From: Vicinamibacterales bacterium
Lineage (GTDB): Bacteria > Acidobacteriota > Vicinamibacteria > Vicinamibacterales > SCN-69-37
Direction: 5' to 3'
Assembly (NCBI GenBank): GCA_040902895.1
Contig: JBBDWL010000084.1
Location: forward strand, 19,425 to 83,424
Length of the DNA: 64,000 nucleotides
Below the pieces are notes generated by a model. The model was not told the origin of the DNA. It saw only the letters and a program-made list of their open reading frames with translations, and did not search any database. Numbering within the stretch: position 1 is the stretch's first letter; every line of letters begins with the position of its first letter. This document shows positions 1 through 64,000 of the stretch, piece by piece. The position numbers were made by a program, and so were the translations under genes.

Positions 1-85
1 TGATGTTGGCGACGCCCTCCTCTACCTGGATCTCCTCCGCGCCATCGTCGCCGCGAAGCATCGCCGGAAGGCGAACGGTGATCAT
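1..85 (-). CDS. MoaD/ThiS/CysO-like small ubiquitin-fold sulfur-carrier protein, N-terminal fragment (continues past window start)
   Basis: Not in the ORF track because only 28 codons lie in the window. The ATG at 85-83 overlaps the TGA (84-82) of the upstream AOR gene (ATGA coupling). Hand translation MITVRLPAMLRGDDGAEEIQVEEGVANI resembles MoaD-family N-termini. MoaD-like genes are frequent partners of AOR genes. Confidence 0.4.
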   Translation of the reverse strand, partial: MITVRLPAMLRGDDGAEEIQVEEGVANI

Positions 86-2058
86 GCGCCCAGCAGCGTC
101 TGGAGTTCCGCCTTCCACGCCGCCTTCGGATGCCCCTGGTCGTCGAGCTTCGAGATCGCGTAAAAGCGCGAGAGCATGGCATCGAACTCGGCGCGGTCGA
201 TCTTCTCGCCGGCATAGGTGCCGACCGTCACCGGCTCCTCAAACCAGCGATCGGGCAGCGTGTCGTCTTTGCGCGTAAGGCCGAGGCGCGCGTTGATCAT
301 GCGCTCGACACCGATGATGTTGAGGCCGATGTTCGATAGATCGGCCTCGGTGAACTCGAGGCCGGTCACATTCGTGAGCTGCGGCGCGAACTGCTCGAAC
401 CCGGGCAGCGATGGGCTGTTGAACAACTTCGTCGTGAAGCGGCACATCCCCACCGAGTCGCCGACGGCATAGGTGTTCTCGCACGCGCGCACGGCCGTCT
501 CTTTGCCGACGTAGCTGTTCGGCTCGGCGCTCACGGGCCCGCCATACAGGCGCTCCTTGAATGCCGGATCGTCGTTGATGCGCGCGTTGATCTCGAGCGT
601 CACGCGATTGCGCAGATGATCCATTCCGCGCGTGGCGACGGCCAATCCGAGCGCAAAGGCCTTGAGGATGCGCGCGTCGTGCGGATCGCTCTGCATCAGG
701 TTCTTCACGGCCATGCGGTACTTCAACGCCTCGGACGGGTAATGCCCCTTCTCGACCGCGCGCGTGCCGTCGGCGAGCACGTTGCCGAAGCCCTCGCGCG
801 CCGCCATCATGAACAGCAGCTTCTCGACGAGCGCCGCGTCGCCCCACACGAGCTCGAGACCGCCGGTGTGAGTCTTATTAATGATGCCGCGCTGGTAGAG
901 CTCGAACGCCCAGCCCAGCGCCGATCCGGTCGAGGCCGTGTCGAGGCCGAGATCGTTGCAGATGTTGCTCAGCCGGATGATCGGCTCCACGCGATCGATC
1001 CCGAGATTCGGACCGAACTTGCCGAGCGTGACGTACTCAGGCCCATCGCCGCGTCCGTATTTGTCAGCCGGATCGTCGTTGAGATGATTCAGCGGACGGC
1101 AATTGACCGGACAGCGGAAGCAGCCCTCCATGCCGGGACGATACTGATCGAAGTGCACCGCATCGAGCGACTCGGTCCACGTCGTCTGCTGATTGTTCTT
1201 CGTGCCCATCGCGCCGAGCAGCCGGCTCGGACGATAGAGGAACTGCGTGCCCACTTTTTTGAGCGCGTGCTTCACGACCGACGTGCCAAGCAGCTTCATC
1301 GCGATCTCGCGATTGACCGGCTTGTACGGCTTCGCGGTGGGCACTTCCTGCGCGGCGCCCTGAATCACGATCGCCTTGAGCTTCAGCGATCCCATCTTTG
1401 CGCCCGGACCGCCGCGCGCATAGATGGCCTTGTCGCCGCCCATGATTCCCGCGGTGAGCACCTGGTTCTCGCCCGATCGCGAGATGCTTGCCATCGCAAG
1501 ATCGCGCGCCCACGTGCCGCCGAGATCCGTCGCGACGCGCGCCCGGAGGTCGATGTTGTCAAGACCTGCGTACTTACGCGCATCGTAAAATTCTACCCGG
1601 CAGATTTTTTCGCCCGGCGTAAATTCAGCCGGGTAGATTTTCAGCAGCGTCCATTCCGCCGCGCGGCCAAACAGCACGATGTGGTCGATGCCGTTCATCT
1701 TCATGAACGACGGGAAATAATCGCCGCAATTGCAGTCCATCAGGACGCCCGACTCGGGCGACCACGACGTCGCGTTGCCGCGCGCGGCGCTCGGCACGAG
1801 TCCCGTCAGCACGCCGGCGCCGAAGATCAGCGGGATGTCGGGATCGAGCGGCGTGCGCGACTCGTCGAGCAGCCGGTACAAATAGAACATGTTCCCGCCG
1901 CGCCCCGTCAGCAGCTGCTTCACGACGGCCAGCGGCGTGTGCGCGCGCGACACGGTCTGCCGCTCGAGGTCGATGAACAGCGTCGCGCCCTGGCTCGGGT
2001 ACTGGGGCTCGGCCGGCATCTCGGCCAGCAGCTGCGCGACACGTTCGCGGGCGGACAT
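82..2058 (-). CDS. Aldehyde:ferredoxin oxidoreductase (AOR) family tungsto/molybdopterin 4Fe-4S enzyme
   Basis: ORF 82..2430 trimmed to the ATG at 2058-2056 (MSARERVAQLL...), giving 658 aa. The 124 upstream codons are Arg/Ala-rich and run into the divergent ggt gene. Family hallmarks seen: EGCFRCPVNC (CxxCxxxC cluster ligands), GGPGAKMGSLKLKAIVIQG, and DSVGMCRFT near the C-terminus. Confidence 0.8.
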   Translation of the reverse strand: MSARERVAQLLAEMPAEPQYPSQGATLFIDLERQTVSRAHTPLAVVKQLLTGRGGNMFYLYRLLDESRTPLDPDIPLIFGAGVLTGLVPSAARGNATSWSPESGVLMDCNCGDYFPSFMKMNGIDHIVLFGRAAEWTLLKIYPAEFTPGEKICRVEFYDARKYAGLDNIDLRARVATDLGGTWARDLAMASISRSGENQVLTAGIMGGDKAIYARGGPGAKMGSLKLKAIVIQGAAQEVPTAKPYKPVNREIAMKLLGTSVVKHALKKVGTQFLYRPSRLLGAMGTKNNQQTTWTESLDAVHFDQYRPGMEGCFRCPVNCRPLNHLNDDPADKYGRGDGPEYVTLGKFGPNLGIDRVEPIIRLSNICNDLGLDTASTGSALGWAFELYQRGIINKTHTGGLELVWGDAALVEKLLFMMAAREGFGNVLADGTRAVEKGHYPSEALKYRMAVKNLMQSDPHDARILKAFALGLAVATRGMDHLRNRVTLEINARINDDPAFKERLYGGPVSAEPNSYVGKETAVRACENTYAVGDSVGMCRFTTKLFNSPSLPGFEQFAPQLTNVTGLEFTEADLSNIGLNIIGVERMINARLGLTRKDDTLPDRWFEEPVTVGTYAGEKIDRAEFDAMLSRFYAISKLDDQGHPKAAWKAELQTLLGA

Positions 2059-2155
2059 TAAGAGAAGGATAGCACCGGGCTCGCGGCGACGTCTGATGCT
2101 CGGGGCTTGAACACCGGACACCGCCCCTGCGCGTGTCATCGCGTTACAATCCCGC

Positions 2156-3826
2156 ATGCGCACGAGCTCGCTTCTCTGCCTCCTGCTGCTGCCCACGCTG
2201 ATGACACCCCAACTGCCCGGCGACCGGCCAACTCCGAACCCGCGCGGCACGCGCTCGGTCGTGATGGCACGCAACGGCGTCATCGCGACGAGCCAGCCGC
2301 TCGCGAGCGCCGCGGGCCTGAAGGTGCTGCAGGACGGCGGCAATGCGATCGACGCCGCGGTCACCGCCGCCGCCGTGCTCTCGGTCGTCGAGCCGACAAT
2401 GAATGGGATTGGCGGGGATTTGTTTGCCATCGTCTATGACGCAAAGACGCGGAGGCTGTCGGCGCTCAACGCCAGCGGACGATCCGGCGCCGCGGCAACG
2501 CCGGCCTACTTTGCAGGACGCAAGCTCACGACCATCCCGTATCGCGGCGAGCTCTCGGTGTCGGTGCCCGGCGTGATTGACGGCTGGTCGGAGCTGCTCG
2601 CAAAGCACGGCACGATTCCCCTCGCGCAGGCGCTGCAGCCCGCCATCACACATGCGCGCGAAGGCTATGCCGTTGCCGAAGTGCTCGCCTGGCAATGGGC
2701 GGATGCCGAGTCGACGCTCGCCCGCGACCCTGCCGCGGCCAAGACCTTCCTCATCGCCGGCCGCGCGCCGAAGCCGGGCGAGATTTTCAGCAACCCGAAT
2801 CTCGCGGCCTCGCTCGAAGCGATTGCGAAAGGCGGCCGCGACGCGTTCTACAACGGACCGCTCGCCGAGCACATCTCACAGGATCTGCAGAAGCGCGGGG
2901 GCCTGCTCACGGCCGATGACTTCGCCGCCCATCGCTCCGACTGGGTCGAGACGATCAGCACGAACTATCGCGGCTATGACGTCCACGAGATGCCGCCCAA
3001 CACGCAGGGCATCGCCGCGCTCGAAATGCTGAACATCCTCGAGGGCTTCGACCTGAAGGCGATGGGCCACAACTCGGGCGCGTATCTGCATCATCTTGTC
3101 GAGGCCAAGCGCATCGCCTTTGCCGATCGCGACGCGCATCTGGCCGCGCCCGACGCCGTCAAGCCGGAAGCGATCAAGATGATGCTGTCGAAGGAGTACG
3201 CGGCAAAGCGGCGCAAGGACATCAATCCTTCACGAACGTCGAGAACCGTTCCCGCCGGCGCGCCCGGCCGCGAAGCCATGGGCGACACCATCTATCTCAC
3301 CGTCGCCGATCGCCACGGCAACGTTGTCTCGCTCATCCAATCCATCTACGAAAGCTTCGGCTCCGGCATCGTCGCCGGCGACACCGGCATCGTGCTGCAC
3401 AACCGCGGCAGCCAGTTCAGCCTCGAGGCTTCACATCCGAACGTGATCGCGCCGCGCAAGCGGCCGTTCCATACGCTCGTGCCTGCGATGGTGCTGAAAG
3501 ACGGCAAGCCATGGCTGTCGTTCGGCGTGATGGGCGGCGACATGCAGCCGCAGGGACACGTGCAGGTGCTGCTCAACCTGATCGACTTCGGCATGAACGT
3601 GCAGGAGGCAGGCGAGGCGCCGCGCTTCCGCCACACCGGCACCGGCGTCGCTCTGGAATCGGCGATCACGCCCGCGGCGCGCTTTTATCTCGACGGCCGC
3701 GGCCATCGCCTGATCAACAGCATCGGCGTCTTCGGCGGATTCCAGGGGATCCTCATCGATCCGAAGACGGGCGTGCTGATGGGCGGATCGGATCCGCGCA
3801 AAGACGGGTTGGCGATCGGCTATTAA
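2156..3826 (+). CDS. ggt: Gamma-glutamyltranspeptidase (Ntn-hydrolase), exported
   Basis: 556-aa ORF with a hydrophobic signal-like N-terminus (MRTSSLLCLLLLPTLM). GGT hallmarks: GGNAIDAAV, GIGGDLFAIVYD, the autoprocessing/nucleophile context GDTIYLTVADRHGNVVSLIQS, and C-terminal GGSDPRKDG. Confidence 0.9.
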   Translation: MRTSSLLCLLLLPTLMTPQLPGDRPTPNPRGTRSVVMARNGVIATSQPLASAAGLKVLQDGGNAIDAAVTAAAVLSVVEPTMNGIGGDLFAIVYDAKTRRLSALNASGRSGAAATPAYFAGRKLTTIPYRGELSVSVPGVIDGWSELLAKHGTIPLAQALQPAITHAREGYAVAEVLAWQWADAESTLARDPAAAKTFLIAGRAPKPGEIFSNPNLAASLEAIAKGGRDAFYNGPLAEHISQDLQKRGGLLTADDFAAHRSDWVETISTNYRGYDVHEMPPNTQGIAALEMLNILEGFDLKAMGHNSGAYLHHLVEAKRIAFADRDAHLAAPDAVKPEAIKMMLSKEYAAKRRKDINPSRTSRTVPAGAPGREAMGDTIYLTVADRHGNVVSLIQSIYESFGSGIVAGDTGIVLHNRGSQFSLEASHPNVIAPRKRPFHTLVPAMVLKDGKPWLSFGVMGGDMQPQGHVQVLLNLIDFGMNVQEAGEAPRFRHTGTGVALESAITPAARFYLDGRGHRLINSIGVFGGFQGILIDPKTGVLMGGSDPRKDGLAIGY

Positions 3827-3878
3827 GCGTCGTTCACTTTTCGCGCCGCCGCGCGTATAGCCAGCAGGAGGACGCTCC

Positions 3879-6323
3879 ATGAGGCGATCGATCTGGTCCG
3901 GCGTCGAGCAGGACGTGCGTCATGCGTTCCGCGGTCTCACGGGTTCGCCCGGATTCACGCTCGGCGTCACGCTCAGTGTGGCCGTCGGCATCGCGGCCAA
4001 CACGCTCGCCTTCAGCGTGCTGAATGTCGCGTTCCTCCGGCCGTTTCCCGCCGTCCACGCGCAGCATGAGCTGGCCCGCGTCAGCGTCCACACGAAGCCG
4101 CGCTCTGGCCGATTCGAGGACTTCCAGACGCTCCGGCGGCACCTGACCGGGCTGTCCGATCTCGCCGCCAATGTCAGTACCGACTTCGCCGTCACAGTCG
4201 ACGGTGGGTCGTCGATGATTCTCGAGGGCACCATCGTGTCGTCGAACTATTTCGACGTGCTTGGTGTCGCGCCCGCGGCGGGCCGGTTCTTCGTGCCCGA
4301 AGAGGACGTCGAACCCTGGACGCGTCCCGCGGTCGTCATCGGCTTCGGTCTGTGGCAGCGCCATTTCCAAGGCGCACCGGACGTGCTCTCGCGACAGATC
4401 CTGGTCAACGGCGCCGCGCTGCCGATCGTCGGCGTCACGCCGAAGGGCTTCACCTCGGTCACCAAAGGCGAGAACGATAGTCAGGTCTGGATCACGATGG
4501 CGATGTCAGAGCTTGCTCTGCGCACCGAGGGAGGCCGGCCCGTAAACATCCGCAACCACGCGGACCTGACGTGGATCGACTACGTCGGCCGCCGCAAACC
4601 CGGAGTCACGAACGCGCGCGTGCAGTCGCAGGCTGCCGCGCTCGTGCCTGCCATTGCCGCTGCCCGCCCGGCGAAGTCCAAGGACGTCTCGATCTCGGTC
4701 GGCGACGTGTACATGAACAAACGGAGCGACCTCGCGGCGGCAGCTGCCGGCTTTCTGGCGCTGCCGATGCTCGTGCTGGCGATCGCGTGCGCGAACGCCG
4801 CCAACCTGATCCTGTCGCGAGCCACCGAGCGCGGGCGCGACTGGATCATGCGGCTCGCGCTGGGCGCGTCGCGGTGGCGCGTCGTGCGCCAGATACTCGT
4901 CGAAAGCCTGCTGCTCGCAAGCGCCGGCTCCGCCGTCGGTCTGCTCCTCACGTACTGGGGTGTTCGCGTGGTCCCCCGCGCGGCGATACCGATAGAGCTG
5001 ACGATCGATCTGCCGGTGCTCCTGTTCACGATGGGCATCACGGGGCTGACGGCGCTGCTCTTCGGGCTTGGCCCCGCGCTCGCGGTGACACGTTCGGCGG
5101 CGCGTGGCCGTATCGGCGCCAGCAAACGCGACACGTGGTTCGGCTCGCGCACGCGCGCGGCACTCGTCGCGCTTCAGGCCGCGCTGTGCGTTGGTCTGCT
5201 CTCGACGGGAGCGCAGTTTTCGAAGACCGCCGCGATGATCATCAACGATCACGGCGTCGCCGATCCGGATCGTTTTCTTGTCGCGACACTCGATGTCGGC
5301 AGGCTGCGCTACGCGCCCGAGGAGGCGCGAGCCTTCTTCGATCGCGCGCTGGCACAAGTACAGTCCATTCCGGGCGTGCCATCCGCCGCCCTCGTCAACG
5401 GTGAGCCATGGAACGCCTGGGACGGCGACGCGATGCTCTGGATGCCGGGCGCATCGCCGGCTGAAGGCAAGCCGCTGCAGACGATGTATGCGGGAGGCGA
5501 CTTGTTCGGCGCACTCGGTCAGTCGATGGTCGCGGGGCGGCCGTTCAGCGACGCGGATCGCGGAGCCGTCATGCGCACGGCGATCGTCAACAAGCCGTTC
5601 GCAGACCGCTATCTGGCTGGGCGCGCGCTCGGCACTACGCTCCGCCTCGCCGACGCCTCCTCCGGCATCCCGACGTATGCCCAGGGCGTCGACGTCACCA
5701 TCATCGGCATCGTCGCGCCACCAACAGGCCTGCGCAGTGACAAGCGGCCGCTGATCTATCACCCGCTGCCGCTCGACAGCCCCAGGAGGCTGACGCTGTT
5801 CGCCCGTTTCGAGGGCGCGCGGGCAAGCATGCTGCCGGCGGTGCGGTCCGCGCTGATGTCGATCGAGCCGCGCCTGCCGCTGGAACGGTTCGGGACGCTG
5901 CCCGACGTGCAGGGCAAGGAGCACGCGGAAGATCGCTGGATGGCGTGGGCCATCGGCGGTCTTGGCGGTCTCGCGCTCATGCTCGCTGCGGTCGGCCTCT
6001 ATGGCGTCGTGTCGTACATGGTGACGATGCGGAGGCGCGAGATTGGGATCCGGATGGCGCTCGGCTCGGCGCGCGCGGGGGTCGTCGGGCTCATTCTCCG
6101 ACAGTCGCTGCGGCCCGCCCTTCTCGGGTGCCTCGCAGGCGGCATCGGCGCCGTCATCGTCGCACTGATCGTCAAGGCGCGCCTCTATGGTGCGTCGGCG
6201 GCCGATCCACTCGCACTCGCGGGCGCGAGCGCACTTGTGCTCGCCATGCTCATTGCCGCGAGTGTGATCCCCGCACGCCGCGCATCCTCAATCGATCCGG
6301 CCATCGCGTTGCGCGATCAGTAA
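3879..6323 (+). CDS. ADOP-type duplicated orphan permease (MacB-like periplasmic domain + two FtsX-type permease modules)
   Basis: 814 aa. N-terminus FRGLTGSPGFTLGVTLSVAVGIAANT (TM1) is followed by a large extracytoplasmic domain. There are two FtsX-like modules, each with the cytoplasmic loop pattern (ERGRDWIMRLALGASRW and RRREIGIRMALGSARAG). No ABC ATPase gene is adjacent. AGGAGG lies about 11 nt upstream of the ATG. Confidence 0.8.
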   Translation: MRRSIWSGVEQDVRHAFRGLTGSPGFTLGVTLSVAVGIAANTLAFSVLNVAFLRPFPAVHAQHELARVSVHTKPRSGRFEDFQTLRRHLTGLSDLAANVSTDFAVTVDGGSSMILEGTIVSSNYFDVLGVAPAAGRFFVPEEDVEPWTRPAVVIGFGLWQRHFQGAPDVLSRQILVNGAALPIVGVTPKGFTSVTKGENDSQVWITMAMSELALRTEGGRPVNIRNHADLTWIDYVGRRKPGVTNARVQSQAAALVPAIAAARPAKSKDVSISVGDVYMNKRSDLAAAAAGFLALPMLVLAIACANAANLILSRATERGRDWIMRLALGASRWRVVRQILVESLLLASAGSAVGLLLTYWGVRVVPRAAIPIELTIDLPVLLFTMGITGLTALLFGLGPALAVTRSAARGRIGASKRDTWFGSRTRAALVALQAALCVGLLSTGAQFSKTAAMIINDHGVADPDRFLVATLDVGRLRYAPEEARAFFDRALAQVQSIPGVPSAALVNGEPWNAWDGDAMLWMPGASPAEGKPLQTMYAGGDLFGALGQSMVAGRPFSDADRGAVMRTAIVNKPFADRYLAGRALGTTLRLADASSGIPTYAQGVDVTIIGIVAPPTGLRSDKRPLIYHPLPLDSPRRLTLFARFEGARASMLPAVRSALMSIEPRLPLERFGTLPDVQGKEHAEDRWMAWAIGGLGGLALMLAAVGLYGVVSYMVTMRRREIGIRMALGSARAGVVGLILRQSLRPALLGCLAGGIGAVIVALIVKARLYGASAADPLALAGASALVLAMLIAASVIPARRASSIDPAIALRDQ

Positions 6324-6348
6324 TCAACAAGTCACACATCAACAAGTC

Positions 6349-7347
6349 TCAAATCCTGAATCCCTCACCAAGCGGATCATCGTCACCTATGACGAAAAGG
6401 TGTTCGCCGGTGATGCTGGCGCTGCCTTCGATCTCGGGGATGATGGCGGGCAGATCGCCGACAGATGTGTGCCCGAGGACGCGGCCGCGAAACGTCGTGC
6501 CGATGATGCTTTCGTGCGTGAAGACGTGATCGGCGGCCAGCATGCCCATGGCGTCGAGCACCGCCATCACCGCGCAGGTGCCGGTGCCGCACGGCGAGCG
6601 ATCCACTTCCCTGTCGGCGAATACCGTGACGTTGCGAAGGTCCGCGCCGCCTGTCGCCGGGCCGGTGAAGATGGTGCCGTAGATGCCGGTGAGTCCCGGT
6701 TCGAGCGGATGCACGACCGTGATCGCCTTCTCGACCTGCGCGCGCACCTGCACCGACAACTCCTTCAGGTCATGCAGCGACGCGGGCGCCACGCCAAGCC
6801 CGGCGGCTTCGGCATCGCAGATCGCATAAAACGCGCCGCCGAACGCGACGTCGACGGGGATCGTTCGGCTGCGCGCCTGCACGGACACACCGGCAGCCAG
6901 CACGAACGACGGCACGTTCGCGAACGACACGCTCTCCACGCGGCGCGAGCCGTCTTTGCGCTCCGACACGCGCGCCCGCGCGGCGATCCGTCCGGCCGGA
7001 GCGTCGAACACAATCTCGCGCGCGCCGGCATACTTCTCGACGCGTTCGATCAGGATCGTCGCGACCGCGATAATCCCGTGCCCGCACATCGTGCTGTAAC
7101 CCTCGTTGTGCATGAAGAGGATGCCGGTGTCCGAGCCCTCGCGCTCGGGTGGCGTCAGCAGCGCGCCGTACATGTCGGCATGTCCGCGCGGCTCGAGCAT
7201 CAGCGCGCGCCGCAAGCGATCGTGCCGCCGCTTCGCGAAGTCGCGCCGCTCGAGAATAGTCGCGCCTCTTGGCTCAGGCCAGCCGTCGACGACGAGACGC
7301 AGTGGCTCGCCGGCGGTGTGCGCGTCGATTGTGCGGAACGTGTGCAT
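6349..7347 (-). CDS. Proline racemase / 4-hydroxyproline 2-epimerase family protein
   Basis: 332 aa. N-terminus MHTFRTIDAHTAGEPLRLV. The two catalytic-Cys contexts STMCGHG and DRSPCGTGTCA (a Cys/Cys pair) favour a racemase/epimerase over the Cys/Thr dehydratase subtype. Confidence 0.8.
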   Translation of the reverse strand: MHTFRTIDAHTAGEPLRLVVDGWPEPRGATILERRDFAKRRHDRLRRALMLEPRGHADMYGALLTPPEREGSDTGILFMHNEGYSTMCGHGIIAVATILIERVEKYAGAREIVFDAPAGRIAARARVSERKDGSRRVESVSFANVPSFVLAAGVSVQARSRTIPVDVAFGGAFYAICDAEAAGLGVAPASLHDLKELSVQVRAQVEKAITVVHPLEPGLTGIYGTIFTGPATGGADLRNVTVFADREVDRSPCGTGTCAVMAVLDAMGMLAADHVFTHESIIGTTFRGRVLGHTSVGDLPAIIPEIEGSASITGEHLFVIGDDDPLGEGFRI

Positions 7348-7396
7348 GGATCGGTGAGTATAGCGACGCAGGCCTGAAGGCCTGCGCTACCCGCGC

Positions 7397-8182
7397 CTAA
7401 TCGAACAGATCCGTGATCCAGGACCAGACCTCGGCTAGTCGCGAACCGCCGGTGTCTTGCGCAGCTTCTACAGGCTGGACTGCGGGGGCCGGTGGTGGCG
7501 CCTGTGCCGCGGCCAGGGTCTGCTGGTAAAGCGCCTCGAAGTTCTGGATGCGCGAAGGCACCGGCACGATGTGGAAGGTCAGCTGGTTCGCCTCGGCGAT
7601 GAAATAGATGTCACCTGCGGCGCGCATGTCTTCGAGCACACGGCGAAGGTCGGCGGCCGTTTCAGCCGGCATGAACTTCAGGCCGATGTCGATCGCGTAG
7701 CCCATGACGTGCGTCGGCACGTCGGTATTCGCGTTCCCATTCCTACCCATCAACGCGCGCTGGTACTCCGCCGTTCGCACCAGGCTCGTAACCTCGAGCG
7801 GCCCGTGCTGGACGCGGTTGTTGATGTCGATGAGCATGCCCATCGCCGCGGGCCTCAGCGCTATGTATAGCGGCTGGTGCTCGAGGTCCTTCTGGCCGAT
7901 CGGCGACGGCCCGATCAGCCGGGGCTGGACGTGAGACAGCTCGATGGTCGATAGCGGAACGAGCTCACCGGTGCCGAGCGCGCGCTGCAGATGCTCACGA
8001 TCGGCGAACTGCGCCGTATCCAACATCGGTCGATACTCATCCTTAATAGTCAGCGCGTCCGCATGGCTCTGCCGCCGCAGCTCTGACACCATCGTGTAGA
8101 TGGCGGGATCCTGTGCCTCGACGGTCGAGTCAGAGGTCGGCAGCACGAGCACGAACGCGAGGAAGAGAACCAGGATTCTCAC
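7397..8182 (-). CDS. Exported hypothetical protein, possible LAS/M15 (VanY-like) metallopeptidase fold
   Basis: 261 aa with signal peptide MRILVLFLAFVLVLPTSDS. Ordered motifs resemble M15B: TSLVRTAEYQ (S-x-x-R-x-x-x-Q), THVMGYAIDIG (H-x-x-G-x-A-x-D), and a late TFH. This is motif-level recognition only. Confidence 0.4.
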   Translation of the reverse strand: MRILVLFLAFVLVLPTSDSTVEAQDPAIYTMVSELRRQSHADALTIKDEYRPMLDTAQFADREHLQRALGTGELVPLSTIELSHVQPRLIGPSPIGQKDLEHQPLYIALRPAAMGMLIDINNRVQHGPLEVTSLVRTAEYQRALMGRNGNANTDVPTHVMGYAIDIGLKFMPAETAADLRRVLEDMRAAGDIYFIAEANQLTFHIVPVPSRIQNFEALYQQTLAAAQAPPPAPAVQPVEAAQDTGGSRLAEVWSWITDLFD

Positions 8183-8247
8183 GCCCAGTAGTCCCGCAAC
8201 CTCGATGCCAGCGCACGCTTGAGCCTGATATACGATGCTGGTCCTGT

Positions 8248-9216
8248 ATGGCTCTGCTGCTCAATGAGCGAGACGTAAGAACTCTGCTGTCGATGGCGGA
8301 CCTCATCGAGGCGATGGAGGCCGCGCTCGCCGCGTTTTCGACCGGCAAGGTGCGCCAGCCGGTGCGCTCGATCATCGAGCTCGGCTCGCACGGGTTCTTC
8401 GGGGTCATGCCTGCCGCGTACGACGAAGCCGCCGGCGCGAAGCTCGTGACAGTCGTGCCGGGCAATCACGAGCGCGGGCTTCCGTCACATCTCGCGACGA
8501 TCCTGCTGTTCGATCCGCAGACCGGCGCGCTCGAGGCCATGCTCGACGGCCGGTACATCACCGAGGCGCGCACGGCGGCAGTGTCCGCGGTGTCGGCGCG
8601 CCATCTGGCGCGGCCCGATTCGCGCGTCGCGGCGATCATCGGATCGGGCGTGCAGGCGCGCAGCCACGCCGATGCCCTCTCCCGCGTGCTCGCGCTGCAG
8701 GAGTTTCGCGTCTGGAGCCCTTCGGCTGACCATCGCCACGCCGCGGCCCGCGACATTGAAGCGGCCACGGACGTTAAAACGACGGCTTCCCCGTCGGCCC
8801 GGGAAGCCGTGGATGGCGCCGATGTCGTGGTGCTCGTAACGTCGGCGGCGGCGCCCGTCATTGAAGATGCATGGATCACCGAAGCAGTGCACGTCATCGG
8901 CGTCGGCGCGTGCCGGCCCACTCAACGCGAGATGCCCGGCGCGCTCGTCGGCCGCGCGCGCCTCATCGTCGACTCGCGCGACGCGGCGATGAAGGAGGCG
9001 GGCGATATCCTGCTGGCGCAGAAGGATGGCGCGAACGTGCATATCGCGGCCGAGCTCGGCGAGATTTGCGCGGGACTGGCGCCCGGCCGGGAAGCGGCCG
9101 ATGACGTCACAATCTTCAAATCCCTGGGACTTGCCGTCGAAGACATCGTCTCGGCCGCGCTGGTCCTTCGACGGGCGCGCGAGGCGGGCGCCGGCACGAC
9201 CATCGAGCTCGGATGA
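8248..9216 (+). CDS. Ornithine cyclodeaminase / mu-crystallin family NAD(P)-dependent enzyme
   Basis: ORF 8113..9216 trimmed to the ATG at 8248 (MALLLNERDVRTLL...), giving 322 aa. The family pattern includes the Rossmann segment IIGSGVQARSH and C-terminal FKSLGLAVED. It lies next to a proline-racemase-family gene. Confidence 0.8.
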   Translation: MALLLNERDVRTLLSMADLIEAMEAALAAFSTGKVRQPVRSIIELGSHGFFGVMPAAYDEAAGAKLVTVVPGNHERGLPSHLATILLFDPQTGALEAMLDGRYITEARTAAVSAVSARHLARPDSRVAAIIGSGVQARSHADALSRVLALQEFRVWSPSADHRHAAARDIEAATDVKTTASPSAREAVDGADVVVLVTSAAAPVIEDAWITEAVHVIGVGACRPTQREMPGALVGRARLIVDSRDAAMKEAGDILLAQKDGANVHIAAELGEICAGLAPGREAADDVTIFKSLGLAVEDIVSAALVLRRAREAGAGTTIELG

Positions 9217-9241
9217 AGCGCCTTCGCGCATTAACGTTGCA

Positions 9242-10417
9242 ATGAAGCTGCTCGCGGTTTCGCTCGCCTTTCTGCTTGCCGTAACGGCTCCCGCGGCCGC
9301 TCAGGACCCCGCCGTGTTCGCGCGCGCCTACGATCTCGCTTATAACCTCGATCACAACGAGGCGATGCTGCTGCTGAAAAAGGCGGCCAACGAACATCCG
9401 AACAGCGCCGATGCCAATCGCCACGTGGCGGTGGTGACGTGGCTCAACATCCTCTTCCGGCGCGGCTCCGTGACCGTCGATTCCTACATGGGCGGTCTGA
9501 CGCGATCCGGATTCAAGCTGCCGAAGCCTCCTGCCGATCTCGATGCCGGATTCAAGGCCTACAACCAGAAAGCCATCGCGCTTGCCGAAGCGCGCGTGCG
9601 CGCCAACCGTCACGACGTCGATGCGCTGTACGATCTCGGCACGGCGCTCGGACTCGAAGCGTCGTATGTCGGCACCATCGAAGGCAAAGTGGGCGCGTCA
9701 CTCCGCGCGGCCAAGCGGGCCTTCGACGTTCAGGAAGAGGTGCTCGAGCGCGACCCACGCCGCACCGAAGCCGGACTCATCGTCGGCACCTATCGCTATG
9801 TGGTGTCGGTGATGTCGATGCCCGTCCGCTGGGCGGCGTACATCGTGGGCTTCGGCGGCGGCAAGGAACACGGCTTCAGGCAGATCGAAGCGGCGGCCCA
9901 CTCGCCCGAGACACAGACCGACGCGCGCTTCGCGCTCATCCTTCTTTATAACCGCGAGGGACGCTACGGCGAGGCGCTGCGCCTGCTCGACGAGTTGCGG
10001 CGTCAGTATCCGCGCAACAGACTTCTGTGGCTCGAGAGAGGCGCGACGTCGATTCGCGCGGGGCAAGGCGCCGAGGCCGAAGCGGTGCTGACCGAAGGCC
10101 TGCGCAAGCTGGATACCGACGGCCGCGCCAAGATGCCCGGCGAGCGTCCGCTCTGGCTCTATAAACGCGGAAGCGCCCGTGTGCTGCTGCGGCGCACCGC
10201 CGATGCGCGCCGCGATCTCGAAATGGCGCTTGCGCAGGGCCCGCTCGGATGGGTGCAGGGCCGCATCAACATCGAGCTCGGCAAGACCTACGACCTGGAT
10301 GGCGACCGCGCGCGGGCCGTGGCCCACTATCGGCAGGCGGCCGCCATCTGCCAGACGCAGCAGGATCCGCTGTGCGAGGAAGACGCCACACGCCTGGCCG
10401 GATCGCGCTATCGTTAG
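9242..10417 (+). CDS. Exported TPR-repeat protein
   Basis: ORF 9026..10417 trimmed to the ATG at 9242, which gives the signal peptide MKLLAVSLAFLLAVTAPAAAQ. The sequence has helical-repeat/TPR-like composition throughout (e.g. GRYGEALRLLDELRRQYP, GDRARAVAHYRQAAAIC). Confidence 0.6.
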   Translation: MKLLAVSLAFLLAVTAPAAAQDPAVFARAYDLAYNLDHNEAMLLLKKAANEHPNSADANRHVAVVTWLNILFRRGSVTVDSYMGGLTRSGFKLPKPPADLDAGFKAYNQKAIALAEARVRANRHDVDALYDLGTALGLEASYVGTIEGKVGASLRAAKRAFDVQEEVLERDPRRTEAGLIVGTYRYVVSVMSMPVRWAAYIVGFGGGKEHGFRQIEAAAHSPETQTDARFALILLYNREGRYGEALRLLDELRRQYPRNRLLWLERGATSIRAGQGAEAEAVLTEGLRKLDTDGRAKMPGERPLWLYKRGSARVLLRRTADARRDLEMALAQGPLGWVQGRINIELGKTYDLDGDRARAVAHYRQAAAICQTQQDPLCEEDATRLAGSRYR

Positions 10418-10423
10418 CGCGAC

Positions 10424-10957
10424 ATGCCAATGCCATCGCCCGGGGCCCCAGCACCCGGGACCACGCCGAAGAAATCGCGCAAGACGCTCTGGATCGTTCT
10501 CGGCATTCTCGGGTTCATCCTCGCCTGCATCATCGGGTTCGCCGCGTTCGGACTCTATTTCGTGGGCCGCAACCTCGAAATGGAGCGCGCGACCGTCTCA
10601 GAGGCGGCGCAGTCATTCGACGACGTGCGGGCGCGATTCAAGGAAGCGCCGATCATGTCGATCGACGACCACAGGCGCGTCACGCTGAGCCGCCGGCCGC
10701 CCGATCAGCAGACAGGCGAGAAGCCGCAGGCGATGCACGTGATGGCGTACGACACGGATGATTCGCGCATCGTGCGCGTGACGATTCCATTCTGGATGCT
10801 GCGGCTTGGACGCGAAAAGATACGGCTTGGCAGCGGCCGCGATCTGCAGTTCGAGGACCTGAACATCACTGCCGAAGAGCTCGAGCGCTACGGCCCGTCG
10901 CTGCTGCTCGATCACCGCGATCGCGAAGGCAAGCGCGTCCTCGTCTGGACGCAGTAG
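10424..10957 (+). CDS. Hypothetical single-pass membrane protein
   Basis: 177 aa. Pro-rich N-terminus, one TM helix (LWIVLGILGFILACIIGFAAFGLYFV), then a soluble domain. Codon usage is consistent with neighbouring genes. No family recognised. Confidence 0.5.
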   Translation: MPMPSPGAPAPGTTPKKSRKTLWIVLGILGFILACIIGFAAFGLYFVGRNLEMERATVSEAAQSFDDVRARFKEAPIMSIDDHRRVTLSRRPPDQQTGEKPQAMHVMAYDTDDSRIVRVTIPFWMLRLGREKIRLGSGRDLQFEDLNITAEELERYGPSLLLDHRDREGKRVLVWTQ

Positions 10958-10961
10958 CCCG

Positions 10962-12176
10962 CTAGGACGGCTTCTTCAGCGACTCGAGCTTCCGCAGATC
11001 GACTGCGGCGACAGCGCCTTTGAGCGTGCCGATGTCGATGCCGTCCCCTTTTGCCGTCACGACGAAGCGATCGGCAATCACCATCGAGAACTCATTCGTG
11101 CCGCCGGTTTTCGATACACGCTCATGCACCAGCCGCCCGTCGATACGGGACGTCCGCTGGGTCGACTCTTCATCTTCCTTCGTGCCTTCGGCACCGGCCC
11201 ACGATGCGAGCCCCATCACCCCGCTGATGCCACCGGTGTCGGTCATCTCCAGCGTCAGAGACTTGCCGGCATCGTCGCTGTATTCGGCCTTGACGGTTGC
11301 GACCTGCAGACCGGCAATGCCACCGCGTTCAGCGTTGCGGCTCTTGCGGGGCAGGCCTGCCAGCGTATCGGGCGCGAACGCAGCCAGGTCGTCGGCGCTG
11401 ACAGGTTCCACGCGTGAACCGCCGCCGAGCAGTGTCGCCAGCCCGCCGAGTGCCGCCGTCGCTTCGGCGCCCGCGTCGCCGCTCTTTCCCGCTTCTTCCA
11501 TTTTCTGATTGCTCTTCTCGAGCTCGCGGCTGAGTGCTTCGAGTTTCCCCATCGGGCTGTTGGGATCGAACTGCACCTCGCCCGCGCGCGCACTGCCCAT
11601 GGCAGCCGGCGCGATGATGAGTCCCCCAACGACTGCGACGACGATCCAGAGGGCGATCGCGCTGACGATCACGACCGCGGTATACGGGATCGCTTTGTCA
11701 GGCGGGGACTTCATCAGCCGCGGCAGCCCGCGATAGAGCAGGTACAGGCTGTAGAGCGCCAGGAGCAGGCCGAGAATACCGAGGGCCGGGATGATCTGAA
11801 ACACGCCCGCCAGCCAGGCAGGCGTGTACGAGTAGACCGCGACCTTGAACGCCTGCAGATTGTTTTTCTCGCCGCCGAACTTCGGCGCGAGCGCGTTGAT
11901 GATGAACGCGAGGATGAAGACGCCGGCGACCGCCATCGCGAAGACGAAGATGGCATTGACGAGGCCAGACACGATCGGCACACGATAGGTGCCGACAAAC
12001 GGCATGCTGATGCCGACCAGCGACCCGCCGATGAAGCCGGCAATAGCGCCGATGGCCGCCAGCGGCAGGACGTAGCTCGTCACCAGCTGCTTCTGCGGCG
12101 TGGTCTCGGCCTCGATGACCGGCCACTCTGAGTCGGGCGAAACCAGAATGTTGCGGACGCGGGTTTTGATATCCAT
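10962..12176 (-). CDS. Yip1/DUF1282-like multi-pass membrane protein with C-terminal soluble domain
   Basis: 404 aa. N-terminus MDIKTRVRNILVSPDSEWPVIE is followed by about 5 TM helices, which is typical Yip1-domain organisation. The remainder is a Gly/Ala-rich linker and a soluble C-terminal domain. Confidence 0.55.
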   Translation of the reverse strand: MDIKTRVRNILVSPDSEWPVIEAETTPQKQLVTSYVLPLAAIGAIAGFIGGSLVGISMPFVGTYRVPIVSGLVNAIFVFAMAVAGVFILAFIINALAPKFGGEKNNLQAFKVAVYSYTPAWLAGVFQIIPALGILGLLLALYSLYLLYRGLPRLMKSPPDKAIPYTAVVIVSAIALWIVVAVVGGLIIAPAAMGSARAGEVQFDPNSPMGKLEALSRELEKSNQKMEEAGKSGDAGAEATAALGGLATLLGGGSRVEPVSADDLAAFAPDTLAGLPRKSRNAERGGIAGLQVATVKAEYSDDAGKSLTLEMTDTGGISGVMGLASWAGAEGTKEDEESTQRTSRIDGRLVHERVSKTGGTNEFSMVIADRFVVTAKGDGIDIGTLKGAVAAVDLRKLESLKKPS

Positions 12177-12233
12177 ACGGCGCGTATTTAGCCCTAACCG
12201 TGGCGCAGAAGCAAGTCGGTTACGGCCGCCGCC

Positions 12234-13313
12234 TCAGGCACCGATTTCAAGGGTCGACTTGATGCCAGTGCCGCGCTGGGTGAACCACGTCTTGTAATCG
12301 GTCCACGGAATCCTGTTGGTCAGCAGCCTGTTCATCGCGCCCGGCCAGTTCTCTTCGATCGTCACAAAGTCTTCAACCCCTCTGGCGAAGTGGCGCGGGT
12401 TGGCATTGACACTGCCGAAGACGACCTGATTGCCGAGCACGAGCAGCTGGTTGATCCGCTCGATGGGTTCTTCACTCATCGTCCCGCCGCCGGTGACGCT
12501 GAGCAGGCAGAGCACGCCATTCGGCGCGAGAATCTCCATCGCGTCGAAGACCACACGCGCGCTGCCGGTGGCTTCGAGCACGAGATCGGGCGGACCGATC
12601 TGCGCGGGAATGTCGAGAATCGTCGACTTTTCCACAGACAGATATTCGGCGCCGAGCTGCCCGGCGATTTGCGCGCGCATGTCGGACGCCGGCTCGCGGC
12701 CGACAACGACCGTGCGCAGCCCGCGGGCGCGTAACGCAGCGGCGGCAAGCAGCCCGACGGGCCCTCCGCCGAGCACCACAGCCGTCTTCGGCTTCCACGT
12801 CGTCAGGCGCCGCTGCAGCAGGTAGGCGTGATCGATTCCCTTTTCGACCACCGACATGGGCTCGAGCAGCACGGCGAACGGCTCGACGACTGGCGGGAGC
12901 TTGTTGAGGAACTGCGGCAGCTCCACGTAGTACTCGGCCATGAACCCGTGGCGCCGCATGATGCCGCGCTCCTCGTACTTGCCGCTGATGCAGCAGTCGT
13001 TCTCGCCCGCATCGCAGTTCGGGCACTCGCCGCACGGCCGGCGCACCGTGGCGACGACGAGGTCGCCCGGCTTGAAGCCGGTGACATTCCTGCCGACATC
13101 GGCCACGGTGCCGAGATTCTCATGGCCGAGGATGAGGAACTCTTCCCCCACCGGCGGTTGGCCATACAGGCCGTGATTGATCTCCGCGTCTGTGCCGCAC
13201 AAACCCACGCGCAGCATCCTCACGGCGACGTGATCGTCCGACATCTGCGGATCGGGCATGTCCCGCATGTGGATGCTGTCTTTTTCACCTGGACGAACGA
13301 CGATGGCTTTCAT
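12234..13313 (-). CDS. Zinc-dependent glucose/aldose 1-dehydrogenase (archaeal-type MDR family)
   Basis: 359 aa. MKAIVVRPGEKD..., GLCGTDAEINHG, LGHENLG, the structural-Zn Cys cluster RRPCGECPNCDAGENDCC, nucleotide fold VVLGGGPVGLLAA, and SVNANPRHF. This order of motifs mirrors Sulfolobus/Thermoplasma-type glucose dehydrogenases. The gene starts 10 nt after the stop of the decahaem cytochrome gene. Confidence 0.7.
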   Translation of the reverse strand: MKAIVVRPGEKDSIHMRDMPDPQMSDDHVAVRMLRVGLCGTDAEINHGLYGQPPVGEEFLILGHENLGTVADVGRNVTGFKPGDLVVATVRRPCGECPNCDAGENDCCISGKYEERGIMRRHGFMAEYYVELPQFLNKLPPVVEPFAVLLEPMSVVEKGIDHAYLLQRRLTTWKPKTAVVLGGGPVGLLAAAALRARGLRTVVVGREPASDMRAQIAGQLGAEYLSVEKSTILDIPAQIGPPDLVLEATGSARVVFDAMEILAPNGVLCLLSVTGGGTMSEEPIERINQLLVLGNQVVFGSVNANPRHFARGVEDFVTIEENWPGAMNRLLTNRIPWTDYKTWFTQRGTGIKSTLEIGA

Positions 13314-13323
13314 GGCGCTCCGG

Positions 13324-14586
13324 TTATTGGAAATCGGTCAGCTTGAAGTGGGGTTTCACCGGACTGGCTTTCGTCCAGTCATGGTAGTCGTGGCAGGTGG
13401 CGCACTGAGATGATGCGCCCTTGGCCGGTGCATGGCATGTTGCGCACGTCGCGACTGCCGGCATCAGCACGTCTGACGTGTTGCGGCTCGAGGGCGCGGC
13501 CGTGTGGCACGAGGCGCACTGCACCATCAGATGCGGCGCGTGATCGAATCGCGCCTTGGGCATCCATCGGGCAGTCAGGTTAACCGGCGCGATCTGCGGC
13601 GCGCGATCCGGCGCCGCGGCACTGCTTACCGCATGACAGTCGGCGCAGCCCTTGGTCCAGAGGTAATGCTCGGCGCGGGCAGCGCGCTGCGACACCCACT
13701 CCGCGGCCGTGCGCGGCTGCGGCGCGGGATCGGCTGGAAAGTTCAGCGGCAGACGGCGCGCCGGCACGTCCCGCTCGGTGACCGCTGCCGGATTCGCCGC
13801 GATATACGCCTGCAGCGACTCCGTGACGAACGCACGGACGGCCGCCGGCTGCGCATGCGGCGCGGCTGTGTCCAGGCGCGGGTCGAACTCGAGCGTGTGG
13901 CAGCGCGCGCACTGCGCTTCGTAGGTGATCGAGGCCATCAGGCCAGTCACGCTGCGGCCGCGTGACGAGGCACGCGCGATCTCGGGCTTGTGGCACGTCG
14001 CACACTCCAGCGTTTCAGGGCCGTTGGGCCCTCGAAGGTTGTCGCTCGCATGCACCGCGTGATTGAACTTCAGGGCGCCGGGATCCGCCGCGCCGCTGCG
14101 CATCACGGCGAACTCCGGATGGTCCTGCGGGAAGCGGCCTGCCTTCACGAGCCGCGACCCGGCATGACATTCCACGCATTGCGTGTCGTTGGTCAGGGCA
14201 AGCGGGCCGCGACCCTCGTGTTCGCGGTGACAGTCGGCGCACGCCGGGAAATTCAACCCGGTTGAATTTCCCGTTGAATTGGCCGGCGGATGGCCTGGCG
14301 CATCGTGACACGTGAGGCAGGCGTTCTCGGTCACGTGCGCGCGGAACGACGTGTCGCGAAGATGGCACACCTCGCACTTCATTTCGACGAAGGCGTGCGC
14401 CGCCGACACGGGCCCGCTGCTGTACGGCGCGCGGCTTCCGGCGGCCGCCATGCCGCCGAGCCACAGCAGTCCGGCCAGCGGCGCGAGAATCGACAGACCC
14501 GTCCGCCACCGCCGCATGCCGCCCGCATGCTTGAAGTAATTGAGATCGATGCGCTGCGCCAGCTTCTTGGCGCTTCTCGTCCTCAT
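13324..14586 (-). CDS. Membrane-anchored decahaem c-type cytochrome
   Basis: ORF 13324..14673 trimmed to the ATG at 14586 (MRTRSAKKLAQ...), which sits 1 nt after the upstream stop. There is one N-terminal TM/signal anchor (LSILAPLAGLLWLGGMAAA). There are ten CXXCH motifs: CEVCH, CLTCH, CADCH, CVECH, CATCH, CARCH, CADCH, CASCH, CATCH, CATCH. Confidence 0.85.
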   Translation of the reverse strand: MRTRSAKKLAQRIDLNYFKHAGGMRRWRTGLSILAPLAGLLWLGGMAAAGSRAPYSSGPVSAAHAFVEMKCEVCHLRDTSFRAHVTENACLTCHDAPGHPPANSTGNSTGLNFPACADCHREHEGRGPLALTNDTQCVECHAGSRLVKAGRFPQDHPEFAVMRSGAADPGALKFNHAVHASDNLRGPNGPETLECATCHKPEIARASSRGRSVTGLMASITYEAQCARCHTLEFDPRLDTAAPHAQPAAVRAFVTESLQAYIAANPAAVTERDVPARRLPLNFPADPAPQPRTAAEWVSQRAARAEHYLWTKGCADCHAVSSAAAPDRAPQIAPVNLTARWMPKARFDHAPHLMVQCASCHTAAPSSRNTSDVLMPAVATCATCHAPAKGASSQCATCHDYHDWTKASPVKPHFKLTDFQ

Positions 14587-14587
14587 G

Positions 14588-15511
14588 TCAGTACCGCAAC
14601 GCCACCACGATGTGCACGCCGGCCAGCACCAGCAACGCGATCGAGACCGGCACGTGCACGAGCTGCCATGCATGCAGCAGCCGGTGCAGGCGCGCCTGCT
14701 CCATCAGCTGGCGCTCTTCCTCGCAGATGTTCTCCAGATCCGCGATCGACGGATGAAAGGTCGGCGGCACCAGTGCGCGCACCTTCTCGAACCGTAATGC
14801 CGACTGCGGACGATCGGCGAGCGGGTGCCGCGGCGTCGGCGCGTCGACGAACGGACGCATGTCTCGCGCATAGAACTCGCGTACCGGCGCTGATTCCTCA
14901 GCGTCAATCCGCGCGGTGCTGGCAAGCGCGGAGGCCGCCTCGTTCGCCATCACGCCCAGCCTCGCCTGTGCCGACGCGGCAGGAGCGCCCGGCGCCACGG
15001 TTTCGACCTCCAGCCGGCCGCACGCGTCCGCGACGATGGTGTCGGCCTCGGCGAGCAGCTGCGCTCGCACGTGGTCAATCTGATCGAAGATCGTTTCCAT
15101 CGGCACTTCGCGCAGCATGCGGCGCGGCAGGGTGTGCTGCAGGTACGCGCCCAGCAGTCCGCTGACGATGACGAACACGAAAAGCCACATCAGTACGAAC
15201 GTCAGCCCGGTGCCGAATGACAGCCCTGCGTGCAGCACGATCACGGGAAAGCTCAACATGCCGAGCCACAGGTGCCCCCGCATCCACGTTTGCGCGCGAC
15301 CGATGCGCCAGATCGGAAACTTCTTCCGCGCGCCGAGCAGTCCGGCATAGAGCATCATGCCGAACCCGGCGATGCCGAACGCCAGTCCCGGCACGGTGCC
15401 GCCGCCGGGTGATGCCACCGACGCCGTATAGATCGCATAGAGCACCACTGACGCGGCGAACAGCCCCGCGGTCGCGACGGCCCAGCGGCGATGCGTGTGG
15501 TCGATCAACAC
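14588..15511 (-). CDS. Five-TM membrane protein, predicted dihaem b-type cytochrome
   Basis: 307 aa with a GTG start at 15511, 5 nt after the upstream TAA. TM3 (HLWLGMLSFPVIVLH) and TM5 (HVPVSIALLVLAGVH) each carry two His exactly 14 residues apart (H-x13-H), as in bis-His dihaem cytochromes b. A loop of about 150 aa between TM4 and TM5 is predicted to be cytoplasmic by the positive-inside rule. No family name recognised. Confidence 0.55.
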   Translation of the reverse strand: MLIDHTHRRWAVATAGLFAASVVLYAIYTASVASPGGGTVPGLAFGIAGFGMMLYAGLLGARKKFPIWRIGRAQTWMRGHLWLGMLSFPVIVLHAGLSFGTGLTFVLMWLFVFVIVSGLLGAYLQHTLPRRMLREVPMETIFDQIDHVRAQLLAEADTIVADACGRLEVETVAPGAPAASAQARLGVMANEAASALASTARIDAEESAPVREFYARDMRPFVDAPTPRHPLADRPQSALRFEKVRALVPPTFHPSIADLENICEEERQLMEQARLHRLLHAWQLVHVPVSIALLVLAGVHIVVALRY

Positions 15512-15516
15512 GGACG

Positions 15517-17706
15517 TTACTTGCTCGTTTCTTCGGTTCCGGCCGCCGGCTCACGCCGGTCCATCGTGACGCCCTGCACCGATGCGAAGAACTGCAGCGG
15601 CTCCACGCGGTGCGCGGCGTCGTGCGGGCACGCATAGACGCAGCTCGGCTCCGCGTGCTCCATGCAGAGATCGCAGCCCGTCGCCTTGCGCGCGGTCGTG
15701 GCGATCTGCCGCCCGGGCTGCGCCGTATCGGGCGCGAGCACCTGGAACGGGTGCATGTTGAGATTGCCGTACGGACAGTTGTTGGCGCACAGGCCGCAGC
15801 CGATGCACCAGTCCTCGATGATGATCTCGAGAGAATTGCGGCGCCGGATGGATCCGACCGGGCATCCCACCATGCAGAGCGGATCGCGGCACTGGCGGCA
15901 CGATGTCGCGACCAGGTACTTGTCGAAGCGCAGCCCTTCGCGCACGAGCCGCGTGACACCATCGTGCGCGTCGGCGCAGGCCTTGACGCATTGATCGCAT
16001 CGCGTGCACTTCTCCAGGTCCAGCAGCAGCAGGCTCTGGGCCTCCATCAGCCCCTGCGAGAGAAAATCGTTGAGCGGCGTGGCTTCGAGCGAGCGGGCGC
16101 GCTGCACGTTCATCGCGGCACGTTCGGCCGCCACCTGCTCGAGGCTCGCGCGGATGTCGGGGAATCGCTCGAGCATCAGCGCAAAGTCCTCCCCCTGGAT
16201 GCGCACGACGTCCACATGATCGAGCGCGGTGCAGGTCGCGGTGCGCACGCCGCCGCCGAGGAGGCCCATTTCGCCGAAATACCCGCCACGCCCCGTGTAC
16301 GTCAGCACGAGCTCCCCGCCGGCGTGGCTCTCCGACACCTTCACGAACCCGAGCCGCACGAGATAGAACGCGTCCGCGGGATCGCCCTGCCGCACGATCA
16401 CATCGCCCGGTGAATACCGCAGCAGCTCCACGCGATCACGCAGGTAGGCGATGAAGTCGGCGGGCATTCCCGAGAAGACGGGCACGCTCTTCAAGTGGGT
16501 GTCGAGCGCGCGCTGGCGATACTGGCGATCGAGCTGCGCGCGGAAGGTCTTGTTCTTCTGGAGGATGTCGAGCACGTTTCGCAACATCTCGAGCGCGACC
16601 ACTTTCGTCTTCGCGCGCACGGTGGCCGACCGCGGATGAAAACTCATGCAGGTCATCTCGCCGAACAGCTCGCCGGCGCCAATCTGCGCGATCGGGTTGT
16701 CGTACGGCAGATCCACCGGCGCATCGATCGGAATCCAGCGCTTCCCCGTTTCCTCCGCGCGCGTGTGCTCCTGGCGGTCCGCGAGCCGGCTTCGGATCCG
16801 CGACAGCCAGCCTTCGTGCGTGTCCTCCTGCTTCACGTGCGCCATCGGCGTGCCGATATACACGTCGACGGTCCCCTCGAGAATGTAGAACGCCGTCGAA
16901 CCGAACTCCCCTTCCCGGCAGATCACATCACCGGGATTGAACTCGCGGCGCACGATGGCGTTGCGATTCAGCTCGAGGAAGGTGCCTGACACGCCCTTGA
17001 ACACTGGCAGCTGCAGCATCCACTCGGCCTCGAGCGCCTCGCCACCGCCCAGCTCGGTGGCAATGACGCGTTTGTTCGTCAGCGCCCCCGTCGGGCAGGA
17101 GACCATGCACTCGCCGCAGGAGACGCAGGTCGAGCTGCCCATCGGCACATTCAGATCGAACGCGATGCCCGCCGCGTAACCGCGGCCGGTCCGCCCGATG
17201 ACGTGGTTCTGCTTCACGTCGTCGCAGCCACGGACGCAGCGATCGCACAGGATGCACGATTCGTGATCGACCGCGATGCTCAGGGACGAATCGTCGCGGC
17301 CGCGCGGCGACAGCCGCCGCGCAAACCGTGGTTCGCCGCCAGGCGCCACCGCGCCCATCTGCGCCGACATCGTCTCGAGCTCGCAGTCGCCGCTCGCCTG
17401 CTGGCGTCCGCATGGCGACGGATGATCCGACATCAGCAATTCGACGAGCGTCCGGCGGGCCTGCTTCACCGGCTCGACATCGGTCTTGACGACCATCCCC
17501 TGGTCGCACTCACGGATGCACGCTGCCGCATACACGCGGGCGCCCACATCCACGACGCAGACGCGGCACACGCCGATCGGTGTTTGATTCTGCTGATGGC
17601 AGAGTGTGGGGATGGGCACGCCGCGCATTCGAGCGGCATCGAAAATCGTGGTGCCTTTCGGGACCGTGACTTCGTTGCCGTCGATGGTGAGGGTGACGGT
17701 GCTCAT
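15517..17706 (-). CDS. Fe-S oxidoreductase fusion: NuoG-type N-terminus (2Fe-2S + 4Fe-4S) / two cNMP-binding domains / C-terminal multi-[4Fe-4S] ferredoxin module
   Basis: ORF 15517..17982 trimmed to the ATG at 17706 (MSTVTLTIDGNEVTVPKGTTIFDAA...), which overlaps the upstream stop (ATGA), giving 729 aa. Motifs: TLCHQQ..CRVC..C (2Fe-2S); HPSPCGRQQASGDC; CILCDRCVRGC; CVSCGECMVSCP; two phosphate-binding cassettes FGEMTCMSFHPRSATVRA and FGEMGLLGGGVRTATCTA; then CTRCDQCVKAC, CRQCRDPLCMVGCP, CIGCGLCANNCP and CDLCMEHAEPSCVYACP. Confidence 0.8.
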   Translation of the reverse strand: MSTVTLTIDGNEVTVPKGTTIFDAARMRGVPIPTLCHQQNQTPIGVCRVCVVDVGARVYAAACIRECDQGMVVKTDVEPVKQARRTLVELLMSDHPSPCGRQQASGDCELETMSAQMGAVAPGGEPRFARRLSPRGRDDSSLSIAVDHESCILCDRCVRGCDDVKQNHVIGRTGRGYAAGIAFDLNVPMGSSTCVSCGECMVSCPTGALTNKRVIATELGGGEALEAEWMLQLPVFKGVSGTFLELNRNAIVRREFNPGDVICREGEFGSTAFYILEGTVDVYIGTPMAHVKQEDTHEGWLSRIRSRLADRQEHTRAEETGKRWIPIDAPVDLPYDNPIAQIGAGELFGEMTCMSFHPRSATVRAKTKVVALEMLRNVLDILQKNKTFRAQLDRQYRQRALDTHLKSVPVFSGMPADFIAYLRDRVELLRYSPGDVIVRQGDPADAFYLVRLGFVKVSESHAGGELVLTYTGRGGYFGEMGLLGGGVRTATCTALDHVDVVRIQGEDFALMLERFPDIRASLEQVAAERAAMNVQRARSLEATPLNDFLSQGLMEAQSLLLLDLEKCTRCDQCVKACADAHDGVTRLVREGLRFDKYLVATSCRQCRDPLCMVGCPVGSIRRRNSLEIIIEDWCIGCGLCANNCPYGNLNMHPFQVLAPDTAQPGRQIATTARKATGCDLCMEHAEPSCVYACPHDAAHRVEPLQFFASVQGVTMDRREPAAGTEETSK

Positions 17707-19400
17707 GACGGACGGTTCCCAGCAGGTGCCGCGAAACAGACGCCGGCGGCGCAGGCGCGGCTGCGGACGTGCGCTTCGACCTCGTCGCCGAAATGCTTCA
17801 TGACCGACGCGATGGGCACGGGCACGACCTGGCCCAGTCCACAAATCGAGGTCAGGCGCAGCGCGTGGCCGAGCTCCTCCATCAGGACAAGATCGTCGGC
17901 GCCGCGAAGTCCCGAAGTCCACGACGTGAGAATGTCGACCAGCTTCTGCGAACCCGTGCGGCACGGCACGCACTTGCCGCATGACTCGTTGCGGAAGAAG
18001 CGCACGGCGTTGACCGCCATGTCGAGCATGCAGGCGCGCTCGTCGCAGACGACAATGGCGCCAGAGCCGACGGTCGCGCCCGCCTGGGTCATGGCTGTCC
18101 AGTCGAGCGGCAGGTCCAGCATCGACTCCGGCAGGTAGCCGCCCGCAGGCCCGGACGGCGCAAACGCTTTGATCGTGTGGCCCGGCAGGGCGCCTCCGGC
18201 GTAGTCGTTGACGATGGCGCGGTAGGGCGTGCCCATCGGCACTTCGTACACGCCGGGGCGCTGCACGTCACCGCTCACGCCAACGAACTTCACGCCGACC
18301 GAACCATCGCGGCCCTGCGCCTTCAGCCAGTCGGTGCCGCGCGCGAGAATCACGGGGACAAAGAAGAACGTCTCGACGTTGTTGATGACCGTGGGTTTCT
18401 GCCAGAGCCCCTGCTGTCCCGGGAACGGCGGCTTGTTGCGCGGCTCCGCGCGCTTGCCTTCGATCGCTTCGAGCAGCGCGCTCTCCTCTCCGCAGATGTA
18501 CAGCCCGGGACTGACGAAGACTTCGAGATCGAACGCGAGATCCGTCCCGAGAATGCGATCGCCGAGCAGCCCCTCGCGGTAGCAGCGCGCGATCTCGCCG
18601 GCCATCACGTGTTCCTGATGCGTGTACTCGTGCCGGATATAGAAGATCCCCTGCCGGGCGCCCGTGACGAGCCCGCCGAGAATCATGCCTTCGATGATCA
18701 GGTGCGGCGCGTGCGTCATCAGGAACCGGTCCTTGATGGTGCCGGGCTCGCTTTCATCCGCGTTGCACACGATGAACTTGTCGGGGCCCGGCTGGGCGCG
18801 CACGATCTCCCACTTCATTCCGGTTGGAAAGCCGGCGCCGCCGAGACCGCGCAGCCCGCTTTCCTTGAGTTTCGCGATGAGCCCCGTCCAGTCGCGCGAT
18901 TGCGCGTACTGGCGCAGCACGCCGTACTGCTCGCCCGCTGCGTACGGATCCGACCGCACGACCGCATGCGGAGGATGCGGCGGCTCCGGCAGCGGCTGCC
19001 CCCCAAGCGCCGTCTGGATCAGCGAAGCCGCAGACGCGTCATCGACGTTCTCGTAGATGACGTCATTGATCGCGATGGCCGGCGCCAGATCGCATCGCCC
19101 AAGACAGGAGACGTGCTGAATGTTGACGTCCTGACCCTGGAAGCGGCGCACGAGGCTGTCGCGGAGGCGGCCGGCGCCGTATCGATGGCAGGACATGTCG
19201 CCGCAGACACGAACTTCGGCGCGTGATGGCGGCGTGAGAAAGAAATGCGGGTAGAAACTGGCCACCGACTGCAGCCGGTACAGCGGCATGTCCAGCTGTT
19301 CTGCGAGCGCGCGCAGGGCGCCCTCAGGCAGGTAGCCATGAACCCGCTGGATGGCGCGAAGCTCATCGAACACGGGTGAGTGCGTGGCGGTCCGATTCAC
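17703..19400 (-). CDS. NuoE-NuoF fusion (NADH-binding FMN/Fe-S flavoprotein module of complex-I/HoxF type)
   Basis: 565 aa. The N-terminal NuoE-like thioredoxin-fold 2Fe-2S domain has VASFYPHF, CGDMSCH and SCLGRCDLAPA. The NuoF part has GLRGLGGAGFPTGMKWE, CNADESEPGT and the N3 cluster ligands ESCGKCVPCRTG. Confidence 0.85.
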   Translation of the reverse strand: MNRTATHSPVFDELRAIQRVHGYLPEGALRALAEQLDMPLYRLQSVASFYPHFFLTPPSRAEVRVCGDMSCHRYGAGRLRDSLVRRFQGQDVNIQHVSCLGRCDLAPAIAINDVIYENVDDASAASLIQTALGGQPLPEPPHPPHAVVRSDPYAAGEQYGVLRQYAQSRDWTGLIAKLKESGLRGLGGAGFPTGMKWEIVRAQPGPDKFIVCNADESEPGTIKDRFLMTHAPHLIIEGMILGGLVTGARQGIFYIRHEYTHQEHVMAGEIARCYREGLLGDRILGTDLAFDLEVFVSPGLYICGEESALLEAIEGKRAEPRNKPPFPGQQGLWQKPTVINNVETFFFVPVILARGTDWLKAQGRDGSVGVKFVGVSGDVQRPGVYEVPMGTPYRAIVNDYAGGALPGHTIKAFAPSGPAGGYLPESMLDLPLDWTAMTQAGATVGSGAIVVCDERACMLDMAVNAVRFFRNESCGKCVPCRTGSQKLVDILTSWTSGLRGADDLVLMEELGHALRLTSICGLGQVVPVPIASVMKHFGDEVEAHVRSRACAAGVCFAAPAGNRPS

Positions 19401-19455
19401 GCGGGGAGTGTTATAGCACGTGGAGCCGGACGAGAGGTGGTGTATAAGAACGTCA

Positions 19456-20826
19456 ATGGTGATTGGTCACGCGCCCGGAGCGCTGATGCTTGCCGCCGTG
19501 GCCGTCTTCAGCGCGTCGTTCACCCACTCGCTTCGCGCGCGCGAAGCTCGACCACCAGCCGCCATCGCGCGAGTCCCCCCCTCTGAGCGCGTACTCGCGC
19601 AGACCGCCGCAGCCTTTACCGGTCCGGGCTCCTGTGCCGCCGCCGCCTGCCATGGCGCCGTTCGCCCCGTTGCCGGCAGCCGGATTCTGCAGACCGAATA
19701 CACGACGTGGATCGCGCAGGACCGTCACGCCGCCGCAACGGAGGTGCTGTCGAATGCCGCGTCGGTGCGCATGGCGCGCATTCTCGGCGTCGGCGACCCA
19801 AAAACCGCCCCCAGATGTCTTGCGTGCCACAGCCTGGACGCGCCTTCGGCGAGCCAGGCGCGTACGTTCGCGAACGAAGGCGTGAGCTGCGAAGCGTGCC
19901 ACGGGCCCGCAAGCCGGTGGCTCGGCCCGCATACCACCAAGGGATGGACGCACGCACAGTCGGTGCAGCTCGGCATGTACGACACGAAGGATGTGGTGAA
20001 GCGCACCGAAAAGTGCCTCACCTGCCACCTGGGCACTCCTGAAAAATTTGTCGACCACGAGATGATCGCCGCCGGGCATCCGGATCTCGTATTCGACCTG
20101 GAAGCCTACAGCGCCGCAATGCCTCGGCACTGGCACGCGGCGACGCCGGCCGATCCCTTTGCTCCGGTGCGGTCGTTCAGCATCGGACAGCTCGTGCACC
20201 TGCGAAATGCGCTCGATCGTCTCGCCCACCGCGCAAAAACGTCGTGGCCTGAATACGGCGAGCTCGATTGTTTCGCCTGCCACCACAGCCTCACACCGGC
20301 AAGCGACAGCTGGCGCCAGGCTGCCGGCTACGAGAACCGACGTCCCGGCAATCCGCCGCTCAACGTCTCGCGCTGGACGACCGCCCAGCATGTGCTGGCG
20401 GCATTCGACGGACAAGCGGCCGATGAGATGCGCCCGGTGATGATTGCCCTGCAGCGCGAGGCGGGCCGGCTTCGCGTGGATGCCGACGCCATCGCCGGTC
20501 AGGTTGCGCGGGCGCGAGGCATCCTCGATCGCGCCATTGGACGCGCCGTCGCCGCGCGGCCTGACGCCGCTGTGGCGCGAAGGTTGCTGCGCGCGATTGC
20601 ATCCGACGCGCCTGCCATCGCGATCCAGGGTGAGCGTGCGGCCGAACAGGCAGCCATGGCCATGGAAACGCTCTACACCGCCACGGCCGGCACCGGCAGC
20701 AACACCGCCGTGCGCACGGCTTTCGACGAGTTGTTCCGGCAGTTCCAAAGTCCCAGCAGCTACGACCCGCGGCGTTTCGTCGCGCAGGTACGGAAACTCG
20801 AGGCCGCTCTTGGCGCGCCGCGCTGA
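19456..20826 (+). CDS. Exported pentahaem c-type cytochrome (cytochrome c554-like family)
   Basis: ORF 19420..20826. I prefer the ATG at 19456 (MVIGHAPGALMLAAVAVFSASF, signal-like), but 19420 is not excluded. Haem motifs: CAAAACH (CX4CH), CLACH, CEACH, CLTCH, CFACH. It is divergent from the NuoEF operon with an intergenic region of about 55 nt. Confidence 0.7.
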   Translation: MVIGHAPGALMLAAVAVFSASFTHSLRAREARPPAAIARVPPSERVLAQTAAAFTGPGSCAAAACHGAVRPVAGSRILQTEYTTWIAQDRHAAATEVLSNAASVRMARILGVGDPKTAPRCLACHSLDAPSASQARTFANEGVSCEACHGPASRWLGPHTTKGWTHAQSVQLGMYDTKDVVKRTEKCLTCHLGTPEKFVDHEMIAAGHPDLVFDLEAYSAAMPRHWHAATPADPFAPVRSFSIGQLVHLRNALDRLAHRAKTSWPEYGELDCFACHHSLTPASDSWRQAAGYENRRPGNPPLNVSRWTTAQHVLAAFDGQAADEMRPVMIALQREAGRLRVDADAIAGQVARARGILDRAIGRAVAARPDAAVARRLLRAIASDAPAIAIQGERAAEQAAMAMETLYTATAGTGSNTAVRTAFDELFRQFQSPSSYDPRRFVAQVRKLEAALGAPR

Positions 20827-22615
20827 GGCTCGACGCCGCGGCATCCGCGCCGGCATCCGGCTTGCCTTCGCACTGGCCGGCATCGTAATCGCGAGCGATC
20901 GCGTCGGCACGCAGAACACACCGGCGAATCGCGCGGGCGGGCCCGCCCGTATTCTCACTGCGGCTGACGTGCGCGCCGTCCTCATCACGGCCGCCACCGC
21001 GCTCGGCGACGACACACTCGCTGCGGCCGTCGTCGATCGCACCGGCAATATCCTCGGCGTCTACGCGCGTCCCGGCGCGGCGGCACGGACGCCGGACATC
21101 GCCGTTTCTCTTGCGCGGACCGGTGCCATGTTCGCGAACGATCAGGCCCCGCTATCGTCCCGCACCGTCCGGTTCATCAGCGGCATTCACTTTCCTCCGG
21201 GTGTCCGGAACACGTCGAACGCCGCTCTGTACGGAGTGGAAAACATCAACCGCGGCTGCACGGTGGACGATGCGGGTGATGCGATCTTCAATGCGCCGTT
21301 TCCGCGGCCGGCATCGATTGAGGGCGCGTTCGGGTCCGGCGCGGACGGAATGCCGCTGCCATGTGAGCCGTCGGACACGCGCGGATGTGCGCGCGGCGGG
21401 CCCATGCGCGATCTCGGGGGACACGAGGTCGAGTCAGTGGGCATCACCACTGGAAAAGCCGATGTGCTCGACACCGGCCAGGATCATCCCGCGACCGTGC
21501 CCGTGAACCCGGGTGGGATCCCGATCTACCGCGAGGGCAAGGTTGTTGGTGGCATTGGCGTCGCCGGCGTGCGGCCCGACTTCGCGGAATTCGCGGCGAC
21601 GCTTGCCGCGGCGGGCTCCGGGCGAGGCCTCGATTTCTCGGAACCGCTTGGCGCGCCGGGCGCGGTGTTCATCGATGGCCTACGCCTGCCGTTTTTCGGC
21701 GGCTGCACGTCAATCCCGTGCATCCGTCAGGCGCTTCGCTCCCGCCCCGCAGGATCCTCGCCTGGCTCGTTCTCGTCTGGCGGCTTCATCGTGGAGCCTC
21801 GCGATGGCCTGCAGGCGCCCGAGCATTATCTGATCGGCCCGCGTGCGAGCACGCGCCCCGGCGGCCTCACGGAAGCGGAGGTTCAGCAGATCGTCGCGCG
21901 AGCCGTCGACGTGTCGCTGCGCACGCGCGCGATGATTCGCCTGCCGTTCAACCAGCCGGCGCGCATGACGATGGGCATTTCGGATGAGGATGGGGAAATC
22001 CTCGCGCTCTATCGCATGCCCGACGGCACCGTGTTCTCGTCAGATGTCGCGATGACCAAGGCGCGCAACGCGTATTACTTCAGCACGCGCGAGGGATACG
22101 AGGTGCTGCGCGGCTATGCCGAGACGAATCCGCACGAGCCGTATCGGTGGGAGCCGGAACCGCCGGCCGGGCAGGGATGGGCGGTGACGGCGCGCACCCT
22201 CAGCTTCGGCGGACAGCCCCTGTTTCCGCCCGGCGTCGACCTGGAGGAACAGCTGCATGGCGAGGAGCCGAAGCCGGGGCCCTTCTTCGATCTCTTCGTC
22301 TATGACACGGTGAATCCATGCACGGAAGGCCCGGGTCCGAGCCGCGGCGGCAACCGCGCCTATCTCAATCAAAGCGGGATCGTCTGGTTTCCCGGCAGTG
22401 TGCCGCTGTATCGCGACGGGCGCCTGATTGGAGGATTAGGCGTCAGCGGTGACGGCGTGGAACAGGACGACTATGTCTCGCTGCTGGCCAGCGAAGGTTT
22501 CCACCCGCCGGCGGCGCTGCGCGTCGACAACAGCGTCATGCGCGACTCGCATGGCCGCGCCGTGCGCCTGCCGTATCTGAAGCTTCCGCGGGTTCCCCAA
22601 ATTCCACGGCGTTAG
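20810..22615 (+). CDS. Exported protein with two GlcG/HbpS-like (DUF336) putative haem-binding domains
   Basis: ORF 20444..22615 overlaps the preceding cytochrome gene for 380 nt. No in-frame ATG precedes the signal-like segment RRRGIRAGIRLAFALAGIVIA, so the best candidate start is the TTG at 20810 (start uncertain). The DUF336-like signature appears twice: ...DRTGNILGVYARPG...NPGGIPIYREGKVVGGIGVAG and ...DEDGEILALYRMPDG...FPGSVPLYRDGRLIGGLGVSGDGVEQDD. Confidence 0.6.
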   Translation: MARRAEARRRGIRAGIRLAFALAGIVIASDRVGTQNTPANRAGGPARILTAADVRAVLITAATALGDDTLAAAVVDRTGNILGVYARPGAAARTPDIAVSLARTGAMFANDQAPLSSRTVRFISGIHFPPGVRNTSNAALYGVENINRGCTVDDAGDAIFNAPFPRPASIEGAFGSGADGMPLPCEPSDTRGCARGGPMRDLGGHEVESVGITTGKADVLDTGQDHPATVPVNPGGIPIYREGKVVGGIGVAGVRPDFAEFAATLAAAGSGRGLDFSEPLGAPGAVFIDGLRLPFFGGCTSIPCIRQALRSRPAGSSPGSFSSGGFIVEPRDGLQAPEHYLIGPRASTRPGGLTEAEVQQIVARAVDVSLRTRAMIRLPFNQPARMTMGISDEDGEILALYRMPDGTVFSSDVAMTKARNAYYFSTREGYEVLRGYAETNPHEPYRWEPEPPAGQGWAVTARTLSFGGQPLFPPGVDLEEQLHGEEPKPGPFFDLFVYDTVNPCTEGPGPSRGGNRAYLNQSGIVWFPGSVPLYRDGRLIGGLGVSGDGVEQDDYVSLLASEGFHPPAALRVDNSVMRDSHGRAVRLPYLKLPRVPQIPRR

Positions 22616-22617
22616 GT

Positions 22618-23424
22618 TCAAATCCGGAACGTCTGCCCCTCGCCCGCCGTGTCGGTTGCGGCGAAGACCTGCTGCGCCGCCCGTTTGATCTCCACCAGAT
22701 CCTCATCACTGCGGCCTGGCTTGTGGTGGAAGAGCCAGAGCGCGCCAATGCTGTTCGTGCCGGCAAACTCCGCGCACGTGCGCCAGTCGCTGTGCCCCCA
22801 GCCGGCATGCGCGCCGATCTCGTCAGGGGTGAAGTGGGAGTCGAGAATGATTGCGGCGGCGCCGTGCGCGAAACGCGCGAGCGCGGCGTCATGCGACGCG
22901 CTGCCGAACTCATGATCGGTTGCATAGACCAGATCACGGTGCTCACCGCGCACCCGGTAGCCGAGACATCCCCCGGGATGATTGAGCGGCATCGCCGTGA
23001 TCTCGAATCCCTCGATCGAAATATCCCCTGGCCCGACGATCGTGATCGAGGGACGATTGGGCAGACGATCGACCGGCACCGGGAAAAAGGGCGATCGAAA
23101 GATCGTCTCGACCCAGTCGGGCTCGCTGGACTCGAACTTCGGCGCAAAAATTCTCGGACTCCACCCGGGCTGATACAACTGGGCGAGAAACGGAAGACCC
23201 TGCACGTGATCCCAGTGATAGTGCGTCAGCAAGATCGGCAGCTCACGCGGCTCGCCTTTCAATGCGACGCCGACGCCAACGATGCCGGATCCGGCATCGA
23301 GGATCAGGGTGCGCCCGGAGCGCTCGTTCGTGAGCTCGATACACGGCGTATTGCAGCCGTGGCCGATGGCGCTCGGCGTCGCCCACGGCACCGACCCTCG
23401 CACGCCCCAGAAGCGAACCAGCAT
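22618..23424 (-). CDS. Metallo-beta-lactamase-fold hydrolase
   Basis: ORF 22618..23625 trimmed to the ATG at 23424 ([17 protein letters not shown]...), which overlaps the upstream TGA by 1 nt, giving 268 aa. HxHxDH metal motif in LLTHYHWDHVQGLPF. Later His/Asp ligand contexts: LNHPGG, ATDHE, LFHH. Confidence 0.75.
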   Translation of the reverse strand: MLVRFWGVRGSVPWATPSAIGHGCNTPCIELTNERSGRTLILDAGSGIVGVGVALKGEPRELPILLTHYHWDHVQGLPFLAQLYQPGWSPRIFAPKFESSEPDWVETIFRSPFFPVPVDRLPNRPSITIVGPGDISIEGFEITAMPLNHPGGCLGYRVRGEHRDLVYATDHEFGSASHDAALARFAHGAAAIILDSHFTPDEIGAHAGWGHSDWRTCAEFAGTNSIGALWLFHHKPGRSDEDLVEIKRAAQQVFAATDTAGEGQTFRI

Positions 23425-24534
23425 CAGCGCCCTCCCGCGAGCTGGCGATTGGATTCGCGCACGCGCGCGGCAAGCTGCCGCAGCAGCTCCTGCGTGCGCG
23501 CGGGATCCTCGACGAGCAGGCGGCCAAATGATGCCTTCGTGATGCGGCGAAGCTGCACGTCGGTCATCGCGGTCACCGTCGCGGAGCGAGGCTCGTCGAG
23601 CAACAGGCTCATCTCGCCCACCCACGAGCCCGGGCCAAGTTCCGCCAGCACCGCGGCCTCGCGTGTGACGCGCAGCCTGCCGCGTTCGACCAGATAGGCT
23701 TCAGTGCCGGTTTCTCCTTCTCTCATCACCACCTCGCCCGCGCGTGCAAGCCGGTAGCCGCACGTCTCGAACGGACACGGATACGCGGCCGTGTGATACA
23801 GCTTGGCGCACACAGTCGTGCGGCCCCACTGCCGGCGGTACGCCGCGGCCGCGAGCAGGGCGCCCGCGACAGGGCCGGCGATGTAAATCCATTGATCGCG
23901 CAGGGCCGGCACGAGCAGCGCCGGAGCGAGACTCCGCGCGGGATTGACACTGGTTCCCGAAATCGGCGCTTCGATCGTCACCAGCGCCACGACCAGGGTG
24001 CCGGCGATGATGCCGGTGCGCGCCGCGAGCGCCGGCTTGTTCACACACACGAAAATCAGAAACACCAGCGCGAAGGTCGCGGCGGTTTCAGCGGCCAGGG
24101 CGCCCATCCACGTCCATCCCTCCCCGGGCGCTGTCAGGGCAAGCTGAACGCTGCGGGCGATATCGCCCCAGACGAGCGCCGCAAGCGCCACGCCCGCGAC
24201 CGCGCCGGTCAGCTGCGCCACGATGTACGGCAGCACGTCGCGGCCTGGAAATTTCCCGAGACGCCAGAATGCAAGCGTGACCGCCGGATTGATGTGACCT
24301 CCGCTGCGCTGGCCGAGCGGCGAATAAACCACGAATGTCGCGCCTCCTGCGAAGAGCAGGCCCGTGATAAATCGGCGCAGCGCCGGCGGTTCGATGACCG
24401 GGACACGTGACCCCGCGCCCCACATCGCGGTCACCGCCGAGACGCCCAGGAACAGCATCACCGCGGTGCCGGCGAACTCGCAGGCATAGATGAGCGTGCG
24501 TCCGCGCATGGTTGTCGCATAATACCCGTCCGCC

Positions 24535-24536
<2 letters not shown>
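23424..24536 (-). CDS. MIP-family aquaporin fused to a C-terminal cNMP-binding domain
   Basis: ORF 23424..24599 with the start at ATG 24536 (MADGYY...); ATG 24509 is an alternative. Six TM helices with both NPA boxes ([18 protein letters not shown]). A Cys/His-containing linker ([19 protein letters not shown]) follows, then the cNMP domain [24 protein letters not shown]...[18 protein letters not shown]. Confidence 0.85.
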
Positions 24537-27194
<2,658 letters not shown>

Positions 27195-27207
<13 letters not shown>

Positions 27208-29255
27208 CTTCAGCCGTTCTGGCGGTCCTGCTCGTTGCCGTGCCGTGTGTCGCGCAGACGATTCCCGGCCAGGCCGCGCGCGCGGCGTCGATTCATGGCG
27301 TGGTGCGCGCCGAAGACGGCCGCGCGGTGCCCGGCGCGACGATCGAGCTGCGCCAACATGCCGCATCCGGCCGCCCCGTCGCCTTTCCTGGCACGCGCCG
27401 CACCCTGACCTCCGCTGACGGCATCTTCCGCTTCCTCAACGTGTCTGCCGGCGATTACACGCTGACGGTGGTCGCCGAAGGCTTCGAGCCGCTCACGCGT
27501 GCGGACCTTCGTCTCGGCCGCTCGGAACTGGTGACAACGGAGCTTGTGCTGCGCCGCGTGGCCGGCACCGGCGCCGCCGCACCGGCTGCGACGCCTGAAC
27601 CCGAAACGCGCTACGGCCGTGTGGTGCGCCCGCGTACGCCATCAACCGGCGAAGCGGTGCCCCTGCCGCCCGACGAGAAAGTGTTCATGCCGATTCCGGA
27701 TCGCTGGAATCTGCCGATGCCCGACTGGGACCGTTATGGATCGGGCGGCGACTATCCCTACGTCAGCGGACGATGGTGGGACCCATACAACACGAATGTG
27801 CTCAAGGGTGATCGGCCGATCATCGGCAACCGGACGTTCCTGACGTTCCTCGGCGTCAGCGACACGCTGTTCGAAGGCCGCAATCTTCCAACACCCAGCG
27901 GTGTCTCGACCAACCGCCCGGGCAGTGAGCCATTCTTCGGCCGGGGCGGCCAGTACTTTCCCGTCACGGTCGTCCGAACGTCCATCGATCTGTTTCGCGG
28001 CGATACGGCATACCGGCCGGTCGACTGGCGCATTCGCGTGCAGCCCGCCTTCAGCCTGAACTTCATCAACACCGCGGAGTATGGCGCGGTGAACTTCGAC
28101 GTGCGCCGGCGATCGAACCGCCTGTCATCGCACATCGGACTGCAGGAAGCCTTCGGCGAGGTCAAGATCGCAGACCTGAGCAGCAACTACGACTTCATCT
28201 CGGTTCGCGCGGGCATCCAGGAGTTCAGCAGCGATTTTCGCGGTTTCGTCTCCGTGCTTGAGGCGCCCGGGGTGCGGGTGTTCGGCACGCTCGCGTCCAG
28301 CCGCATCGAATTCAACGCGGTGTATTTCGATCTGCTCGAAAAGGAAACGAACAGCGGCTTCAACGAGTGGAAGCGCCGCGACCAGCAGGTCTGGATTGGG
28401 AACGTCTACATTCAGGACTTCATCAAGCCGGGCTATACGACGTCTTTCAGCTTCCACGCCAACCGCGATCACGGCCACGAGCACTACGACCACAACGGCT
28501 TTCTCGTCCGCCCCGCGCCGATCGGCATCATCGTCGAGAACACGGTGCATGCCTACTATCTCGGGTGGGCCGGCAACGGACATCTCGGCCGGTGGAACGT
28601 CAGCCATGCGTTCTATCAGGCATTCGGGCATGAGTCGACCAATCCGATCGCCGCGCAGCGCGTCGACATCAACGCGCGGATGGCGGCGGCCGAAGTGTCG
28701 ATCGACAAGGACTGGCTGCGCATCAAAGGCGCGTTCTTCTATGCGACGGGCGATGCCGATCCTGGCGATGACGAGGGATCCGGGTTCGACGCCATCGTGG
28801 ATATTCCGGTCTTCGCGGGCGGGCCGTTCAGTCTCTGGAACCGTCAGGGCCTGAGGCTCGCGCAAACGGGCACGGGCCTTTTGTCGCCGTCAAGCCTGCT
28901 GCCCACGCTTCGCACGAACAAGGATGAGGGGCAGGCGAACTTCGTGAACCCCGGCGTGATGCTGGTGAACGCCGGGCTCGACGTCGAGCTCACGCCGAAG
29001 CTGCGCGCCTTTGCGAACAGCGGCTTTCTGCGGTTCGCACACACCGACTCGATTGAGGCGCTGCTCTTCCAGGGAGACATCCGGCCGAACATCGGGCTCG
29101 ACTACGGGATGGGCTTTCAATTCCGTCCCCCGTTGAGCGATAACATCGTTATCGTCGGAGGCATCGCGGCCATGAAGCTCGGGCAGGGGCTGAAAGACAT
29201 CTACGATCGCGGCCATGTGTTCTCGGCGTTTCTCAACGCGAGGCTCGTCTTCTGA
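27195..29255 (+). CDS. Outer-membrane beta-barrel protein with N-terminal CarboxypepD_reg-like domain (alginate-export/porin-like)
   Basis: 686 aa. Signal peptide [21 protein letters not shown]. An Ig-like regulatory domain ([20 protein letters not shown]...[12 protein letters not shown]) is followed by alternating amphipathic strands, and the protein ends in an aromatic residue (...FLNARLVF). The start overlaps the glucosidase gene by 13 nt and the stop overlaps the next ATG (TGATG). Confidence 0.55.
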
Positions 29256-32200
29256 TGCGGCCTGGCGGCACGCGCATGGTGCTCATCGCAGCGGCGATCT
29301 TCGTCGTCTCGAGCCTCATTTCCTTCCGGGCTGAATTCTCGTCACCGGTCCTGCAGGCCGCGCAGGCGCCGGTTGTGCCTGACGCCGCTGACGCCGTTCC
29401 CGATGCGCAAAGCGCGGGTTGCATCTCGTGTCACACCAACGTTGACGAGGCGTCGATGCATCCGGGCGGCACCGTCAAGATTGGCTGCGCCGACTGTCAT
29501 GGCGGCAATCCGAAGATCGCTGTCGCGGCAGGCGCGGCAGCCGGCTCGACCGCCTACGAGAAGGCGAAGCAGCAGGCGCATCCGACGGCGACCGTCGCGG
29601 CGTTTGCGAAGAGCTCCGCGAATCCGGAGCGCGCCTATACCGAGTGGCTGCGCGAATCGCAGGACTACATCCGCTTCATCAATCCAGGGGATCTGCGCGT
29701 CGCGGATCGCACCTGCGGCACGTGTCACGCGGCGGAAGTCATGAACGTGCGCACGAGCATGATGACGCACGGCGCCATGCTGTGGGGCGCGGCGCTCTAC
29801 AACAACGGATCCGTTCCGTTCAAAGATCCCCGCTACGGCGAGAGTTACGCACCGGACGGCACGCCGCAGCGTCTGCAGAGCTTCCCGCCACCGACGCCCG
29901 AAGAGACGCGCACGAAAGGCGTGCTGCCGTATCTCGAGCCGCTGCCGCGATGGGAAGTGGTGCAGCCTGGGAACGTGCTGCGCGTGTTCGAGCGCGGCGG
30001 ATTCAAGCGTCCCGAGATTGGCAACCCCACGCGCGTCGAAGAGCCGGGACGCCCCGACGCCAAACTGAGCGATCGCGGGTTCGGCACCCTGCTGCGGACC
30101 GATCCGGTGTTTCTCGGCTTGCAGAAAACACGGCTGCTGGATCCGCTGTTGTCGTTCCCCGGGACGAACGATCAGCCCGGGGACTACCGCGGCAGCGGGT
30201 GCACGGGATGCCACGTCGTGTATGCGAACGATCGATCGCCGGTTCACTCCGCGCAGTACGCGCCGTTCGGCAACCGCGGGCTGACGCAGACGGCCGACCC
30301 GACGATCAAGCGAAACGAGCCTGGGCATCCGATCACGCACACCTTCACCCGATCCATCCCGTCGAGCCAATGCATGACCTGCCACATGCACCCCGGGACG
30401 AACATGGTGACCACGTACTACGGCTATACGTGGTGGGAAAACGAGACCGACGGCAAGGTGATGTACCCCGCGCACGAGCTCGATCGCAGTGAGGCGGAGC
30501 GCGCGCGGATCCGCGAACGTAATCCGGAAGGATCTGCGTTACGTGGGCTGTGGGGCGACGTCGAGTTTCTCGCCAAGACCGGGACGCCGGAGTTCAACAC
30601 GCAGCTGCAGCAGACGCAGTTCGCCGACTTCCATGGCCACGGCTGGGTCTATCGCGCGGTGTTCAAGCGCGATCGGGAGGGCAACCTGCTCGACCGCCGC
30701 GGCAACCTCGTGCCGTACACCGATCCGGACAAGTTCGGCAAGGCCGTGCATCTCAAGGACATTCACCTCGAGAAGGGGATGCAGTGCATCGACTGCCACT
30801 TCGGGCAGGACAATCACGGCAATGGCAAGTTGTATGGCGAGACGCGCAACGCCGTCGAGATCGACTGCGTCGACTGCCACGGCACGGCCCAGAAACGCCC
30901 GACACTGATGACGAGCGGTCCCGCGGCCCCGCCCGGCGGCGGGACGACGCTCATGGCGCTGCGGACGCCCTTCCGCGAGCGGCGCTTCTTCTGGGAAGGC
31001 AATCGCCTGTTCCAGCGATCGATGATGGACAAGGATCTCGAGTGGGAGATCCGCCAGGTGGTCGATGCCGTCACCCCAGGCAACGCGACCTACAACGAGC
31101 AGGCGCGCCTCGCGAAAACGATCCAGAAGGACGGCCAGACGTGGGGTGCTGCCGCCGCGGCGCCTGACACGCTTGCGCACGCCAACGAGAAAATGACGTG
31201 CTATTCGTGCCACACGTCGTGGACGCCGACCTGTCTCGGCTGCCACTTGTCGATGAGCGCGAACCGCAAGACGCCCATGCTCCACAACGAGGGCCTCGAG
31301 ACGCGCAACTGGACGTCGTACAACTTCCAGGTGCTGCGCGACGATTCGTTCTTCCTCGGCAAGGATGGCACCGTCACGGGGAACCGCATCGCGCCCGTGC
31401 GATCGGCGTGCGCCGTCCTCGTGAGCTCCCAGAGCCAGTCGCGAGCGTGGCTCTATTACCAGCAGCAGACGATCTCCGCCGAAGGCTTCAGCGGCCAGGC
31501 CTTCAGCACGTTCGTGCCGCATACCGTGCGCACCACCGAGACCAAACGGTGCACCGACTGCCACGTGTCAGCCGCGGGCGACAACAACGCCTGGATGGCC
31601 AACCTCCTGCTGCAGGGCACGAATTTCATGAACTTCCTCGGCCACAACATCTGGGTGGCCGCCGGGACAACGGGGTTCGAGGGTGTCACGGTTGCCGAGC
31701 GCGATGAACCGCCCGCCATCATCGGCAGCGATCTGCACAAGCTCGCGTATCCGTCGGAGTACAAGAAGCATGTCGCGGGAGGGCGCACGCTCGCACACGC
31801 GCACCACCATCCCGGCGAAAACGTGCTCGACGTGCAGCAGCGCGGCGAGTACGTGTATGCGGCGCTGGGGCCGGGGGGCTTCCGCGTGTATGACGTCGCG
31901 AACATCGACAACAAGGACTTCAGCGAGCGCATCGTGACGGCGCCGGTCTCGCCGCTCGGCCAGCGCCTGTACGTGAAAACGAAGTACGCGACCGCCGTCG
32001 CCACGCCCACCACGCTTGGCGTCGATCCATTGCGCACGCGATTCCCCGAGAACGAAGAGGGACCGATTCACCTGATGTACGGCTTCCTCTACGTCGCCGA
32101 CCGCGACGAAGGCCTCATCGTCGTCGGCAATCGCGATCCGAAGAGCCGCAACCTGCTTGGCGTCGGCACGCTGCTCGACGGCAACCCATCGAACAACTTC

Positions 32201-33049
32201 CTGGATCGGGCGGTGACATTCAATCCCGGGGGGGTGCTGACAGGTGCGCGGCGGATCACAATCGCCGGCACCTACGCGTACATCCTCACGGACACGGCAC
32301 TCGTCGTCGTAAGCCTCGAGAATCCGCTCGCGCCGAAGGTGACGGCGCACATCGGGGCGCCGGATCTGATTGATCCGCGCGGCATCGCCGTCCAGTTCCG
32401 TTACGGGTTCGTGGTGGATCGCGACGGGTTGAAAGTGCTGGATGTGTCATCGCTCGCGCAGCCCCAGGTCGTACGCGGCGCGCGTGTGCCGTTCAAGGAC
32501 GCGCGCAACGTCTATCTCGCGCGAACGTACGCGTACGTGGCGGCCGGACATGACGGTCTCGGCATCGTGAACATCGGCAAGCCGGAGCAGCCGGTGCTCG
32601 ATCAGCAGTTCAACGCCGGCGGCGCGCTCGATGACACGAACGACGTGAAGGTGGGCATGACCAATGCGAGCCTGTTCGCCTACGTCGGCGACGGCCACAA
32701 CGGCCTGCGGGTCGTGCAGCTGTTCTCGCCAGAGACGAACGAGAACCATTACGGATTCAGCCCGCGTCCCACGCCGGTGCTCATCGCCTCGTACCCGATG
32801 CATGGCGGCGCGCTGATGGTGTCGGAAGGGATCGACCGCGATCGCGCCGTCGACGAGAGCGGTAATCAAATCGCCGTCTTCGGCCGTCGCGGCGCGAGGC
32901 CGTTCAACAAGGCCGAAGCCGAGAAGCTCTTCATGCGCTCGGGCCGGGTGTACACCGTGACGAATGATCCGCCGCGTCCCGCAGTAGACGAGACGCAGGG
33001 CCTGTTCGCCACGCTGCGCTCGTATTGGCGCCGATACGGATGGCAGTGA
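29255..33049 (+). CDS. Decahaem c-type cytochrome fused to a C-terminal LVIVD-repeat beta-propeller
   Basis: 1264 aa with N-terminal signal/anchor [17 protein letters not shown]. Ten CXXCH motifs lie in the first ~760 aa: CISCH, CADCH, CGTCH, CTGCH, CMTCH, CIDCH, CVDCH, CYSCH, CLGCH, CTDCH. The C-terminal ~480 aa carries about six LVIVD-like repeats: [42 protein letters not shown]. Confidence 0.8.
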
Positions 33050-33050
33050 G

Positions 33051-35072
33051 GTGCTGAGAAAAGTCGCGGCCGGTCTGCTGCTCGGTCTGTGCGCCGCGGC
33101 GTTCGTGCTGCTGCCTGGATGGATCGGCCTGCTCGATCTTCCTGAGCTCAAGACGTACGACTGGCGCGTCCGTCGCGTCGCCCGAGCCGATTCCGTGCAC
33201 CGCGACATCGTCCTTGTCGAAATCAACGACGAGAGCATCCGCGCCGTCGCGAAGGTCGGTGGGCGCTGGCCGTGGCCGCGTGTGGTGCTGGCCGATGCCA
33301 TCGACTTCCTCAAGCGCGGCTCTCCAAAAGCGATTGCGGTCGACTTTCACATCGCAGAGCCCGACATGAGCGAGGGCGTTCCGTACGGCGGCGACACGTG
33401 GTCCGGCGCGGAGTCAGACGCGGCGCTCGTCGAATCGGTCAGGAACACGCCCCGCATCATCATGCTTGCAGACGCCGTCCATCTCGGCGTCGTCGGCGGC
33501 TCTGCCGATCGCGAGGGTGCGTGGACGAGCCCGCCCTACCGGCTCGGCCCTGCGATCGAAGAGCGGCCGCAGCTGGTTCCGCCGATACCCGGCCTCGCGC
33601 AGGCCGCCGCGCTCGGCCACAACCTGCTTCACCCTGACAGGGACGGCCCCGCGCGCAGGATGGCGCCGTTCATCCGAATCGGCGATCGCTACGTGCCGTC
33701 GCTCGGCGTCGCGGCCGCGCTCGTTGCTGCGGATGTGAAACCGGAAGAAGTCGTCCTCGAGGGACGCACGATCCGGGTGCGCGATCGCGTGATCCCGCTC
33801 GTCGCCGAGCGCGTGCCCAACTGGAACGACGCCTCCGAGTCGCACGATCAGCTGACAATGCTGATCAACTACAGGGCGCCTGCGATCGTGAACGGCGCGC
33901 GGCCGTACACGTCGTACGAGATCCGCGATCTACTGGTGTCGCAGGAGCAGCTCAACGCCGGCATGGCGCCGGTGCTCGATCCTGCAGTGTTCAAAGACAA
34001 GATCGTGTTCGTCGGTCTCACGGCATCGGGGCTGCTCGATGTCTTCACCACGCCGTTCGGTGAAGGCGTCATGCCGGGCATTCAGCTGCATGCGAGCATG
34101 GCCGACGGCATCCTGTCGGATCGTTTCATCAGGCCGGCGCCCGACGCCGCGCGAATCGCGGGAACGCTGGCCGCGGGCCTCGTCGTCGCGCTCATGGCAA
34201 CGACACTCCCTTATGCCGCGGCTGCGGCCGGCGCGGTGGTCGTCACGGGCGGGTGGCTCTGGCTGTGCTTCCTCGTGTTCCGCGACGGCATCTGGCTCAA
34301 CATGTCGCAGCCGATCATCGCCGGCGCCGTGGCGCTCTTTGCGGGCACCGCGTACCAGTATTTCGTCGAAGGCGCCGAGAAGCGCGCGGTCAAGAAACTG
34401 TTCGGACGCTACGTCTCAAAGGATGTCTACGAGCAGCTGGTTGCCAATCCCGAGCTCGCGCAGCTCGGAGGAAAACGCCGCGAGATGTCGGTGCTGTTCT
34501 CGGACATCCGCGGCTTCACGACCGTGACCGAGCAAGGCGATCCCGAAGAGCTCGTGTTGATGCTCAATGAGTATTTCTCCCGGATGGTCGCCATCGTGTT
34601 CCGGCAGCAGGGCACGGTCGACAAGTTCGTCGGCGATATGGTCATGGCCCTGTTCGGCGCGCCGCTCGATGACCCGGCGCACGCCGAGCATGCGGTGGCC
34701 ACGGCGGTGGACATGGTGCGCGAGCTCGGCGAGCTGAACCGTAAATGGGCCGCCGAGGGCCGCACCCAGCTGGATATCGGCATCGGGGTGAATTCGGGAG
34801 GAATGATCGCGGGGAATATCGGGTCGTCCTCCATCATGAGCTACACGGTTATCGGCGACAACGTGAACCTCGGCGCGCGCCTGGAATCGCTGAACAAAGA
34901 CTATCGAACCCGGATTATCATTAGCGACGCGACGCGGTCGCTCCTCCAAGGCCAGTACGAAATCCGTCCGTTGGGCGATGTCGTCGTCAAGGGGAAGACG
35001 CGTCCCGTTGCCATCTTTGAAGTCGTGGTCCCATCGCCGCTGCAGGCGGCACACGAGGAAGCACAGTCATGA
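33051..35072 (+). CDS. CHASE2-sensor class III adenylate/guanylate cyclase
   Basis: 673 aa with a GTG start 2 nt after the upstream stop. TM1 is followed by a periplasmic CHASE2-like region (GGRWPWPRVVLADAIDFL), three TM helices, and the cyclase domain: REMSVLFSDIRGFTT, VDKFVGDMVMALFGAP, GVNSGGMIAGNIGS, YTVIGDNVNLGARLES. The Lys in DKFVGD suggests adenylate specificity (inference). Confidence 0.85.
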   Translation: MLRKVAAGLLLGLCAAAFVLLPGWIGLLDLPELKTYDWRVRRVARADSVHRDIVLVEINDESIRAVAKVGGRWPWPRVVLADAIDFLKRGSPKAIAVDFHIAEPDMSEGVPYGGDTWSGAESDAALVESVRNTPRIIMLADAVHLGVVGGSADREGAWTSPPYRLGPAIEERPQLVPPIPGLAQAAALGHNLLHPDRDGPARRMAPFIRIGDRYVPSLGVAAALVAADVKPEEVVLEGRTIRVRDRVIPLVAERVPNWNDASESHDQLTMLINYRAPAIVNGARPYTSYEIRDLLVSQEQLNAGMAPVLDPAVFKDKIVFVGLTASGLLDVFTTPFGEGVMPGIQLHASMADGILSDRFIRPAPDAARIAGTLAAGLVVALMATTLPYAAAAAGAVVVTGGWLWLCFLVFRDGIWLNMSQPIIAGAVALFAGTAYQYFVEGAEKRAVKKLFGRYVSKDVYEQLVANPELAQLGGKRREMSVLFSDIRGFTTVTEQGDPEELVLMLNEYFSRMVAIVFRQQGTVDKFVGDMVMALFGAPLDDPAHAEHAVATAVDMVRELGELNRKWAAEGRTQLDIGIGVNSGGMIAGNIGSSSIMSYTVIGDNVNLGARLESLNKDYRTRIIISDATRSLLQGQYEIRPLGDVVVKGKTRPVAIFEVVVPSPLQAAHEEAQS

Positions 35073-36226
35073 AATGTACGGCATTGGCAGTTGCGGTCGT
35101 GATGCTCGCGGGCGCGTCCGCAGCGGAGGCTCGCCAGTTCGACAGGCTCCGGCGCGGCGCGGAAACGGCTAAGAAGGTCGCCGATTTCAACATCAACGAC
35201 AAGGACGAGCGCGCGATCGGCGAGGCGGTTGGCGCGAAGCTCATAGCGCGCTTCGGGATCTATCAGGATCCTGCGGTCGCCAAGTACGTCGCGCTGGTGG
35301 GCACCGTGCTGGCGCAGGCCAGCTCGAGACCCGATCTGCCGTGGACGTTCGTGGTGCTCGACACCGAAGGCGTCAACGCGTACGCGGCGCCGGGTGGGTT
35401 CATCTACATCACCAAGGGGGCGCTCGGTCTGTTCAAGACCGAAGCGCAGCTCGCAGGCGTACTCGGCCACGAGATTACGCACATCACCGAGAAGCACACG
35501 ATAAACGCGATCAGGAACGCGAAGATCGTCGACGCCGGCACCGACGCGGCCGCATCGGCGCGCGGCGGGCTGAGCGGCGCCGTCCTGAACAGGCTCAGCG
35601 ACGCCAGCTACGACATGATTTTCGAGAACAAGTTCGATCGCAACGACGAAACGGCGTCTGACAACGTCGGCATCAGCCTTGCCCACAAGGCCGGCTACTC
35701 GCCTCAGGGACTCTCCGAATTTCTGACGCGGCTGTCCGAGCGCAACAAGAGCGCGACAGAGCCCAACGGGCTGTTCGCATCGCACCCGATGATGAAGGAC
35801 CGGCTGAATACGCTGGCGGCGACGATCAAGAACGAGAAGCTCACGTCGACGGCGACCGGCCAGGCGCGGTATGCCAGCATCATTACGTTCGATGCTAAGC
35901 CGGCGAGTGCAATCACCCCAATCGAAGAAGGCACGCGGGGCGTCGCCGGCGGCGGCAGTGCGAAGCCGGCCGAACCCGCCAAGACGGAAGAACCCAAGAA
36001 GGAAGAGCCAAAGAAGGAAGAGCCAAAGAAGCGCGGCTTCGGCATCGGCAGGATCGCCAGCACCCTGACGGGCGGCAAGCAGGCTGAATCGACGCAGGCG
36101 AGCGCGTCAGCCGGCGGCCGCATGGGCGTGCCCGACACCAACGCGCCTGGCGGCAGCAACACGACGCCGGTGCGCGTCACCATCACCGCGGCCGACATCG
36201 CGGAGTTCAAGAAGGGGATCGCCTAA
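35069..36226 (+). CDS. Exported M48-family zinc metallopeptidase
   Basis: 385 aa. The ATG overlaps the cyclase stop (ATGA). Signal peptide MKCTALAVAVVMLAGASAAEA. Zinc motif HEITHITEKH. The C-terminus is low-complexity, with EEPKK x3. Confidence 0.8.
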   Translation: MKCTALAVAVVMLAGASAAEARQFDRLRRGAETAKKVADFNINDKDERAIGEAVGAKLIARFGIYQDPAVAKYVALVGTVLAQASSRPDLPWTFVVLDTEGVNAYAAPGGFIYITKGALGLFKTEAQLAGVLGHEITHITEKHTINAIRNAKIVDAGTDAAASARGGLSGAVLNRLSDASYDMIFENKFDRNDETASDNVGISLAHKAGYSPQGLSEFLTRLSERNKSATEPNGLFASHPMMKDRLNTLAATIKNEKLTSTATGQARYASIITFDAKPASAITPIEEGTRGVAGGGSAKPAEPAKTEEPKKEEPKKEEPKKRGFGIGRIASTLTGGKQAESTQASASAGGRMGVPDTNAPGGSNTTPVRVTITAADIAEFKKGIA

Positions 36227-36251
36227 CCCCTGACCGCGGGTCAGGGCCGCG

Positions 36252-37712
36252 ATGCCTCACTATCCTGCGCATCTGTTGATGGGCGTCGCGGCGCTGGCCG
36301 CGACGCTCCTCGTCTGGACTCTCGCCGTCAACCGCATCGTCAGGCGGAAGCTCAAACTTTCGATCGTTCTGCTGGGCGCGTACGTCCTGGTGCAGGTGGT
36401 CTTTGCAGTCCGGCCCGATCTTGCGGGTCCCGATCTCGCCTCAGATCTGGCCTCACCCATCCGCGCCTTCGAACGTCTGGCCCTGACCGCGGCGATCATC
36501 AATCTGATCGTCATCGCGCTGATCAATCCTCTGCGCACCGACCGCGTGCGCGAGGGCTTCCCTGCCATCGTGCAGGACGCGATCGTCCTCGGGCTGCTGC
36601 TCGTCGTGGCGACCTTCGTGTTCAAGGAACAGCTGCTCACGACCTCGGCGGTCGGCGCGGTGGTCGTCGGCTTCGCGCTGCAGGACACGCTTGGGAATGC
36701 GTTCGCGGGACTGGCGATTCAAAGCGAGCGTCCGTTCACGCTGGGACACTGGATCAAGGTCGGCGATTTCGAAGGGCGCGTCATGGAGGTGACATGGCGC
36801 GCCACGAAGCTCCGCACCAAGTCGGGCAATTTCATCATCGTGCCCAACAACATCGTCGGCAAGGAAGCGATCCTCAATTATTCGGAGCCGGCCGTGGCCA
36901 CGCGGATCGAGCTGGACGTGGGCGTGAGCTACCAGGCGTCTCCGGCCCGGGTGAAGAAGGCGCTGCTGGAAGCGGTGGCGCAGGCGCCGCTCGCGCTCAA
37001 GACCCCCTTTCCGGACGTGCTGCTGGTCGCCTTCGCGGACTGGAGCATGAACTATCGGGTGCGCTTCTGGATCAGCGACTTCGAATCCGATGACCGGGCG
37101 TACGATCAGGTGCGCATGGGCATTCACTATGCCTTTGCCCGCCATGGCATCGAGATCCCGTACCCGATCCAGGTCGAGTACTCGGGCGAAATGCCCGCTG
37201 CTGATGACGCGGCCCTGCAACAGGAGCGTGACCGTGTGCTGGCCTCCGTCGATCTCTTCAGGACACTGACCGAAGAGCAGCGGGCCGGGCTCGCCGAAGC
37301 GACCGTGATGCGCACGTATGGTGATGGCGAGGCCATCGTCCGTCAGGGCGAGCCAGGCGAATCGATGTATGTGGTGTGCTCGGGACGGATGTCCGTGGTG
37401 GTCGAACCCGAACGCAGCGAAGTCGCGACGCTCGGGAGGGGCGAGTACTTCGGGGAGATGTCGCTGCTGACGGGCGAGCCGCGCTCGGCGACGGTCGTTG
37501 CCCGCGGCGAGACGGTCGTCCTGGAGCTGACCGCAGAGCAGGTCCGCCGTCTCGCGGCGGAACACCCGGAGGCCGTGGAACACGTCGCGCTCGCCGCTTC
37601 CGGCCGGCGCGAGCGCCTCGATCAGGTCAGATTGTCGGCCGCCAGTGCTGCAGGCACCGAGGCGCCGGCAACCTTCATGAGCCGCATGAAGAGGTTCCTG
37701 CGCCTGCGGTGA
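36252..37712 (+). CDS. MscS-type mechanosensitive channel with C-terminal cNMP-binding domain (bCNG-type)
   Basis: 486 aa. N-terminal TM helices, MscS pore/beta-domain pattern (DTLGNAFAGLAIQSERPFTLGHWIKVGDFEGRVMEVTWRATKLRTKSGNFIIVPNN), and a C-terminal cNMP domain (GEAIVRQGEPGESMYVVCSGR...FGEMSLLTGEPRSATVVA). Confidence 0.85.
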   Translation: MPHYPAHLLMGVAALAATLLVWTLAVNRIVRRKLKLSIVLLGAYVLVQVVFAVRPDLAGPDLASDLASPIRAFERLALTAAIINLIVIALINPLRTDRVREGFPAIVQDAIVLGLLLVVATFVFKEQLLTTSAVGAVVVGFALQDTLGNAFAGLAIQSERPFTLGHWIKVGDFEGRVMEVTWRATKLRTKSGNFIIVPNNIVGKEAILNYSEPAVATRIELDVGVSYQASPARVKKALLEAVAQAPLALKTPFPDVLLVAFADWSMNYRVRFWISDFESDDRAYDQVRMGIHYAFARHGIEIPYPIQVEYSGEMPAADDAALQQERDRVLASVDLFRTLTEEQRAGLAEATVMRTYGDGEAIVRQGEPGESMYVVCSGRMSVVVEPERSEVATLGRGEYFGEMSLLTGEPRSATVVARGETVVLELTAEQVRRLAAEHPEAVEHVALAASGRRERLDQVRLSAASAAGTEAPATFMSRMKRFLRLR

Positions 37713-37721
37713 CCGCGTCGT

Positions 37722-38936
37722 TCAGCGTTTGACGAGCTCGACCCTGCGGTTTTGCTGTCGTCCTTCGGGCGTCGTGTTTGGCGCGACGGGCTTCGCGTCA
37801 CCGACGCCGGTAGCCTCGAGACGTCCGGCCTCGACGCCATAAGTGCTCACAAGGAAGTTTTTCACGGCATCGGCGCGCTTCTGCGCGAGCTCCTGGTTGG
37901 CCTGCGCGTTGCCGACGTTGTCGGTGTGTCCCTCGATGGCGAGGTTGAGATCCGCGTGTTCCTTCAACATCTCGCCGATCTCCTTGAGCGTCGGCGTCGA
38001 TTCCGGACGCAGGCGATCGGCGCCGCTGTCGAAGTAGATCCCCTGCGTGGCAACGCGGCCCGATTCAGCCAGCGCGTCGTACAGCTTCTTACCGCCAGCC
38101 ATGATGCTGATGTTGCTGATCAGGACGGGGGTCGATTCGTGGCCGGGCACTTCGATCGTGATGGTCTTCGACCGCCCGAGATCCGCGTTCGGTACGTTCC
38201 CGAGGCGCGTCTCGTTGATGTACACCTTCACGTACTTGCCATCGGCCATGATGCGGCCGCGGAATGCTCCATTCGTCAGCGGCTCGGGCGTCATGGCGCC
38301 GGCCTGATGGGTGCCGCCGAACACGCCCGCATTCCCCTTGTCCCCATACTCGCGAAAGCGCAGGTCGTGCGGCGCCTTCTCGTCGAACCGGAGGATCAGC
38401 CAGTTGGAGTTATAGCCGGCGGTCGCGTCGAACTCCATCGTGAATCGCTCGGGCAGCACCTCGGGCAGCGTAATGGAGAACTTGCCGGGCCAGCTGCTCA
38501 CGCGCAGATAGCGGCCGCCGTTCCATTCCGCGACCTCCATGTTGCCGTCGGTGTATTCGAGCCGGCGCGGAAAGTTGCCGACGTCCTCCTTCGTGAAATC
38601 CTCGACGAAGATGGGCCGATCGCCCGGCTTGAAATCGTAATTGACCCATGCCCCCTCGCCCGGCTTCAGCGCCGCGGCGCCGGATGCGCCCGTGCCGCCG
38701 CCGCTGCCTGCTGCCGCAGCCGCCGCGGGCGGCGCTTCCTTGATTTTTACTTCCTGCCCCTGCTCTTTGGCCTTGCGGATGCACGCGAGATCCGTCGCGA
38801 TGCACTCGGCAATCTTCTGCTTCGCGCGCTCCTTCGCACGCTCCTTGATGAAGCCGCCGAGTGTCTGGGCATGCGCGGAAGGGACAACAGCAAACGCCAG
38901 AAGCAACGCTCCTGTGGAAAGGCGGACGGCAGTCAT
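37722..38936 (-). CDS. OmpA-family peptidoglycan-associated protein
   Basis: ORF 37722..38960 trimmed to the ATG at 38936, giving the signal peptide MTAVRLSTGALLLAFAVVPSAHAQ. C-terminal OmpA/MotB domain: IEGHTDNVGNAQANQELAQKRADAVKNFLV...NRRVELV. Confidence 0.85.
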   Translation of the reverse strand: MTAVRLSTGALLLAFAVVPSAHAQTLGGFIKERAKERAKQKIAECIATDLACIRKAKEQGQEVKIKEAPPAAAAAAGSGGGTGASGAAALKPGEGAWVNYDFKPGDRPIFVEDFTKEDVGNFPRRLEYTDGNMEVAEWNGGRYLRVSSWPGKFSITLPEVLPERFTMEFDATAGYNSNWLILRFDEKAPHDLRFREYGDKGNAGVFGGTHQAGAMTPEPLTNGAFRGRIMADGKYVKVYINETRLGNVPNADLGRSKTITIEVPGHESTPVLISNISIMAGGKKLYDALAESGRVATQGIYFDSGADRLRPESTPTLKEIGEMLKEHADLNLAIEGHTDNVGNAQANQELAQKRADAVKNFLVSTYGVEAGRLEATGVGDAKPVAPNTTPEGRQQNRRVELVKR

Positions 38937-39049
38937 GCGGGGGCTCCTTATGTAGGGCACGGGATTTGGGGGCAGGAAATTCTATGCGCCAGCCCTGCGC
39001 GGCGTCCAGCTCAGGCGCCCGCACGCGTCCTCGTTTGGGCGCAATCGGT

Positions 39050-39127
39050 GGCGAAAAATGGGGACGGGTCTTAATTTTCCCGCGCGGATTCTCTGAGGAA
39101 AATTAAGACCCGTCCCCATTTTTCGCC
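39050..39127. repeat. Perfect 31-bp inverted repeat (16-nt spacer), AT-rich, in a divergent intergenic region
   Basis: The left arm 39050-39080 (GGCGAAAAATGGGGACGGGTCTTAATTTTCC) is the exact reverse complement of the right arm 39097-39127, verified base by base. It lies between the OmpA-family start (38936, minus) and the start of the next plus-strand gene (39182). Confidence 0.9.
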
Positions 39128-39181
39128 GGGCAAACCGCTTGCACTGGCCCTGGTGCCGCCTGTCCGCTACGGAGTTGCACC

Positions 39182-39811
39182 ATGTCTTTTTCGTCCAGCC
39201 GCTTGGCAATTCTGGCGACCGCCGCGTTCGCGGTGACGGTTGCCGCCACTTCCGCTGAAGCACAGAACCGGCGCGCGATCCCGCGGGCACAGGCCGACGG
39301 TCAGGCCCGCGCGGCGCAGGCGCAATACGACAACGGCGTGAGAGACGGCCTGCGCGAAGGCCGCACAGACGCGCGCCGCGGCGATCGCTTCGGCTTCAGC
39401 GAGCGCGCGTGGCAGCGCGGAAGCGCGGCGTTCAGACAAGGCTTTGAGGCGGGATATCGGCGCGCGTACGAGATCGAACGGCGTGGTGGGTACGTGGGTC
39501 GCGGTGGGAATCGTGGGTACGGTGGACGTGGGAGTGGTCGGTACGGTGGCGGTGGCTATGGCGCCGGCCGCAGCGGCGCGCCGACCTACGCAAACCCCGC
39601 CACGGCGGCCGGCTACAACGACGGCTACGAACAGGGACTCGAAGACGCGCGCGACGGCGACCGCTTCGATCCGATTCGCAGCAAAGACTATCGCGAGGCC
39701 GACAACGATTACGACCGCCGCTTCGGCACGAAAGCACAGTGGCAGGTCGCCTATCGCGAAGGATTTCGGTCAGGGTACGAGCAGGGTTATCGCGCAGGAT
39801 ACCGTCGCTAA
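39182..39811 (+). CDS. Exported Gly/Arg/Tyr-rich low-complexity protein (hypothetical)
   Basis: 209 aa. Signal peptide MSFSSSRLAILATAAFAVTVAATSAEAQ. An internal RGG/YGG tract (RRGGYVGRGGNRGYGGRGSGRYGGGGYGAGRSG) is flanked by a repeated motif: GVRDGLREGRTDARRGDRFG / GYNDGYEQGLEDARDGDRFD / YREGFRSGYEQGY. Confidence 0.6.
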   Translation: MSFSSSRLAILATAAFAVTVAATSAEAQNRRAIPRAQADGQARAAQAQYDNGVRDGLREGRTDARRGDRFGFSERAWQRGSAAFRQGFEAGYRRAYEIERRGGYVGRGGNRGYGGRGSGRYGGGGYGAGRSGAPTYANPATAAGYNDGYEQGLEDARDGDRFDPIRSKDYREADNDYDRRFGTKAQWQVAYREGFRSGYEQGYRAGYRR

Positions 39812-39826
39812 GAACAGCCGAGTTAG

Positions 39827-39898
39827 TACCGGTACGGGGATTCGAACCCCGGTCCCGTGGCTGAGAACCACGTGTCCTGACCCCTAGACGATACCGGC
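39827..39898 (-). tRNA. tRNA-Glu (anticodon CUC)
   Basis: Hand-folded cloverleaf on the minus strand. Acceptor stem GCCGGTA/TACCGGT (G1-U72 wobble; two extra flanking pairs are possible, so ends are +/-2 nt). D-arm GTC..GAC with TCTAGGGGTCAGGACA, resembling bacterial tRNA-Glu. Anticodon stem CGTGG/CCACG with loop TTCTCAG. T-arm CGGGG-TTCGAAT-CCCCG. CCA is not encoded. Confidence 0.9.
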
Positions 39899-39967
39899 AC
39901 AAGGTCTGGCGAACCCGTATTTTGGCGTACGAGCCCAAAACGGCGCAACTCTGGCATATGCGAACGC

Positions 39968-41329
39968 ATGCGCTTTCTCATCAAATTCCTCCTCCTCGTC
40001 GCCATCGTCGCCGCGATTGCCTGGTTCGCGGTCGGCCGGCTCTACGCGCCCGGCATCGAGATTCGCCAGCCGACACAGTTCATCGGCTCGAGCAGCCAGT
40101 ACGAGATCGCGGTCGCCGTGCCTCAGGCCGAGCTCACCGATCTCAAAGTCACGTTCGAGCAGAACGGGCAGGCCCAGGAACTGACGCCGGCGCAAGTCAC
40201 GTCGGACGGAGGCGCATCGGTCGTCGTGCGCGGCCCGATCGGCCGCGCGGTGCTGCGCGACGTGCAGGAAGGCGCCGGCACGCTGCGCGTCACCGCGTCG
40301 CGCATGGCGTTTGGACGCGTGCGCACGAAGGCCGCCTCAGCCGAGCGCGATCTGCAGGTCCGCCTGCGCCCGCCGCGCGTGCAGGTGCTGTCGACGCATC
40401 ACTACATCAACCAGGGCGGCGCCGAAGCGATTGTCTATCGGGTCGAGCCGGCCGGTGTGCCATCAGGCGTGATGGTCGGCGATCGCCGCTTCCCCGGACA
40501 TCCGGCCGCGGGCGCCGCGAACCTGGCGCCCGATCTCCCGAGAGACAAGCTTGCCGATCCTGCCGTGCACATCGCGTTCTTCGCGCTCGACTGGAACCAA
40601 GATCCGAATGCGCCGATGTATGTGTTCGCCGAAGACGAGGCCGGTAACCGCGCGCGCGCCGACTTCGAGCGCCGCGTCTTTCCCAGGGCGTTCAACACCA
40701 GCACGATCGAGCTCGATGATCCGTTTTTGAATCGTGTGGTGCCGGCGATCGAGGCGGAAACCACGAGCCTCACGGCGCAGGGCAGCCTCATCGAGCGCTA
40801 CCTCGCCATCAATCGCGATCTGCGCACGCGAAACAACGACGAGATCGCGAAGATGCGCGAGAAGACGGCGAAGGAAACGCAGTGGAGCGGCGCGTTCGTG
40901 CCGTTCAAGGATGGCGCCGTGCAGGCCGCGTTCGCGGATCAGCGCACGTACATGTATCAGGGCAAGGAGGTCGACCGGCAGGTGCACCTCGGCTTCGACC
41001 TTGCCTCGAACGCCAACGCGCCGGTCATCGCCGGCAACCGCGGCACCGTGGTGTTTGCCGACTATCTCGGCATTTATGGCAACTGCGTGATCATCGATCA
41101 CGGCATGGGACTGCAGTCCCTCTACGGGCACCTGTCGTCAATCGGCACGAGTGTCGGACACACCGTCGAACGCGGCGCCGAGCTCGGCCGCACCGGCATC
41201 ACAGGTCTTGCCGGCGGCGATCACCTGCACTACACGATGCTGCTGCAGGGCCAGTCGCTCAATCCCGTCGAATGGTGGGACCAGCACTGGATCGAGGATC
41301 GAATACTCCGCAAGCTGCGCTTGCCGTGA
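39968..41329 (+). CDS. M23-family (LytM-type) peptidoglycan endopeptidase
   Basis: 453 aa with an N-terminal TM anchor (FLIKFLLLVAIVAAIAWFAV). The C-terminal M23 domain has HLGFDLAS, GNCVIIDHGMGLQSLYGHLS and GDHLHYTMLLQG. Confidence 0.85.
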   Translation: MRFLIKFLLLVAIVAAIAWFAVGRLYAPGIEIRQPTQFIGSSSQYEIAVAVPQAELTDLKVTFEQNGQAQELTPAQVTSDGGASVVVRGPIGRAVLRDVQEGAGTLRVTASRMAFGRVRTKAASAERDLQVRLRPPRVQVLSTHHYINQGGAEAIVYRVEPAGVPSGVMVGDRRFPGHPAAGAANLAPDLPRDKLADPAVHIAFFALDWNQDPNAPMYVFAEDEAGNRARADFERRVFPRAFNTSTIELDDPFLNRVVPAIEAETTSLTAQGSLIERYLAINRDLRTRNNDEIAKMREKTAKETQWSGAFVPFKDGAVQAAFADQRTYMYQGKEVDRQVHLGFDLASNANAPVIAGNRGTVVFADYLGIYGNCVIIDHGMGLQSLYGHLSSIGTSVGHTVERGAELGRTGITGLAGGDHLHYTMLLQGQSLNPVEWWDQHWIEDRILRKLRLP

Positions 41330-41371
41330 TCGGCAGCCGGCAGCCGGCAACCGATATAATTCGATCCATCC

Positions 41372-42127
41372 ATGCGTTCATACCTGTTTTCTGTACTTTT
41401 CTTGTCCGCAGCCCTGTCTGGCTGCGGTGGTGATGACAATTCCGGCACGGCGGTGCCCGTGCAGACGGGCACGAAGCGGGTCGATGCGTCCACAACCGGC
41501 TCGGTCGCGGGCCGGGTGACGTTCCAGGGTCAGGCACCGGCGCCGGCGGTGCTGCGTGTCGAGGCCGATCCGGCGTGCACGGCACACGGCAACACGATCG
41601 TCGACGAGTCGCTGATGGTCGACGGCACCGGCGGCCTGAAAAACGCCTTCGTGTACGTGAAGAACGGCCTCGAGGATTACGCGTTCGACACACCAACCGA
41701 ACCTGTCCTGCTCGACAACAAGGGCTGCCGCTACGAGCCGCACGTCTTCGGCGTGCGCGTCGGACAGCCGGTGCGCGTGCTCAACAGCGATCCGACCCTG
41801 CACAACGTGCACGCGATCCCGCAGCGCAACGGCGAATTCAATCAAGGCCTGCCGATCCAGGGCATGGACTTGAAAGAAACGTTCACCGTTCCCGAGATCG
41901 GCGTGCCGTTCAAATGCGACGTGCACGGCTGGATGACGGCCTATGCCGGCATCGTGGCGCACCCGTACTTCGCCGTGACCGACGCCGCGGGCAACTTCTC
42001 ACTGCCGAATCTGCCGCCTGGCACCTACACGCTCGAGGTGTGGCACGAGAAGCTCGGCACGCGCACGCAGCAGATCACGGTCGCGGCGAAGCAATCGGCT
42101 GACGCATCGCTCACCTTCACCGGCTAG
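41372..42127 (+). CDS. Lipoprotein with cupredoxin-like (amicyanin-spacing Cys-His-Met) and CarboxypepD_reg-like segments
   Basis: 251 aa. Lipobox LSAALSGC. Candidate type-1 Cu ligands are HNVH upstream plus CDVHGWM (C-x2-H-x2-M, as in amicyanin). C-terminal GNFSLPNLPPGTYTLEVWHEKLG. The stop lies 1 nt before the ctaA ATG. Confidence 0.5.
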   Translation: MRSYLFSVLFLSAALSGCGGDDNSGTAVPVQTGTKRVDASTTGSVAGRVTFQGQAPAPAVLRVEADPACTAHGNTIVDESLMVDGTGGLKNAFVYVKNGLEDYAFDTPTEPVLLDNKGCRYEPHVFGVRVGQPVRVLNSDPTLHNVHAIPQRNGEFNQGLPIQGMDLKETFTVPEIGVPFKCDVHGWMTAYAGIVAHPYFAVTDAAGNFSLPNLPPGTYTLEVWHEKLGTRTQQITVAAKQSADASLTFTG

Positions 42128-42128
42128 C

Positions 42129-43016
42129 ATGCGCTGGCTCCACCGCTTCGCGTGGTTCGTTGCGGCGTCGACGCTGCTGCTGATTGCGGCCGGCGGCATG
42201 GTGACCAGCACGGATTCGGGTCTCGCGGTGCCCGACTGGCCCAACACGTACGGCCACTTCATGTTCTCGTTTCCGATGAAGAACATGGTCGGCGGCATCC
42301 TCTATGAACACGGCCACCGCCTGATCGCGAGCACCGTCGGATTTCTCACGATCATCCTCGCGGTATGGATCTGGAAGGTGGACTCGCGCCGCTGGATGCG
42401 CAGGCTCGGCGTCATCGCGCTCGCCGCCGTGATCGTGCAGGGGGTGCTCGGCGGCATCACGGTGCTCTATTTTCTGCCGGCGCCGGTCTCTATCGCGCAC
42501 GCGGGCCTTGCGGAGATCTTCTTCTGTCTGACCGTCGCAATCGCCGTGTTCACGTCGCCGCGCTGGCTGGCGCGTTCGGGCGAGCCGGCCCGCGATCGCA
42601 TGCTGCGCCGCATTGCCGCAGGCACGACCGGTCTCGTGTTCGGCCAGATTCTGCTGGGCGCGGCGATGCGGCACACCGGCGCCGGCCTTGCCATTCCCGA
42701 CTTCCCTCTTGCGTTCGGGCGTCTGGTGCCGCCCGTGTGGAACCCGGGCGTGGCCATCCACTACGCGCATCGCGTGGGCGCGCTGATCGTCACGCTTTGC
42801 GTTCTCGCAGTCGCGGGGCATATCTTCTATCACCATCGCGCACGCCGTGAGCTCACGCGCCCGGCCGCGCTGCTGATCGTGCTGGTGGCCTCGCAGATCA
42901 CGCTGGGCGCCCTCGTCGTGCTGAGCGGGCGCCAGGACGTGATCAACACGGCGCATGTCGTCAACGGCGCGATGGTGCTGGTCACGTCGCTCGTCGTGAG
43001 CCTTTGGACCTTATGA
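42129..43016 (+). CDS. ctaA: Haem A synthase (COX15/CtaA family)
   Basis: 295 aa, about 8 TM helices. N-terminal GGMVTSTDSGLAVPDWPNTYG and conserved His-containing helices (EHGHRLIA, IAHAGLAE, HYAHRVGA, NTAHVVNG). Confidence 0.85.
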   Translation: MRWLHRFAWFVAASTLLLIAAGGMVTSTDSGLAVPDWPNTYGHFMFSFPMKNMVGGILYEHGHRLIASTVGFLTIILAVWIWKVDSRRWMRRLGVIALAAVIVQGVLGGITVLYFLPAPVSIAHAGLAEIFFCLTVAIAVFTSPRWLARSGEPARDRMLRRIAAGTTGLVFGQILLGAAMRHTGAGLAIPDFPLAFGRLVPPVWNPGVAIHYAHRVGALIVTLCVLAVAGHIFYHHRARRELTRPAALLIVLVASQITLGALVVLSGRQDVINTAHVVNGAMVLVTSLVVSLWTL

Positions 43017-43900
43017 AAGCCGCCGCCGTTCCGATCGCCGTGCCGCGCAGCCGCCTTGCGGACTTCTTCGTCTTCACGAAGGTGCGCGTCAACGCGCTCG
43101 TGGTGGCCACCACCGCGGGCGGCTTCTACATGGCGTCGCCCGATGCGCTCAACGTCGCCTTGCTCATCGGAACCGTGATTGGCACCGCGCTGGTCGCGGG
43201 CGGGGCGGCCGCGCTCAATCAGATCAGCGAGCGTGACATCGACGGTCTGATGGATCGCACGCGCCTGCGTCCGCTGCCAGACGGCCGCATGAAGCTCGGC
43301 GAAGCGCGCCTGATTGCGTGGACGTGCTGCCTGTCGGGCATCGCGCTGCTCGCCGGCATCGCGAACGCGCTTGCGGCCGTCGTTGCCGCGATCACGCTTG
43401 TCACCTACGTGTGGGTCTACACGCCGATGAAGCGCGCCACATCCTTCTCCACCGTCGTCGGCGCGGTGCCGGGCGCGCTGCCGCCGATGATCGGCTGGGC
43501 CGCCGCGCGCAACGCGATCGACGCGCCGGCGTGGGCGCTCTTCTTCATCATCTTTCTGTGGCAGCTGCCGCACTTCCTGGCCATCGCCTGGCTCTATCGC
43601 GAAGACTACGCCCGCGCGGCATTGCCGATGCTGCCCGTCGTGGAACCCGACGGCGCCAGCACCGCGCGCCAGGCGCTGCTCTACGCGACGGCACTGGTGC
43701 CGATGAGCATCCTTCCCGCCGCGCTTGGCATGGCCGGCCTGATCTACGCGATCGCCGCGCTCGCGCTCGGCCTTGCCTTCGTCGCGATGGGCATCCGCTT
43801 CGCGATGCACCGCACGAAACCCAACGCGCGCCTCCTCTTCCTCACGTCGCTCATCTACCTCCCTGCCGTGTGGGCGGTGATGATGCTCGATCGGACTTAG
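43013..43900 (+). CDS. ctaB: Protohaem IX farnesyltransferase (haem O synthase)
   Basis: ORF 43004..43900 trimmed to the ATG at 43013, which overlaps the ctaA TGA (ATGA). UbiA-family motifs: ALNQISERDIDGLMDRTRLRPLP and a second Asp-rich region near YREDYARA. Multi-TM. Confidence 0.9.
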   Translation: MKAAAVPIAVPRSRLADFFVFTKVRVNALVVATTAGGFYMASPDALNVALLIGTVIGTALVAGGAAALNQISERDIDGLMDRTRLRPLPDGRMKLGEARLIAWTCCLSGIALLAGIANALAAVVAAITLVTYVWVYTPMKRATSFSTVVGAVPGALPPMIGWAAARNAIDAPAWALFFIIFLWQLPHFLAIAWLYREDYARAALPMLPVVEPDGASTARQALLYATALVPMSILPAALGMAGLIYAIAALALGLAFVAMGIRFAMHRTKPNARLLFLTSLIYLPAVWAVMMLDRT

Positions 43901-44028
43901 AAATGTAAATTGTAAATCGTAAATAGCATTGTAAATTGGGCTATTGCGACGTCACGCCGTCGCGCTGCACTGAAGCGGCAGCAATAGCGCAATAGACAAT
44001 GCTATTTACAATTTACAATTTACATTTC
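43900..44028. repeat. AT-rich 129-bp palindromic element with TGTAAAT heptad repeats
   Basis: The 33-nt arms 43900-43932 and 43996-44028 are reverse complements with one mismatch and are about 24 percent G+C. An inner 8-bp pair is CTATTGCG (43941-48) with CGCAATAG (43988-95). Heptads: TGTAAAT at 43904, 43911 and 43930, CGTAAAT at 43918, mirrored by ATTTACA x3 at 44004-44024. The element starts at the last base of the ctaB stop codon and ends 7 nt before the DUF420 GTG. Confidence 0.85.
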
Positions 44029-44035
44029 GCTGACA

Positions 44036-44455
44036 GTGTCTAATTTAATTCCCCTCCTCCCCGCTGTGAACGCGTCGCTCAACGCGATTGCGGGCACGTG
44101 CCTGGTGATCGCGTGGGTGCTGATCAGGCGCCGGCGTATCGAGGCGCATCGGCGGATGATGATCGCGGCGTTTGGCGCCTCGGCGCTGTTCCTCGTGTCG
44201 TACGTCATCTATCACGCCAACACCGGCTCGCGGCCGTATCACGGCACCGGCTGGCTCCGCGCCGTCTATTTCTCGATCCTCATCCCGCACGTCATCCTCG
44301 CCGCCGCGGTCGTCCCCCTTGCCATCGTCACCCTCCGCCGCGGCCTGATTCGAGACGACCTCCGCCACCGCCGCATCGCCCGGATCACCCTGCCGATCTG
44401 GCTCTTTGTCTCGGTGACCGGTGTAATCGTGTACCTGATGCTGTATCAGTTTTAA
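44036..44455 (+). CDS. DUF420-family membrane protein (family of the cytochrome oxidase assembly factor CtaM)
   Basis: 139 aa with a GTG start and four TM helices. The N-terminal pattern LLPAVNASLNAIAGTCLVIAWVLIRRRRIEAHRRMMIAAFGASALFLVSYVIYH is typical of DUF420. It lies directly downstream of ctaA-ctaB. Confidence 0.7.
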   Translation: MSNLIPLLPAVNASLNAIAGTCLVIAWVLIRRRRIEAHRRMMIAAFGASALFLVSYVIYHANTGSRPYHGTGWLRAVYFSILIPHVILAAAVVPLAIVTLRRGLIRDDLRHRRIARITLPIWLFVSVTGVIVYLMLYQF

Positions 44456-44480
44456 TTCCGCTATACTCGCCCGGCTCCCT

Positions 44481-45638
44481 ATGGACTACCCGGCTCCGGC
44501 TCCCATCGAGCCGAGGCTCATCGCGGCGGCCGCGGCCACGATCGTCGCGGGATTGCTGTTCCTGTTGTATTTGAACAGGCGGCGCGCGTACGTCCTGCTC
44601 TGGATCGGCGGCTGGGTGCTCATCGCGGCCGGCATGATGCTGCTGGGCGACGAGGATCGGTTCGGCGGCAACGTTGCCGGCTTCGCTGGCCTGTACCAGA
44701 CCATCAACGTCTCGAGTGCCCTGGCGTTCGCGCTCAGCGCGTCGGCCGTGGGCGGCACGATTGGGTGGACGATGCGCCATTCGCTTGGCGCGCTGCTGCT
44801 CGGCGTGTGGCTGGCGATGGGCAGCCCGACGTTCGGCGTGGTGGGCGCGCTGATGCCGGGCTATCTCGTGGCCGCCACCGCGCTTGCGACCGCCAGCGTC
44901 AGGTTCGCCAAAGTGGCCAGGCGCGAGCAATTCACCGGAGCCGGGCTCATGGCCGTGGGCTTCGGTATCGTCGCCCTGTCGAATCTCTGGATGATTCGCG
45001 CGGTGGCAATGGTCGCGCCCGAGATCGTGATGCGGCTGATGGCGCTCAACTTCGTCGCCTACGCCATCGTCACGCTCGGGATGCACCTGCTGATCTTCGA
45101 GGATACGACAAAGGAGCTGCGGCTCTCGAACAAGCGCCTCGAGGCGGCGCGTGAAGAGCTGCGCGGGCTTGCGCTGACCGATCCGCTTACCAACGCGTAC
45201 AACCGCCGCTTCTTCGACGAGATCATCGCGCGCGAGCTCGAGCGTCACCGGCGCGCGAAGCAGCCCCTGTCGGTCGCCTTCATCGACATCGATCGCTTCA
45301 AGACCGTGAACGACGTGCACGGCCATTCGGTCGGCGACAGCCTGCTTCGCGACGTCGCCGAGTATCTGAAGCGCAAGCTGCGCGAGACCGACTACGTGTT
45401 CCGCTGGGGCGGTGACGAGTTCGTCGTGCTGATGTCGTGTCCTGTTGTCGAGGCCCTAAAGAAGATGCAGGTGCTCGAGCAGGAATATGAGTCGGCGCCG
45501 CTGATGACGTCGCTTGGCGCAGGCGTCGGGCTGAGCATCGGATGCGCCGAAGCGCCCCCGGGAACGAAAGATATCGAGGCGATCATCAAAGCGGCCGACG
45601 AGCACATGTATCTGCAGCGGCGGCCCGCGCCGGCGTAA
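44481..45638 (+). CDS. Membrane-bound diguanylate cyclase (GGDEF domain)
   Basis: 385 aa. About six TM helices, a coiled linker, then DPLTNAYNRRFFDE, FIDIDRFKTVNDVHGHSVGD, and an intact RWGGDEFVVLM. Confidence 0.85.
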   Translation: MDYPAPAPIEPRLIAAAAATIVAGLLFLLYLNRRRAYVLLWIGGWVLIAAGMMLLGDEDRFGGNVAGFAGLYQTINVSSALAFALSASAVGGTIGWTMRHSLGALLLGVWLAMGSPTFGVVGALMPGYLVAATALATASVRFAKVARREQFTGAGLMAVGFGIVALSNLWMIRAVAMVAPEIVMRLMALNFVAYAIVTLGMHLLIFEDTTKELRLSNKRLEAAREELRGLALTDPLTNAYNRRFFDEIIARELERHRRAKQPLSVAFIDIDRFKTVNDVHGHSVGDSLLRDVAEYLKRKLRETDYVFRWGGDEFVVLMSCPVVEALKKMQVLEQEYESAPLMTSLGAGVGLSIGCAEAPPGTKDIEAIIKAADEHMYLQRRPAPA

Positions 45639-45731
45639 TCGCGCCGGATCGGTCCGCGGCTCACCGCGCGCGCGGTCGATCGACAGGCCGCCGAGTTTCG
45701 CTTCCTGGTTGGCGGCGGCTAGAATTCAAGA

Positions 45732-47960
45732 GTGAAACGCCGTACGCCTCGCCGGGCGCCGCCGCAGACGGCGCGAGCGCGGTGGTCGCTCCCGATTGTG
45801 GCCGGTGCCGTGCTGGCCCTGCTGGTCGGGCTGTCTCTGCTCTGGTACGGCCGCCATGCATCGACGGGATCGAGCCACGCCGGACCGATCATCCTCATCT
45901 CTATTGACACGCTGCGCGCCGATCATCTGCCCGCCTACGGTTACACGGGCGTCGCAACGCCGCACCTTGACGCGCTCGCGCGCGACAGCGCGATCTTCGA
46001 ACGCGCGTACTCGCACTCGCCGCAGACGCTGCCGGCGCACGCGTCGATCTTGACGGGCGAGCTGCCCTTCGAACACGGCGTTCGCGACAACATCGGGTTC
46101 AGCGTGAAGCCAAATCAGCGGACGCTGCCGCAGCTGCTGGGCGCCCATGGTTACGGAACCGCTGGATTCGTGTCCTCATTCGTGCTCAGACAGGACACGG
46201 GCGTGGGCCAGGGCTTCGCGCTTTACGACAGTGAGATGCCGCCTGCCGCTCCTGGTGCGGCAATCGGGCAGGTGCAGCGCGACGGCGGCGAGACGCTCGC
46301 ACGGGTCGAACGGTGGCTGGACGGGCAGGCGGGATCGCGCTTCTTTCTTTTTTTCCACCTGTACGAGCCGCACACGCCATATCGTCCGCCGGCGCGCTTT
46401 GCCCGATACTCCGCGTATGACGGCGAAATCGCCTATGCGGACGAGATCGTCGGACGCTTGCTCGACTCGCTGAAGCGCCGCGCGCTGTACGACGCGGCGA
46501 CCATTGTCGTGCTCTCCGACCACGGCGAGGGCCTGGGCGATCATGGCGAGCGTGAGCACGGCGTCTTCATCTACGACGAGAGCATCCGCGTGCCGCTGAT
46601 CGTCAAGCTTCCTGACAACCGCGGCGCAGGCCGCCGCGCGTCCGCGCCGGTGCAGCACGTGGACGTGGCGCCCACCCTGCTCGACCTCGCCGGCGTGGCG
46701 CGTCCGGCCGAGTGGCGCGGCCGCTCGCTGCGGCCGCTGCTCGAGGATGGCGTCGCGCTCGAGGAACAGGGCATCTATTCCGAGTCGATGTATCCCCGCT
46801 ATCATTTTGGCTGGAGCGAGCTGACGTCGCTCACGGATGCGCGGTACCGCTTCATCAAGGCCCCGCGTACGGAGCTGTACGACCTCACCAGCGATCCCCG
46901 GGAAACCAACAACCTGGCTGGTGCCCGCGCGCAGACGGAGGCCGCGATGGGTGCGGCGCTCGATCGCCTGACAGCGGGCCGTTCGCTGGGAGAACCCTCC
47001 GCCGTTTCGAACGAAACGCGCGAGCGGTTACAGGCCCTCGGGTACGTCGGGACGCAGTCGGCAGTCGGCGCCGCCGTGCCGGGAGTCGCGCTCGCCGATC
47101 CGAAGGACAAGGTCCACGTCCTCGAGGCCTACCGCCGTGCCATCGACTTCGCGAACGAACGCCGGTTCGCCGAGGCCGTGCCGGTGCTTCGCGGCATTCT
47201 TCAGACCGAGCCCGGCATGGCCGATGTGTGGCAGCAGCTCGGGAACATTCTGTCGCGGCTGGGGCGTCAGCAGGAAGCCGTGGATGCGTTCAAGCGCTTC
47301 GTCACGCTGAAGCCTGACGATCCGGGGGGGCTCGTGCTCGTGGCGGGAACGCTCATGCGTATGGGACGACTCGACGAGGCCTGGTCGCACGCGCAGCTCG
47401 CCGCGCAGGTGGCCCCGGCGCACGATCGGCGCGCGCGCGGCTCGGCATACGAGACCCTGGCGCGGATCGCCCTGCGCCGCAACGATCCGGAAGCGGCGCG
47501 CCGCGCGGCGGCCGAAGCACATGCCGCCGATCCGTCGCTGCCGATGCCACAGTACGTGCAGGGCCGCCTCCTTCACATGTCGGGCCGGTATGCCGAGGCC
47601 CTGCCGCATTTCGAGGAAGCACTCCGGCAGCTCGACGCCCGCAACGTGACGCTGGGGGAGATTCACTACTACACGGGCGATACACTGGCTCGCCTCGAGC
47701 GCCACGGCGAAGCGGAGACCCGGTTCCGCAGAGAGGTCGCGCTGTTTCCGCAGAACAGTCGCGCCTGGGCGGGACTGGCGATGTTGTATCGGGCAACAGG
47801 GCGTAACCGCGAGGCCGAGCAGGCGATTGCCGACCTCCTCTCGCGTGTGCCAACCGCCGAAGCGCACGGGCTGGCCGCGGATCTATGGACGATGTTCGGT
47901 GAACCGCAGCGAGCGGCGGCGGTGCGCGAACGCGCGCGCCGGCTCGAGGCGCGCCGTTGA
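45732..47960 (+). CDS. Sulfatase-like hydrolase/transferase (alkaline-phosphatase superfamily) fused to TPR repeats
   Basis: 742 aa with a GTG start and an N-terminal TM anchor. ILISIDTLRADHLPAYGY metal site. SPQTLPAHASILTG has a Thr-type nucleophile context and lacks the C/S-x-P-x-R formylglycine motif. VVLSDHGEGLGDHGE. The C-terminal ~300 aa is TPR-like. Confidence 0.75.
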   Translation: MKRRTPRRAPPQTARARWSLPIVAGAVLALLVGLSLLWYGRHASTGSSHAGPIILISIDTLRADHLPAYGYTGVATPHLDALARDSAIFERAYSHSPQTLPAHASILTGELPFEHGVRDNIGFSVKPNQRTLPQLLGAHGYGTAGFVSSFVLRQDTGVGQGFALYDSEMPPAAPGAAIGQVQRDGGETLARVERWLDGQAGSRFFLFFHLYEPHTPYRPPARFARYSAYDGEIAYADEIVGRLLDSLKRRALYDAATIVVLSDHGEGLGDHGEREHGVFIYDESIRVPLIVKLPDNRGAGRRASAPVQHVDVAPTLLDLAGVARPAEWRGRSLRPLLEDGVALEEQGIYSESMYPRYHFGWSELTSLTDARYRFIKAPRTELYDLTSDPRETNNLAGARAQTEAAMGAALDRLTAGRSLGEPSAVSNETRERLQALGYVGTQSAVGAAVPGVALADPKDKVHVLEAYRRAIDFANERRFAEAVPVLRGILQTEPGMADVWQQLGNILSRLGRQQEAVDAFKRFVTLKPDDPGGLVLVAGTLMRMGRLDEAWSHAQLAAQVAPAHDRRARGSAYETLARIALRRNDPEAARRAAAEAHAADPSLPMPQYVQGRLLHMSGRYAEALPHFEEALRQLDARNVTLGEIHYYTGDTLARLERHGEAETRFRREVALFPQNSRAWAGLAMLYRATGRNREAEQAIADLLSRVPTAEAHGLAADLWTMFGEPQRAAAVRERARRLEARR

Positions 47961-50167
47961 CGTCGGCCAAGCGGCGCAAGGCCGCGCCATCGGGCGGCCG
48001 CGGCGGGCGGGCCCCACGCGCTCGCAGCATCGGGCCGGCACGCGCACGAGGCGCCCGCCTCGCCGGCGCACTCGTCACGGTCGCCATCGCGGCAGCCGCC
48101 GTGTGGTGGCTCGCGTTCCGGGCACCCGCTGTGGAGATCCGCCGCACGCCCGATCAAAACGTTCTGCTCATCACCATCGATACCCTGCGGGCGGATGCGC
48201 TCGGTGCCTACGGCGGCCGCGCCCGGACGCCCAATCTCGATGCCCTGGCGGCGCGCGGCGTACGATATGACTTCGCGCACGCGCACGCCGTCTTGACGCT
48301 GCCGTCGCACGCGAGCATCCTCACCGGCCGCTATCCATTCGAGCATGGCATCCGCGACAACAGCGGCTATCGGCTGCGCGCCGGCGAGCGGACCCTCGCC
48401 GGCCTGCTCAAACAGGCGGGATATGCCACCGGCGCGTTCATCGCCGCGTTTCCGCTCGACGCGCGGTTCGGCCTGGGCGAGGGGTTCGACCTGTACGACG
48501 ATCGGATTCCCGAGAATCTCGCGTCGGCCGACTTCGTGATCGCAGAGCGGCCGGCGGGCGAGGTCGTGACGGCGGCCACGCAGTGGCTCGCGGGGCAGCA
48601 GGGCCGCTGGTTCTCGTGGGTGCACGTCTTCGATCCGCACGCCGCTTATACGCCGCCCGCGCCCTACGATCGGGAATACGCTGACAGCCCGTACCACGGC
48701 GAGGTCGCCTACGCCGATCGGGCGCTCGGCACGCTGCTGGATGCCGTGGCGGCCGGATCCGGCCGGCCGACGCTCGTCATCGTGACATCCGATCACGGCG
48801 AGGCCCTCGGCGATCATGGCGAGCTCACGCATGGCCTCTTTGCGTACGAGTCGACCCTGCGCGTGCCTCTGATCGTTGCGCAACTACCGCCCGCTCCGAC
48901 CGCAGTCGCCTTCCGCAGTCAGGTGCCGCGAGGCGAGGTCTCCGGCGTCGCCGCCCGTCACGTCGATCTGATGCCGACGGTGCTTGACGCCCTTGGGCTG
49001 GAGGTGCCTTCCGATCTGCCTGGCCGCAGCCTCCTGGGCGCGGGTGCGAACGATCCCGAGCGAACGTCATTTTTCGAATCGATGTCGGCGTCGCTGAACC
49101 GGGGCTGGGCGCCGCTCGAGGGCGTGCTGGCGGGACGCGAAAAATACATCTCGCTGCCCGTTCCGGAGCTTTACGATCTGGCGGCTGATCCCGCCGAGCG
49201 AGTCAATCTGGCGGATCGGTCACACGAGCGCCTGCGTGCGCTGCAAGCGCGGCTGCGTGGGTTCGACGCCGCGGCGCCCGCCGCGCAGACTGCGGAGTCG
49301 GCGGACGTGCTCGCCCGCCTGAAGGCTCTCGGGTACGTGTCGGGCACGGCCACGCGAAAGGTGCGCTACACCGAAGAGGATGATCCCAAGCAGCTGGTCA
49401 AACTCGATCAGGCCGTGCATCACGGCGTAGACCTGTATCAACGGGGACAGCCCCGGGAGGCGGCGGCGGTCTACCAGCGCGTGATCGCCGAGCGCCCGGA
49501 TATGGCAATCGCTTATCGGCATCTCGCGCTGCTGCAATGGGAGCTCGGCGAACCTGGCGCAGCGATCGGAACGCTGCGGGCAGCCGTCGACCGCGGTGTG
49601 ACGGAAGCCGGGGTGGCCACGCAGCTCGGCATCTATCTCGCCGAGGCCGGTCAGCCGGGCGAGGCGTTACCGTTGCTCGAAGCGACGGTGGCGTCGCGAC
49701 CTGCAGACGTCGAGGCGCTCAATGCGCTCGGCATTGCCCGCGCCCGGACGGGGCAGACGGCCAGGGCGCTCCAGACCTTTCAACGTGTCCTCGAGATTGA
49801 TCGGCACAACGCCATGGCCTACGAGAACATGGCGACGGTCCATCTGCGGCAGAATGATCTGGCCGCCGCACGCCGCGCCTTGCAGGCCGCCGCGGCCATC
49901 AACCCGCGATCCACGGCCGTGTACACGGGGCTTGGCGTCGTGGCCCTGCGTGCCGGCGATCCTGCCTCGGCAATCGCGCATTGGAAGCGCGCAGTGGACC
50001 TGCATCCGGCGAATTTCGACGCGCTGTTCAACCTCGCCACCGAACTCATCAACTCGGGACAGCACGACACAGCACGACCGTATGCCGAACAATTCGTTCG
50101 AACTGCCCCATCCGCGTTTTATGGCCCCGAAATCGAGCGCCTGACGGCGTTCCTGCGCGCCCGCTGA
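47957..50167 (+). CDS. Sulfatase-like hydrolase/transferase fused to TPR repeats (paralog of preceding gene)
   Basis: 736 aa. The candidate TTG start overlaps the upstream TGA (start uncertain; there is no ATG before the TM segment LVTVAIAAAAVWWLAF). LLITIDTLRADALGAYGG, VLTLPSHASILTG, IVTSDHGEALGDHGE. C-terminal TPRs. Confidence 0.75.
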   Translation: MTSAKRRKAAPSGGRGGRAPRARSIGPARARGARLAGALVTVAIAAAAVWWLAFRAPAVEIRRTPDQNVLLITIDTLRADALGAYGGRARTPNLDALAARGVRYDFAHAHAVLTLPSHASILTGRYPFEHGIRDNSGYRLRAGERTLAGLLKQAGYATGAFIAAFPLDARFGLGEGFDLYDDRIPENLASADFVIAERPAGEVVTAATQWLAGQQGRWFSWVHVFDPHAAYTPPAPYDREYADSPYHGEVAYADRALGTLLDAVAAGSGRPTLVIVTSDHGEALGDHGELTHGLFAYESTLRVPLIVAQLPPAPTAVAFRSQVPRGEVSGVAARHVDLMPTVLDALGLEVPSDLPGRSLLGAGANDPERTSFFESMSASLNRGWAPLEGVLAGREKYISLPVPELYDLAADPAERVNLADRSHERLRALQARLRGFDAAAPAAQTAESADVLARLKALGYVSGTATRKVRYTEEDDPKQLVKLDQAVHHGVDLYQRGQPREAAAVYQRVIAERPDMAIAYRHLALLQWELGEPGAAIGTLRAAVDRGVTEAGVATQLGIYLAEAGQPGEALPLLEATVASRPADVEALNALGIARARTGQTARALQTFQRVLEIDRHNAMAYENMATVHLRQNDLAAARRALQAAAAINPRSTAVYTGLGVVALRAGDPASAIAHWKRAVDLHPANFDALFNLATELINSGQHDTARPYAEQFVRTAPSAFYGPEIERLTAFLRAR

Positions 50168-50232
50168 GACCTGAGCCCGCGTTCATTCCCAGACGGGGCG
50201 CGTGCTAGGATCGTCTTTTCAGAGGCACTTCC

Positions 50233-52839
50233 ATGAAGCGTGTCACGGCCTCCGTCCCGCTGCTGTTGCTTGCAGCAATCGCCGTTCGGTCGGATGACGC
50301 CCGCGCGCAGTCTCAGCAGCCCGTCGCGACGTTCCGCTCCGGTACCGTGCTTGCGCAGCTCGACATTCGCGTCGTCGATGATAAAACCGGGCGCCCGATT
50401 CAGGACCTGCGGGCCGATGAGATCGAAATCATCGAAGCCGGCCGGCGGCGTCCAGTCCTGCTGTTTCAGCACATGAGCGATCCTGCCGCGCCCTTGATGG
50501 AGGCGGCGGAACGAACGATCACCGGCGAAGTGTCGACCAACCAGGGCGCGCCGCGCGGCCAGTTGTACATCCTGATCTTTGATCAGGGACACATCTCGTC
50601 GGGCAACGAGCAGCGCGCACGCGCCGCCGCCGCGCGCTTTCTGACCACGCGTGTACGGCCGGGCGACCGTGTGGCGCTCTACGGCATTCCCGGTCCTGGA
50701 CCGCAGATAGGCTTTACGCCGAACGTCGAGCGCGTGATCGCGGAGCTGCCGAAGGTTCGCGGCGGGCTCGATCGCTTCTCCAACGGTGCAATCGGCGCCA
50801 TGCGGATTCAGGAAGCGCTCGAGGTCACTCGCGGCAACAACGAGGTCCTCGTCAAAGTCGCCAATCGGCTGTCTGCCGCGCGCTCCGGCACCGACGTGCT
50901 TGCAGGGATTGGGGCCGGGGCGCCGGGCGGGGGCGCCGACGACCGGGCCGTGTTCGAAATGCTCGTCAAAGAAGACGCGCGCGCAATGGTGGCTCGAGCG
51001 GATCAACGGGCGCGAAACTTCCTGCTGATGTTCGCCGACATCGTCCGCCAGATGCGAGCGATTGACGGGCGCAAGAGCGTCATGCTCTTTTCAGAAGGGT
51101 TCTTTGCCGACAACGTCTCGCGGGAGATCGAGCAGGTCGCCGCCGCCGCCGCCGAGTCGTACACCGTGATTAACACGCTGGATTTGAATCGGCGTCAGCT
51201 CGAGATCAGGGAGCCGGAGCCGGTGGGCGCCGACCACTTCAATGAGATCCAGAGCCGGCTCGGCGCGATCGGCAGCCTCAGCGCCGAAACGGACGGGATC
51301 CTGATGGCCGATGCCGTCAGTGCGCTCGATCGGTCGCTCGAGCGGGTCGCCGAGAATTCCCGCGACTACTATCTCGTGGGCTTCGAACCGGAGTCGTCTG
51401 ACAGTGGCGCGCTCTACCAGCGCGTGACGGTCGGCGTCACGCGGCCCGGCGCTCGCGTATTCGCACGAACCGGTTACTCCGCCGATCTCGGCAAGCGCAT
51501 TCCGCAGCGCCGGCACACGATCGATGCCGCGCTCAAGGCCCCGTTTCCCCATCAGGGGCTATCCGTCAGCTACACGTCCTACGTGATGCGCGGCGCCTCG
51601 CCGGGCATGCAGAAGGTATTCGTCAGTCTGATGACGCATCTTCCCGTGACTGACGCGGCCGCGCCGAGAGCCGACGTTGTATTCGTGGTGCGTGACGTCC
51701 GGGATGGCCGCGTGATGGCCAGCGGCACCGACACGCTGCCGATGCCGCGCGTAGCGGAGCCGGGCGCGACCACGGGAACCGCACACTACAAAGTGCAGTT
51801 CGAGCTTCCGGCGGGCTCGTATCTGATGCGGGCCGTCGTGCGCGATCCGAGCGGCCTTGTCGGCAGCGCCGATCGCCGCTTCGACGTACGCCGGCTCGAT
51901 CGGCCCGGTGTCACGTTCAGCGATCTTATCTTGAGTGATGTGCGGGGCGCGCTGCCCGTGCGAGCAATCGCGCATCATGGCAGCGGCCTCGTTGGCACGC
52001 TCGAACTCTATGCGCCGAGCCCCGCGCAGCTCTCCGACGTCTCGGTCACGGCGGAGTTGGCACCCGTTGGCGGCCAACGCGCCGTGAGCGTCGTGCGTGC
52101 CGGCCTGCAGGAGGTGCGGGGCGGTGACGGCGCCGCCAGCCGCGCGGCGCGTCTCGCGGTGCCGCTGACCGGGGTGCCGCTGGGCGATTACCTCGTGACG
52201 GCGATTGTTCGGGCGGGTGGAGAGCAGGTCGGAACGGCCACTCGTGAGCTGCGTGTAGCCGATGAATCGTCGGTGGCGCCCGTCGCGGCGCCGGAACGCG
52301 CGCACCCGAATCCGGCGGCCGTGCTCGAAGGCCGCATGGCACAGGAATACCTACGCGAGCTTCACCGCGCGGCGGTGGGAACCCCTCTGCAGCAGGCCGC
52401 GGAGTACGCTTTGACCGCCGCATGGGCGCCCGTGCTTGCGGCCGTGCCTCAGGGCGAGGCCGCGATGTCGCCGGCCGGGAGCGCGCTGCGCGGGCTGGCC
52501 CGGCTCGGCCTCGGGGAGTATGCCGGCGCGGCGGACGATCTGCGCCGCGCGTTCGATGCCGGCGACCGCAAGGATGCTCGCGCCGCGTTCGTACTGGGGT
52601 GGGCCTCGGCCGGGGCTGGACGGCCTCGCGATGCGATCAGCGCCTGGCGCGCGGCCGTCTTCATCGATCCGCTGATGGTCCCGGCGTACCTCGCCATGGC
52701 CGATCAATACATGCGGCTGTCGGAGGCCGCGCTCGCGGCCCAGGCGCTGCGTACGGGTCTCAGCGCCATCCCTGACTCGCCTGAGCTGAAGAGCAAGCTT
52801 TCCGAAATCGAACGGGCCACATCGAGGCCGCGCTCATGA
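50233..52839 (+). CDS. Exported VWA-domain protein of the VWFA-related acidobacterial type with C-terminal TPR region
   Basis: 868 aa. Signal MKRVTASVPLLLLAAIAV. Typical N-terminal strand pattern FRSGTVLAQLDIRVVDDKTGRPIQDLRADEIEIIEAGRRRPVLLF, then a VWA-like core (LYILIFDQGH...MLFSEGF...TLDLN). The C-terminal TPR segment is paralogous to 53629-56169. Confidence 0.7.
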   Translation: MKRVTASVPLLLLAAIAVRSDDARAQSQQPVATFRSGTVLAQLDIRVVDDKTGRPIQDLRADEIEIIEAGRRRPVLLFQHMSDPAAPLMEAAERTITGEVSTNQGAPRGQLYILIFDQGHISSGNEQRARAAAARFLTTRVRPGDRVALYGIPGPGPQIGFTPNVERVIAELPKVRGGLDRFSNGAIGAMRIQEALEVTRGNNEVLVKVANRLSAARSGTDVLAGIGAGAPGGGADDRAVFEMLVKEDARAMVARADQRARNFLLMFADIVRQMRAIDGRKSVMLFSEGFFADNVSREIEQVAAAAAESYTVINTLDLNRRQLEIREPEPVGADHFNEIQSRLGAIGSLSAETDGILMADAVSALDRSLERVAENSRDYYLVGFEPESSDSGALYQRVTVGVTRPGARVFARTGYSADLGKRIPQRRHTIDAALKAPFPHQGLSVSYTSYVMRGASPGMQKVFVSLMTHLPVTDAAAPRADVVFVVRDVRDGRVMASGTDTLPMPRVAEPGATTGTAHYKVQFELPAGSYLMRAVVRDPSGLVGSADRRFDVRRLDRPGVTFSDLILSDVRGALPVRAIAHHGSGLVGTLELYAPSPAQLSDVSVTAELAPVGGQRAVSVVRAGLQEVRGGDGAASRAARLAVPLTGVPLGDYLVTAIVRAGGEQVGTATRELRVADESSVAPVAAPERAHPNPAAVLEGRMAQEYLRELHRAAVGTPLQQAAEYALTAAWAPVLAAVPQGEAAMSPAGSALRGLARLGLGEYAGAADDLRRAFDAGDRKDARAAFVLGWASAGAGRPRDAISAWRAAVFIDPLMVPAYLAMADQYMRLSEAALAAQALRTGLSAIPDSPELKSKLSEIERATSRPRS

Positions 52840-53615
52840 TTATTCTGGCCACGCTGTTTTTTGCGACCGCTCAAGCCGCGCAGGCGGTCGAAGCCACCGC
52901 CATCCGCGTCGCCACGCCGGTGCGCGTCGCGGAGATCGATACCGGGAAACTGAAGGGGGAACCCGTGCGGCTGGCCTGGTCGGCCGATGGAATACAGCTC
53001 TATCTGCAGACCGCGGACCGCAAGAGCGATGGCACGGCCGTGGCGCGCCACTACGTCATCGCGTCCTCGGGTGGCAAATTCTCGGCCGTCGACGTCGAGC
53101 CGCCGTGGGCGGCGGAATACTGGGCGTGGAAGTCGGCGCAGGCGGCGCCGGGCTCGCCGGCATTCAAGATCGCGGTCGATTCTGAGCGGCGCATGCTTCG
53201 CAGTACGGCCACGCCGCGAGGCAGCGAGATCGCCGGCATGGGTGGAGACCCCGGCAGCGGCATGGCTATCGGGGGCAGCCGCGCCGGTGGCGGCGCACCG
53301 GTCACCGTCGGCGAAGCACAGATGGCCATCGTGTATTTCATGCTGCTCAACGGCGATGTAATTGGCGAGTGGGTGAATGCCCCGATCGTGCCGGGCGAAA
53401 CATTCAGCTGGTCACCGGGCGCGCTGGGCCTCATCGCCTATCGCAATCGCGACGGAAAGCTCGTGATCGCCGACGGCGCCGGACGGCGCAACACCCTCCC
53501 CGGATCGTCGCACGTCAGTTTGCCGGCCTGGTCCGCCGACGGAACGAAGCTCGCGTTTCTGCAGAAGACCGGCCGCAAGAAATACGATCTGCTTGTCGCC
53601 GGCGTCAGCCGTTGA
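52836..53615 (+). CDS. Exported hypothetical protein with TolB/WD40-like WSADG strands
   Basis: 259 aa. The ATG overlaps the upstream TGA (ATGA). Signal MIILATLFFATAQAAQA. Repeated LAWSADGIQLY / PAWSADGTKLAF motifs and a Gly-rich central loop. No family recognised. Confidence 0.5.
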   Translation: MIILATLFFATAQAAQAVEATAIRVATPVRVAEIDTGKLKGEPVRLAWSADGIQLYLQTADRKSDGTAVARHYVIASSGGKFSAVDVEPPWAAEYWAWKSAQAAPGSPAFKIAVDSERRMLRSTATPRGSEIAGMGGDPGSGMAIGGSRAGGGAPVTVGEAQMAIVYFMLLNGDVIGEWVNAPIVPGETFSWSPGALGLIAYRNRDGKLVIADGAGRRNTLPGSSHVSLPAWSADGTKLAFLQKTGRKKYDLLVAGVSR

Positions 53616-53628
53616 ACTTCGGGATTCG

Positions 53629-56169
53629 ATGATGGCTTCGCGGCTCTCTGTCCCTGGCCTGCTTCTGCTCCTGGTGCTGCTTCTGCAGACCGCGGTGGCC
53701 GGGCAAAACCAACAGCCGACCTTTCGGGGCGAAACCCAGATCGTCGAAGTCGACGTCATCGTCCGCGATGGCCAGGGACGGTTTGTCGAAGGCCTTACGC
53801 GTGACGACTTCGAAATCGAGGAAGATGGCAGGCCGCAGCGCGTCGAGACGGCGTTTCTGGTGGGCGGTCCGATGACGCCCACGCGTGCGCCAGACGCTGC
53901 CGCCCCGCCAGCGGGAATTGCCGCCGGCGCGCGCGCCCGCCGGCTGTTCATATTCGTCTTCGACGATCAGCACATCGCGCCAGGGGCGTTCAAGCAGCTG
54001 CAGAGCGCGGCTGAGTCGTTTCTGCGCGACCAGTTTCAGGACGCCGACATCGGCGGCATCGTCGCGGGCGGCCGCATGCTCGACGACCGGCTGACCAGCC
54101 GGCGCGAAGAGCTCATTGAGTCGCTGCGGCGCGTCAAGCCGTCTGGCGAGCGCAGCGCGCGCATCTTCGATTTGAACGACTATCCGCGTTTCATCAGCGA
54201 AATCGAAGCCGTGCGCGTGCATGCCGGCGACACCGAGTTGCTCGAGCAGGTGGTAAGACGCGCCAACCGGGACCAGCCGCCCGGCCCCGGAATGTGGGAC
54301 CCTTCGGGGGCGATCCAGACAAAGGCCGCGAAAATCACTTCCGAACTGCGCGCCGCCGCGTTGCAGACGCTGAATATGCTGGAGACGCTGGCCCAGGGAC
54401 TCGGCCGGCTGCCGGGCCGCAAAACGGTGGTCTTCCTGACCAGCGGCTTCTATATCGACGAGACCTGGGCCAGGCTGCCGGAGATTGTCGGACGCGCGGC
54501 TCGGGCGCGCGTGACGTTCTACACGATTGACGCACGCGGGCTCGACCGCACCGCGGCAGGCCGCGACATTCGCGATGCCCAGTTTTCCGAGACCGAGGCG
54601 CGTTTTCTCGCGGCCTTCGACACGTGGGAAGACGCGCCGAACAGCGTTGCCGTTGACTCGGGCGGGTTCGTGGTGCGCAATACCAACGATTACCGCGCCG
54701 CGTTTGCGGACATCGCCGCCGACACGAGCACGTACTACGTGCTTGGATATGCGCCCACGCTCGCGCCTGACGGAACATTCCGGAAGATCACCGTGCGCGT
54801 GCGGCGGCCGGGGGTGACGGTGCGCGCGCGGAAAGGCTATGTCGCCGACGCGAGGCAGTTCACGGCCGCGCGTTCGCCGGCGGCCGGTGCCGCGGCTGCG
54901 GGTGCCGCCGCGCCCGCTCCGGGGGGCGCCGTGGTCGACGTCGGGCGCGCGCCGCTCATTCGTGCGCGTCTCGAGCAGGCGCGAACGGAGGCGCCTGTGC
55001 TCGCCGCGGCCGTTGACGCGCTGCTCGCCGCCGCGCCCCGCGAGGCGCTGGCCGCGCTCTCTCCCGGCGCCACGCCGGCCCCGCCCGTTGCCGATCTCAT
55101 CGCGGGCCTTGCACACTTCGCGCTGCGCGACGACCCGGCTGCCACAGCGGCGCTGAAGCGAGGCGTGACAGCGCTGCCAACCGATCCGCTGCCGTCGTTC
55201 GTCCTCGGCTGGGTCCACGCGACCGCAGGGCGCGACCGGGATGCAGCCGGCGCGTATCGCAACGCCACGGTCATCGCCCCGTCGTTCGTGCCCGCGCATC
55301 TCGCGCTTGCGGACAGCTATCTGCGCATGTCGCAGATCGATCTGGCGCGGCAGGCGCTGCGCGCGGGAATTGCGGCCAATCCGGCCTCCGCGGAACTGCA
55401 GGCTCGCCTGCAGGCCCTCGAGAAGCGTTCGCCCGCGCCCATGCCATTCGCGGGCAATCCGGCGGCGGATCTCGAAACGGCGAATACCGGTCTCGCTCCC
55501 CGCGCGCGCCCGTCGCCCGTCGAACGGCTGCTGCAGTTATCCCCTGCAGCGGCCTCGGACGGCTCGACGCGCGCGGCCGAAGGCTGGGCCGCGTACACAC
55601 GCGGTGACGTCGAGAGTGCGGCCCGCCTGCTCGATCAGGCGACGTCGGAGCCTGGTGCGAAGCCCTGGGTCCACTATGCCCTTGGATTCGCGCGGCTGGC
55701 AGAGGGTAAGGCGGCGGCCGCCGTTCGAGCATGGGAGCATGTCCGCCAGGCGGCACCAGACTTCGAGCCGGTGTATTTCGACCTCACCGACGTCTATCTG
55801 CAGGTTGGTGATGACGCCGCCGCCCTTCGCGTCCTGCAAGCGGCCCAACAGCGGTGGCAATCGGACGCGGAAGTGTGGAACGCGCACGGTGTGGTGCAGG
55901 TGCGCCGCGGCGTGCTCCAGGAGGCGGTGGAGTCGTTCAGCCGGGCGATCGCGAGCGCGCCGGATGACCCGGCGGCGCACTTCAATCTTGGACGGGCGCA
56001 CCAGATGCGGTATCTGCACTCGCGCCGGTACAACGCGGCGATGGGCCGCTGGTTGGCCGACGAGCGGGAGCGGAATTCGGCGATCGCGTCTTTCAGACAA
56101 TGCGTAGCGCTCGGCGGGCCATACGTCGCCGCCGCGCGCGAGGCGCTCTCCGCCCTCGAATGGCGCTGA
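53629..56169 (+). CDS. Exported VWA-domain protein (VWFA-related acidobacterial type) with extended TPR region
   Basis: ORF 53593..56169 trimmed to the ATG at 53629 (MMASRLSVPGLLLLLVLLLQTAVAGQ). TFRGETQIVEVDVIVRDGQGRFVEGLTRDDFEIEEDGRPQRV, VWA-like core (LFIFVFDDQH...VFLTSGF...TIDARG), then TPRs. The internal block PSFVLGWVHATAGRDRDAAGAYRNATVIAPSFVPAHLALADSYLRM is clearly paralogous to AAFVLGWASAGAGRPRDAISAWRAAVFIDPLMVPAYLAMADQYMRL of the 50233 gene. Confidence 0.7.
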   Translation: MMASRLSVPGLLLLLVLLLQTAVAGQNQQPTFRGETQIVEVDVIVRDGQGRFVEGLTRDDFEIEEDGRPQRVETAFLVGGPMTPTRAPDAAAPPAGIAAGARARRLFIFVFDDQHIAPGAFKQLQSAAESFLRDQFQDADIGGIVAGGRMLDDRLTSRREELIESLRRVKPSGERSARIFDLNDYPRFISEIEAVRVHAGDTELLEQVVRRANRDQPPGPGMWDPSGAIQTKAAKITSELRAAALQTLNMLETLAQGLGRLPGRKTVVFLTSGFYIDETWARLPEIVGRAARARVTFYTIDARGLDRTAAGRDIRDAQFSETEARFLAAFDTWEDAPNSVAVDSGGFVVRNTNDYRAAFADIAADTSTYYVLGYAPTLAPDGTFRKITVRVRRPGVTVRARKGYVADARQFTAARSPAAGAAAAGAAAPAPGGAVVDVGRAPLIRARLEQARTEAPVLAAAVDALLAAAPREALAALSPGATPAPPVADLIAGLAHFALRDDPAATAALKRGVTALPTDPLPSFVLGWVHATAGRDRDAAGAYRNATVIAPSFVPAHLALADSYLRMSQIDLARQALRAGIAANPASAELQARLQALEKRSPAPMPFAGNPAADLETANTGLAPRARPSPVERLLQLSPAAASDGSTRAAEGWAAYTRGDVESAARLLDQATSEPGAKPWVHYALGFARLAEGKAAAAVRAWEHVRQAAPDFEPVYFDLTDVYLQVGDDAAALRVLQAAQQRWQSDAEVWNAHGVVQVRRGVLQEAVESFSRAIASAPDDPAAHFNLGRAHQMRYLHSRRYNAAMGRWLADERERNSAIASFRQCVALGGPYVAAAREALSALEWR

Positions 56170-56175
56170 CGCCGC

Positions 56176-57957
56176 TCACCGCAATCGGGTCTCGGCCCGC
56201 ATGCGGCCGTCGGTCCCCTCCAGAAAGAAGCTTTCCCACATGATTCGGATGGTGTCGACCCGCTCGATCTGCGCTGGCGCGGCCTCACGCCCGGCGCCGA
56301 CGACGTAGAGGAAGGCCTGGCGATGGACTCTGGGCGACTCGGACGCGCGCGGAAGGCGCGGGCCGTGAACGGCGACGATGTCGTCGATGAGGACGTCACG
56401 CCGGGTGCCGTTGAACGTCACGCCAACCTGCGGAGACGAGCCGCGGTCTTTGAACGGCAAGACATTCGACGGATTCTCGACGTAGAAGAGGGGCGGCACC
56501 TCATGTGCCTCGATGAGGCCCATCGCGTACTGATCGAGCAGGCTATACCGTCTCACCGCGTCAATCGTGCGGAACGATCCGCCGCCGAGATCCTGAATGT
56601 CGTTGCCTTCCATCACCGATGCGTCGGAGTCGAAGAAGAAGCTCCAGTGTGACAGGCCGCGGCCGAGGAGCGCGTCGGATCGCTGGCCCCGATGATCCCG
56701 GACGTCCATGAACGCGAGCCACCGGTGTCCCACTTCCTGCCCCAGAATGCTCAACGTCGTGTTCTCACCGAGAAACTTGACGGTCGGATCCTCAGGGTAC
56801 TTTCCGAGAAAATCCATGACGGCGAGGCTGCGCAGCCGCCCCGCGCTGCCGAAGTCGCCCGACAACTCGAACAGATCGAGGCCGATGCCGCTGATCTCGT
56901 TGGCAATGGTGACTTCGAACGCAAAGGCGCCAACCGTGAGCGACTGGTCGGTCCAGATCACGAGCTGATCGTAGTCGTCCGGGTGCGTCTCATAGAAACG
57001 GCGCGTCAGCGCCACGGTGTCGAGCTGCGGGCGCTGCGCGAAGCGCTCGCCCATGGCCGCAGGTTCCCCGGTGCGCGAGGTGGCGTTGCTGAGATCGAGC
57101 GGTGCAAACAGGCCTGTGCGGCCGGGTGAGATGCCGACGACGGCGTCGGGAATATTGATCGTCTCACCAAATTTCAGCTCCACCGCGCCCTCGGGCAACA
57201 GCGTGGCCTGCACGTTGGTCACACGCGTGCTCTCGAAGCCGCGCACGCCGCACCACGTGACGGTGTACTGGTCTCCGGCCGCGTGCACGAAGACTCGGCC
57301 GCCCGCGGATGGATCCAGATCCGCCAGAAACGGCGCCACACGCGGAGGGCCTGTCATCAAACGCGCGACGTTGCGTTCGGTGCTGGCTTTGTCTTCATCC
57401 TCGAAGGTGATATTGCCGTCCGAATTCACGAACGCGATCTGCTGGGGCTCGCCATAAAACGGGAACGCGAACGGCACATTCACTTGCGCGCTATCGTCGT
57501 CGCTCAGCGTCAGCGAGGCGCCAAGCGTGCCCCTGAAGGCGCCGTCGATTTTCCGGACCTCATAGCCGTTGCCGGATGGAGAGAAGCGCAGACCCGTGCT
57601 GCGCAGATCGAACAGGTTCGGCGGCGCGATGATGTCGCCTCGGTCCTGGATGACGGCGATGTCGCCGACGTCCTGCGCGGGCGGCCCCAGGGGCTGGAGA
57701 GACGGGCGCGGTGAGCGGCCTGACTGCGCATGCAGGGCCAGCGCATCCAGGACTCCCCAGCGCGCGTCGCCGTCCACGGCTGTCGTCTTGTCGTGCGCCT
57801 CTGCCTGCAAGCGCGCGCCGGCGGCCGTCTCGACCGATACGGACGCGCACGGGTTTTGTGTGGTCGTGCCTCCGCCGGGCGGCGCAGTCGGGCTCTTGCC
57901 GCCCCCGCTGCAGGCGGCGGCCAGGACCCCCAGGAGAACCGCAGCAGCCTGCTTCAC
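56176..57957 (-). CDS. Hypothetical lipoprotein (possible degenerate zincin-like domain)
   Basis: 593 aa. Lipobox LLGVLAAACSGGG. The segment LGQEVGHRWLAF...GLSHWSFFFD looks like a HExxH zincin helix in which the first His is Gln. No family recognised. Confidence 0.5.
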   Translation of the reverse strand: MKQAAAVLLGVLAAACSGGGKSPTAPPGGGTTTQNPCASVSVETAAGARLQAEAHDKTTAVDGDARWGVLDALALHAQSGRSPRPSLQPLGPPAQDVGDIAVIQDRGDIIAPPNLFDLRSTGLRFSPSGNGYEVRKIDGAFRGTLGASLTLSDDDSAQVNVPFAFPFYGEPQQIAFVNSDGNITFEDEDKASTERNVARLMTGPPRVAPFLADLDPSAGGRVFVHAAGDQYTVTWCGVRGFESTRVTNVQATLLPEGAVELKFGETINIPDAVVGISPGRTGLFAPLDLSNATSRTGEPAAMGERFAQRPQLDTVALTRRFYETHPDDYDQLVIWTDQSLTVGAFAFEVTIANEISGIGLDLFELSGDFGSAGRLRSLAVMDFLGKYPEDPTVKFLGENTTLSILGQEVGHRWLAFMDVRDHRGQRSDALLGRGLSHWSFFFDSDASVMEGNDIQDLGGGSFRTIDAVRRYSLLDQYAMGLIEAHEVPPLFYVENPSNVLPFKDRGSSPQVGVTFNGTRRDVLIDDIVAVHGPRLPRASESPRVHRQAFLYVVGAGREAAPAQIERVDTIRIMWESFFLEGTDGRMRAETRLR

Positions 57958-57959
57958 CG

Positions 57960-58886
57960 CTACTTCAACTGCGCCAGGATTTTCCTGGCGTGCGCCAGGT
58001 CCGGTGAGTCAGGCGGCGCCAGGGACACGAATTTCTCGAGGTCCGTCTTGGCTTTCGGCACGTCGCCAAGCTGCAGGTGGGCAAGCCCACGGTAGTAGTA
58101 CGAATCGGGCTGTTGCGGAAACTGGGCGATGATCTTGTCGAAGAACTGCTTCGCGTCGTCAGGTTTGCCCTGGTTCAACAGCGAGATGCCGCTGTTGATG
58201 ATCGCGACCGGTTCCTTGACGCGCGCCATGTCGACCGACGCGAGGATCTTCCGCCCTTCGTCGGCGGCGCCCTGCTCGATGAGCAGGTTGCCCAGAAGAA
58301 GCTGCACGTCGACGTTCGCTGGATCTTTGGCCATCGCGATGCGGAGGTGTTCGATGGCCTTCCCGGGCTGGTTTTCACCGGCGTAGGTGCGCGCAATGAG
58401 CGGATGGATTTGGTGCGCTTCCGGGTACTTGGCCAGCAGCCGCTCATAGAGCTGCCGCGCTTCGACGAACTGCTTCGCCTGCATCAGCCCCGCCGCCCGG
58501 ATCAACTCGTCCTTGATCTCGGCGTTTGGATCGACAACAGGTCTGACCGGAACCATCGCGAACTCGATCGGGGGAATGCGCCCGACTTCGCTCACGCCAA
58601 TCGCGATGCTCTTGTTCTCGAAGCCATCCTTCGTGAAATCCAGGTTCCAGCGCCCGCCCGCCATGCCGCCGATGGCCCACTCGCCCTCTTTATTCGTCTT
58701 CGATTCGAACGCGATGGCACTTTCGCCGGCGAGGATGGCCGTGACGCGCACGTCTGCGATCGGCTGCCCTGAGGGATCCGTGATCTTTCCGGCCAGCCGG
58801 CCGGTCCCGCGCGTTTGCGCGACAAGGCCGGTCGTCACCGCGAGTGCGAGACCAAGGGCGCACGCTGTCGTCTGGAGTGTCTTCAT
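57960..58886 (-). CDS. Exported CarboxypepD_reg-like domain + TPR-repeat protein
   Basis: 308 aa. Signal MKTLQTTACALGLALAVTTGLVAQ. Ig-like domain GRLAGKITDPSGQPIADVRVTAIL...GRWNLDFTKDGF, then TPRs (FVEARQLYERLLAKYPE, GKAIEHLRIAMAKDP, DDAKQFFDKIIAQFP, YYYRGLAHLQLGD). The stop lies 2 nt before the downstream lipoprotein start. Confidence 0.65.
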   Translation of the reverse strand: MKTLQTTACALGLALAVTTGLVAQTRGTGRLAGKITDPSGQPIADVRVTAILAGESAIAFESKTNKEGEWAIGGMAGGRWNLDFTKDGFENKSIAIGVSEVGRIPPIEFAMVPVRPVVDPNAEIKDELIRAAGLMQAKQFVEARQLYERLLAKYPEAHQIHPLIARTYAGENQPGKAIEHLRIAMAKDPANVDVQLLLGNLLIEQGAADEGRKILASVDMARVKEPVAIINSGISLLNQGKPDDAKQFFDKIIAQFPQQPDSYYYRGLAHLQLGDVPKAKTDLEKFVSLAPPDSPDLAHARKILAQLK

Positions 58887-58898
58887 GGCGTTGCCGTG

Positions 58899-58944
58899 AA
58901 AAATAAAATCCCGGGGCTCTGCTGTTCGTGCAGAGCCCCGGGAT
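58899..58944 (-). terminator. Rho-independent terminator of the TonB-dependent receptor gene
   Basis: A perfect 15-bp GC-rich stem (58908-58922 ATCCCGGGGCTCTGC with 58930-58944 GCAGAGCCCCGGGAT) and a 7-nt loop. On the minus strand it is followed by TTTATTTTT (58907-58899). It lies 36 nt downstream of the stop at 58981. Confidence 0.8.
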
Positions 58945-58980
58945 CCAGTGTAGCCGAATTCCCGCGCGGTCGGGTTGACT

Positions 58981-61851
58981 CTAGAAGTTCACCCGAAGGC
59001 CCAGACGCAGGATGCGCGGATTCATGATCTCGATGATCTTGTTGAATCCCGTGTCGCCAGGGGTCGCGTTCAGGTCGAACTGACGCCCCAGCACCGTGTT
59101 CGTGTTCGTGACGTTGAATACGTCCAGATCGAACATGATGTTCGCACGGTTGAACCGGAACGCCTTCTCGAGCCTGACATCGAGCGACGTCACCGCCGGC
59201 AGGCGATTCTCACCGACGTCTTCTACGAGAAGGACGTTCTTGAGACCGCCGGACGACGGATCTTCGACTTCTGTCTCGGCATAGAACGGCTGACCGAAGC
59301 CCTGGCGCGTCACCAGGTTGGCGCCCAGGTTGATGCCCCACGGGCCCTGCACCAGACCGTTGGCAATGAACTGATACTTCGGCAGCACCATGAAGATATC
59401 GCTCTTGCCGCTGCCGCCGGTCTCGGTCACGACCACGCCGCCGTCTTTGTACGGACTGGTCGGGGACGGCGTCGGATCCTCGATCGAGATGGCCGGGTCA
59501 TCGAAGTATTCCCGGTGATCGTTGGTCGAGAAGCCGAGTCTCGCCATCCAGCGATTGGACATGCGCTTCGTCGCGCTGATCTCGAACCCGAGGAACCGCT
59601 GATGGTAGCCGTCGCGGTTCAGCTCTTCGCGGCCGTTGCCGGGAGGCAGCACGCCGGCCCTCGGCGCGTAAAACGGCACATCGAAGCTGCCGATCGGCGC
59701 CTCATTGCCCGATACCGTGCCGGCCTGCACGTAGTCGCCGCGGCGCACGCCGATGAGCGGCTTCCAGCGCAGATTATCAAACCGCCGCCACGTCAACGTC
59801 CCGCTCACACCGACGTTGCGCATCAGCTCGCGGTCGATGCCGAACAGCACCTCGTGGGTTGTCGGCGATTTGAGGTCGCCGATTCGGTTGACGCTGTTGA
59901 CGTTGCTCGGATCGGCGAGGTCAAAGCCGTAGCTGCCCAGCGCGCCCGTGATCAGCTCGTTGGCCTGCGTGATCCCGTCTCGATTGGCGTCGATGGCGAG
60001 ATAGTAGGCGTACGAGTAATACGTCGGCCCGGCGACGAAGCCCGAATCCGCCGCGCCGAGTTGCGACGCGAATGTCGCGTAGCTGGCGCGCAGCAGCGTC
60101 TTGCGGTCGTCATCAAGCGCGTAGGTGATGCCCACTCGCGGCGTGATGGTATTGAACTCGAGCGCATTCTCTTTCGCCGGTGTCGTCAACGCCGGCAGAA
60201 CATCAGGCACGATCGGGCTGCCGGCACGCGACGCTTCCAGCAGTGTCGAGGTCGACCGGTCGAATCGCAGCCCGACGTTGATCGTGGCGCGGTTGAAACT
60301 GATCGTGTCGCCAAGGTACGCGTTCATGTATCGGCCGACGTTGTTGCGGACCTGATCGCCCGTGAAGATCGGCAGCATGAGGCCGTTGGTCGGATAGCTG
60401 CTCAGGTGAATCGTATACACCTTCGACCCGGGCCACTGCGAGATCGACTCGACTCCGGCGCGGCGCCAGGAGAAGCCGAACTTCACTTCATGCTTTCCGC
60501 GGAACCAGTTGCCGTCTGCGAGCACCGCGTGCTGCGGCCTGTCCGACTTGTAGAAGACGAACGAGTTGTGCCAGACGCGGCCGACGTCGCGGTACGGCTC
60601 TTTCCCGGCGTCGAGGCCGCCCTTCGGCACGAGCTGGAAGCCCATGTCCGAATATGCGCCGCGCGCCGTGAAAAACAGGTTGTTGCTGGCGACCCAGTTC
60701 ACTTCACCTTTGTAGATCGCGGTCGGGCCGCTCTGGTCCCACGTCGTCTCGAGCGGGCGGAAGGCGCTGGCCCCGCGACCGTCCTTCACCTTGTCGCCGA
60801 GGAAGTACGTGAAGCCGACGCGCCACGGGGCATTGAGCTGCGCCTGCGTCTTGAAACCAATGTTGTTCAGCTCCGTGCGGTCGAGAACGTCCGTAATCGT
60901 GCGAATCCGGACGTCGGTCTTGCCCCACGAGCCCCACGCCCACCATTTATCTCTCACAATCGGACCGCCCAGCTCGCCGCCGTAGTCGGAATACTGTTCC
61001 GTGCGGTTGCCTTTGCCCGACTCGCCAACGAGCGAGGTGCCCTTGAGCTCGTCAGGCAGGTTGTTCGCCTGCATGCCGTCGTTGGAGAAGTATCCGCGGA
61101 AGGAGCCGTGCGGCGTGTTGCTGCCGCTCTTCATGACGAAATTCAGGTGCACGCCGGCCGTGGAGTTCGTGACGTCTGCGCCACCCGTGGTGACCTGCAT
61201 TTCCTGAAACATGTCGAAGTCGTAGTACGTCGGGGACGCACCCGTCGCGGCCATGTCGGTGATCGGAATGCCGTCGATGTTCCAGGTGTTCTGGCCGCCG
61301 GCGGCGCCCTTGGCCTGGTAGTTGGACTGCTGTCCCGACTCGGCGCCGCCGACGTTCACGCGGTCGACGATGATGCCGGGTACCGTCTGCATGACGACCC
61401 AGGGATCACGCGACGACGGGATGTTCTGCAGCTCCTCGAGCGTCACGTTGGTTGACGTGGTGGTTCTCTTCGGATCGATGGTCGGCGCTCCGGCCGTAAC
61501 CTCGACGGCAGTGGTCAGGCCCGCTACGCCCAGCGTCGCCTTGAGCGGCACGCCGGCGCCGGCAACGACCGGGACCCTGCGGTTGATATAGTCGCCAAAG
61601 CCCTGCAGCCGCGCCGAAACGGTGTAGTCGCCCGGCGGCAGATTCAGGAAGTGCGCCTCGCCCGAGGCGTCTGTTACGGCGCTTTGGTTCAGCGGACCGG
61701 CGATGTCGACCGTAACACCAGGCAGCACCGCGCCCGTGGTGTCAACGGCAGTCACATCGATGCGGCCGGTGAAGACCTGCGCCGATGAGGGTGTGGCGAA
61801 CGCAAACAGCGCAGCCGCCACAACCAGCAATCGAGTCAAACGGAATCTCAT
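58981..61851 (-). CDS. TonB-dependent outer-membrane receptor with N-terminal CarboxypepD_reg-like domain
   Basis: 956 aa. Signal MRFRLTRLLVVAAALFAFATPSSAQ. N-domain GRIDVTAVDTTGAVLPGVTVDI...GDYTVSARLQGF. Plug-like region (IPSSRDPWVVMQTVPGIIVDRVNVGG), a long barrel, and a C-terminal aromatic residue (...ILRLGLRVNF). Confidence 0.85.
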   Translation of the reverse strand: MRFRLTRLLVVAAALFAFATPSSAQVFTGRIDVTAVDTTGAVLPGVTVDIAGPLNQSAVTDASGEAHFLNLPPGDYTVSARLQGFGDYINRRVPVVAGAGVPLKATLGVAGLTTAVEVTAGAPTIDPKRTTTSTNVTLEELQNIPSSRDPWVVMQTVPGIIVDRVNVGGAESGQQSNYQAKGAAGGQNTWNIDGIPITDMAATGASPTYYDFDMFQEMQVTTGGADVTNSTAGVHLNFVMKSGSNTPHGSFRGYFSNDGMQANNLPDELKGTSLVGESGKGNRTEQYSDYGGELGGPIVRDKWWAWGSWGKTDVRIRTITDVLDRTELNNIGFKTQAQLNAPWRVGFTYFLGDKVKDGRGASAFRPLETTWDQSGPTAIYKGEVNWVASNNLFFTARGAYSDMGFQLVPKGGLDAGKEPYRDVGRVWHNSFVFYKSDRPQHAVLADGNWFRGKHEVKFGFSWRRAGVESISQWPGSKVYTIHLSSYPTNGLMLPIFTGDQVRNNVGRYMNAYLGDTISFNRATINVGLRFDRSTSTLLEASRAGSPIVPDVLPALTTPAKENALEFNTITPRVGITYALDDDRKTLLRASYATFASQLGAADSGFVAGPTYYSYAYYLAIDANRDGITQANELITGALGSYGFDLADPSNVNSVNRIGDLKSPTTHEVLFGIDRELMRNVGVSGTLTWRRFDNLRWKPLIGVRRGDYVQAGTVSGNEAPIGSFDVPFYAPRAGVLPPGNGREELNRDGYHQRFLGFEISATKRMSNRWMARLGFSTNDHREYFDDPAISIEDPTPSPTSPYKDGGVVVTETGGSGKSDIFMVLPKYQFIANGLVQGPWGINLGANLVTRQGFGQPFYAETEVEDPSSGGLKNVLLVEDVGENRLPAVTSLDVRLEKAFRFNRANIMFDLDVFNVTNTNTVLGRQFDLNATPGDTGFNKIIEIMNPRILRLGLRVNF

Positions 61852-62012
61852 TCAACCCTCCCAGGGAAGAAACGAAAAGCGACTCTAGTCGTAATGGGCG
61901 CACAATGCAAGTGGTGCACCGGTATCCGGTCCCTTTGTTTTCAACAAGTTACAGGTCGATAAGCGTGCACAATCCAAGGGTTTGAATCGGCACAACCAAA
62001 TAGGTGGATTAC

Positions 62013-64000
62013 TCAGAACCCGGCTCTGATCCCCAGGCGCAGAATAGCGGGCGCCATGATTTCCAGGGGCGTGTCGGCGGTTGTCACGCGCAGGTCGTAT
62101 TGGCGCCGGAGCACGGTCGCGAGGTTCAGCACGTTGAACACGTCGACGTCCACATTGAGACGCAGCCGCTCGATGGTGAACGCCCTGCTCGCGCGCCCAT
62201 CCAGCGACGTCACAGGGGCCAGACGGAACTCGCCTGGGCTCACCAGCAGCAGCGTCTTCAGATCGCCGAGCGGATCACCTGTCGGCACTCCGCTTCGATA
62301 ATAGGGCTTGGCGTATCCCTGCCGCACCAGAAGGTTTGCGGCAAGACTGATCTTCCAGGGCGCCTGGTACATCGCCGCGGCGCTGACCTGATACTTCGGC
62401 AGCAGCATGAAGATATTGGTTTTGCCGCTGCCGGCCGTTTCGCGCAACACCTCGCCGCCATCGATATTGGGACTGTCAGGCGTGGACGTGGGGTCGAACA
62501 GCGCGCCGGCCGTCTCGAAGTACTCACGATGGTCGTTCGCCGAGAAACCAGCACGCCCCATCCACCGGTTCGACAGCCTTTTGATGGCCGCGATTTCGAT
62601 TCCCCAGTACCGCTGGTGGTAATCCTCGCGGGTGACATACTCCGTCGCCGTGCGGTTGGCAGGCACAGCATCAGCCGGCAGTCCATAAAAGGGCACCTCG
62701 AAGTCGCCGATCGGCTCCACCCTGCCTGAGAATGAGCCGAGCCGCACGAAGTCGTCGCCGCGCACTCCCTGCAGCGGACGCCAGTTGAAATCCACGAAGC
62801 GGCGCCACGTGAGCGTTGCGCGCAGGGCGATGTTCGACCGCAACTCGTGATCGATACCTCCCGAGAGCTCATGCGTGATCGGCGTGCTGTACCGCGCGAT
62901 GCGGTGGTTCGGCTCGCCGGCATTCGAGGGATTGGCCAGGTCGAACCCGTACCATGCGCATACGCCACGGTCAGCCAACGCCGGCGAGCACGTGCGTCCG
63001 GCGATCTCCTCGTGATCCACCGTCCGGTTGAGATTCTGATCGGTGACGTCGAAGAAAAAGACACCCCTGCGAGAGCCCACGGTGGAAAAGAAAGCGGCCT
63101 CATCGGCGCCCATCTGTGACGCAAACGCCGCGTAGCTGGCACGGGCGACAGTTCGGCGGGACTTCCCCGCCGCATAACTCACGGCGAGGCGCGGGGTCAG
63201 GGCGTTCCAGACGATGGCCTGATCCGCCGCGCGGCCCGTGAGATCGGGCAGGAGCGAGGCGAGCAGCGAATTTCCCGCCTGCGAATACGACCGCACCGAC
63301 GCCGCCTGGCGATCCCATCGGAGTCCCGCGCTCAGCGTCCACCGATCGAAGGCCACCGTGTCGCCCACGAACGCGCCCGTGTAGCGCGCCGACGCGCCGG
63401 TCACCTGGTTCCAGGCGGAGACTTCGGCGATCATGGCCGGATATCCGCGGTGGTACGTAATGATGCCGTTGCCAGGGACGGTATAGGTCTCATCGACCTC
63501 CGCGCGCCGATGGTGGACGCCTGCCCTGAGTTCGTGCCGCCCGCGGAAATAGCTGCCCTGTAGCTCGCCGCCATGTTGCGGTCGATCGGTCCGATAGGCG
63601 TAAAAGGTGTTCCGGGCCCTGCCGGCATCGTCCGCCCCGATCATGTTCACCTCGAGGCCGCCCTGCGGCGTCAGCGCGAATCCCCCAGAGACAGTGGCCC
63701 AATGACCGGTCAGGAAGACCTGGCCACCGGCCGCGTAACTGGCGCCGACCTTTACCATCGTGGTGGGACCATCCTGATTGAACGTTGTCTCTTCCGGACG
63801 AAGCGGGCTCGCATCGCGCCCCTGCTTTTGTTTATTGCCCCGGAAAACCGTGAGTGATGGACGCAGGCTTCCGGTCGCCTGGCCCGACATTTTGAGGGCC
63901 AGGTTCGCGAGATCCGTGGCATCGGAGGTACCCGTCAGCGTGAGCACCGCCACGTCTGTGCGGCCGGCTGCGCCCCAGGCCCACAGGCGGTCGCGCAGAA
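62013..64000 (-). CDS. TonB-dependent outer-membrane receptor, paralog of preceding gene (N-terminus beyond window end)
   Basis: The track ORF 62013..63953 begins at an internal GTG. I translated the same frame to the window edge and it stays open (…LRDRLWAWGAAGRTDVAVLTLTG), aligning with IVRDKWWAWGSWGKTDVRIRTIT of the 58981 gene. The C-terminus ...ILRLGIRAGF ends in an aromatic residue. Confidence 0.85.
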   Translation of the reverse strand, partial: LRDRLWAWGAAGRTDVAVLTLTGTSDATDLANLALKMSGQATGSLRPSLTVFRGNKQKQGRDASPLRPEETTFNQDGPTTMVKVGASYAAGGQVFLTGHWATVSGGFALTPQGGLEVNMIGADDAGRARNTFYAYRTDRPQHGGELQGSYFRGRHELRAGVHHRRAEVDETYTVPGNGIITYHRGYPAMIAEVSAWNQVTGASARYTGAFVGDTVAFDRWTLSAGLRWDRQAASVRSYSQAGNSLLASLLPDLTGRAADQAIVWNALTPRLAVSYAAGKSRRTVARASYAAFASQMGADEAAFFSTVGSRRGVFFFDVTDQNLNRTVDHEEIAGRTCSPALADRGVCAWYGFDLANPSNAGEPNHRIARYSTPITHELSGGIDHELRSNIALRATLTWRRFVDFNWRPLQGVRGDDFVRLGSFSGRVEPIGDFEVPFYGLPADAVPANRTATEYVTREDYHQRYWGIEIAAIKRLSNRWMGRAGFSANDHREYFETAGALFDPTSTPDSPNIDGGEVLRETAGSGKTNIFMLLPKYQVSAAAMYQAPWKISLAANLLVRQGYAKPYYRSGVPTGDPLGDLKTLLLVSPGEFRLAPVTSLDGRASRAFTIERLRLNVDVDVFNVLNLATVLRRQYDLRVTTADTPLEIMAPAILRLGIRAGF

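Follow-up and report, generated by a model that had tools for sequence, protein, structure and literature searches.

An acidobacterial operon that appears to pass electrons of cytoplasmic NADH through the inner membrane to multihaem cytochromes

Where could electrons go from a complex-I-type NADH flavoprotein that is encoded head to tail with a membrane protein and a decahaem cytochrome c? The question is raised by four minus-strand genes in the 64,000-nucleotide stretch of Vicinamibacterales DNA analysed here (the window). An earlier note on this DNA had proposed that a predicted dihaem cytochrome b joins the NADH input module to the decahaem protein, and the four open reading frames on which that proposal was built were all confirmed at the following positions:

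17703-19400, minus strand: g1, NuoE-NuoF fusion (open reading frame call, Pfam and NCBIfam)
15517-17706, minus strand: g2, HoxU-like, cyclic-nucleotide-binding (cNMP) and ferredoxin protein (open reading frame call, Pfam and NCBIfam)
14588-15511, minus strand: g3, predicted dihaem cytochrome b with five transmembrane (TM) helices (open reading frame, motifs, conservation and AF2 model)
13324-14586, minus strand: g4, signal-anchored decahaem cytochrome c (open reading frame, motifs and conservation)

The products of this conserved operon appear to take electrons from NADH in the cytoplasm and pass them through the inner membrane to multihaem cytochromes, and the sequences suggest that the transfer is probably quinone-free and probably under second-messenger control by cyclic nucleotides. 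We infer a cyclic-nucleotide-gated NADH vent to extracytoplasmic acceptors, and with it an outward direction, quinone independence and gating. Each of the four outcomes that the earlier note had named as refuting its proposal (a known enzyme, unstable gene order, variable histidines, a periplasmic loop) was checked, and none materialised.

Gene order and conservation of the locus

The genes are tightly packed, with g1 and g2 overlapping by ATGA as already noted, the TAA stop of g2 lying 5 nt (CGTCC) ahead of the GTG start of g3, and the TGA stop of g3 separated by 1 nt from the ATG start of g4. These operon features are not due to chance, since the g3 family alone comprises 2376 clusters at 50% identity. 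Co-occurrence was counted in 65 well-covered species loci, using a neighbourhood of 10 kb, with some neighbour counts taken from 48 genome loci. The full gene set is kept in 57 of the 65 loci, NuoE, NuoF and HoxU together in 63, and the cNMP/ferredoxin protein and the decahaem cytochrome each in all 65. Conservation of gene order in relatives, which the earlier note had made a test of its proposal, extends across Acidobacteriota classes and to records labelled Rokubacteria, Verrucomicrobia and Betaproteobacteria; locus L087 carries the same gene set in permuted order. The core without the NADH module is present in three loci (L009, L062 and L085) and in aquatic loci, which suggests that the input is a module added to an Fe-S/b/c core that stays fixed.

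The observation that no catalytic or quinone subunit is encoded nearby also held beyond the window: the genes within 10 kb that match proteins of the window include, in the 65 loci, neither a catalytic hydrogenase or formate dehydrogenase subunit nor a Q-module, and Pfam detected no NiFe, FeFe or Mo/W catalytic subunit or Q-module among the neighbours in the window. Likewise, profile and structure-sequence searches placed the set inside no known enzyme, which agrees with the earlier remark that the composition was not recognised as a characterised complex; a related core, ptdDEFG, has been named in a preprint, with no function assigned.

Cofactor sites and topology of g1 to g3

The 565-aa g1 matches the Pfam families 2Fe-2S_thioredx, Complex1_51K, SLBB and NADH_4Fe-4S (E 1e-27 to 4.5e-41), and together with the NCBIfam matches this supports its original description as a NuoE-NuoF fusion with an FMN/NADH site (GLRGLGGAGFPTGMKWE), an N1a-type 2Fe-2S site (C66, C71, C99, C103) and an N3 4Fe-4S site (C474, C477, C480, C520). 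Both the FMN/NADH loop and the eight cluster cysteines are conserved in 68 homologs. Relatives in the PDB are of the HydB, HoxF and FdsB type, 7e5z_B for example spanning residues 10-539. Three domains can be distinguished in g2:

17062-17706, minus strand: N-terminal domain, residues ~1-215, HoxU/NuoG-N-terminus-like (Pfam, NCBIfam, PDB relatives and conservation)
16132-17013, minus strand: middle part, residues ~232-525, two cyclic-nucleotide-binding domains (Pfam cNMP_binding, E 3.6e-36)
15517-16044, minus strand: C-terminal domain, residues ~555-729, DmsB/HydN/NrfC-type ferredoxin (NCBIfam, cysteine groups and conservation)

The N-terminal domain contains Fer2_4 and two 4Fe-4S matches by Pfam, and its best domain-level NCBIfam matches are HoxU and FeFe-hydrogenase A6. 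It holds a 2Fe-2S site (C36, C47, C50, C63) and two CxxCxxCxxxC 4Fe-4S sites, while its His-ligated cluster site (H95-x3-C99-x8-C108) is short by one cysteine, at which the predicted Fe-S chain of g2 may be gapped. The phosphate-binding cassettes of both cNMP domains are canonical (FGEM...RSATVRA and FGEM...RTATCTA) and conserved in 72 homologs. The C-terminal ferredoxin is the best-conserved part of the protein (mean conservation 0.83), with domain-level NCBIfam matches to HydN and DmsB and with 16 cysteines in four groups (C567-577, C603-615, C634-644, C678-693) that give four predicted cluster sites; 15 of the 16 are invariant and C681 is conserved at 97%. In this it shares with the DmsB/HydN/NrfC ferredoxins the sixteen cysteines in four CxxCxxC...C groups (97-100% conserved). 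The reading of g2 as a NuoG-N-terminus/poly-ferredoxin protein was thus right about both Fe-S halves but had overlooked the two cNMP domains and the four-group, 16-cysteine C-terminus. Stand-alone cNMP plus ferredoxin proteins, devoid of the HoxU-like part, were found in loci L009, L062, L085 and L088.

Judged by their sequences, both g1 and the N-terminal part of g2 are diaphorase components of a generic NuoEF/HoxU type: the FMN/NADH site, N1a, N3, N1b and two 4Fe-4S sites of HoxEFU and the complex I N-module (NuoEFG) are all present and conserved. In contrast to those modules, the E and F parts are fused in g1, the HoxU-like part continues into cNMP domains and a ferredoxin with four clusters, one cysteine is missing from the His-ligated site, and neither a hydrogenase, a formate dehydrogenase nor a Q-module is attached. 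The best solved relatives of g1 and of the g2 N-terminus are NAD-linked hydrogenase and formate dehydrogenase subunits, as would be expected if g1 and g2 were the diaphorase of such an enzyme encoded elsewhere and stood beside g3 and g4 incidentally. This is extremely improbable, however, given that the diaphorase domain shares one polypeptide with the cNMP/ferredoxin part, a constant companion of g3 and g4, that the set persists in 57 of 65 loci and survives altered gene order, and that a catalytic subunit adjoins it in no locus.

The membrane subunit g3 has the five hydrophobic helices and two H-x13-H motifs first described, H80-x13-H94 on TM3 and H286-x13-H300 on TM5. Among 70 sequences, down to 34% identity, H80, H94 and H286 are invariant and H300 is conserved in at least 90%, and these four histidines are the predicted ligands of a dihaem cytochrome b. 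The 150-aa loop can be assigned to the cytoplasm, as had been proposed, because the short loops on that side carry 2 and 6 Lys plus Arg residues versus 0 and 0 on the opposite side. A confident AF2 model (pLDDT 91) likewise has five TM helices, with a cytoplasmic domain of helices placed between TM4 and TM5, an insert that ranges from 110 to 700 aa in the family.

No Pfam family is matched by g3 above threshold (DUF4405 reaches 24.6 bits against a cutoff of 26.7), and weak matches among the 70 family members are to DUF4405 (16), Ferric_reduct (13) and Ni_hydr_CYTB (4). Foldseek retrieved no solved fold relative from the PDB at E <= 0.001, hmmsearch against the PDB returned no match, and hhalign gave a probability of 0.7% for E. 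coli MsrQ and no match for YodB. Neither g3 nor g4 matches the NrfD, NarI, NapC/NirT or HydC/FdnI families at threshold. The arrangement of the histidines, spaced by 13 residues on each of two helices that run parallel without being neighbours, is nevertheless that of NOX, FRE, STEAP, MsrQ and the DUF4405/PepSY-like proteins, and a DUF4405 protein has been found to bind haem b (PMC11334425). The weak DUF4405 and Ferric_reduct matches in the g3 family are a further resemblance to these ferric-reductase-type carriers, as are the cytoplasmic NAD(P)H-linked donor and the quinone-free, charge-moving flow to an outside acceptor proposed for g1-g4. Unlike them, g3 has five TM helices instead of six and a cytoplasmic helical insert, gave no threshold profile match and no fold match to solved members, and has as predicted donor an Fe-S chain instead of a bound flavin domain and as acceptor a multihaem cytochrome c.

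In many dihaem cytochromes b (FdnI, NarI, the b domain of CbcL) a quinone site lies near one haem, which lends some weight to a quinone-coupled scheme in which electrons from g1 and g2 would leave the cytoplasm-side haem of g3 for membrane quinone, while g4 and the outer g3 haem would act as a quinol dehydrogenase like CbcL, ImcH and CymA, the whole being a non-pumping NADH:quinone plus quinol:cytochrome c oxidoreductase. The g3 sequence is compatible with a quinone pocket, and the few Ni_hydr_CYTB matches point the same way. Nonetheless, we regard this scheme as unlikely: the quinone-associated families named above were not matched by g3 or g4, a two-haem relay that is fed by an Fe-S donor in the cytoplasm and drained by haem c in the periplasm can do without quinone, and the precedent for such H-x13-H pairs in NOX, FRE and MsrQ is quinone-free.

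Periplasmic cytochromes, outer-membrane module and cyclase

On the periplasmic side, g4 has exactly the 10 CXXCH motifs and the single N-terminal TM helix attributed to it. These cofactor sites are conserved in ~70 homologs and ten further histidines are invariant there, which is consistent with all haems being bis-His and of the electron-transfer rather than the catalytic type. Its N-terminal cytoplasmic tail is conserved, and its closest solved relative is the Geobacter dodecahaem protein 3ov0. A second set of genes lies on the opposite strand:

19420-20826, plus strand: g5, c554-like periplasmic cytochrome, divergently transcribed (Pfam, motifs and loci)
20810-22615, plus strand: tandem HbpS/GlcG-like protein with a signal-like N-terminus (Pfam), overlapping the g5 stop
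27195-29255, plus strand: outer-membrane beta-barrel protein (signal peptide, CarboxypepD_reg beta-sandwich, ~18 long beta-strands, C-terminal Phe)
29255-33049, plus strand: 1264-aa cytochrome with 10 CXXCH and C-terminal LVIVD beta-propeller repeats, its start overlapping the stop of the barrel gene
33051-35072, plus strand: CHASE2-sensor adenylate/guanylate cyclase, starting 2 nt after the large cytochrome gene

The cytochrome g5, with four CXXCH motifs and one CX4CH, probably starts at M13 (19456) and is present in 59 of the 65 loci; the HbpS/GlcG-like protein recurs beside the cluster in 20 of the 48 genome loci. The barrel and the large cytochrome, 8 kb from the operon in the window, co-occur as adjoining genes in 38 of the 48. 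A moderately confident AF2 model of the barrel (pLDDT 61) retrieved AlgE (E 1.7e-11) and other porins with Foldseek. It resembles such 18-stranded porins rather than the 26-stranded MtrB, which makes a haem route across the outer membrane harder to explain. The CHASE2 cyclase, a candidate source of ligand for the cNMP domains of g2, adjoins in 18 of the 48 genome loci and also in L115, L134, L136 and L141. A GH63/MGH1-like hydrolase is another recurrent neighbour of the cluster.

Electron path, direction and related systems

Taken together, it seems rather probable that g1-g4 form one inner-membrane complex leading from NADH to the periplasm, with no dedicated quinone-reducing subunit and with the path and gating proposed as follows. 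NADH would be oxidised at the FMN of g1, and electrons would pass from its N3 cluster to the HoxU/NuoG-like Fe-S domain of g2 and on to the C-terminal four-cluster ferredoxin, which would dock at the helical domain that g3 exposes to the cytoplasm. From there a stacked pair of bis-His b haems, predicted at H80/H286 on the cytoplasmic side and at H94/H300 towards the periplasm, would carry them across the membrane to the anchored decahaem g4, from which they would reach the soluble c554-like g5 and then, probably, the outer-membrane beta-barrel and ten-haem protein (27195-33049) and an extracytoplasmic acceptor. The cNMP domains, which separate the two Fe-S halves of g2, would gate this wire in response to cAMP or cGMP from the CHASE2 cyclase co-transcribed with the outer module. 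As negative charge would move outward and the proton stay inside, the flow would dissipate the membrane potential instead of building it, which would explain a need for tight control. NADPH oxidases and ferric reductases likewise dissipate membrane potential.

In eukaryotes FRE and NOX reduce Fe(III) or form superoxide outside the cell, and the same wiring might here serve a non-respiratory end, either reducing extracellular Fe(III) for uptake or producing superoxide and reduced metals for a Fenton-type attack on organic matter. Such a use would fit the NOX/FRE-like logic (an NAD(P)H module, two transmembrane b haems, a charge-dissipating flow), tight second-messenger control, the prevalence among the carriers of taxa known as aerobic heterotrophs of soil, and the recurrence of the HbpS-like haem/iron-related protein and the GH63/MGH1-like hydrolase. 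Yet more than 20 c-type haems and an outer-membrane module would be a heavy apparatus for iron uptake alone, and the homologs tracked in the loci include no iron transporter; we assign this use a low probability.

Hmc, Tmc, Qrc and DsrMKJOP likewise combine a multihaem c in the periplasm with a membrane cytochrome b and an Fe-S protein that faces the cytoplasm, and the four-cluster ferredoxin of g2 is DmsB/DsrO-like, as in DsrMKJOP-type complexes. The comparison with Hmc and Tmc drawn in the earlier note survives as shared logic but is an analogy only: by Pfam and NCBIfam, g2, g3 and g4 match no HdrD/CCG-domain, NarI/HdrE-type, NrfD-type or HmcA/TmcA subunit, and here the cytoplasmic partner is an NADH flavoprotein and the flow is likely outward. 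In sulfate reducers, Hmc and Tmc bring electrons from the periplasm into the cell. A similar inward flow, in which donors in the periplasm or outside the cell would feed g4, then g3 and finally NAD+, would agree with this composition and with the reversibility, in principle, of NuoEF/HoxEFU modules, but is very unlikely. It would oppose the membrane potential and require donors near -320 mV, with no ion-translocating or bifurcating module to pay for it; the C-terminal ferredoxin extension, the extra domain of bifurcating HydB-type proteins, is absent from the g1 sequence, and no periplasmic hydrogenase or formate dehydrogenase adjoins in the loci. Outward transfer from an inner-membrane module to an outer-face multihaem cytochrome is known from Rnf-MmcA of Methanosarcina acetivorans and from Geobacter CbcL/ImcH. 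Those systems draw on ferredoxin and ion-pumping Rnf or on the quinol pool, whereas in g1-g4 an NADH flavoprotein would feed in directly, and the searches detected neither an ion-translocating nor a quinol-oxidising family in them.

The nearest match to g1-g5 among described systems appears to be ptdABCDEFG, a putative porin-cytochrome cluster named without a function and carried by marine Alpha- and Gammaproteobacteria, Nitrospirales, Planctomycetes and others (Elbon et al., 2024 preprint, bioRxiv 10.1101/2023.11.21.568154); the suggested homology is based on matching architecture. The tetrahaem PtdD corresponds to g5, PtdE (cNMP-binding plus 4Fe-4S clusters) to the middle and C-terminus of g2 (~232-729), and the ferric-reductase-like membrane protein PtdF followed by the decahaem PtdG to g3 and g4; an NAD(P)-type oxidoreductase in the cytoplasm, a porin in the outer membrane and another multihaem protein are likewise part of ptd. 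Aquatic g3 relatives lie in loci that encode cNMP/ferredoxin, g3, decahaem, tetrahaem and pentahaem proteins consecutively. The locus in the window is not a full ptd operon, as its NADH input and outer partners differ. Whereas ptd has a pentahaem PtdA and a porin PtdB and occurs in saline water, the 18-strand-type barrel and the 1264-aa ten-haem LVIVD protein stand 8 kb off in a soil acidobacterium, and none of the contigs of the examined loci is in Table S7 of the preprint. The input also differs, being a separate FAD/NAD(P) oxidoreductase, PtdC, in ptd and here a complex-I-type NuoE-NuoF together with a HoxU-like domain that is joined to the PtdE-like protein in one chain; the occurrence of PtdC in the same role supports the path proposed for g1-g4.

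Composition of the NADH-input and decahaem operon

The four minus-strand ORFs described in the earlier note are present where it had placed them, and its junctions, an ATGA overlap followed by a 5-nt and then a 1-nt gap, are all seen in the sequence. The reading of this operon as a conduit from an NADH-input module through a cytochrome b to a decahaem cytochrome is supported by composition, conservation, topology bias and co-occurrence; to it are added candidate cyclic-nucleotide (cNMP) gating domains, a four-cluster ferredoxin, and a link to the ptd operon and an outer-membrane module. The genes concerned, together with a divergent cytochrome gene, are:

17703-19400, minus strand: g1, NuoE-NuoF fusion
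15517-17706, minus strand: g2, HoxU/NuoG-like N-terminus, two cNMP domains and C-terminal ferredoxin
14588-15511, minus strand: g3, five hydrophobic helices with H80-x13-H94 and H286-x13-H300
13324-14586, minus strand: g4, ten CXXCH motifs and a single N-terminal TM helix
19420-20826, plus strand: g5, divergent c554-like cytochrome

The g1 protein matches 2Fe-2S_thioredx, Complex1_51K, SLBB and NADH_4Fe-4S in Pfam and nuoF_fam in NCBIfam (E 4e-130), and its closest solved structures are flavoprotein subunits of NAD-linked hydrogenases and formate dehydrogenases, including the fused FdsB-type chain 7e5z_B. The FMN/NADH loop is conserved across 68 homologs, as are the cysteines of N1a and N3. 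Electron bifurcation was rejected as a function because g1 lacks the extra ferredoxin domain found in the HydB-type proteins that resemble it. A C-terminal CxxxxC pair following the N3 domain (residues 550-555) is 97% conserved among 68 homologs.

The two cyclic-nucleotide-binding domains of g2 (Pfam, E 3.6e-36), overlooked in the earlier note, are placed between the two Fe-S halves of the protein, with phosphate-binding cassettes (FGE...R[ST]A) that are retained across 72 homologs. The C-terminal ferredoxin carries 16 conserved cysteines in a four-group pattern as in DmsB/HydN-type proteins. The NuoG/HoxU-type site for a His-ligated cluster (residues 95-108) reads H-x3-C-x8-C in 72/72 homologs, one cysteine short. 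Cysteines 263, 353 and 492, all within the cNMP domains, reach 94-100% conservation; one of the three falls in a phosphate-binding cassette.

For g3, a confident AF2 model (pLDDT 91, pTM 0.81) contains five TM helices, with a further helical domain separating TM4 from TM5. H80, H94 and H286 are invariant, and H300 and H280 at least 90% conserved, in 70 sequences with identity down to 34%. Lysine and arginine number two in the N-terminus and six in the TM2-3 loop, with none in the TM1-2 and TM3-4 loops, a clear bias that places the large loop, along with the N-terminus and the TM2-3 loop, in the cytoplasm. In this topology TM3 and TM5 are parallel, and each membrane face has one His pair nearby. 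No Pfam family claims g3: on DUF4405 the window protein, at 24.6 bits, falls short of the 26.7-bit cutoff, and weak matches among 70 members are to DUF4405 (16), Ferric_reduct (13) and Ni_hydr_CYTB (4). Haem b binding has been demonstrated for a DUF4405 protein (PMC11334425), and there are good grounds for expecting the same of g3. Other comparisons came back empty: the g3 model had no significant Foldseek hit in the PDB, the g3 profile drew no PDB sequence in hmmsearch and no hhalign match to E. coli MsrQ or YodB, and g3 as a tblastn query had no match on plasmids. The TM4-TM5 insert varies greatly in length among relatives (P0144-P0262), giving a spacing of 138-688 residues between the TM3 and TM5 motifs, with the TM core about 50% identical.

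Beyond its CXXCH motifs, g4 has 10 invariant histidines, the number expected if its ten haems are all bis-His ligated and serve electron transfer. The conserved 23-residue cytoplasmic tail preceding its TM helix identifies g4 as a signal-anchored cytochrome. Ten nucleotides downstream (12234-13313, minus strand) lies a Zn-dependent glucose/alcohol dehydrogenase gene (Glu_dehyd_C), a position kept solely in close Vicinamibacterales-type relatives (6/48 loci). A scan for sigma-70 promoters and terminators across 12-21 kb of the window gave no signal exceeding shuffled sequences.

Outer module and cyclic-nucleotide neighbourhood

A tightly packed plus-strand operon in the window encodes an exported protein, a ten-haem protein, a cyclase and an M48 peptidase. 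This operon and other genes near the conduit include:

20810-22615, plus strand: HbpS/GlcG-like tandem-domain protein with a signal-like, twin-arginine-like N-terminus
23424-24599, minus strand: MIP aquaporin fused to a cNMP-binding domain
24535-27207, plus strand: GH63/MGH1-like glycoside hydrolase, 890 aa, between the conduit operon and the outer module
27195-29255, plus strand: 686-aa exported protein
29255-33049, plus strand: 1264-aa protein with ten CXXCH motifs and LVIVD repeats
33051-35072, plus strand: CHASE2 adenylate/guanylate cyclase
36252-37712, plus strand: MscS-type channel fused to a cNMP-binding domain

The 686-aa protein begins with a signal peptide and ends in Phe; its model (pLDDT 61) has a beta-sandwich at the N-terminus and some 18 long strands. 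With this model Foldseek retrieves outer-membrane barrels, AlgE at E 1.7e-11 and next maltoporin and OccD porins. In 38 of the 48 loci whose flanks are complete, homologs of the 686-aa and 1264-aa proteins are encoded no more than 10 kb from the g3 homolog, usually directly 3' of the decahaem gene; the cyclase is found in 18 of these 48. The ten-haem protein also gives a partial, sub-threshold match (90.7 bits, cutoff 800) to ExtM, the cytochrome encoded by the operon for selenite/tellurite reduction in Geobacter.

The aquaporin and MscS-type fusions and the CHASE2 cyclase all lie less than 20 kb from g2, in a neighbourhood rich in cyclic-nucleotide signalling. The GH63/MGH1-like homolog neighbours the cluster in 32/48 full-flank loci, with no evident link to electron transfer. 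The HbpS-like gene probably starts at a TTG overlapping the g5 stop; the protein recurs close to the cluster in 20/48 loci, and in records labelled Rokubacteria its gene comes immediately after the one for the decahaem.

Conservation and relation to described systems

Scanning one genome per species identified g3 relatives in at least 559 species, and the family comprises thousands of protein clusters (2376 at 50% identity, E <= 0.001). The best 80 loci were analysed; they come mostly from Acidobacteriota (Vicinamibacterales, Terriglobia, Bryobacterales), largely of soil and peat, with some records under the labels Rokubacteria, Verrucomicrobia, Chthoniobacterales and Betaproteobacteria. The nearest is a Vicinamibacterales MAG with 92% g3 identity, which makes this order the very likely origin of the window. 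Among 65 loci with sufficient flanking DNA, the cNMP/ferredoxin protein and the decahaem are present in all (65/65 each), NuoE, NuoF and the HoxU-like domain in 63, the divergent c554-like tetrahaem in 59 and the complete set in 57.

The NADH module is missing from L009, L062 and the truncated L077; in L009 and L062 the cNMP/ferredoxin protein stands alone, at about 520 aa. L085, a Planctomycete-type locus, and about 25 aquatic metagenome loci combine the cNMP/ferredoxin protein, a long-loop g3, decahaem, tetrahaem and pentahaem, with the NADH module absent in cis, and the NuoEF form is present again in soil metagenome loci. The fixed core thus consists of the Fe-S protein, the cytochrome b-like protein and the decahaem, usually with the tetrahaem, and the electron-input module is exchangeable. 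No hydrogenase-, formate dehydrogenase- or quinone-module-like gene occurs among the conserved neighbours. Membership of the Hmc/Tmc complexes, which the earlier note had thought the composition to recall, is rejected, as their defining subunits are absent.

The closest described system is ptdABCDEFG of marine and saline bacteria, of unknown function, comprising a pentahaem (PtdA), a porin (PtdB), an FAD/NAD(P) oxidoreductase (PtdC), a tetrahaem (PtdD), a cNMP-binding protein with 4Fe-4S clusters (PtdE), a ferric-reductase-like membrane protein (PtdF) and a decahaem (PtdG) (Elbon et al., bioRxiv 10.1101/2023.11.21.568154). Compared by architecture alone, g5, the middle and C-terminus of g2, g3 and g4 match PtdD, PtdE, PtdF and PtdG, and the NuoEF/HoxU module occupies the role of PtdC. 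The window system is a variant of a kind already known but uncharacterised, and no description of its NuoEF form was found in the literature searched; papers naming NuoEF alongside multihaem cytochromes turned out to be unrelated to it. The EET1 (porin/NHL/13-haem) and EET2 (MtrC/DmsE/porin) outer-membrane clusters of peat Acidobacteriota (Fiorito et al. 2026, preprint) were set aside as gene sets other than the window operon, and that preprint makes no mention of an NADH or cNMP module.

Proposed electron path and its control

In the proposed mechanism, the FMN of g1 would oxidise NADH and pass electrons via N3 to the HoxU-like clusters of g2 and on to its four-cluster ferredoxin. The predicted contacts would then lead to the cytoplasm-side haem of g3 (H80/H286), across the membrane to its outer haem (H94/H300), on to the anchored decahaem g4 and the soluble tetrahaem g5, and from there probably to the barrel/ten-haem module. 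Outward flow is favoured, being downhill from NADH and assisted by membrane potential; flow in the other direction, to NAD+, is disfavoured, since it would run uphill against both the redox gradient and the membrane potential, and a coupling module is absent. In NADPH oxidases, outward electron flow dissipates the membrane potential. The conduit would do likewise, which fits a need for tight control. The grounds for proposing control by cNMP are the position of the two cNMP domains, between the Fe-S halves of g2, and the sensor cyclase co-transcribed with the outer module.

A tentative reading, which we consider possible rather than probable, is that cAMP or cGMP on the g2 cNMP domains opens or closes the Fe-S path, switching a complex-I-type NADH head on demand onto a quinone-free, NOX-like exit from the cell that uses two b haems and more than 20 c haems. 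If so, the system would be a regulated vent across hundreds of species, mostly of one abundant soil phylum, and a candidate for the long-sought enzyme by which heterotrophs, using NADH, carry out extracellular reduction or produce superoxide. Should the wiring be correct, it would show how these mostly aerobic heterotrophs shed reducing power once oxygen is gone, would reveal a quinone-independent route for NADH electrons to extracellular acceptors, and would offer a rare example of cyclic-nucleotide control inside an electron-transfer protein. The proposal also supplies a mechanistic reading for the marine ptd operon, and a compact NADH-to-electrode module is of potential interest for bioelectrochemistry.

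The divergent locus L087 (g3 identity 38%) has the same parts in permuted order (c554, g3, decahaem, NuoE, NuoF, HoxU-cNMP-ferredoxin). Its cluster has as neighbours (L087 1-28 and 6208-8289) a glucose-6-phosphate dehydrogenase with a fused cNMP-binding domain and a transketolase, which hints that cyclic nucleotides may control the supply of NAD(P)H too.

Follow-up and report, generated by a model that had tools for sequence, protein, structure and literature searches.

Tandem cNMP-binding domains between two iron-sulfur modules in a protein from a PCC4/Ptd-like locus of Vicinamibacterales: a candidate ligand-gated electron relay

Introduction

The closest described systems are the PCC4 gene clusters (He et al. 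2017, PMC5566968) and the ptdABCDEFG cluster (bioRxiv 10.1101/2023.11.21.568154). The latter encodes PtdE, which has no assigned function and combines cNMP binding with a 4Fe-4S ferredoxin at its C-terminus, and the preprint counts only two clusters. PtdE is the Fe-S gene of PCC4 subgroup II (bioRxiv 10.1101/2023.11.21.568154; PMC5566968). Cyclic nucleotides are nowhere mentioned for PCC4 by He et al. 2017, who give two H-x13-H pairs and an SGxxG motif as the signature of the di-haem FRD-like membrane proteins of PCC3 and PCC4 (PMC5566968). An earlier note on the DNA studied here allowed that the architecture in question might already have been functionally described; the gene set has indeed been named, as PCC4 in 2017 and as ptd in 2023, but its function has not been described. 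The metal-cycling cluster in Planctomycetota (PMC10732223) is of a different, NrfD type and is not relevant here. PCC4/Ptd-type conduits have a proposed role in the redox cycling of iron, manganese or humic substances. The known control of respiration and extracellular electron transfer by cyclic nucleotides acts via transcription factors such as CRP, and no electron-transfer chain with an integral cNMP sensor was found in the literature searched.

Other systems contain similar parts. A NuoE/NuoF-type FMN flavoprotein is combined with an Fe-S module (2Fe-2S, His site and two 4Fe-4S clusters) in the HoxEFU diaphorase, the FdsGBA N-module, HydABC and the Nqo1-2-3 N-module. The His site of FdsA has the ligands H117/C121/C124/C130, and its cluster A4 lies off the path from FMN to the active site; in complex I, the His-ligated cluster N5 sits on the main path. 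The NuoF proteins of electron-bifurcating HydABC/Bfu-type complexes are marked by extra ferredoxin-type cluster domains. In NOX5 and DUOX, members of the ferric-reductase-domain family, cytoplasmic NAD(P)H is oxidised and the electrons cross the membrane via two bis-His b haems on helices 3 and 5, with a small-ligand sensor domain fused on the cytoplasmic electron-input side.

Results and Discussion

Gene and domain organization

The window is a 64,000-nucleotide stretch of contig JBBDWL010000084.1 from a Vicinamibacterales bacterium (positions 19,425 to 83,424, assembly GCA_040902895.1). The earlier note placed a gene for a 729-aa protein at 15517-17706, which is correct, and the gene is located on the minus strand (Table 1); the plus strand gives only a stop-ridden translation. 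The start codon at 17706 overlaps the stop codon of the upstream NuoE-NuoF gene (ATGA), to which the gene is translationally coupled. A longer ORF of 821 aa from 17982 was rejected as a spurious extension into nuoF, since its first 92 aa run out of frame over the nuoF C-terminus, and all orthologs begin with an MSTVTLTIDG-like sequence, which also speaks against it. A second-copy search identified a single copy in the genome.

Table 1. Positions of the relay gene, its domains and its neighbours in the window
Feature	Protein positions (aa)	Window positions	Strand	Characteristics
Whole gene, 729 aa (P0002)		15517..17706	-	HoxU-like Fe-S module, 2 cNMP-binding domains, 4-cluster polyferredoxin
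2Fe-2S domain	1-80	17467..17706	-	C36, C47, C50, C63; Pfam Fer2_4 E 1.5e-17
Degenerate His(Cys)3 site	84-118	17353..17457	-	H95-x3-C99-x2-Q102-x5-C108; HydA1 and FdsA alignments
2x[4Fe-4S] ferredoxin-like domain	144-212	17071..17277	-	C151/154/157/161, C194/197/200/204; Fer4_7 and Fer4_Nqo3
cNMP-binding domain 1	233-385	16552..17010	-	Cassette F348-G-E350...P358-R359-S-A-T362
Insertion in beta4-beta5 loop of domain 1	285-338	16693..16854	-	Ends in conserved IPIDAPVDLPYDNP
cNMP-binding domain 2	405-520	16147..16494	-	Cassette F477-G-E479...R488-T-A-T-C492
Long C-helix of domain 2 and conserved connector into first cluster motif	516-560	16027..16161	-	PL.DFL.QGLM.AQSLLVLDLEKC
HydN/DmsB-type polyferredoxin	561-702	15601..16026	-	Four 4Fe-4S motifs (567-577, 603-615, 634-644, 678-693)
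NuoE-NuoF fusion, 565 aa, predicted NADH/FMN input		17703..19400	-	Pfam 2Fe-2S_thioredx, Complex1_51K, SLBB, NADH_4Fe-4S
Five-helix inner-membrane protein, predicted di-haem b		14588..15511	-	W-x3-H80-x13-H94, SGLLG, W-x3-H286-x13-H300
Decahaem cytochrome c		13324..14586	-	10 CXXCH
Pentahaem-like gene		19420-20826		4 CXXCH and 1 CX4CH
Barrel and decahaem-propeller pair		27195-33049		
CHASE2 and class III nucleotide cyclase, candidate signal source		33051..35072	+	Lys in DKFVGD, Thr in YTVIGDNVN
MBL-fold hydrolase, candidate cNMP phosphodiesterase		22618..23625	-	Lactamase_B_2; homologs in 5 loci

Profile searches with Pfam and NCBIfam upheld the domain order given in the earlier note, an Fe-S module followed by two cNMP-binding domains and a polyferredoxin, as well as its assignment of the four C-terminal Cys clusters to the DMSO-reductase beta-subunit/polyferredoxin type. 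The C-terminal part matches HydN in NCBIfam (E 1.4e-14) and several Pfam Fer4 families at 560-700, and 15 of its 16 cysteines are invariant or nearly so in 76 orthologs, while C681 is replaced by Ser in nine. More than 6,000 near-full-length database proteins match, the top matches listed sharing the architecture, and the species-genome collection contains 272 confirmed relatives, which rules out an assembly chimera. The domain architecture is thus confirmed as real. The family comprises 1,427 representative clusters at E<1e-30, with members in Acidobacteriota, Methylomirabilota, Planctomycetota and Proteobacteria.

The N-terminal iron-sulfur module

The N-terminal module has the HoxU/NuoG/FdsA-type fold with a 2Fe-2S site (4 Cys) and a 2x[4Fe-4S] domain (8 Cys), recognized in Pfam as Fer2_4 at 3-76 and Fer4_7 at 150-208. 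It superposes on the N-termini of HydA, FdsA and HydABCSL with an rmsd of 2.5-3.6 A over 216-232 columns, and its best sequence matches are HoxU (E 1e-49) and HydA1 (E 1e-43). The scores against the HoxU profile NF005745 (168.8 bits, E 1e-49, equivalog cut-off 333) and the NuoG profile TIGR01973 (111.3 bits, equivalog cut-off 470) indicate a homologous domain, not an ortholog. All eight cysteines of the two 4Fe-4S motifs (C151-C204) are invariant in the 76 orthologs. As ligands to the 2Fe-2S cluster, C36, C47, C50 and C63/67 had been suggested; C36, C47, C50 and C63 are invariant, whereas C67 is variable (Ala in 38, Cys in 28 and Val in 9 of the 76 orthologs) and is no ligand.

The module differs from those of HoxEFU, FdsGBA, HydABC and Nqo1-2-3 in having a Gln as third ligand of its His site. 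The 729-aa protein lacks a complete H-x3-C-x2-C-x5-C site, and HMMER alignments to HydA1 (7q4v) and FdsA (6tg9) agree with the earlier note that a Cys has been exchanged for Gln, with Q102 at the position of the third ligand, Cys124 in FdsA. The Pfam family NADH-G_4Fe-4S_3 scored 25.3 bits at 84-118, under its cut-off of 27. None of the 76 orthologs contains a Cys at position 102; the site reads HCQC in 57, HCHC in 12 and HCEC in 4, and is lost in 3. Among 58 diverse full-length representatives, the His-site cysteines are kept in just 14. Judging from the alignments, the H-C-Q-C site is most likely the counterpart of an off-pathway A4-type cluster, a remnant that would form no link of the wire. 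The idea that the exchange of Cys for Gln breaks or gates the main wire is unlikely, because the site is homologous to the off-path A4 of FdsA and is missing in many relatives that keep everything else. The exchange would matter if the protein used an N5 exit like that of complex I, which is a point against the mechanism favoured below.

The cNMP-binding domains

The Pfam family cNMP_binding (PF00027) matches with 123.5 bits (cut-off 27.5; E 3.6e-36) in three stretches that represent two domains, the first of which is split. The insertion in domain 1, previously put at about 50 aa, covers about 55 aa, is ungapped in the 76 orthologs with its conserved IPIDAPVDLPYDNP motif, and is also found in the stand-alone forms P0146, P0198 and P0205. 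The middle region gave fold matches to the tandem CNB domains of PKA-R and PKG, and sequence matches to Bcy1 and PKG. Like PKA regulatory subunits and PKG (CNB-A/CNB-B), the protein contains two consecutive CNB domains with a long joining helix and canonical phosphate-binding cassettes. It differs in that the output is an Fe-S domain and not a kinase inhibitor site, in the beta4-beta5 insertion, and in a Cys that replaces the hinge Leu of the cassette in domain 1. The relative pose of the two domains is not comparable to that in PKA-R and PKG (rmsd 11-20 A).

The two cassettes, FGEM..PRSATV and FGEM..VRTATC, are canonical, as the earlier note had proposed, and conserved in relatives. The residues F348-G-E...R359-S-A-T and F477-G-E...R488-T-A-T are invariant or at least 90% conserved in 65 orthologs, and G349, E350, R359, G478, E479 and R488 persist in 47-58 of the 58 diverse full-length representatives; among the 35 stand-alone ones, the count is 31-35. 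At the His site, conservation is far lower than at these phosphate-binding residues.

Many bacterial domains with the CNB fold do not bind cNMP, and such folds can bind other ligands or none, which counts against a role for cyclic nucleotides in this protein. The two domains might instead be structural spacers, dimerisation scaffolds or sensors of another ligand, like the CRP/FNR relatives of the haem, 2-oxoglutarate or Fe-S type. The insertion that interrupts domain 1 would fit this explanation, as would two unusual but conserved cysteines in or beside the cassettes, C353, which corresponds to the hinge contact Leu203 of PKA RIalpha, and C492. However, loss of the Arg or the Glu is typical of CNB domains that do not bind, whereas very diverse relatives retain the ribose and phosphate contacts (Gly-Glu...Arg-Ser/Thr-Ala-Thr) almost without change in both domains. 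The recurrence of a cyclase and an MBL/PDE-like gene in the neighbourhood, and the presence in the same window of an aquaporin and an MscS channel with cNMP domains, also speak for a cyclic nucleotide as the ligand, and we find this explanation quite improbable.

In the AF2 model of the 729-aa protein (pLDDT 72.7, pTM 0.62; poor in the polyferredoxin), the C-helix of domain 2 and the connector form helices at 516-541 and 545-554. The connector residues L549, G552, L553, A556, L559, L560 and L564 are invariant in the ortholog alignment. A fold search with the whole model matched the domains separately and returned nothing that fixes their mutual arrangement.

Gene neighbourhood

The cNMP-binding and polyferredoxin part of the protein corresponds, by comparison with the published description, to the uncharacterised PtdE of the ptd/PCC4 clusters, with which it shares the combination of cNMP-binding domain(s) and a C-terminal 4Fe-4S ferredoxin in one polypeptide. 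The 729-aa protein differs from PtdE in the HoxU/FdsA-type 2Fe-2S and 2x4Fe-4S module fused to its N-terminus. The locus also has in common with ptd and PCC4 subgroup II a five-helix FRD-like membrane protein (two H-x13-H) with an adjoining decahaem cytochrome. A pentahaem-like gene and a predicted outer-membrane barrel are located nearby, as candidate counterparts of the pentahaem and the porin of ptd. The putative donor is a NuoE-NuoF flavoprotein, as opposed to the FAD/NAD(P) oxidoreductase PtdC in ptd. No tetrahaem gene (PtdD in ptd) or PtdC-type gene was seen at the locus, which has NuoEF and the HoxU-like module in that place.

The NuoE-NuoF fusion scored 433.9 bits against TIGR01959 (E 4e-130), under the cut-off of 558.65. 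An electron-bifurcating complex of the HydABC type was rejected since Pfam detected no extra ferredoxin-type domains on the NuoE-NuoF protein beyond those in Table 1 and no catalytic partner is present. Unlike HoxEFU, FdsGBA, HydABC and Nqo1-2-3, the locus has no hydrogenase, molybdopterin or quinone module, and the N-module runs on into the CNB domains and the polyferredoxin. The motifs of the membrane protein (W76..H80..H94, S117-GLLG, W282..H286..H300) contain histidines that are conserved in 66-70 of 70 orthologs. Start and stop codons in the operon overlap or nearly touch, and the true start of the decahaem gene is likely the ATG at 14586, one base past the stop of the membrane-protein gene. 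The window also contains a grouping of further proteins with cNMP domains, namely an aquaporin and an MscS channel.

The CHASE2 cyclase, a candidate adenylate-type IIIb enzyme by its sequence motifs, is located 15 kb from the 729-aa gene in a genome with just 4 cyclases in 4.6 Mb. Cyclase homologs were found at most 8 kb from the relay gene in 18 of 80 loci, a proportion that overstates independence because proximity is inherited within clades, and additionally in locus L081, where the cluster also contains an MBL-fold gene with a PDEase_II match. Together, the near-invariant pocket residues and the recurrent cyclase and MBL hydrolase nearby support regulation by cNMP, and control of electron flow by cNMP is plausible on these grounds.

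Distribution and modularity

The gene order NuoEF, 729-aa gene, membrane protein and multihaem cytochrome is found in most of 80 loci, and is kept across Acidobacteriota, Methylomirabilota, Planctomycetota and one MAG of Rhodanobacteraceae (Pseudomonadota). The earlier note's terms for the two cluster chains, NADH-proximal beside NuoEF-like genes and membrane-proximal, fit this order: NuoEF is directly upstream in 78 of the 80 loci, and the di-haem membrane protein and decahaem cytochrome follow in most of them. Some Planctomycetota have the pair of NuoEF and Fe-S genes with no membrane protein or cytochrome nearby.

The segment with two cNMP-binding domains and the polyferredoxin also exists by itself and joined to other N-termini. 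In one clade (L081) it follows a HoxU-like gene as a gene of its own; it occurs without NuoEF in another locus (L084), and is part of a single 1483-aa NuoE-NuoF-HoxU-CNB-polyferredoxin fusion in a third case (P0184). Stand-alone homologs (P0146, P0205) are 43-57% identical over aa 233-710. The segment is thus an evolutionary unit, in which the cNMP tandem is an N-terminal appendage of the polyferredoxin. The earlier note had placed the cNMP-binding domains physically between the two cluster chains. They are between them in sequence, but sequence order is not spatial order, and the tandem contains no redox cofactor, so that the two Fe-S modules must dock directly.

That the unit of CNB domains and polyferredoxin always goes with the membrane protein, while the donors vary, would suit another explanation, in which the domains bind cNMP yet control assembly or recruitment, either the docking of the soluble NuoEF and Fe-S unit to the membrane cytochrome b or oligomerisation. 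The conserved beta4-beta5 insertion resembles an interaction surface, and the tandem CNB domains of PKA-R, to which the fold is matched, work by binding and releasing a partner. On the other hand, most lineages carry the HoxU-like module as a covalent fusion, with which an intramolecular junction agrees at least as well, and the near-invariant connector from the C-helix of domain 2 to the first cluster motif points to coupling into the polyferredoxin. We regard control of assembly as unlikely.

A proposed ligand-gated relay

From the domains, ligand sets, conservation, synteny and modularity observed, we infer an electron path with nucleotide binding, a direction of flow and gating. The protein would be the cytoplasmic Fe-S connector of a quinone-independent transmembrane conduit of the PCC4/Ptd type that is gated by cAMP via its CNB tandem, a reading to which we assign a probability of about 0.5. 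NADH would be oxidised at the FMN of the NuoE-NuoF fusion, and the electrons would pass from N3 to the 2Fe-2S cluster and the two 4Fe-4S clusters of the HoxU-like N-module, and then over a docking junction to the polyferredoxin with its four C-terminal clusters. The next stations would be the two b haems of the five-helix membrane protein, the periplasmic decahaem cytochrome, and finally the outer-membrane barrel and decahaem-propeller pair. The flow may run outward, for disposal of NADH, or inward, from Fe(II).

The CNB pair, which has no cofactor, would serve as a tandem sensor similar to those of PKA-R and PKG, attached N-terminally to the polyferredoxin. On binding, cAMP, of which the neighbouring CHASE2 cyclase is the probable source, would move the C-helix of domain 2 and the conserved connector, and thereby make or break either the junction between N-module and polyferredoxin or the contact with the membrane protein. 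The outcome would be an on/off valve on a route that drains NADH and dissipates the membrane potential. In outline, such a system resembles the ligand-regulated NAD(P)H oxidases of the NOX5/DUOX type, and the membrane protein contains the FRD motif. However, its family search gave only a weak Pfam match (DUF4405) and no membership in that family, the input is an FMN and Fe-S chain on separate or fused subunits rather than an FAD/NADPH domain, the sensor is a CNB domain rather than an EF-hand, and the acceptor is a decahaem cytochrome rather than O2.

Allosteric coupling is thermodynamically reciprocal, and the redox state of the Fe-S clusters could in principle set the affinity for cNMP. The protein would then be no valve but a redox-dependent buffer or sensor of nucleotides that reports the status of NADH or the electron acceptor into the cNMP network. 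The window is rich in other cNMP effectors able to read the level of free nucleotide, and the H-C-(Q/H/E)-C site with its non-Cys ligand could hold a labile sensing cluster. Yet a stoichiometric subunit of a respiratory system would be a poor buffer, the 729-aa protein has no output domain, and many relatives retain the CNB pocket but have lost the His site, all of which makes this reverse coupling highly improbable.

Returning to the gated relay, its boldest form, in which the second messenger cAMP acts directly and post-translationally on the Fe-S wire to open or close quinone-independent export of NADH electrons across both membranes, is put forward tentatively and with more doubt than conviction. 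If true, this would make the protein the first ligand-gated Fe-S relay, and abundant soil bacteria would have a new means of controlling respiration or extracellular electron transfer, through a family situated where PCC4/Ptd-type conduits have their only entry point on the cytoplasmic side. A valve at this point would provide a fast switch for the NADH-draining route, a handle to turn electron export on or off in bioelectrochemical strains, and a testable function for a cluster that already has two published names. Experiments are feasible in Granulicella aggregans M8UP14, a cultured host in which the ortholog (L066) is 63% identical.

Gene model, domains and spread of the relay protein

The plus-strand translation of 15517-17706 is riddled with stops, and the 729-aa Fe-S and cNMP-binding protein (P0002, product of the relay gene) is read from the reverse strand. 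Its start ATG at 17706 shares ATGA with the TGA of the gene upstream. An 821-aa ORF from 17982 was ruled out as the true gene: the extra part is an out-of-frame run across the end of nuoF, and all orthologs start with an N-terminus like MSTVTLTIDG. Every element named in the earlier note was recovered by Pfam, NCBIfam and structure-based HMMER alignments, including the cNMP-binding and Fer4 families in the Pfam profile search (Table). Over the 76 orthologs used for conservation counts, the Fe-S cysteines are invariant or nearly so (four of the 2Fe-2S site, eight of the N-terminal 2x[4Fe-4S] domain and 16 of the C-terminal polyferredoxin), and the conserved fourth 2Fe-2S ligand is C63, not C67, which had also been considered.

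Table. Features of the window and of P0002
Feature	Position	Strand	Remarks
Glucose/aldose-dehydrogenase-like MDR gene (Glu_dehyd_C)	12234-13313	-	Next after decahaem gene
Pentahaem-type cytochrome	19420-20826	+	4 CXXCH + 1 CX4CH, Cytochrome_C554 match; divergently transcribed
HbpS-like (haem-degrading/GlcG-type) protein	20444-22615	+	Next after pentahaem-type gene
MBL-fold hydrolase	22618-23625	-	Within 20 kb of relay gene
Aquaporin with C-terminal cNMP-binding domain	23424-24599	-	Within 20 kb of relay gene
GH63/MGH1-like glycoside hydrolase	24535-27207	+	Adjoins aquaporin gene
CHASE2 + class III cyclase	33051-35072	+	Directly after barrel/decahaem-propeller genes
MscS-type channel with C-terminal cNMP-binding domain	36252-37712	+	Within 20 kb of relay gene
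C492 of P0002	~16231-16233	-	Directly after RTAT in domain 2
C353 of P0002	~16648-16650	-	Cassette helix of domain 1
Fer2_4	P0002 aa 3-76		Pfam
NADH-G_4Fe-4S_3	P0002 aa 84-118		Pfam, 25.3 bits, below cut-off 27
Fer4_7 + Fer4_Nqo3	P0002 aa 144-210		Pfam
cNMP_binding	P0002, three stretches		Pfam, E 3.6e-36; two domains, first split
Several Fer4 families	P0002 aa 560-700		Pfam
HoxU	P0002 aa 1-218		NCBIfam, E 1e-49, 169 bits vs cut-off 333
HydN	P0002 aa 561-702		NCBIfam

A survey of the domain order showed the architecture to be real and conserved. More than 6,000 proteins matched P0002 in a word-indexed search, and the top matches listed share its architecture and bear only the names “cyclic nucleotide-binding domain-containing protein” or [quoted passage not shown]. 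Relatives are encoded on 272 stretches (contigs, one genome per species), the best 80 of which come from Vicinamibacterales, to which the window belongs (96% identity), Terriglobales, among them the cultured Granulicella aggregans M8UP14, Methylomirabilota/Rokubacteria, Planctomycetota (Gemmatales) and a single Rhodanobacteraceae MAG. The family is patchy within the phylum: of 301 species genomes drawn evenly, only 7 contain it. For a diverse set, 150 representatives of 50%-identity clusters were aligned onto the P0002 family.

A proposed electron conduit encoded around the relay gene

Directly upstream lies a 565-aa NuoE-NuoF fusion (domains 2Fe-2S_thioredx, Complex1_51K, SLBB and NADH_4Fe-4S), which matches TIGR01959 at E 4e-130 with 433.9 bits, below the cut-off of 558.65. 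A 307-aa membrane protein, which begins five bases 3' of the relay gene, carries the motifs W-x3-H80-x13-H94, S117-GLLG and W-x3-H286-x13-H300, the histidines of which are conserved in 66-70 of 70 orthologs. The same signature was given for inner-membrane proteins of the PCC3/PCC4 clusters and read as a ferric-reductase-like di-haem site (He et al. 2017, PMC5566968). One base past the stop of the membrane-protein gene begins a decahaem cytochrome c with ten CXXCH motifs. The order NuoEF, relay gene, membrane protein, multihaem cytochrome is kept in most of 80 loci; in Gemmataceae the same four genes run membrane protein, cytochrome, NuoEF, Fe-S gene, and three Planctomycetota loci contain the NuoEF and Fe-S pair only. 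An outer-membrane barrel and decahaem-propeller pair is located 10 kb from the relay gene in the window, and immediately beside the relay genes in many Terriglobales and Methylomirabilota loci.

P0002 would serve a transmembrane conduit of this kind as its cytoplasmic Fe-S connector (probability about 0.85). Electrons would pass from NADH to FMN/N3 in NuoEF, to the 2Fe-2S and two 4Fe-4S clusters of the HoxU/FdsA-type N-module, across a junction to the four 4Fe-4S clusters of the polyferredoxin, and on through an inner and an outer haem b to the decahaem protein and the outer-membrane module.

Homologs of the pentahaem-type and HbpS-like genes occur in most Acidobacteriota loci, the latter often at another position or strand. 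The MDR gene, which may encode a dedicated source of NAD(P)H, keeps its position in the Vicinamibacterales-type loci L001-L003, L006-L008, L011, L012 and L054, and in L017, but was not found there in the Terriglobales loci compared. The GH63/MGH1-like family also adjoins the relay cluster of an unrelated split-gene locus, L081 (15067-17754).

The degenerate His site

When P0002 is aligned by HMMER with solved structures, H95, C99, Q102 and C108 coincide with the four ligands of the H-x3-C-x2-C-x5-C motif in HydA1 and FdsA, Q102 at the Cys124 position of FdsA. The Cys-to-Gln replacement reported earlier in this His(Cys)3 site is thus confirmed, and none of the 76 orthologs has a cysteine at position 102: 57 have H-C-Q-C, 12 H-C-H-C and four H-C-E-C, while three have lost the site wholly. 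Within this clade H-C-(Q/H/E)-C is retained almost completely, which suggests that the site still holds a metal or cluster with an unusual fourth ligand; its loss in other relatives shows that core function does not need it.

In the formate dehydrogenase (FDH) of Rhodobacter capsulatus, electrons run directly from FMN to the active site through a chain of B6, A5 (2Fe-2S), A3, A2 and A1, and cluster A4 (His117/Cys121/Cys124/Cys130) lies off this chain, at the dimer interface. In P0002, as in FdsA, HydA and HoxU, the 2x[4Fe-4S] domain has its two clusters; Nqo3 lacks the second. Since both are kept, we infer that the exit of electrons from the N-module would be the distal 4Fe-4S cluster, with the H-C-Q-C site as the leftover of a side-branch cluster. 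If P0002 had a complex-I-type exit through N5, the side-branch reading would be wrong.

Modular variants

Many representatives align only from residue ~212-235 through 710 of P0002. They are stand-alone proteins of ~500 aa, proteins with unrelated N-termini, and a single 1483-aa NuoE-NuoF-HoxU-CNB-polyferredoxin fusion from a metagenome (P0184; CNB, cNMP-binding domain), in which the His site is wholly degenerate (ADHLRPESVHYPRPHNEL). As a Rosetta-stone fusion of NuoE, NuoF, HoxU-like, CNB and polyferredoxin parts, P0184 is taken as confirming that all of these would work together. In the metagenome locus L081 (5789-10593), the 395-aa HoxU-like module, whose His site reads H-C-E-C, is encoded separately from, and overlaps, the CNB and polyferredoxin gene (P0146, 530 aa); both lie behind NuoEF, with NAD kinase and cyclase genes upstream, and the surroundings also contain genes for a multihaem cytochrome, a 331-aa membrane protein, a pentahaem protein, a GH63-like glycosidase and a PDEase_II/MBL protein. 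Locus L084 (7928-11783) combines a CNB and polyferredoxin gene with a Ferric_reduct-like membrane protein, multihaem cytochromes and a decahaem-LVIVD protein, but contains no NuoEF. As to whether the domain unit always sits beside NuoEF-like genes, it does so in most of the 80 loci but not in L084. From L081 and L084 it follows that the constant unit is the sensor tandem, polyferredoxin, di-haem membrane protein and multihaem cytochrome, and that the donor module varies.

The descriptions of PtdE/PtdF/PtdG from the ptdABCDEFG cluster of marine Alphaproteobacteria (bioRxiv 10.1101/2023.11.21.568154) and of PCC4 subgroup II (He et al. 2017, PMC5566968) fit this constant unit. Both clusters were defined from genomics alone, and cyclic nucleotides go unmentioned in He et al. 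2017. The gene-cluster type is thus already in the literature under two names. In the literature searched, we found no description of the form with NuoEF and a fused HoxU and no precedent for the idea of a ligand-gated Fe-S junction.

The probable cNMP sensor and a candidate signal toolkit

Both phosphate-binding cassettes, F348 G349 E350 ... P358 R359 S360 A361 T362 in domain 1 and F477 G478 E479 ... R488 T489 A490 T491 in domain 2, are invariant or nearly so in the 76 orthologs. The pocket Gly/Glu/Arg are retained in 47-58 of 58 full-length representatives and in 31-35 of the 35 sequences with only the cNMP and polyferredoxin part, whereas both His-site cysteines are retained in only 14 of the 58; the sensor pocket is therefore under far stronger constraint than the His site. 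The tandem matches PKG and PKA regulatory subunits in sequence searches, and a single alignment with yeast Bcy1 spans the first cassette through the second CNB domain. Tandem CNB structures are matched by Foldseek at E ~1e-16, but with a large rmsd. The predicted CNB domains probably bind a cyclic nucleotide; a rival reading is that they bind a non-cNMP ligand or act as a scaffold.

Class III cyclase genes number four in the 4.6 Mb of the host genome; one is the CHASE2 cyclase gene of the window, and another lies just upstream of the window (G000:C84:18413-18931). In the catalytic domain of the CHASE2 cyclase, the substrate-specifying pair is Lys (DKFVGD) and Thr (YTVIGDNVN), which we take to be of adenylate-cyclase type, as in class IIIb enzymes. 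In 18 of the 80 loci (for the most part Terriglobales, with L033 and L049), and likewise in L081, a cyclase homolog is encoded at most 8 kb from the relay gene. An MBL-fold hydrolase gene is present again in five of the 80 loci, and the one in L081 also has a PDEase_II match. These associations are phylogenetically non-independent, yet they are seen in several distinct gene arrangements. Together, the MscS and aquaporin proteins with CNB domains and the MBL hydrolase would form a dense local cNMP toolkit.

Proposed coupling of the sensor to electron transfer

Electrons cannot run through the CNB domains, which contain no cofactor; the polyferredoxin and the N-module must then dock within ~14 Å of each other, so the tandem would lie beside the junction and not in it. 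The earlier placement of the cNMP domains between the two cluster chains is correct for domain order, which need not be the order in space. Domain 1 has an insertion of ~55 aa (aa 285-338), gapless in all 76 orthologs, which corresponds to the β4-β5 loop of canonical CNB domains and closes with a conserved IPIDAPVDLPYDNP. In the AF2 model, a long helix (516-541) follows domain 2, then a short helix (545-554), and these run into the near-invariant QGLM.AQSLLVLDLEKCTRCD, which holds the first cluster ligand. The C-helix is the element that moves upon ligand binding in CNB proteins, and its modelled attachment to the polyferredoxin, direct and conserved, is of the kind expected for an allosteric link.

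Outward electron flow would be exergonic, conserve no energy and dissipate membrane potential, as NOX-type enzymes do, and this would give a reason for a fast valve. The valve would be the CNB tandem, whose pose against the polyferredoxin would depend on cAMP. We put the chance that nucleotide binding alters electron transfer in P0002 at evens or slightly below. The rivals are that cNMP controls assembly, or that the coupling is reversed, from redox state to nucleotide.

Two further conserved cysteines, C353 and C492, are not Fe-S ligands. C353 stands where PKA RIα has its hinge-contacting Leu203. It is retained in 74/76 orthologs, 51/58 full-length representatives and 30/35 stand-alone ones; the corresponding numbers for C492 are 76/76, 36/58 and 28/35. 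Either could possibly serve as a redox-sensitive thiol in the sensor.

Follow-up and report, generated by a model that had tools for sequence, protein, structure and literature searches.

A strictly paired outer-membrane barrel and decahaem-propeller cytochrome as the probable outer end of a hitherto undescribed electron-export route

Gene anatomy of the barrel and the cytochrome

The window analysed here, a 64,000-nt stretch of a Vicinamibacterales contig, contained two overlapping genes on the plus strand, encoding a 686-aa outer-membrane beta-barrel protein ending in ...NARLVF* (27195-29255) and a 1264-aa decahaem c-type cytochrome fused to an LVIVD beta-propeller (29255-33049). They overlap by 1 nt at the junction TTC TGA TG, with the barrel stop codon at 29253-29255 and the cytochrome ATG at 29255-29257. 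The two protein lengths, the TGATG overlap, the ten CXXCH motifs and the six LVIVD-like repeats were all confirmed, in line with the preliminary description. A glycoside hydrolase gene overlaps the start of the barrel gene.

The barrel protein possessed a cleavable, hydrophobic Sec-type signal peptide (aa 1-22) and a C-terminal outer-membrane protein beta-signal (...NARLVF), both of which were kept in homologs. Its CarboxypepD_reg domain (PF13620; aa 32-114; 27288-27536), a transthyretin-like beta-sandwich, scored 53.8 bits in Pfam against a cutoff of 32.3 and was modelled by AF2 with a pLDDT of ~85. The domain was missing from the barrel homologs at loci L083, L085 and L086, which aligned over aa ~146-686 only; on these alignments, it represents an addition specific to the Acidobacteriota lineage. 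The following Trp/Pro-rich linker (aa 160-212; 27672-27830) showed a column identity of 0.83, compared to 0.63 for the N-terminal domain, was kept in distant homologs, and is a candidate plug or docking element. Within the barrel proper (aa 213-686; 27831-29252), the most conserved segment was a loop at aa 533-587 (28791-28955; conservation 0.91). DSSP assigned ~18 strands to the AF2 model, which was of moderate confidence (pLDDT 60) and lacked aa 160-212 and aa 533-587, so that the strand count and pore state are uncertain.

Based on Foldseek searches, the best fold match of the barrel was AlgE (E=1e-13, TM(target) 0.57-0.63), a polysaccharide exporter, followed by small-molecule porins, namely the 18-stranded OccD/K channels, chitoporin and maltoporin; MtrB was not among the top 50 matches. 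Profile searches recovered the CarboxypepD_reg and LVIVD domains above cutoff, but no Pfam barrel family was matched by any of 42 barrel members. No haem motif was detected in the barrel, in contrast to Cyc2, which carries one.

The cytochrome N-terminus (aa 1-27; 29255-29335; hydrophobic segment aa 8-26) is a signal peptide or signal anchor of the Sec type, followed by a haem domain (aa 56-770; 29420-31564) with CXXCH motifs at aa 56, 78, 154, 316, 373, 511, 538, 649, 660 and 766, and no CXXCK or other variant haem motif. Ten CXXCH were found in 93/120 of the closest homologs and 101/120 of the distant ones, and all ten positions were conserved down to 40% identity, together with 9 invariant and 3 near-invariant additional His. 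Judged from the alignment, the invariant His are numerous enough to give each of the ten haems bis-His ligation, a pattern that would suit a wire better than an enzyme. The haem domain is a structurally uncharacterised fold, with sub-threshold resemblance to ExtM (90.7 bits against a cutoff of 800) and a local NrfA/ONR-like haem-pair motif that was likewise sub-threshold (E-value 0.35-0.4). ExtM belongs to a Geobacter gene cluster that has been associated with the reduction of selenite/tellurite, but is itself uncharacterised.

These features bear on whether the decahaem-propeller protein is a specific periplasmic redox enzyme acting on one small substrate (e.g. an oxyanion of N, S, Se or a metal), with the barrel as the specific porin for that substrate and the inner-membrane relay only supplying or removing electrons, which we consider fairly unlikely. 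The low haem density (10 haems in ~760 aa), the NrfA/ONR-like motif, the partial similarity to ExtM and a barrel fold shared with substrate-specific 18-stranded channels all agree with an enzyme. So does the degree of sequence conservation, which is very high (65-93% identity between acidobacterial classes and 40-57% across other lineages); the acidobacterial values count against the electron-export route proposed below, since a promiscuous terminal reductase would typically be less conserved than a specific enzyme. However, atypical haem motifs are lacking, the His complement is sufficient for all ten haems, Cys719 was not conserved in distant members, and no significant match to a characterised multihaem enzyme was obtained in PDB, Pfam or NCBIfam, including the octahaem and pentahaem families to which the protein might have belonged. 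No usable AF2 model of the haem domain was obtained, which leaves room for a catalytic haem with open coordination.

The LVIVD beta-propeller (aa ~798-1190; 31646-32824) was confidently predicted by AlphaFold with ~7 blades (pLDDT 80-95). LVIVD scored 58.8 bits in Pfam against a cutoff of 20.2, with only one unit passing alone, and six LVIVD-like strands were located at aa ~875, 955, 1015, 1058, 1101 and 1150. Fold searches returned generic propeller matches only. As no invariant His or Cys was present in the propeller across the deep family, i.e. no conserved metal ligands, it is read as a docking or binding domain and not as an active site, contrary to the catalytic role initially suggested for it, and this too speaks against the specific enzyme.

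Propellers of the LVIVD and choice-of-anchor-B types typically occur in surface proteins, and a weak match of this kind was found in P0257. The cytochrome N-terminus was hydrophobic and of Sec type, and homolog N-termini often carried AXA sites; the family possessed no conserved lipobox (lipobox-like sequences occurred in ~5% of members) and no C-terminal sorting signal, the C-terminal tail being variable or absent. We infer from these signals that the cytochrome is Sec-exported and not a lipoprotein. The cell-surface location initially proposed is thus not supported, though possible given the LVIVD propeller type.

A porin-cytochrome or surface conduit, as the preliminary description envisaged, in which the decahaem-propeller protein would lie on or through the outer membrane via the barrel, touch minerals or particulate organic matter and pass electrons straight to insoluble acceptors, is unlikely. 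It would account for the obligate pairing of a barrel gene with a multihaem cytochrome gene, for weak matches to MtrC/MtrF domains II/IV in the N-terminal trihaem region (also seen in many homologs), and for the extra N-terminal c7/MtrC-like haem domains of variant P0258. The surface-protein character of LVIVD propellers would also fit. Beta-propellers next to putative outer-membrane cytochromes have precedents in the 'EET1' cluster of peat Acidobacteriota (porin-NHL-cytochrome) and in the NHL propellers of Desulfovibrio ferrophilus. However, the barrel has ~18 strands and is AlgE/OccK-like, unlike the 26-strand MtrB type, and would therefore be too narrow to sheathe a cytochrome; moreover, the genes beside it include none for a compact, MtrA-like decahaem protein. 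That neither protein resembles MtrB or MtrA, as already remarked in the preliminary description, was upheld. The Mtr-like reading is not supported, given the narrow AlgE-like barrel, the Sec signal lacking a lipobox and the propeller lacking conserved metal ligands.

Pairing and distribution

Among the 82 acidobacterial loci examined, six were left out of the pairing test as their upstream sequence was shorter than 600 nt. In all the remaining ones (76/76), a barrel homolog lay directly upstream of the cytochrome gene on the same strand. The same arrangement was found at three of four loci from distant lineages, including Ca. Wallbacteria and Nitrospirota, where barrel homologs shared 31-49% identity over aa ~146-686 and the pair was kept although all its surroundings were rearranged. 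Clustering at 90% identity gave >7,900 clusters for the cytochrome and >6,500 for the barrel. The family was present in at least 579 species genomes and occurs, among others, in Nitrospirota and in organisms of groundwater and sediment. Contigs from peat and permafrost metatranscriptomes covered a homologous locus, one of them spanning the barrel/cytochrome junction; these contigs are assemblies whose depth stays even across 20 kb, and DNA carry-over is possible.

The adjacency and its conservation in distant lineages indicate that the pair is real, and the cluster counts together with the conservation of ten CXXCH place the observation far beyond chance. Synteny thus supports a functional pair, as originally proposed, and shows that it is not confined to one genome. 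It also brings close to refutation the very improbable alternative of unrelated neighbours, i.e. a solute exporter or porin merely adjoining a periplasmic cytochrome. The resemblance of the barrel to AlgE and small-molecule porins and the glycoside hydrolase overlap would fit such a chance arrangement, but no alginate or other exopolysaccharide genes were found nearby, the stop and start codons of the pair overlap, and an RNA-derived contig spans the junction. No prior description of the barrel/decahaem-propeller pair or of the route proposed below was found in the literature; the pair represents a strictly conserved, hitherto uncharacterised family.

A conserved redox module

Four minus-strand genes at 13324-19400 encode further redox proteins. 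The first encodes a membrane-anchored decahaem cytochrome with ten CXXCH and one TM helix (13324-14673; true start probably Met30). It is accompanied by a DUF4405-like polytopic membrane protein with 5-6 TM helices (14588-15511), whose Pfam match (24.6 bits) was slightly under the cutoff of 26.7. The distant operons also encode homologs of the latter, of which one gave a faint match to Ferric_reduct. Binding of haem b by DUF4405 has been demonstrated, as has its similarity to MsrQ (PMC11334425), and the protein is presumed to be a haem-b transmembrane electron carrier. Next to it, a cytoplasmic Fe-S protein (15517-17982) combines a HoxU/NuoG-N-like region, three cNMP-binding domains and a HydN/DmsB-like 4Fe-4S region. 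Its true start is probably Met93, resulting in ATGA coupling to the upstream gene, and its conserved part across lineages is the cNMP and Fer4 half (aa 311-805). The fourth gene encodes a NuoE+NuoF fusion, the FMN/NADH-binding diaphorase subunit (17703-19400; Pfam Complex1_51K, 2Fe-2S_thioredx and NADH_4Fe-4S; NCBIfam nuoF_fam, 434 bits).

On the plus strand, a C554-like periplasmic multihaem cytochrome with a signal peptide, four CXXCH and one CX4CH (19420-20826) is followed by an exported multi-domain HbpS-like protein (20900-22615, start approximate; four Pfam HbpS-like stretches). A CHASE2-domain adenylate/guanylate cyclase gene (33051-35072, plus strand; Pfam CHASE2 178 bits, Guanylate_cyc 96 bits) begins 1 nt past the cytochrome stop codon.

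A module of ~7 genes recurred in Terriglobia, Vicinamibacterales, a Ca. Wallbacteria MAG, a Nitrospirota MAG and one further genome, so that the pair is accompanied by this relay in Acidobacteria from soil and in three or more further named lineages. Its members were the barrel, the decahaem-propeller and C554-like cytochromes, the cNMP-binding Fe-S protein, the DUF4405-like protein and the anchored decahaem cytochrome; the HbpS-like protein was usual but not constant. At distances of up to 10 kb from the cytochrome gene, homologs were found at 62/82 loci for the HbpS-like protein (also present in the Wallbacteria and Nitrospirota operons), 54/82 for the C554-like cytochrome, 53/82 for the cNMP-Fe-S protein, 49/82 for the anchored cytochrome (with homologs also in L083-L086), 48/82 for NuoEF, 46/82 for the DUF4405-like protein and 21/82 for the CHASE2 cyclase; a cyclase gene also heads the Nitrospirota operon. 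In L083, L084 and L086, the core genes all ran in the same direction as a single operon, with the C554-like gene directly downstream of the decahaem-propeller gene. The four-gene cluster adjoins the pair in Terriglobia and shares an operon with it in distant lineages. This recurring synteny strongly supports the link between the pair and the cluster, so that a connection initially offered as speculation became the best-supported inference on this locus, and it places the pair in an electron-transfer system, as anticipated.

Proposed route of electron export

The pair probably forms the outer terminus of a hitherto undescribed pathway of electron export. In the reading we favour, with a probability of roughly 0.45, electrons from NAD(P)H would be exported under cAMP/cNMP gating to the decahaem-propeller protein in the periplasm, which would dock at an outer-membrane channel dedicated to solute passage. 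Cytoplasmic NAD(P)H would reduce a HoxEFU-like diaphorase, made of the NuoE/F fusion and the HoxU-like Fe-S module, and electrons would enter the Fe-S subunit, where its cNMP-binding domains would gate their flow. Gating is suggested because these domains lay within the Fe-S subunit in every lineage examined and because the cyclase gene is adjacent, the CHASE2 cyclase being the probable source of the signal. Electrons would then cross the inner membrane through the DUF4405-like haem-b protein to the anchored decahaem cytochrome and pass to the C554-like cytochrome, which probably connects the inner-membrane complex with the decahaem-propeller protein. With the propeller as docking or binding domain, the barrel would most likely serve as dedicated channel and docking site, through which a soluble or colloidal extracellular acceptor may enter, meet the haems and leave as reduced product. 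Chelated Fe(III)/Mn(III) and carboxylated quinone-like organic matter are our guesses for this acceptor.

The related MsrQ, NOX and ferric-reductase proteins carry electrons outward from NAD(P)H in the cytoplasm, and electron movement in this direction is favoured by the membrane potential. Both points favour outward flow. HoxEFU-type diaphorases are reversible, so the diaphorase type does not fix the direction of flow. The opposite direction, in which a periplasmic or extracellular donor (e.g. Fe(II), reduced humics or a reduced sulfur species entering via the barrel) would be oxidised by the decahaem-propeller protein and its electrons would cross the inner membrane to reduce NAD(P)+, is quite unlikely. 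Besides reversibility, the use of small Cyc2 barrels for Fe(II) oxidation and the occurrence of family members in Nitrospirota and in organisms from groundwater and sediment are consistent with uptake. Yet delivering electrons to NAD+/NADH would work against the membrane potential and need a very low-potential donor, the haem-b relatives named above export electrons, and the barrel lacks the haem motif of Cyc2. In the Nitrospirota relative, a fused Pyr_redox_2 domain occupies the diaphorase position.

Gene pair anatomy

The preliminary description, read from sequence alone, had placed a barrel gene at 27195..29255 (+, 686 aa) and a cytochrome gene at 29255..33049 (+, 1264 aa). Both ORFs were borne out, as was the TGATG junction, in which the barrel TGA (29253-29255) shares its A with the cytochrome ATG (29255-29257). 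The genes are tightly packed here: a GH63/MGH1-like hydrolase gene (24535-27207, +) overlaps the barrel start by 13 nt, barrel and cytochrome overlap by 1 nt, and the cytochrome gene is followed after a 1-nt gap by a CHASE2 cyclase gene and then, with a 4-nt overlap, by an M48 gene. The barrel protein carries a CarboxypepD_reg domain (aa 32-114, Pfam), a cleavable signal peptide and the C-terminus ...NARLVF, all as described. The cytochrome contains ten CXXCH motifs (aa 56, 78, 154, 316, 373, 511, 538, 649, 660 and 766), and a motif scan of its 1264 aa revealed no variant haem motif. Six LVIVD-like strands were readable at approximately aa 875, 955, 1015, 1058, 1101 and 1150, and the LVIVD profile (PF08309) matched with 58.8 bits against a gathering threshold of 20.2, the propeller fold being confidently modelled. 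Besides LVIVD, Pfam returned only marginal c3/c7/C554 matches to the cytochrome, around aa 501-547. The observation in the preliminary description is thus confirmed, and its interpretation partly supported.

Gene context and module conservation

Companion genes were counted by tblastn of the window's proteins against 82 loci with cytochrome homologs, and were scored within 10 kb of the cytochrome gene. A barrel homolog lay directly upstream on the same strand in 76 loci, and each of the six exceptions had less than 600 nt upstream of the cytochrome gene. The pair was therefore present in 76 of 76 testable loci, as well as in three of four distant loci. That barrel and cytochrome are unrelated neighbours is hard to square with these counts and was given almost no weight; the only distant locus without a barrel homolog immediately upstream was L084, where an unrelated 1010-aa product touches the contig end.

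The most frequent companions were the HbpS-like protein (62 of 82 loci), a C554-like multihaem cytochrome (54), the cNMP-binding Fe-S protein (53), the anchored decahaem cytochrome (49), the NuoE/F fusion (48) and the DUF4405-like membrane protein (46), followed by the GH63-like hydrolase (31, Terriglobia included) and the CHASE2 cyclase (21). The four minus-strand genes among these recurrent companions are exactly the window's 13324-19400 cluster, whose link to the pair had been offered as speculation. In Terriglobales, a cluster of this type usually begins ~30-350 nt from the cytochrome stop codon.

The same proteins recur in the distant lineages (L083, L084, L085 from a Ca. Wallbacteria MAG and L086 from a Nitrospirota MAG), mostly as a single co-directional operon. 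According to BLASTP, the upstream 560-627-aa proteins of distant loci align to barrel aa ~146-686 with 31-49% identity and keep the linker and barrel without the CarboxypepD_reg domain, while for the distant Fe-S proteins the alignment covers the cNMP and 4Fe-4S half of the window's protein (aa ~311-805). All four distant loci also yielded alignments for the C554-like cytochrome, the membrane protein and the ~450-aa cytochrome. Lineages differ in the NAD(P)H-binding part, which consists of the HoxEFU-like NuoE/F fusion and a HoxU/NuoG-N module in Acidobacteriota and of a fused Pyr_redox_2 domain in L086, and none was found adjacent in L083, L084 and L085. Overall, the module comprises ~7 genes and is very widespread, and the pair is its outer-membrane end.

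The HbpS-like protein (~20900-22615, +) is exported, large, and contains several HbpS-like (haem-degrading/GlcG-like) domains; among the four distant loci it aligned (BLASTP) within the operons of L085 (6431-8029) and L086 (5465-6976). It is among the pair's most constant companions; carriage of haem or a cofactor, or redox sensing, are conceivable roles. The GH63/MGH1-like hydrolase, a member of a family of compatible-solute hydrolases, was taken as a cytoplasmic glycosidase travelling with the redox module.

Barrel protein

All barrel homologs have a cleavable signal peptide and end in ...L[VQ]F. The AlphaFold2 model of the window's protein, of moderate confidence (pLDDT 60, pTM 0.51), comprises a beta-sandwich (aa 31-119), a long unmodelled linker and ~18 strands (aa 213-685). 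Foldseek against the PDB ranked 16 AlgE entries on top (E=1.4e-13, TM(target) 0.57-0.63), followed by 18-stranded substrate-specific channels (OccD/K, chitoporin, MOMP, maltoporin); MtrB was not among the best 50 matches of the model. No Pfam barrel or porin family, including Alginate_exp, matched any of 42 barrel members at E<=1, and PDB profile searches matched the N-terminal sandwich and nothing else. As AlgE tops the fold search and no Pfam barrel family matches, the protein is a new sequence family with a predicted AlgE-like fold.

The barrel resembles AlgE and the OccD/OccK channels (OprD family) as its best fold matches (E=1e-13 to 1e-7, TM ~0.6) and in approximate strand number. It differs from AlgE and Alginate_exp (PF13372) in having no sequence-level membership and in a redox gene context instead of one of exopolysaccharide synthesis: the pair's neighbours encode cytochromes, Fe-S proteins, a cyclase and a GH63-like hydrolase, and no alg-like genes were found among the annotated large ORFs of the window. 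Relative to AlgE and the Occ channels, it is also extended at the N-terminus by a CarboxypepD_reg domain and has a conserved linker rich in Trp and Pro. This linker (aa 160-212, column identity 0.83) and a loop at aa 533-587 (column identity 0.91), neither placed by AlphaFold2, are among the most conserved parts of the protein, which makes a role as a plug, selectivity loop or docking surface likely.

The protein has a single Cys (aa 18, within the signal peptide) and no CXXCH; unlike the Cyc2 fused porin-cytochrome, it thus lacks a haem-binding motif. A TonB-dependent receptor was ruled out, as no Plug, TonB_dep_Rec or OMP_b-brl match was obtained. The window also encodes a canonical TonB-dependent receptor (58981-61851, −), readily recognised by Pfam through its CarboxypepD_reg, Plug and OMP_b-brl_4 domains, and another OMP_b-brl_4 protein (62013-63953, −). 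Both serve as an internal contrast, since Pfam recognises these barrels but not that of the pair.

Decahaem-propeller cytochrome

AlphaFold2, run without haems, gave pLDDT values of 20-50 for the haem domain, and a propeller of ~7 blades (aa ~798-1190) with pLDDT 80-95. In a deep alignment spanning 40-92% identity, all ten CXXCH motifs were kept throughout, and the haem domain possessed nine invariant and three near-invariant additional His, a number that would be enough for bis-His ligation of all ten haems. A His/Cys-ligated haem via Cys719 (RSACA, invariant among Acidobacteriota) was ruled out, since distant members have Ser. No invariant His or Cys occurred in the propeller in the deep alignment and its fold matches were generic propellers only, so that a catalytic metal site comparable to those of NosZ, NirS or thiocyanate dehydrogenase was rejected. 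The lack of conserved metal ligands argues for a binding or docking role of the propeller.

The nearest named family of the haem domain was ExtM (NF040943; E=7e-26 over four matched stretches), with a score of 90.7 bits against the NCBIfam equivalog cutoff of 800, and distant relatives behaved likewise. ExtM (GSU2935) is an uncharacterised 12-haem Geobacter cytochrome of the extHIJKLMNOPQS cluster (PMC5877670). ExtM, too, is a large periplasmic multihaem cytochrome whose gene accompanies those of a porin-like protein and a membrane cytochrome-b complex, but it carries its 12 haems in 599 aa and has no propeller.

Membership of a characterised periplasmic enzyme family, such as octahaem reductases, had been named as a finding that would speak against a surface redox role. 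Single-sequence and profile searches of the PDB with the cytochrome returned insignificant NrfA/ONR haem-motif matches only (E=0.35-0.46), and neither CXXCK nor any other atypical catalytic haem motif occurs among its ten motifs. It therefore differs from NrfA and from the octahaem nitrite, tetrathionate and hydroxylamine oxidoreductases. A substrate-specific periplasmic enzyme with its own porin would sit well beside the substrate-specific channels among the barrel's fold matches; with the cytochrome differing in this way from known enzymes, this reading is considered unlikely.

The cytochrome N-termini are Sec-type, often with AXA sites, and the first Cys of the window's protein is that of haem 1 (aa 56). 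Lipobox-like N-termini occurred in ~5% of 240 homologs and were mostly unconvincing, and a lipoprotein surface cytochrome was thereby ruled out. The C-terminal amphipathic tail is variable or absent among homologs.

Putative inner-membrane relay

The DUF4405-like protein (14588-15511) has 5-6 TM segments and matched PF14358 with 24.6 bits, just below the cutoff of 26.7; a homolog gave a faint Ferric_reduct match. The anchored decahaem cytochrome possesses ten CXXCH motifs and one TM helix, and the Fe-S subunit three cNMP-binding domains. The longest ORFs overstate both of the latter genes. In the Fe-S protein (15517-17982, −), HoxU similarity begins at Met93, whose ATG overlaps the NuoE/F stop (ATGA, 17706-17703), and the anchored decahaem cytochrome (13324-14673, −) probably starts at Met30, 1 nt past the DUF4405-like stop, giving a protein of ~420 aa (homologs, 421-458 aa). 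In every lineage examined, the Fe-S subunit itself contained the cNMP-binding domains, and genes for cyclases were repeatedly located nearby, which suggests that electron flow may be gated by cAMP or cGMP.

Proposed electron route and comparison with known systems

The module is uncharacterised and belongs with the multihaem electron-transfer systems that span the envelope. Our preferred reading, to which we assign a probability of roughly 0.45, is cNMP-gated electron export from NAD(P)H to a decahaem-propeller protein docked at an outer-membrane channel. Electrons from cytoplasmic NAD(P)H would enter through the diaphorase and pass to the Fe-S subunit with its three cNMP-binding domains, then through the polytopic DUF4405-like protein to the membrane-anchored decahaem cytochrome, and from there through the C554-like cytochrome to the decahaem-propeller protein, with the outer-membrane barrel as the end of the chain.

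Binding of haem b and a resemblance to MsrQ are described for DUF4405 proteins (PMC11334425). The relay shares its build with MsrQ plus Fre, NOX, ferric reductases and Desulfovibrio Tmc/Hmc: an Fe-S or flavin module on the cytoplasmic side, a polytopic haem-b protein in the membrane and a multihaem cytochrome in the periplasm. Those systems have neither cNMP domains in the Fe-S subunit nor a HoxEFU-type diaphorase, and the DUF4405 match is sub-threshold. By analogy, we infer that electrons flow outward, because this is the direction in which haem-b proteins of the MsrQ, NOX and ferric-reductase types move electrons taken from cytoplasmic reductants, and because the membrane potential favours outward movement. 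Inward electron uptake would have to run against both considerations and appears very doubtful.

As in MtrCAB and the Geobacter Pcc/Ext systems, the genes for an outer-membrane barrel and a decahaem c-type cytochrome are neighbours, the outer end would receive its electrons from cytochromes of the periplasm and inner membrane, and the envelope-spanning logic is common. This overall logic of the porin-cytochrome idea in the preliminary description stood, whereas every structural test against MtrAB/MtrC was negative (barrel width, MtrA-type partner, lipobox). The barrel is AlgE-like, with ~18 strands in an AlphaFold2 model of moderate confidence, compared to the 20-26-strand sheath of those systems. 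A compact MtrA-like cytochrome (MtrA-type decahaem cytochromes have about 300-350 aa) and a lipoprotein surface cytochrome are both lacking. The 1264-aa cytochrome with its fused propeller has 0.8 haems per 100 aa and found no match in the MtrA/DmsE family and only sub-threshold MtrC-domain matches (PF22113, 18.9 bits versus a cutoff of 30). Direct extracellular electron transfer through a genuine surface or porin-cytochrome conduit would share this envelope-spanning logic, but the ~18-strand barrel of that moderate-confidence model, the 1264-aa partner and the lipobox-like N-termini in only ~5% of homologs make it quite improbable. The modelled barrel size argues for a solute channel or docking site rather than an MtrB-type sheath.

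Two other systems combine barrels, propellers and cytochromes. EET1 of peat Terriglobales is a cluster of porin, NHL beta-propeller and cytochrome c (Fiorito et al. 2026, bioRxiv 10.64898/2026.05.27.727921), and Desulfovibrio ferrophilus encodes NHL propellers beside outer-membrane cytochromes (PMC5815863). Like the module, these are conserved clusters with a barrel, a beta-propeller and a multihaem cytochrome, their function being inferred, and EET1 shares its phylum and habitats. Theirs are separate genes with an MtrB-like porin and an NHL/DUF5128-type propeller, whereas here the cytochrome carries a fused LVIVD propeller, an AlgE-like barrel stands in place of the MtrB-like porin, and an NAD(P)H-linked, putatively cNMP-gated inner-membrane relay belongs to the module. 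Identity with the Acidobacteriota EET1 cluster was ruled out on the ground of its separate MtrB-like porin, NHL propeller and cytochrome c. Literature searches on LVIVD with multihaem cytochromes, Acidobacteria multihaem cytochromes with propellers, and cNMP with NuoF and multihaem cytochromes found no description of the module.

Under the export reading, candidate acceptors would be soluble or colloidal oxidants passing an AlgE/OccK-like pore; plausible guesses, and no more than that, would be chelated Fe(III)/Mn(III) or carboxylated quinone-like organic matter. Still more tentatively, and with less than even odds by some way, the module may be a hitherto unrecognised cyclic-nucleotide-gated valve. 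Electrons from NAD(P)H would be discharged through it onto dissolved or particulate organic matter or chelated metals, both in abundant soil and peat Acidobacteriota and in relatives from candidate division KSB1, Nitrospirota and Ca. Wallbacteria. The principle of its outer end would be new, with the decahaem-propeller protein docked beneath a narrow channel of the AlgE-like kind as opposed to a cytochrome threaded through a wide porin.

Distribution and expression

Clustered at 90% identity, the database matches amounted to more than 7,900 clusters for the cytochrome and more than 6,500 for the barrel, and at least 579 species-representative genomes had a relative. The closest relatives of the window's proteins came from Vicinamibacterales MAGs, and the closest 120 of each protein (63-93% identical; Vicinamibacterales, Terriglobia, Acidoferrales) were always annotated as hypothetical. 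With the haem domain alone, an exhaustive search recovered 2,852 clusters (50% identity) at E<=1e-3, of which 649 reached E<=1e-30. Relatives at 41-49% identity, belonging to Thermoanaerobaculia, candidate division KSB1, Nitrospirota and Ca. Wallbacteria, retained the haem-domain and LVIVD architecture.

Among distant cytochrome-family proteins, P0258 (1648 aa) has its decahaem-propeller core preceded by additional haem modules of c7/c3 and MtrC-domain-like type, and P0265 (1192 aa; locus L084, with no barrel homolog directly upstream) has a lipobox-like N-terminus (…LVIIGC). P0313 was dismissed as a propeller-less relative, as it has no CXXCH and resembles a frameshifted fragment. Two loci binned to Verrucomicrobiia (L059) and Baltobacteraceae (L050) encode a cytochrome 67% identical to the window's with an acidobacterial barrel upstream, which probably reflects mis-binning rather than horizontal transfer.

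No RNA run containing the window was found, the window being matched by a sediment metagenome only, and homologous peat loci were used for RNA evidence in its place. For homologous loci of the Stordalen type, up to 91% of the sampled words were present in peat, permafrost and wetland metatranscriptomes. On the homologous locus L065, the entire cluster is covered by RNA-derived contigs, one of which (L065 8959-10939) spans the barrel/cytochrome junction at ~9851. These are assembled contigs of rather even depth over 20 kb, for which DNA carry-over is possible, and they are consistent with co-transcription in situ. The module is thus strongly conserved and present in peat and permafrost metatranscriptomes, with the same proviso.

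Acidobacteriota rank with the most abundant bacteria of soil and peat, and their survival and respiration without oxygen bear on carbon turnover and methane suppression. If the module exports electrons, a major pathway of extracellular or shuttle-mediated respiration would have been overlooked, one whose outer-membrane design is unlike that of Mtr, and the module would be the first respiratory electron relay with cNMP-binding domains built into its Fe-S subunit. The analysis defines two new protein families, the barrel (18-stranded as modelled) and the decahaem-LVIVD fusion, together with a testable ~7-gene module.

Other genes in the window

A cyclic-nucleotide theme runs through the window (33051-35072, 15517-17982, 23424-24599 and 36252-37712), with cNMP-binding domains fused to the Fe-S subunit (three), a MIP aquaporin and an MscS-type mechanosensitive channel, and with the CHASE2 cyclase adjoining the cytochrome gene. 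Together with the GH63/MGH1-like hydrolase, this theme hints that an osmotic or rewetting and redox response could be coordinated through cAMP.

Further downstream, two tandem genes with overlapping ends (45732-47960 and 47957-50167, +) each encode a sulfatase domain and a long TPR region, and are followed by large ORFs (50233-52839 and 52836-53615) with no Pfam match. At the other end of the window, an aldehyde:ferredoxin oxidoreductase of the tungsten/molybdopterin type is encoded at 82-2430 (−; 318 + 138 bits), typically an anaerobic, low-potential enzyme whose presence is notable in a Vicinamibacterales-like genome.
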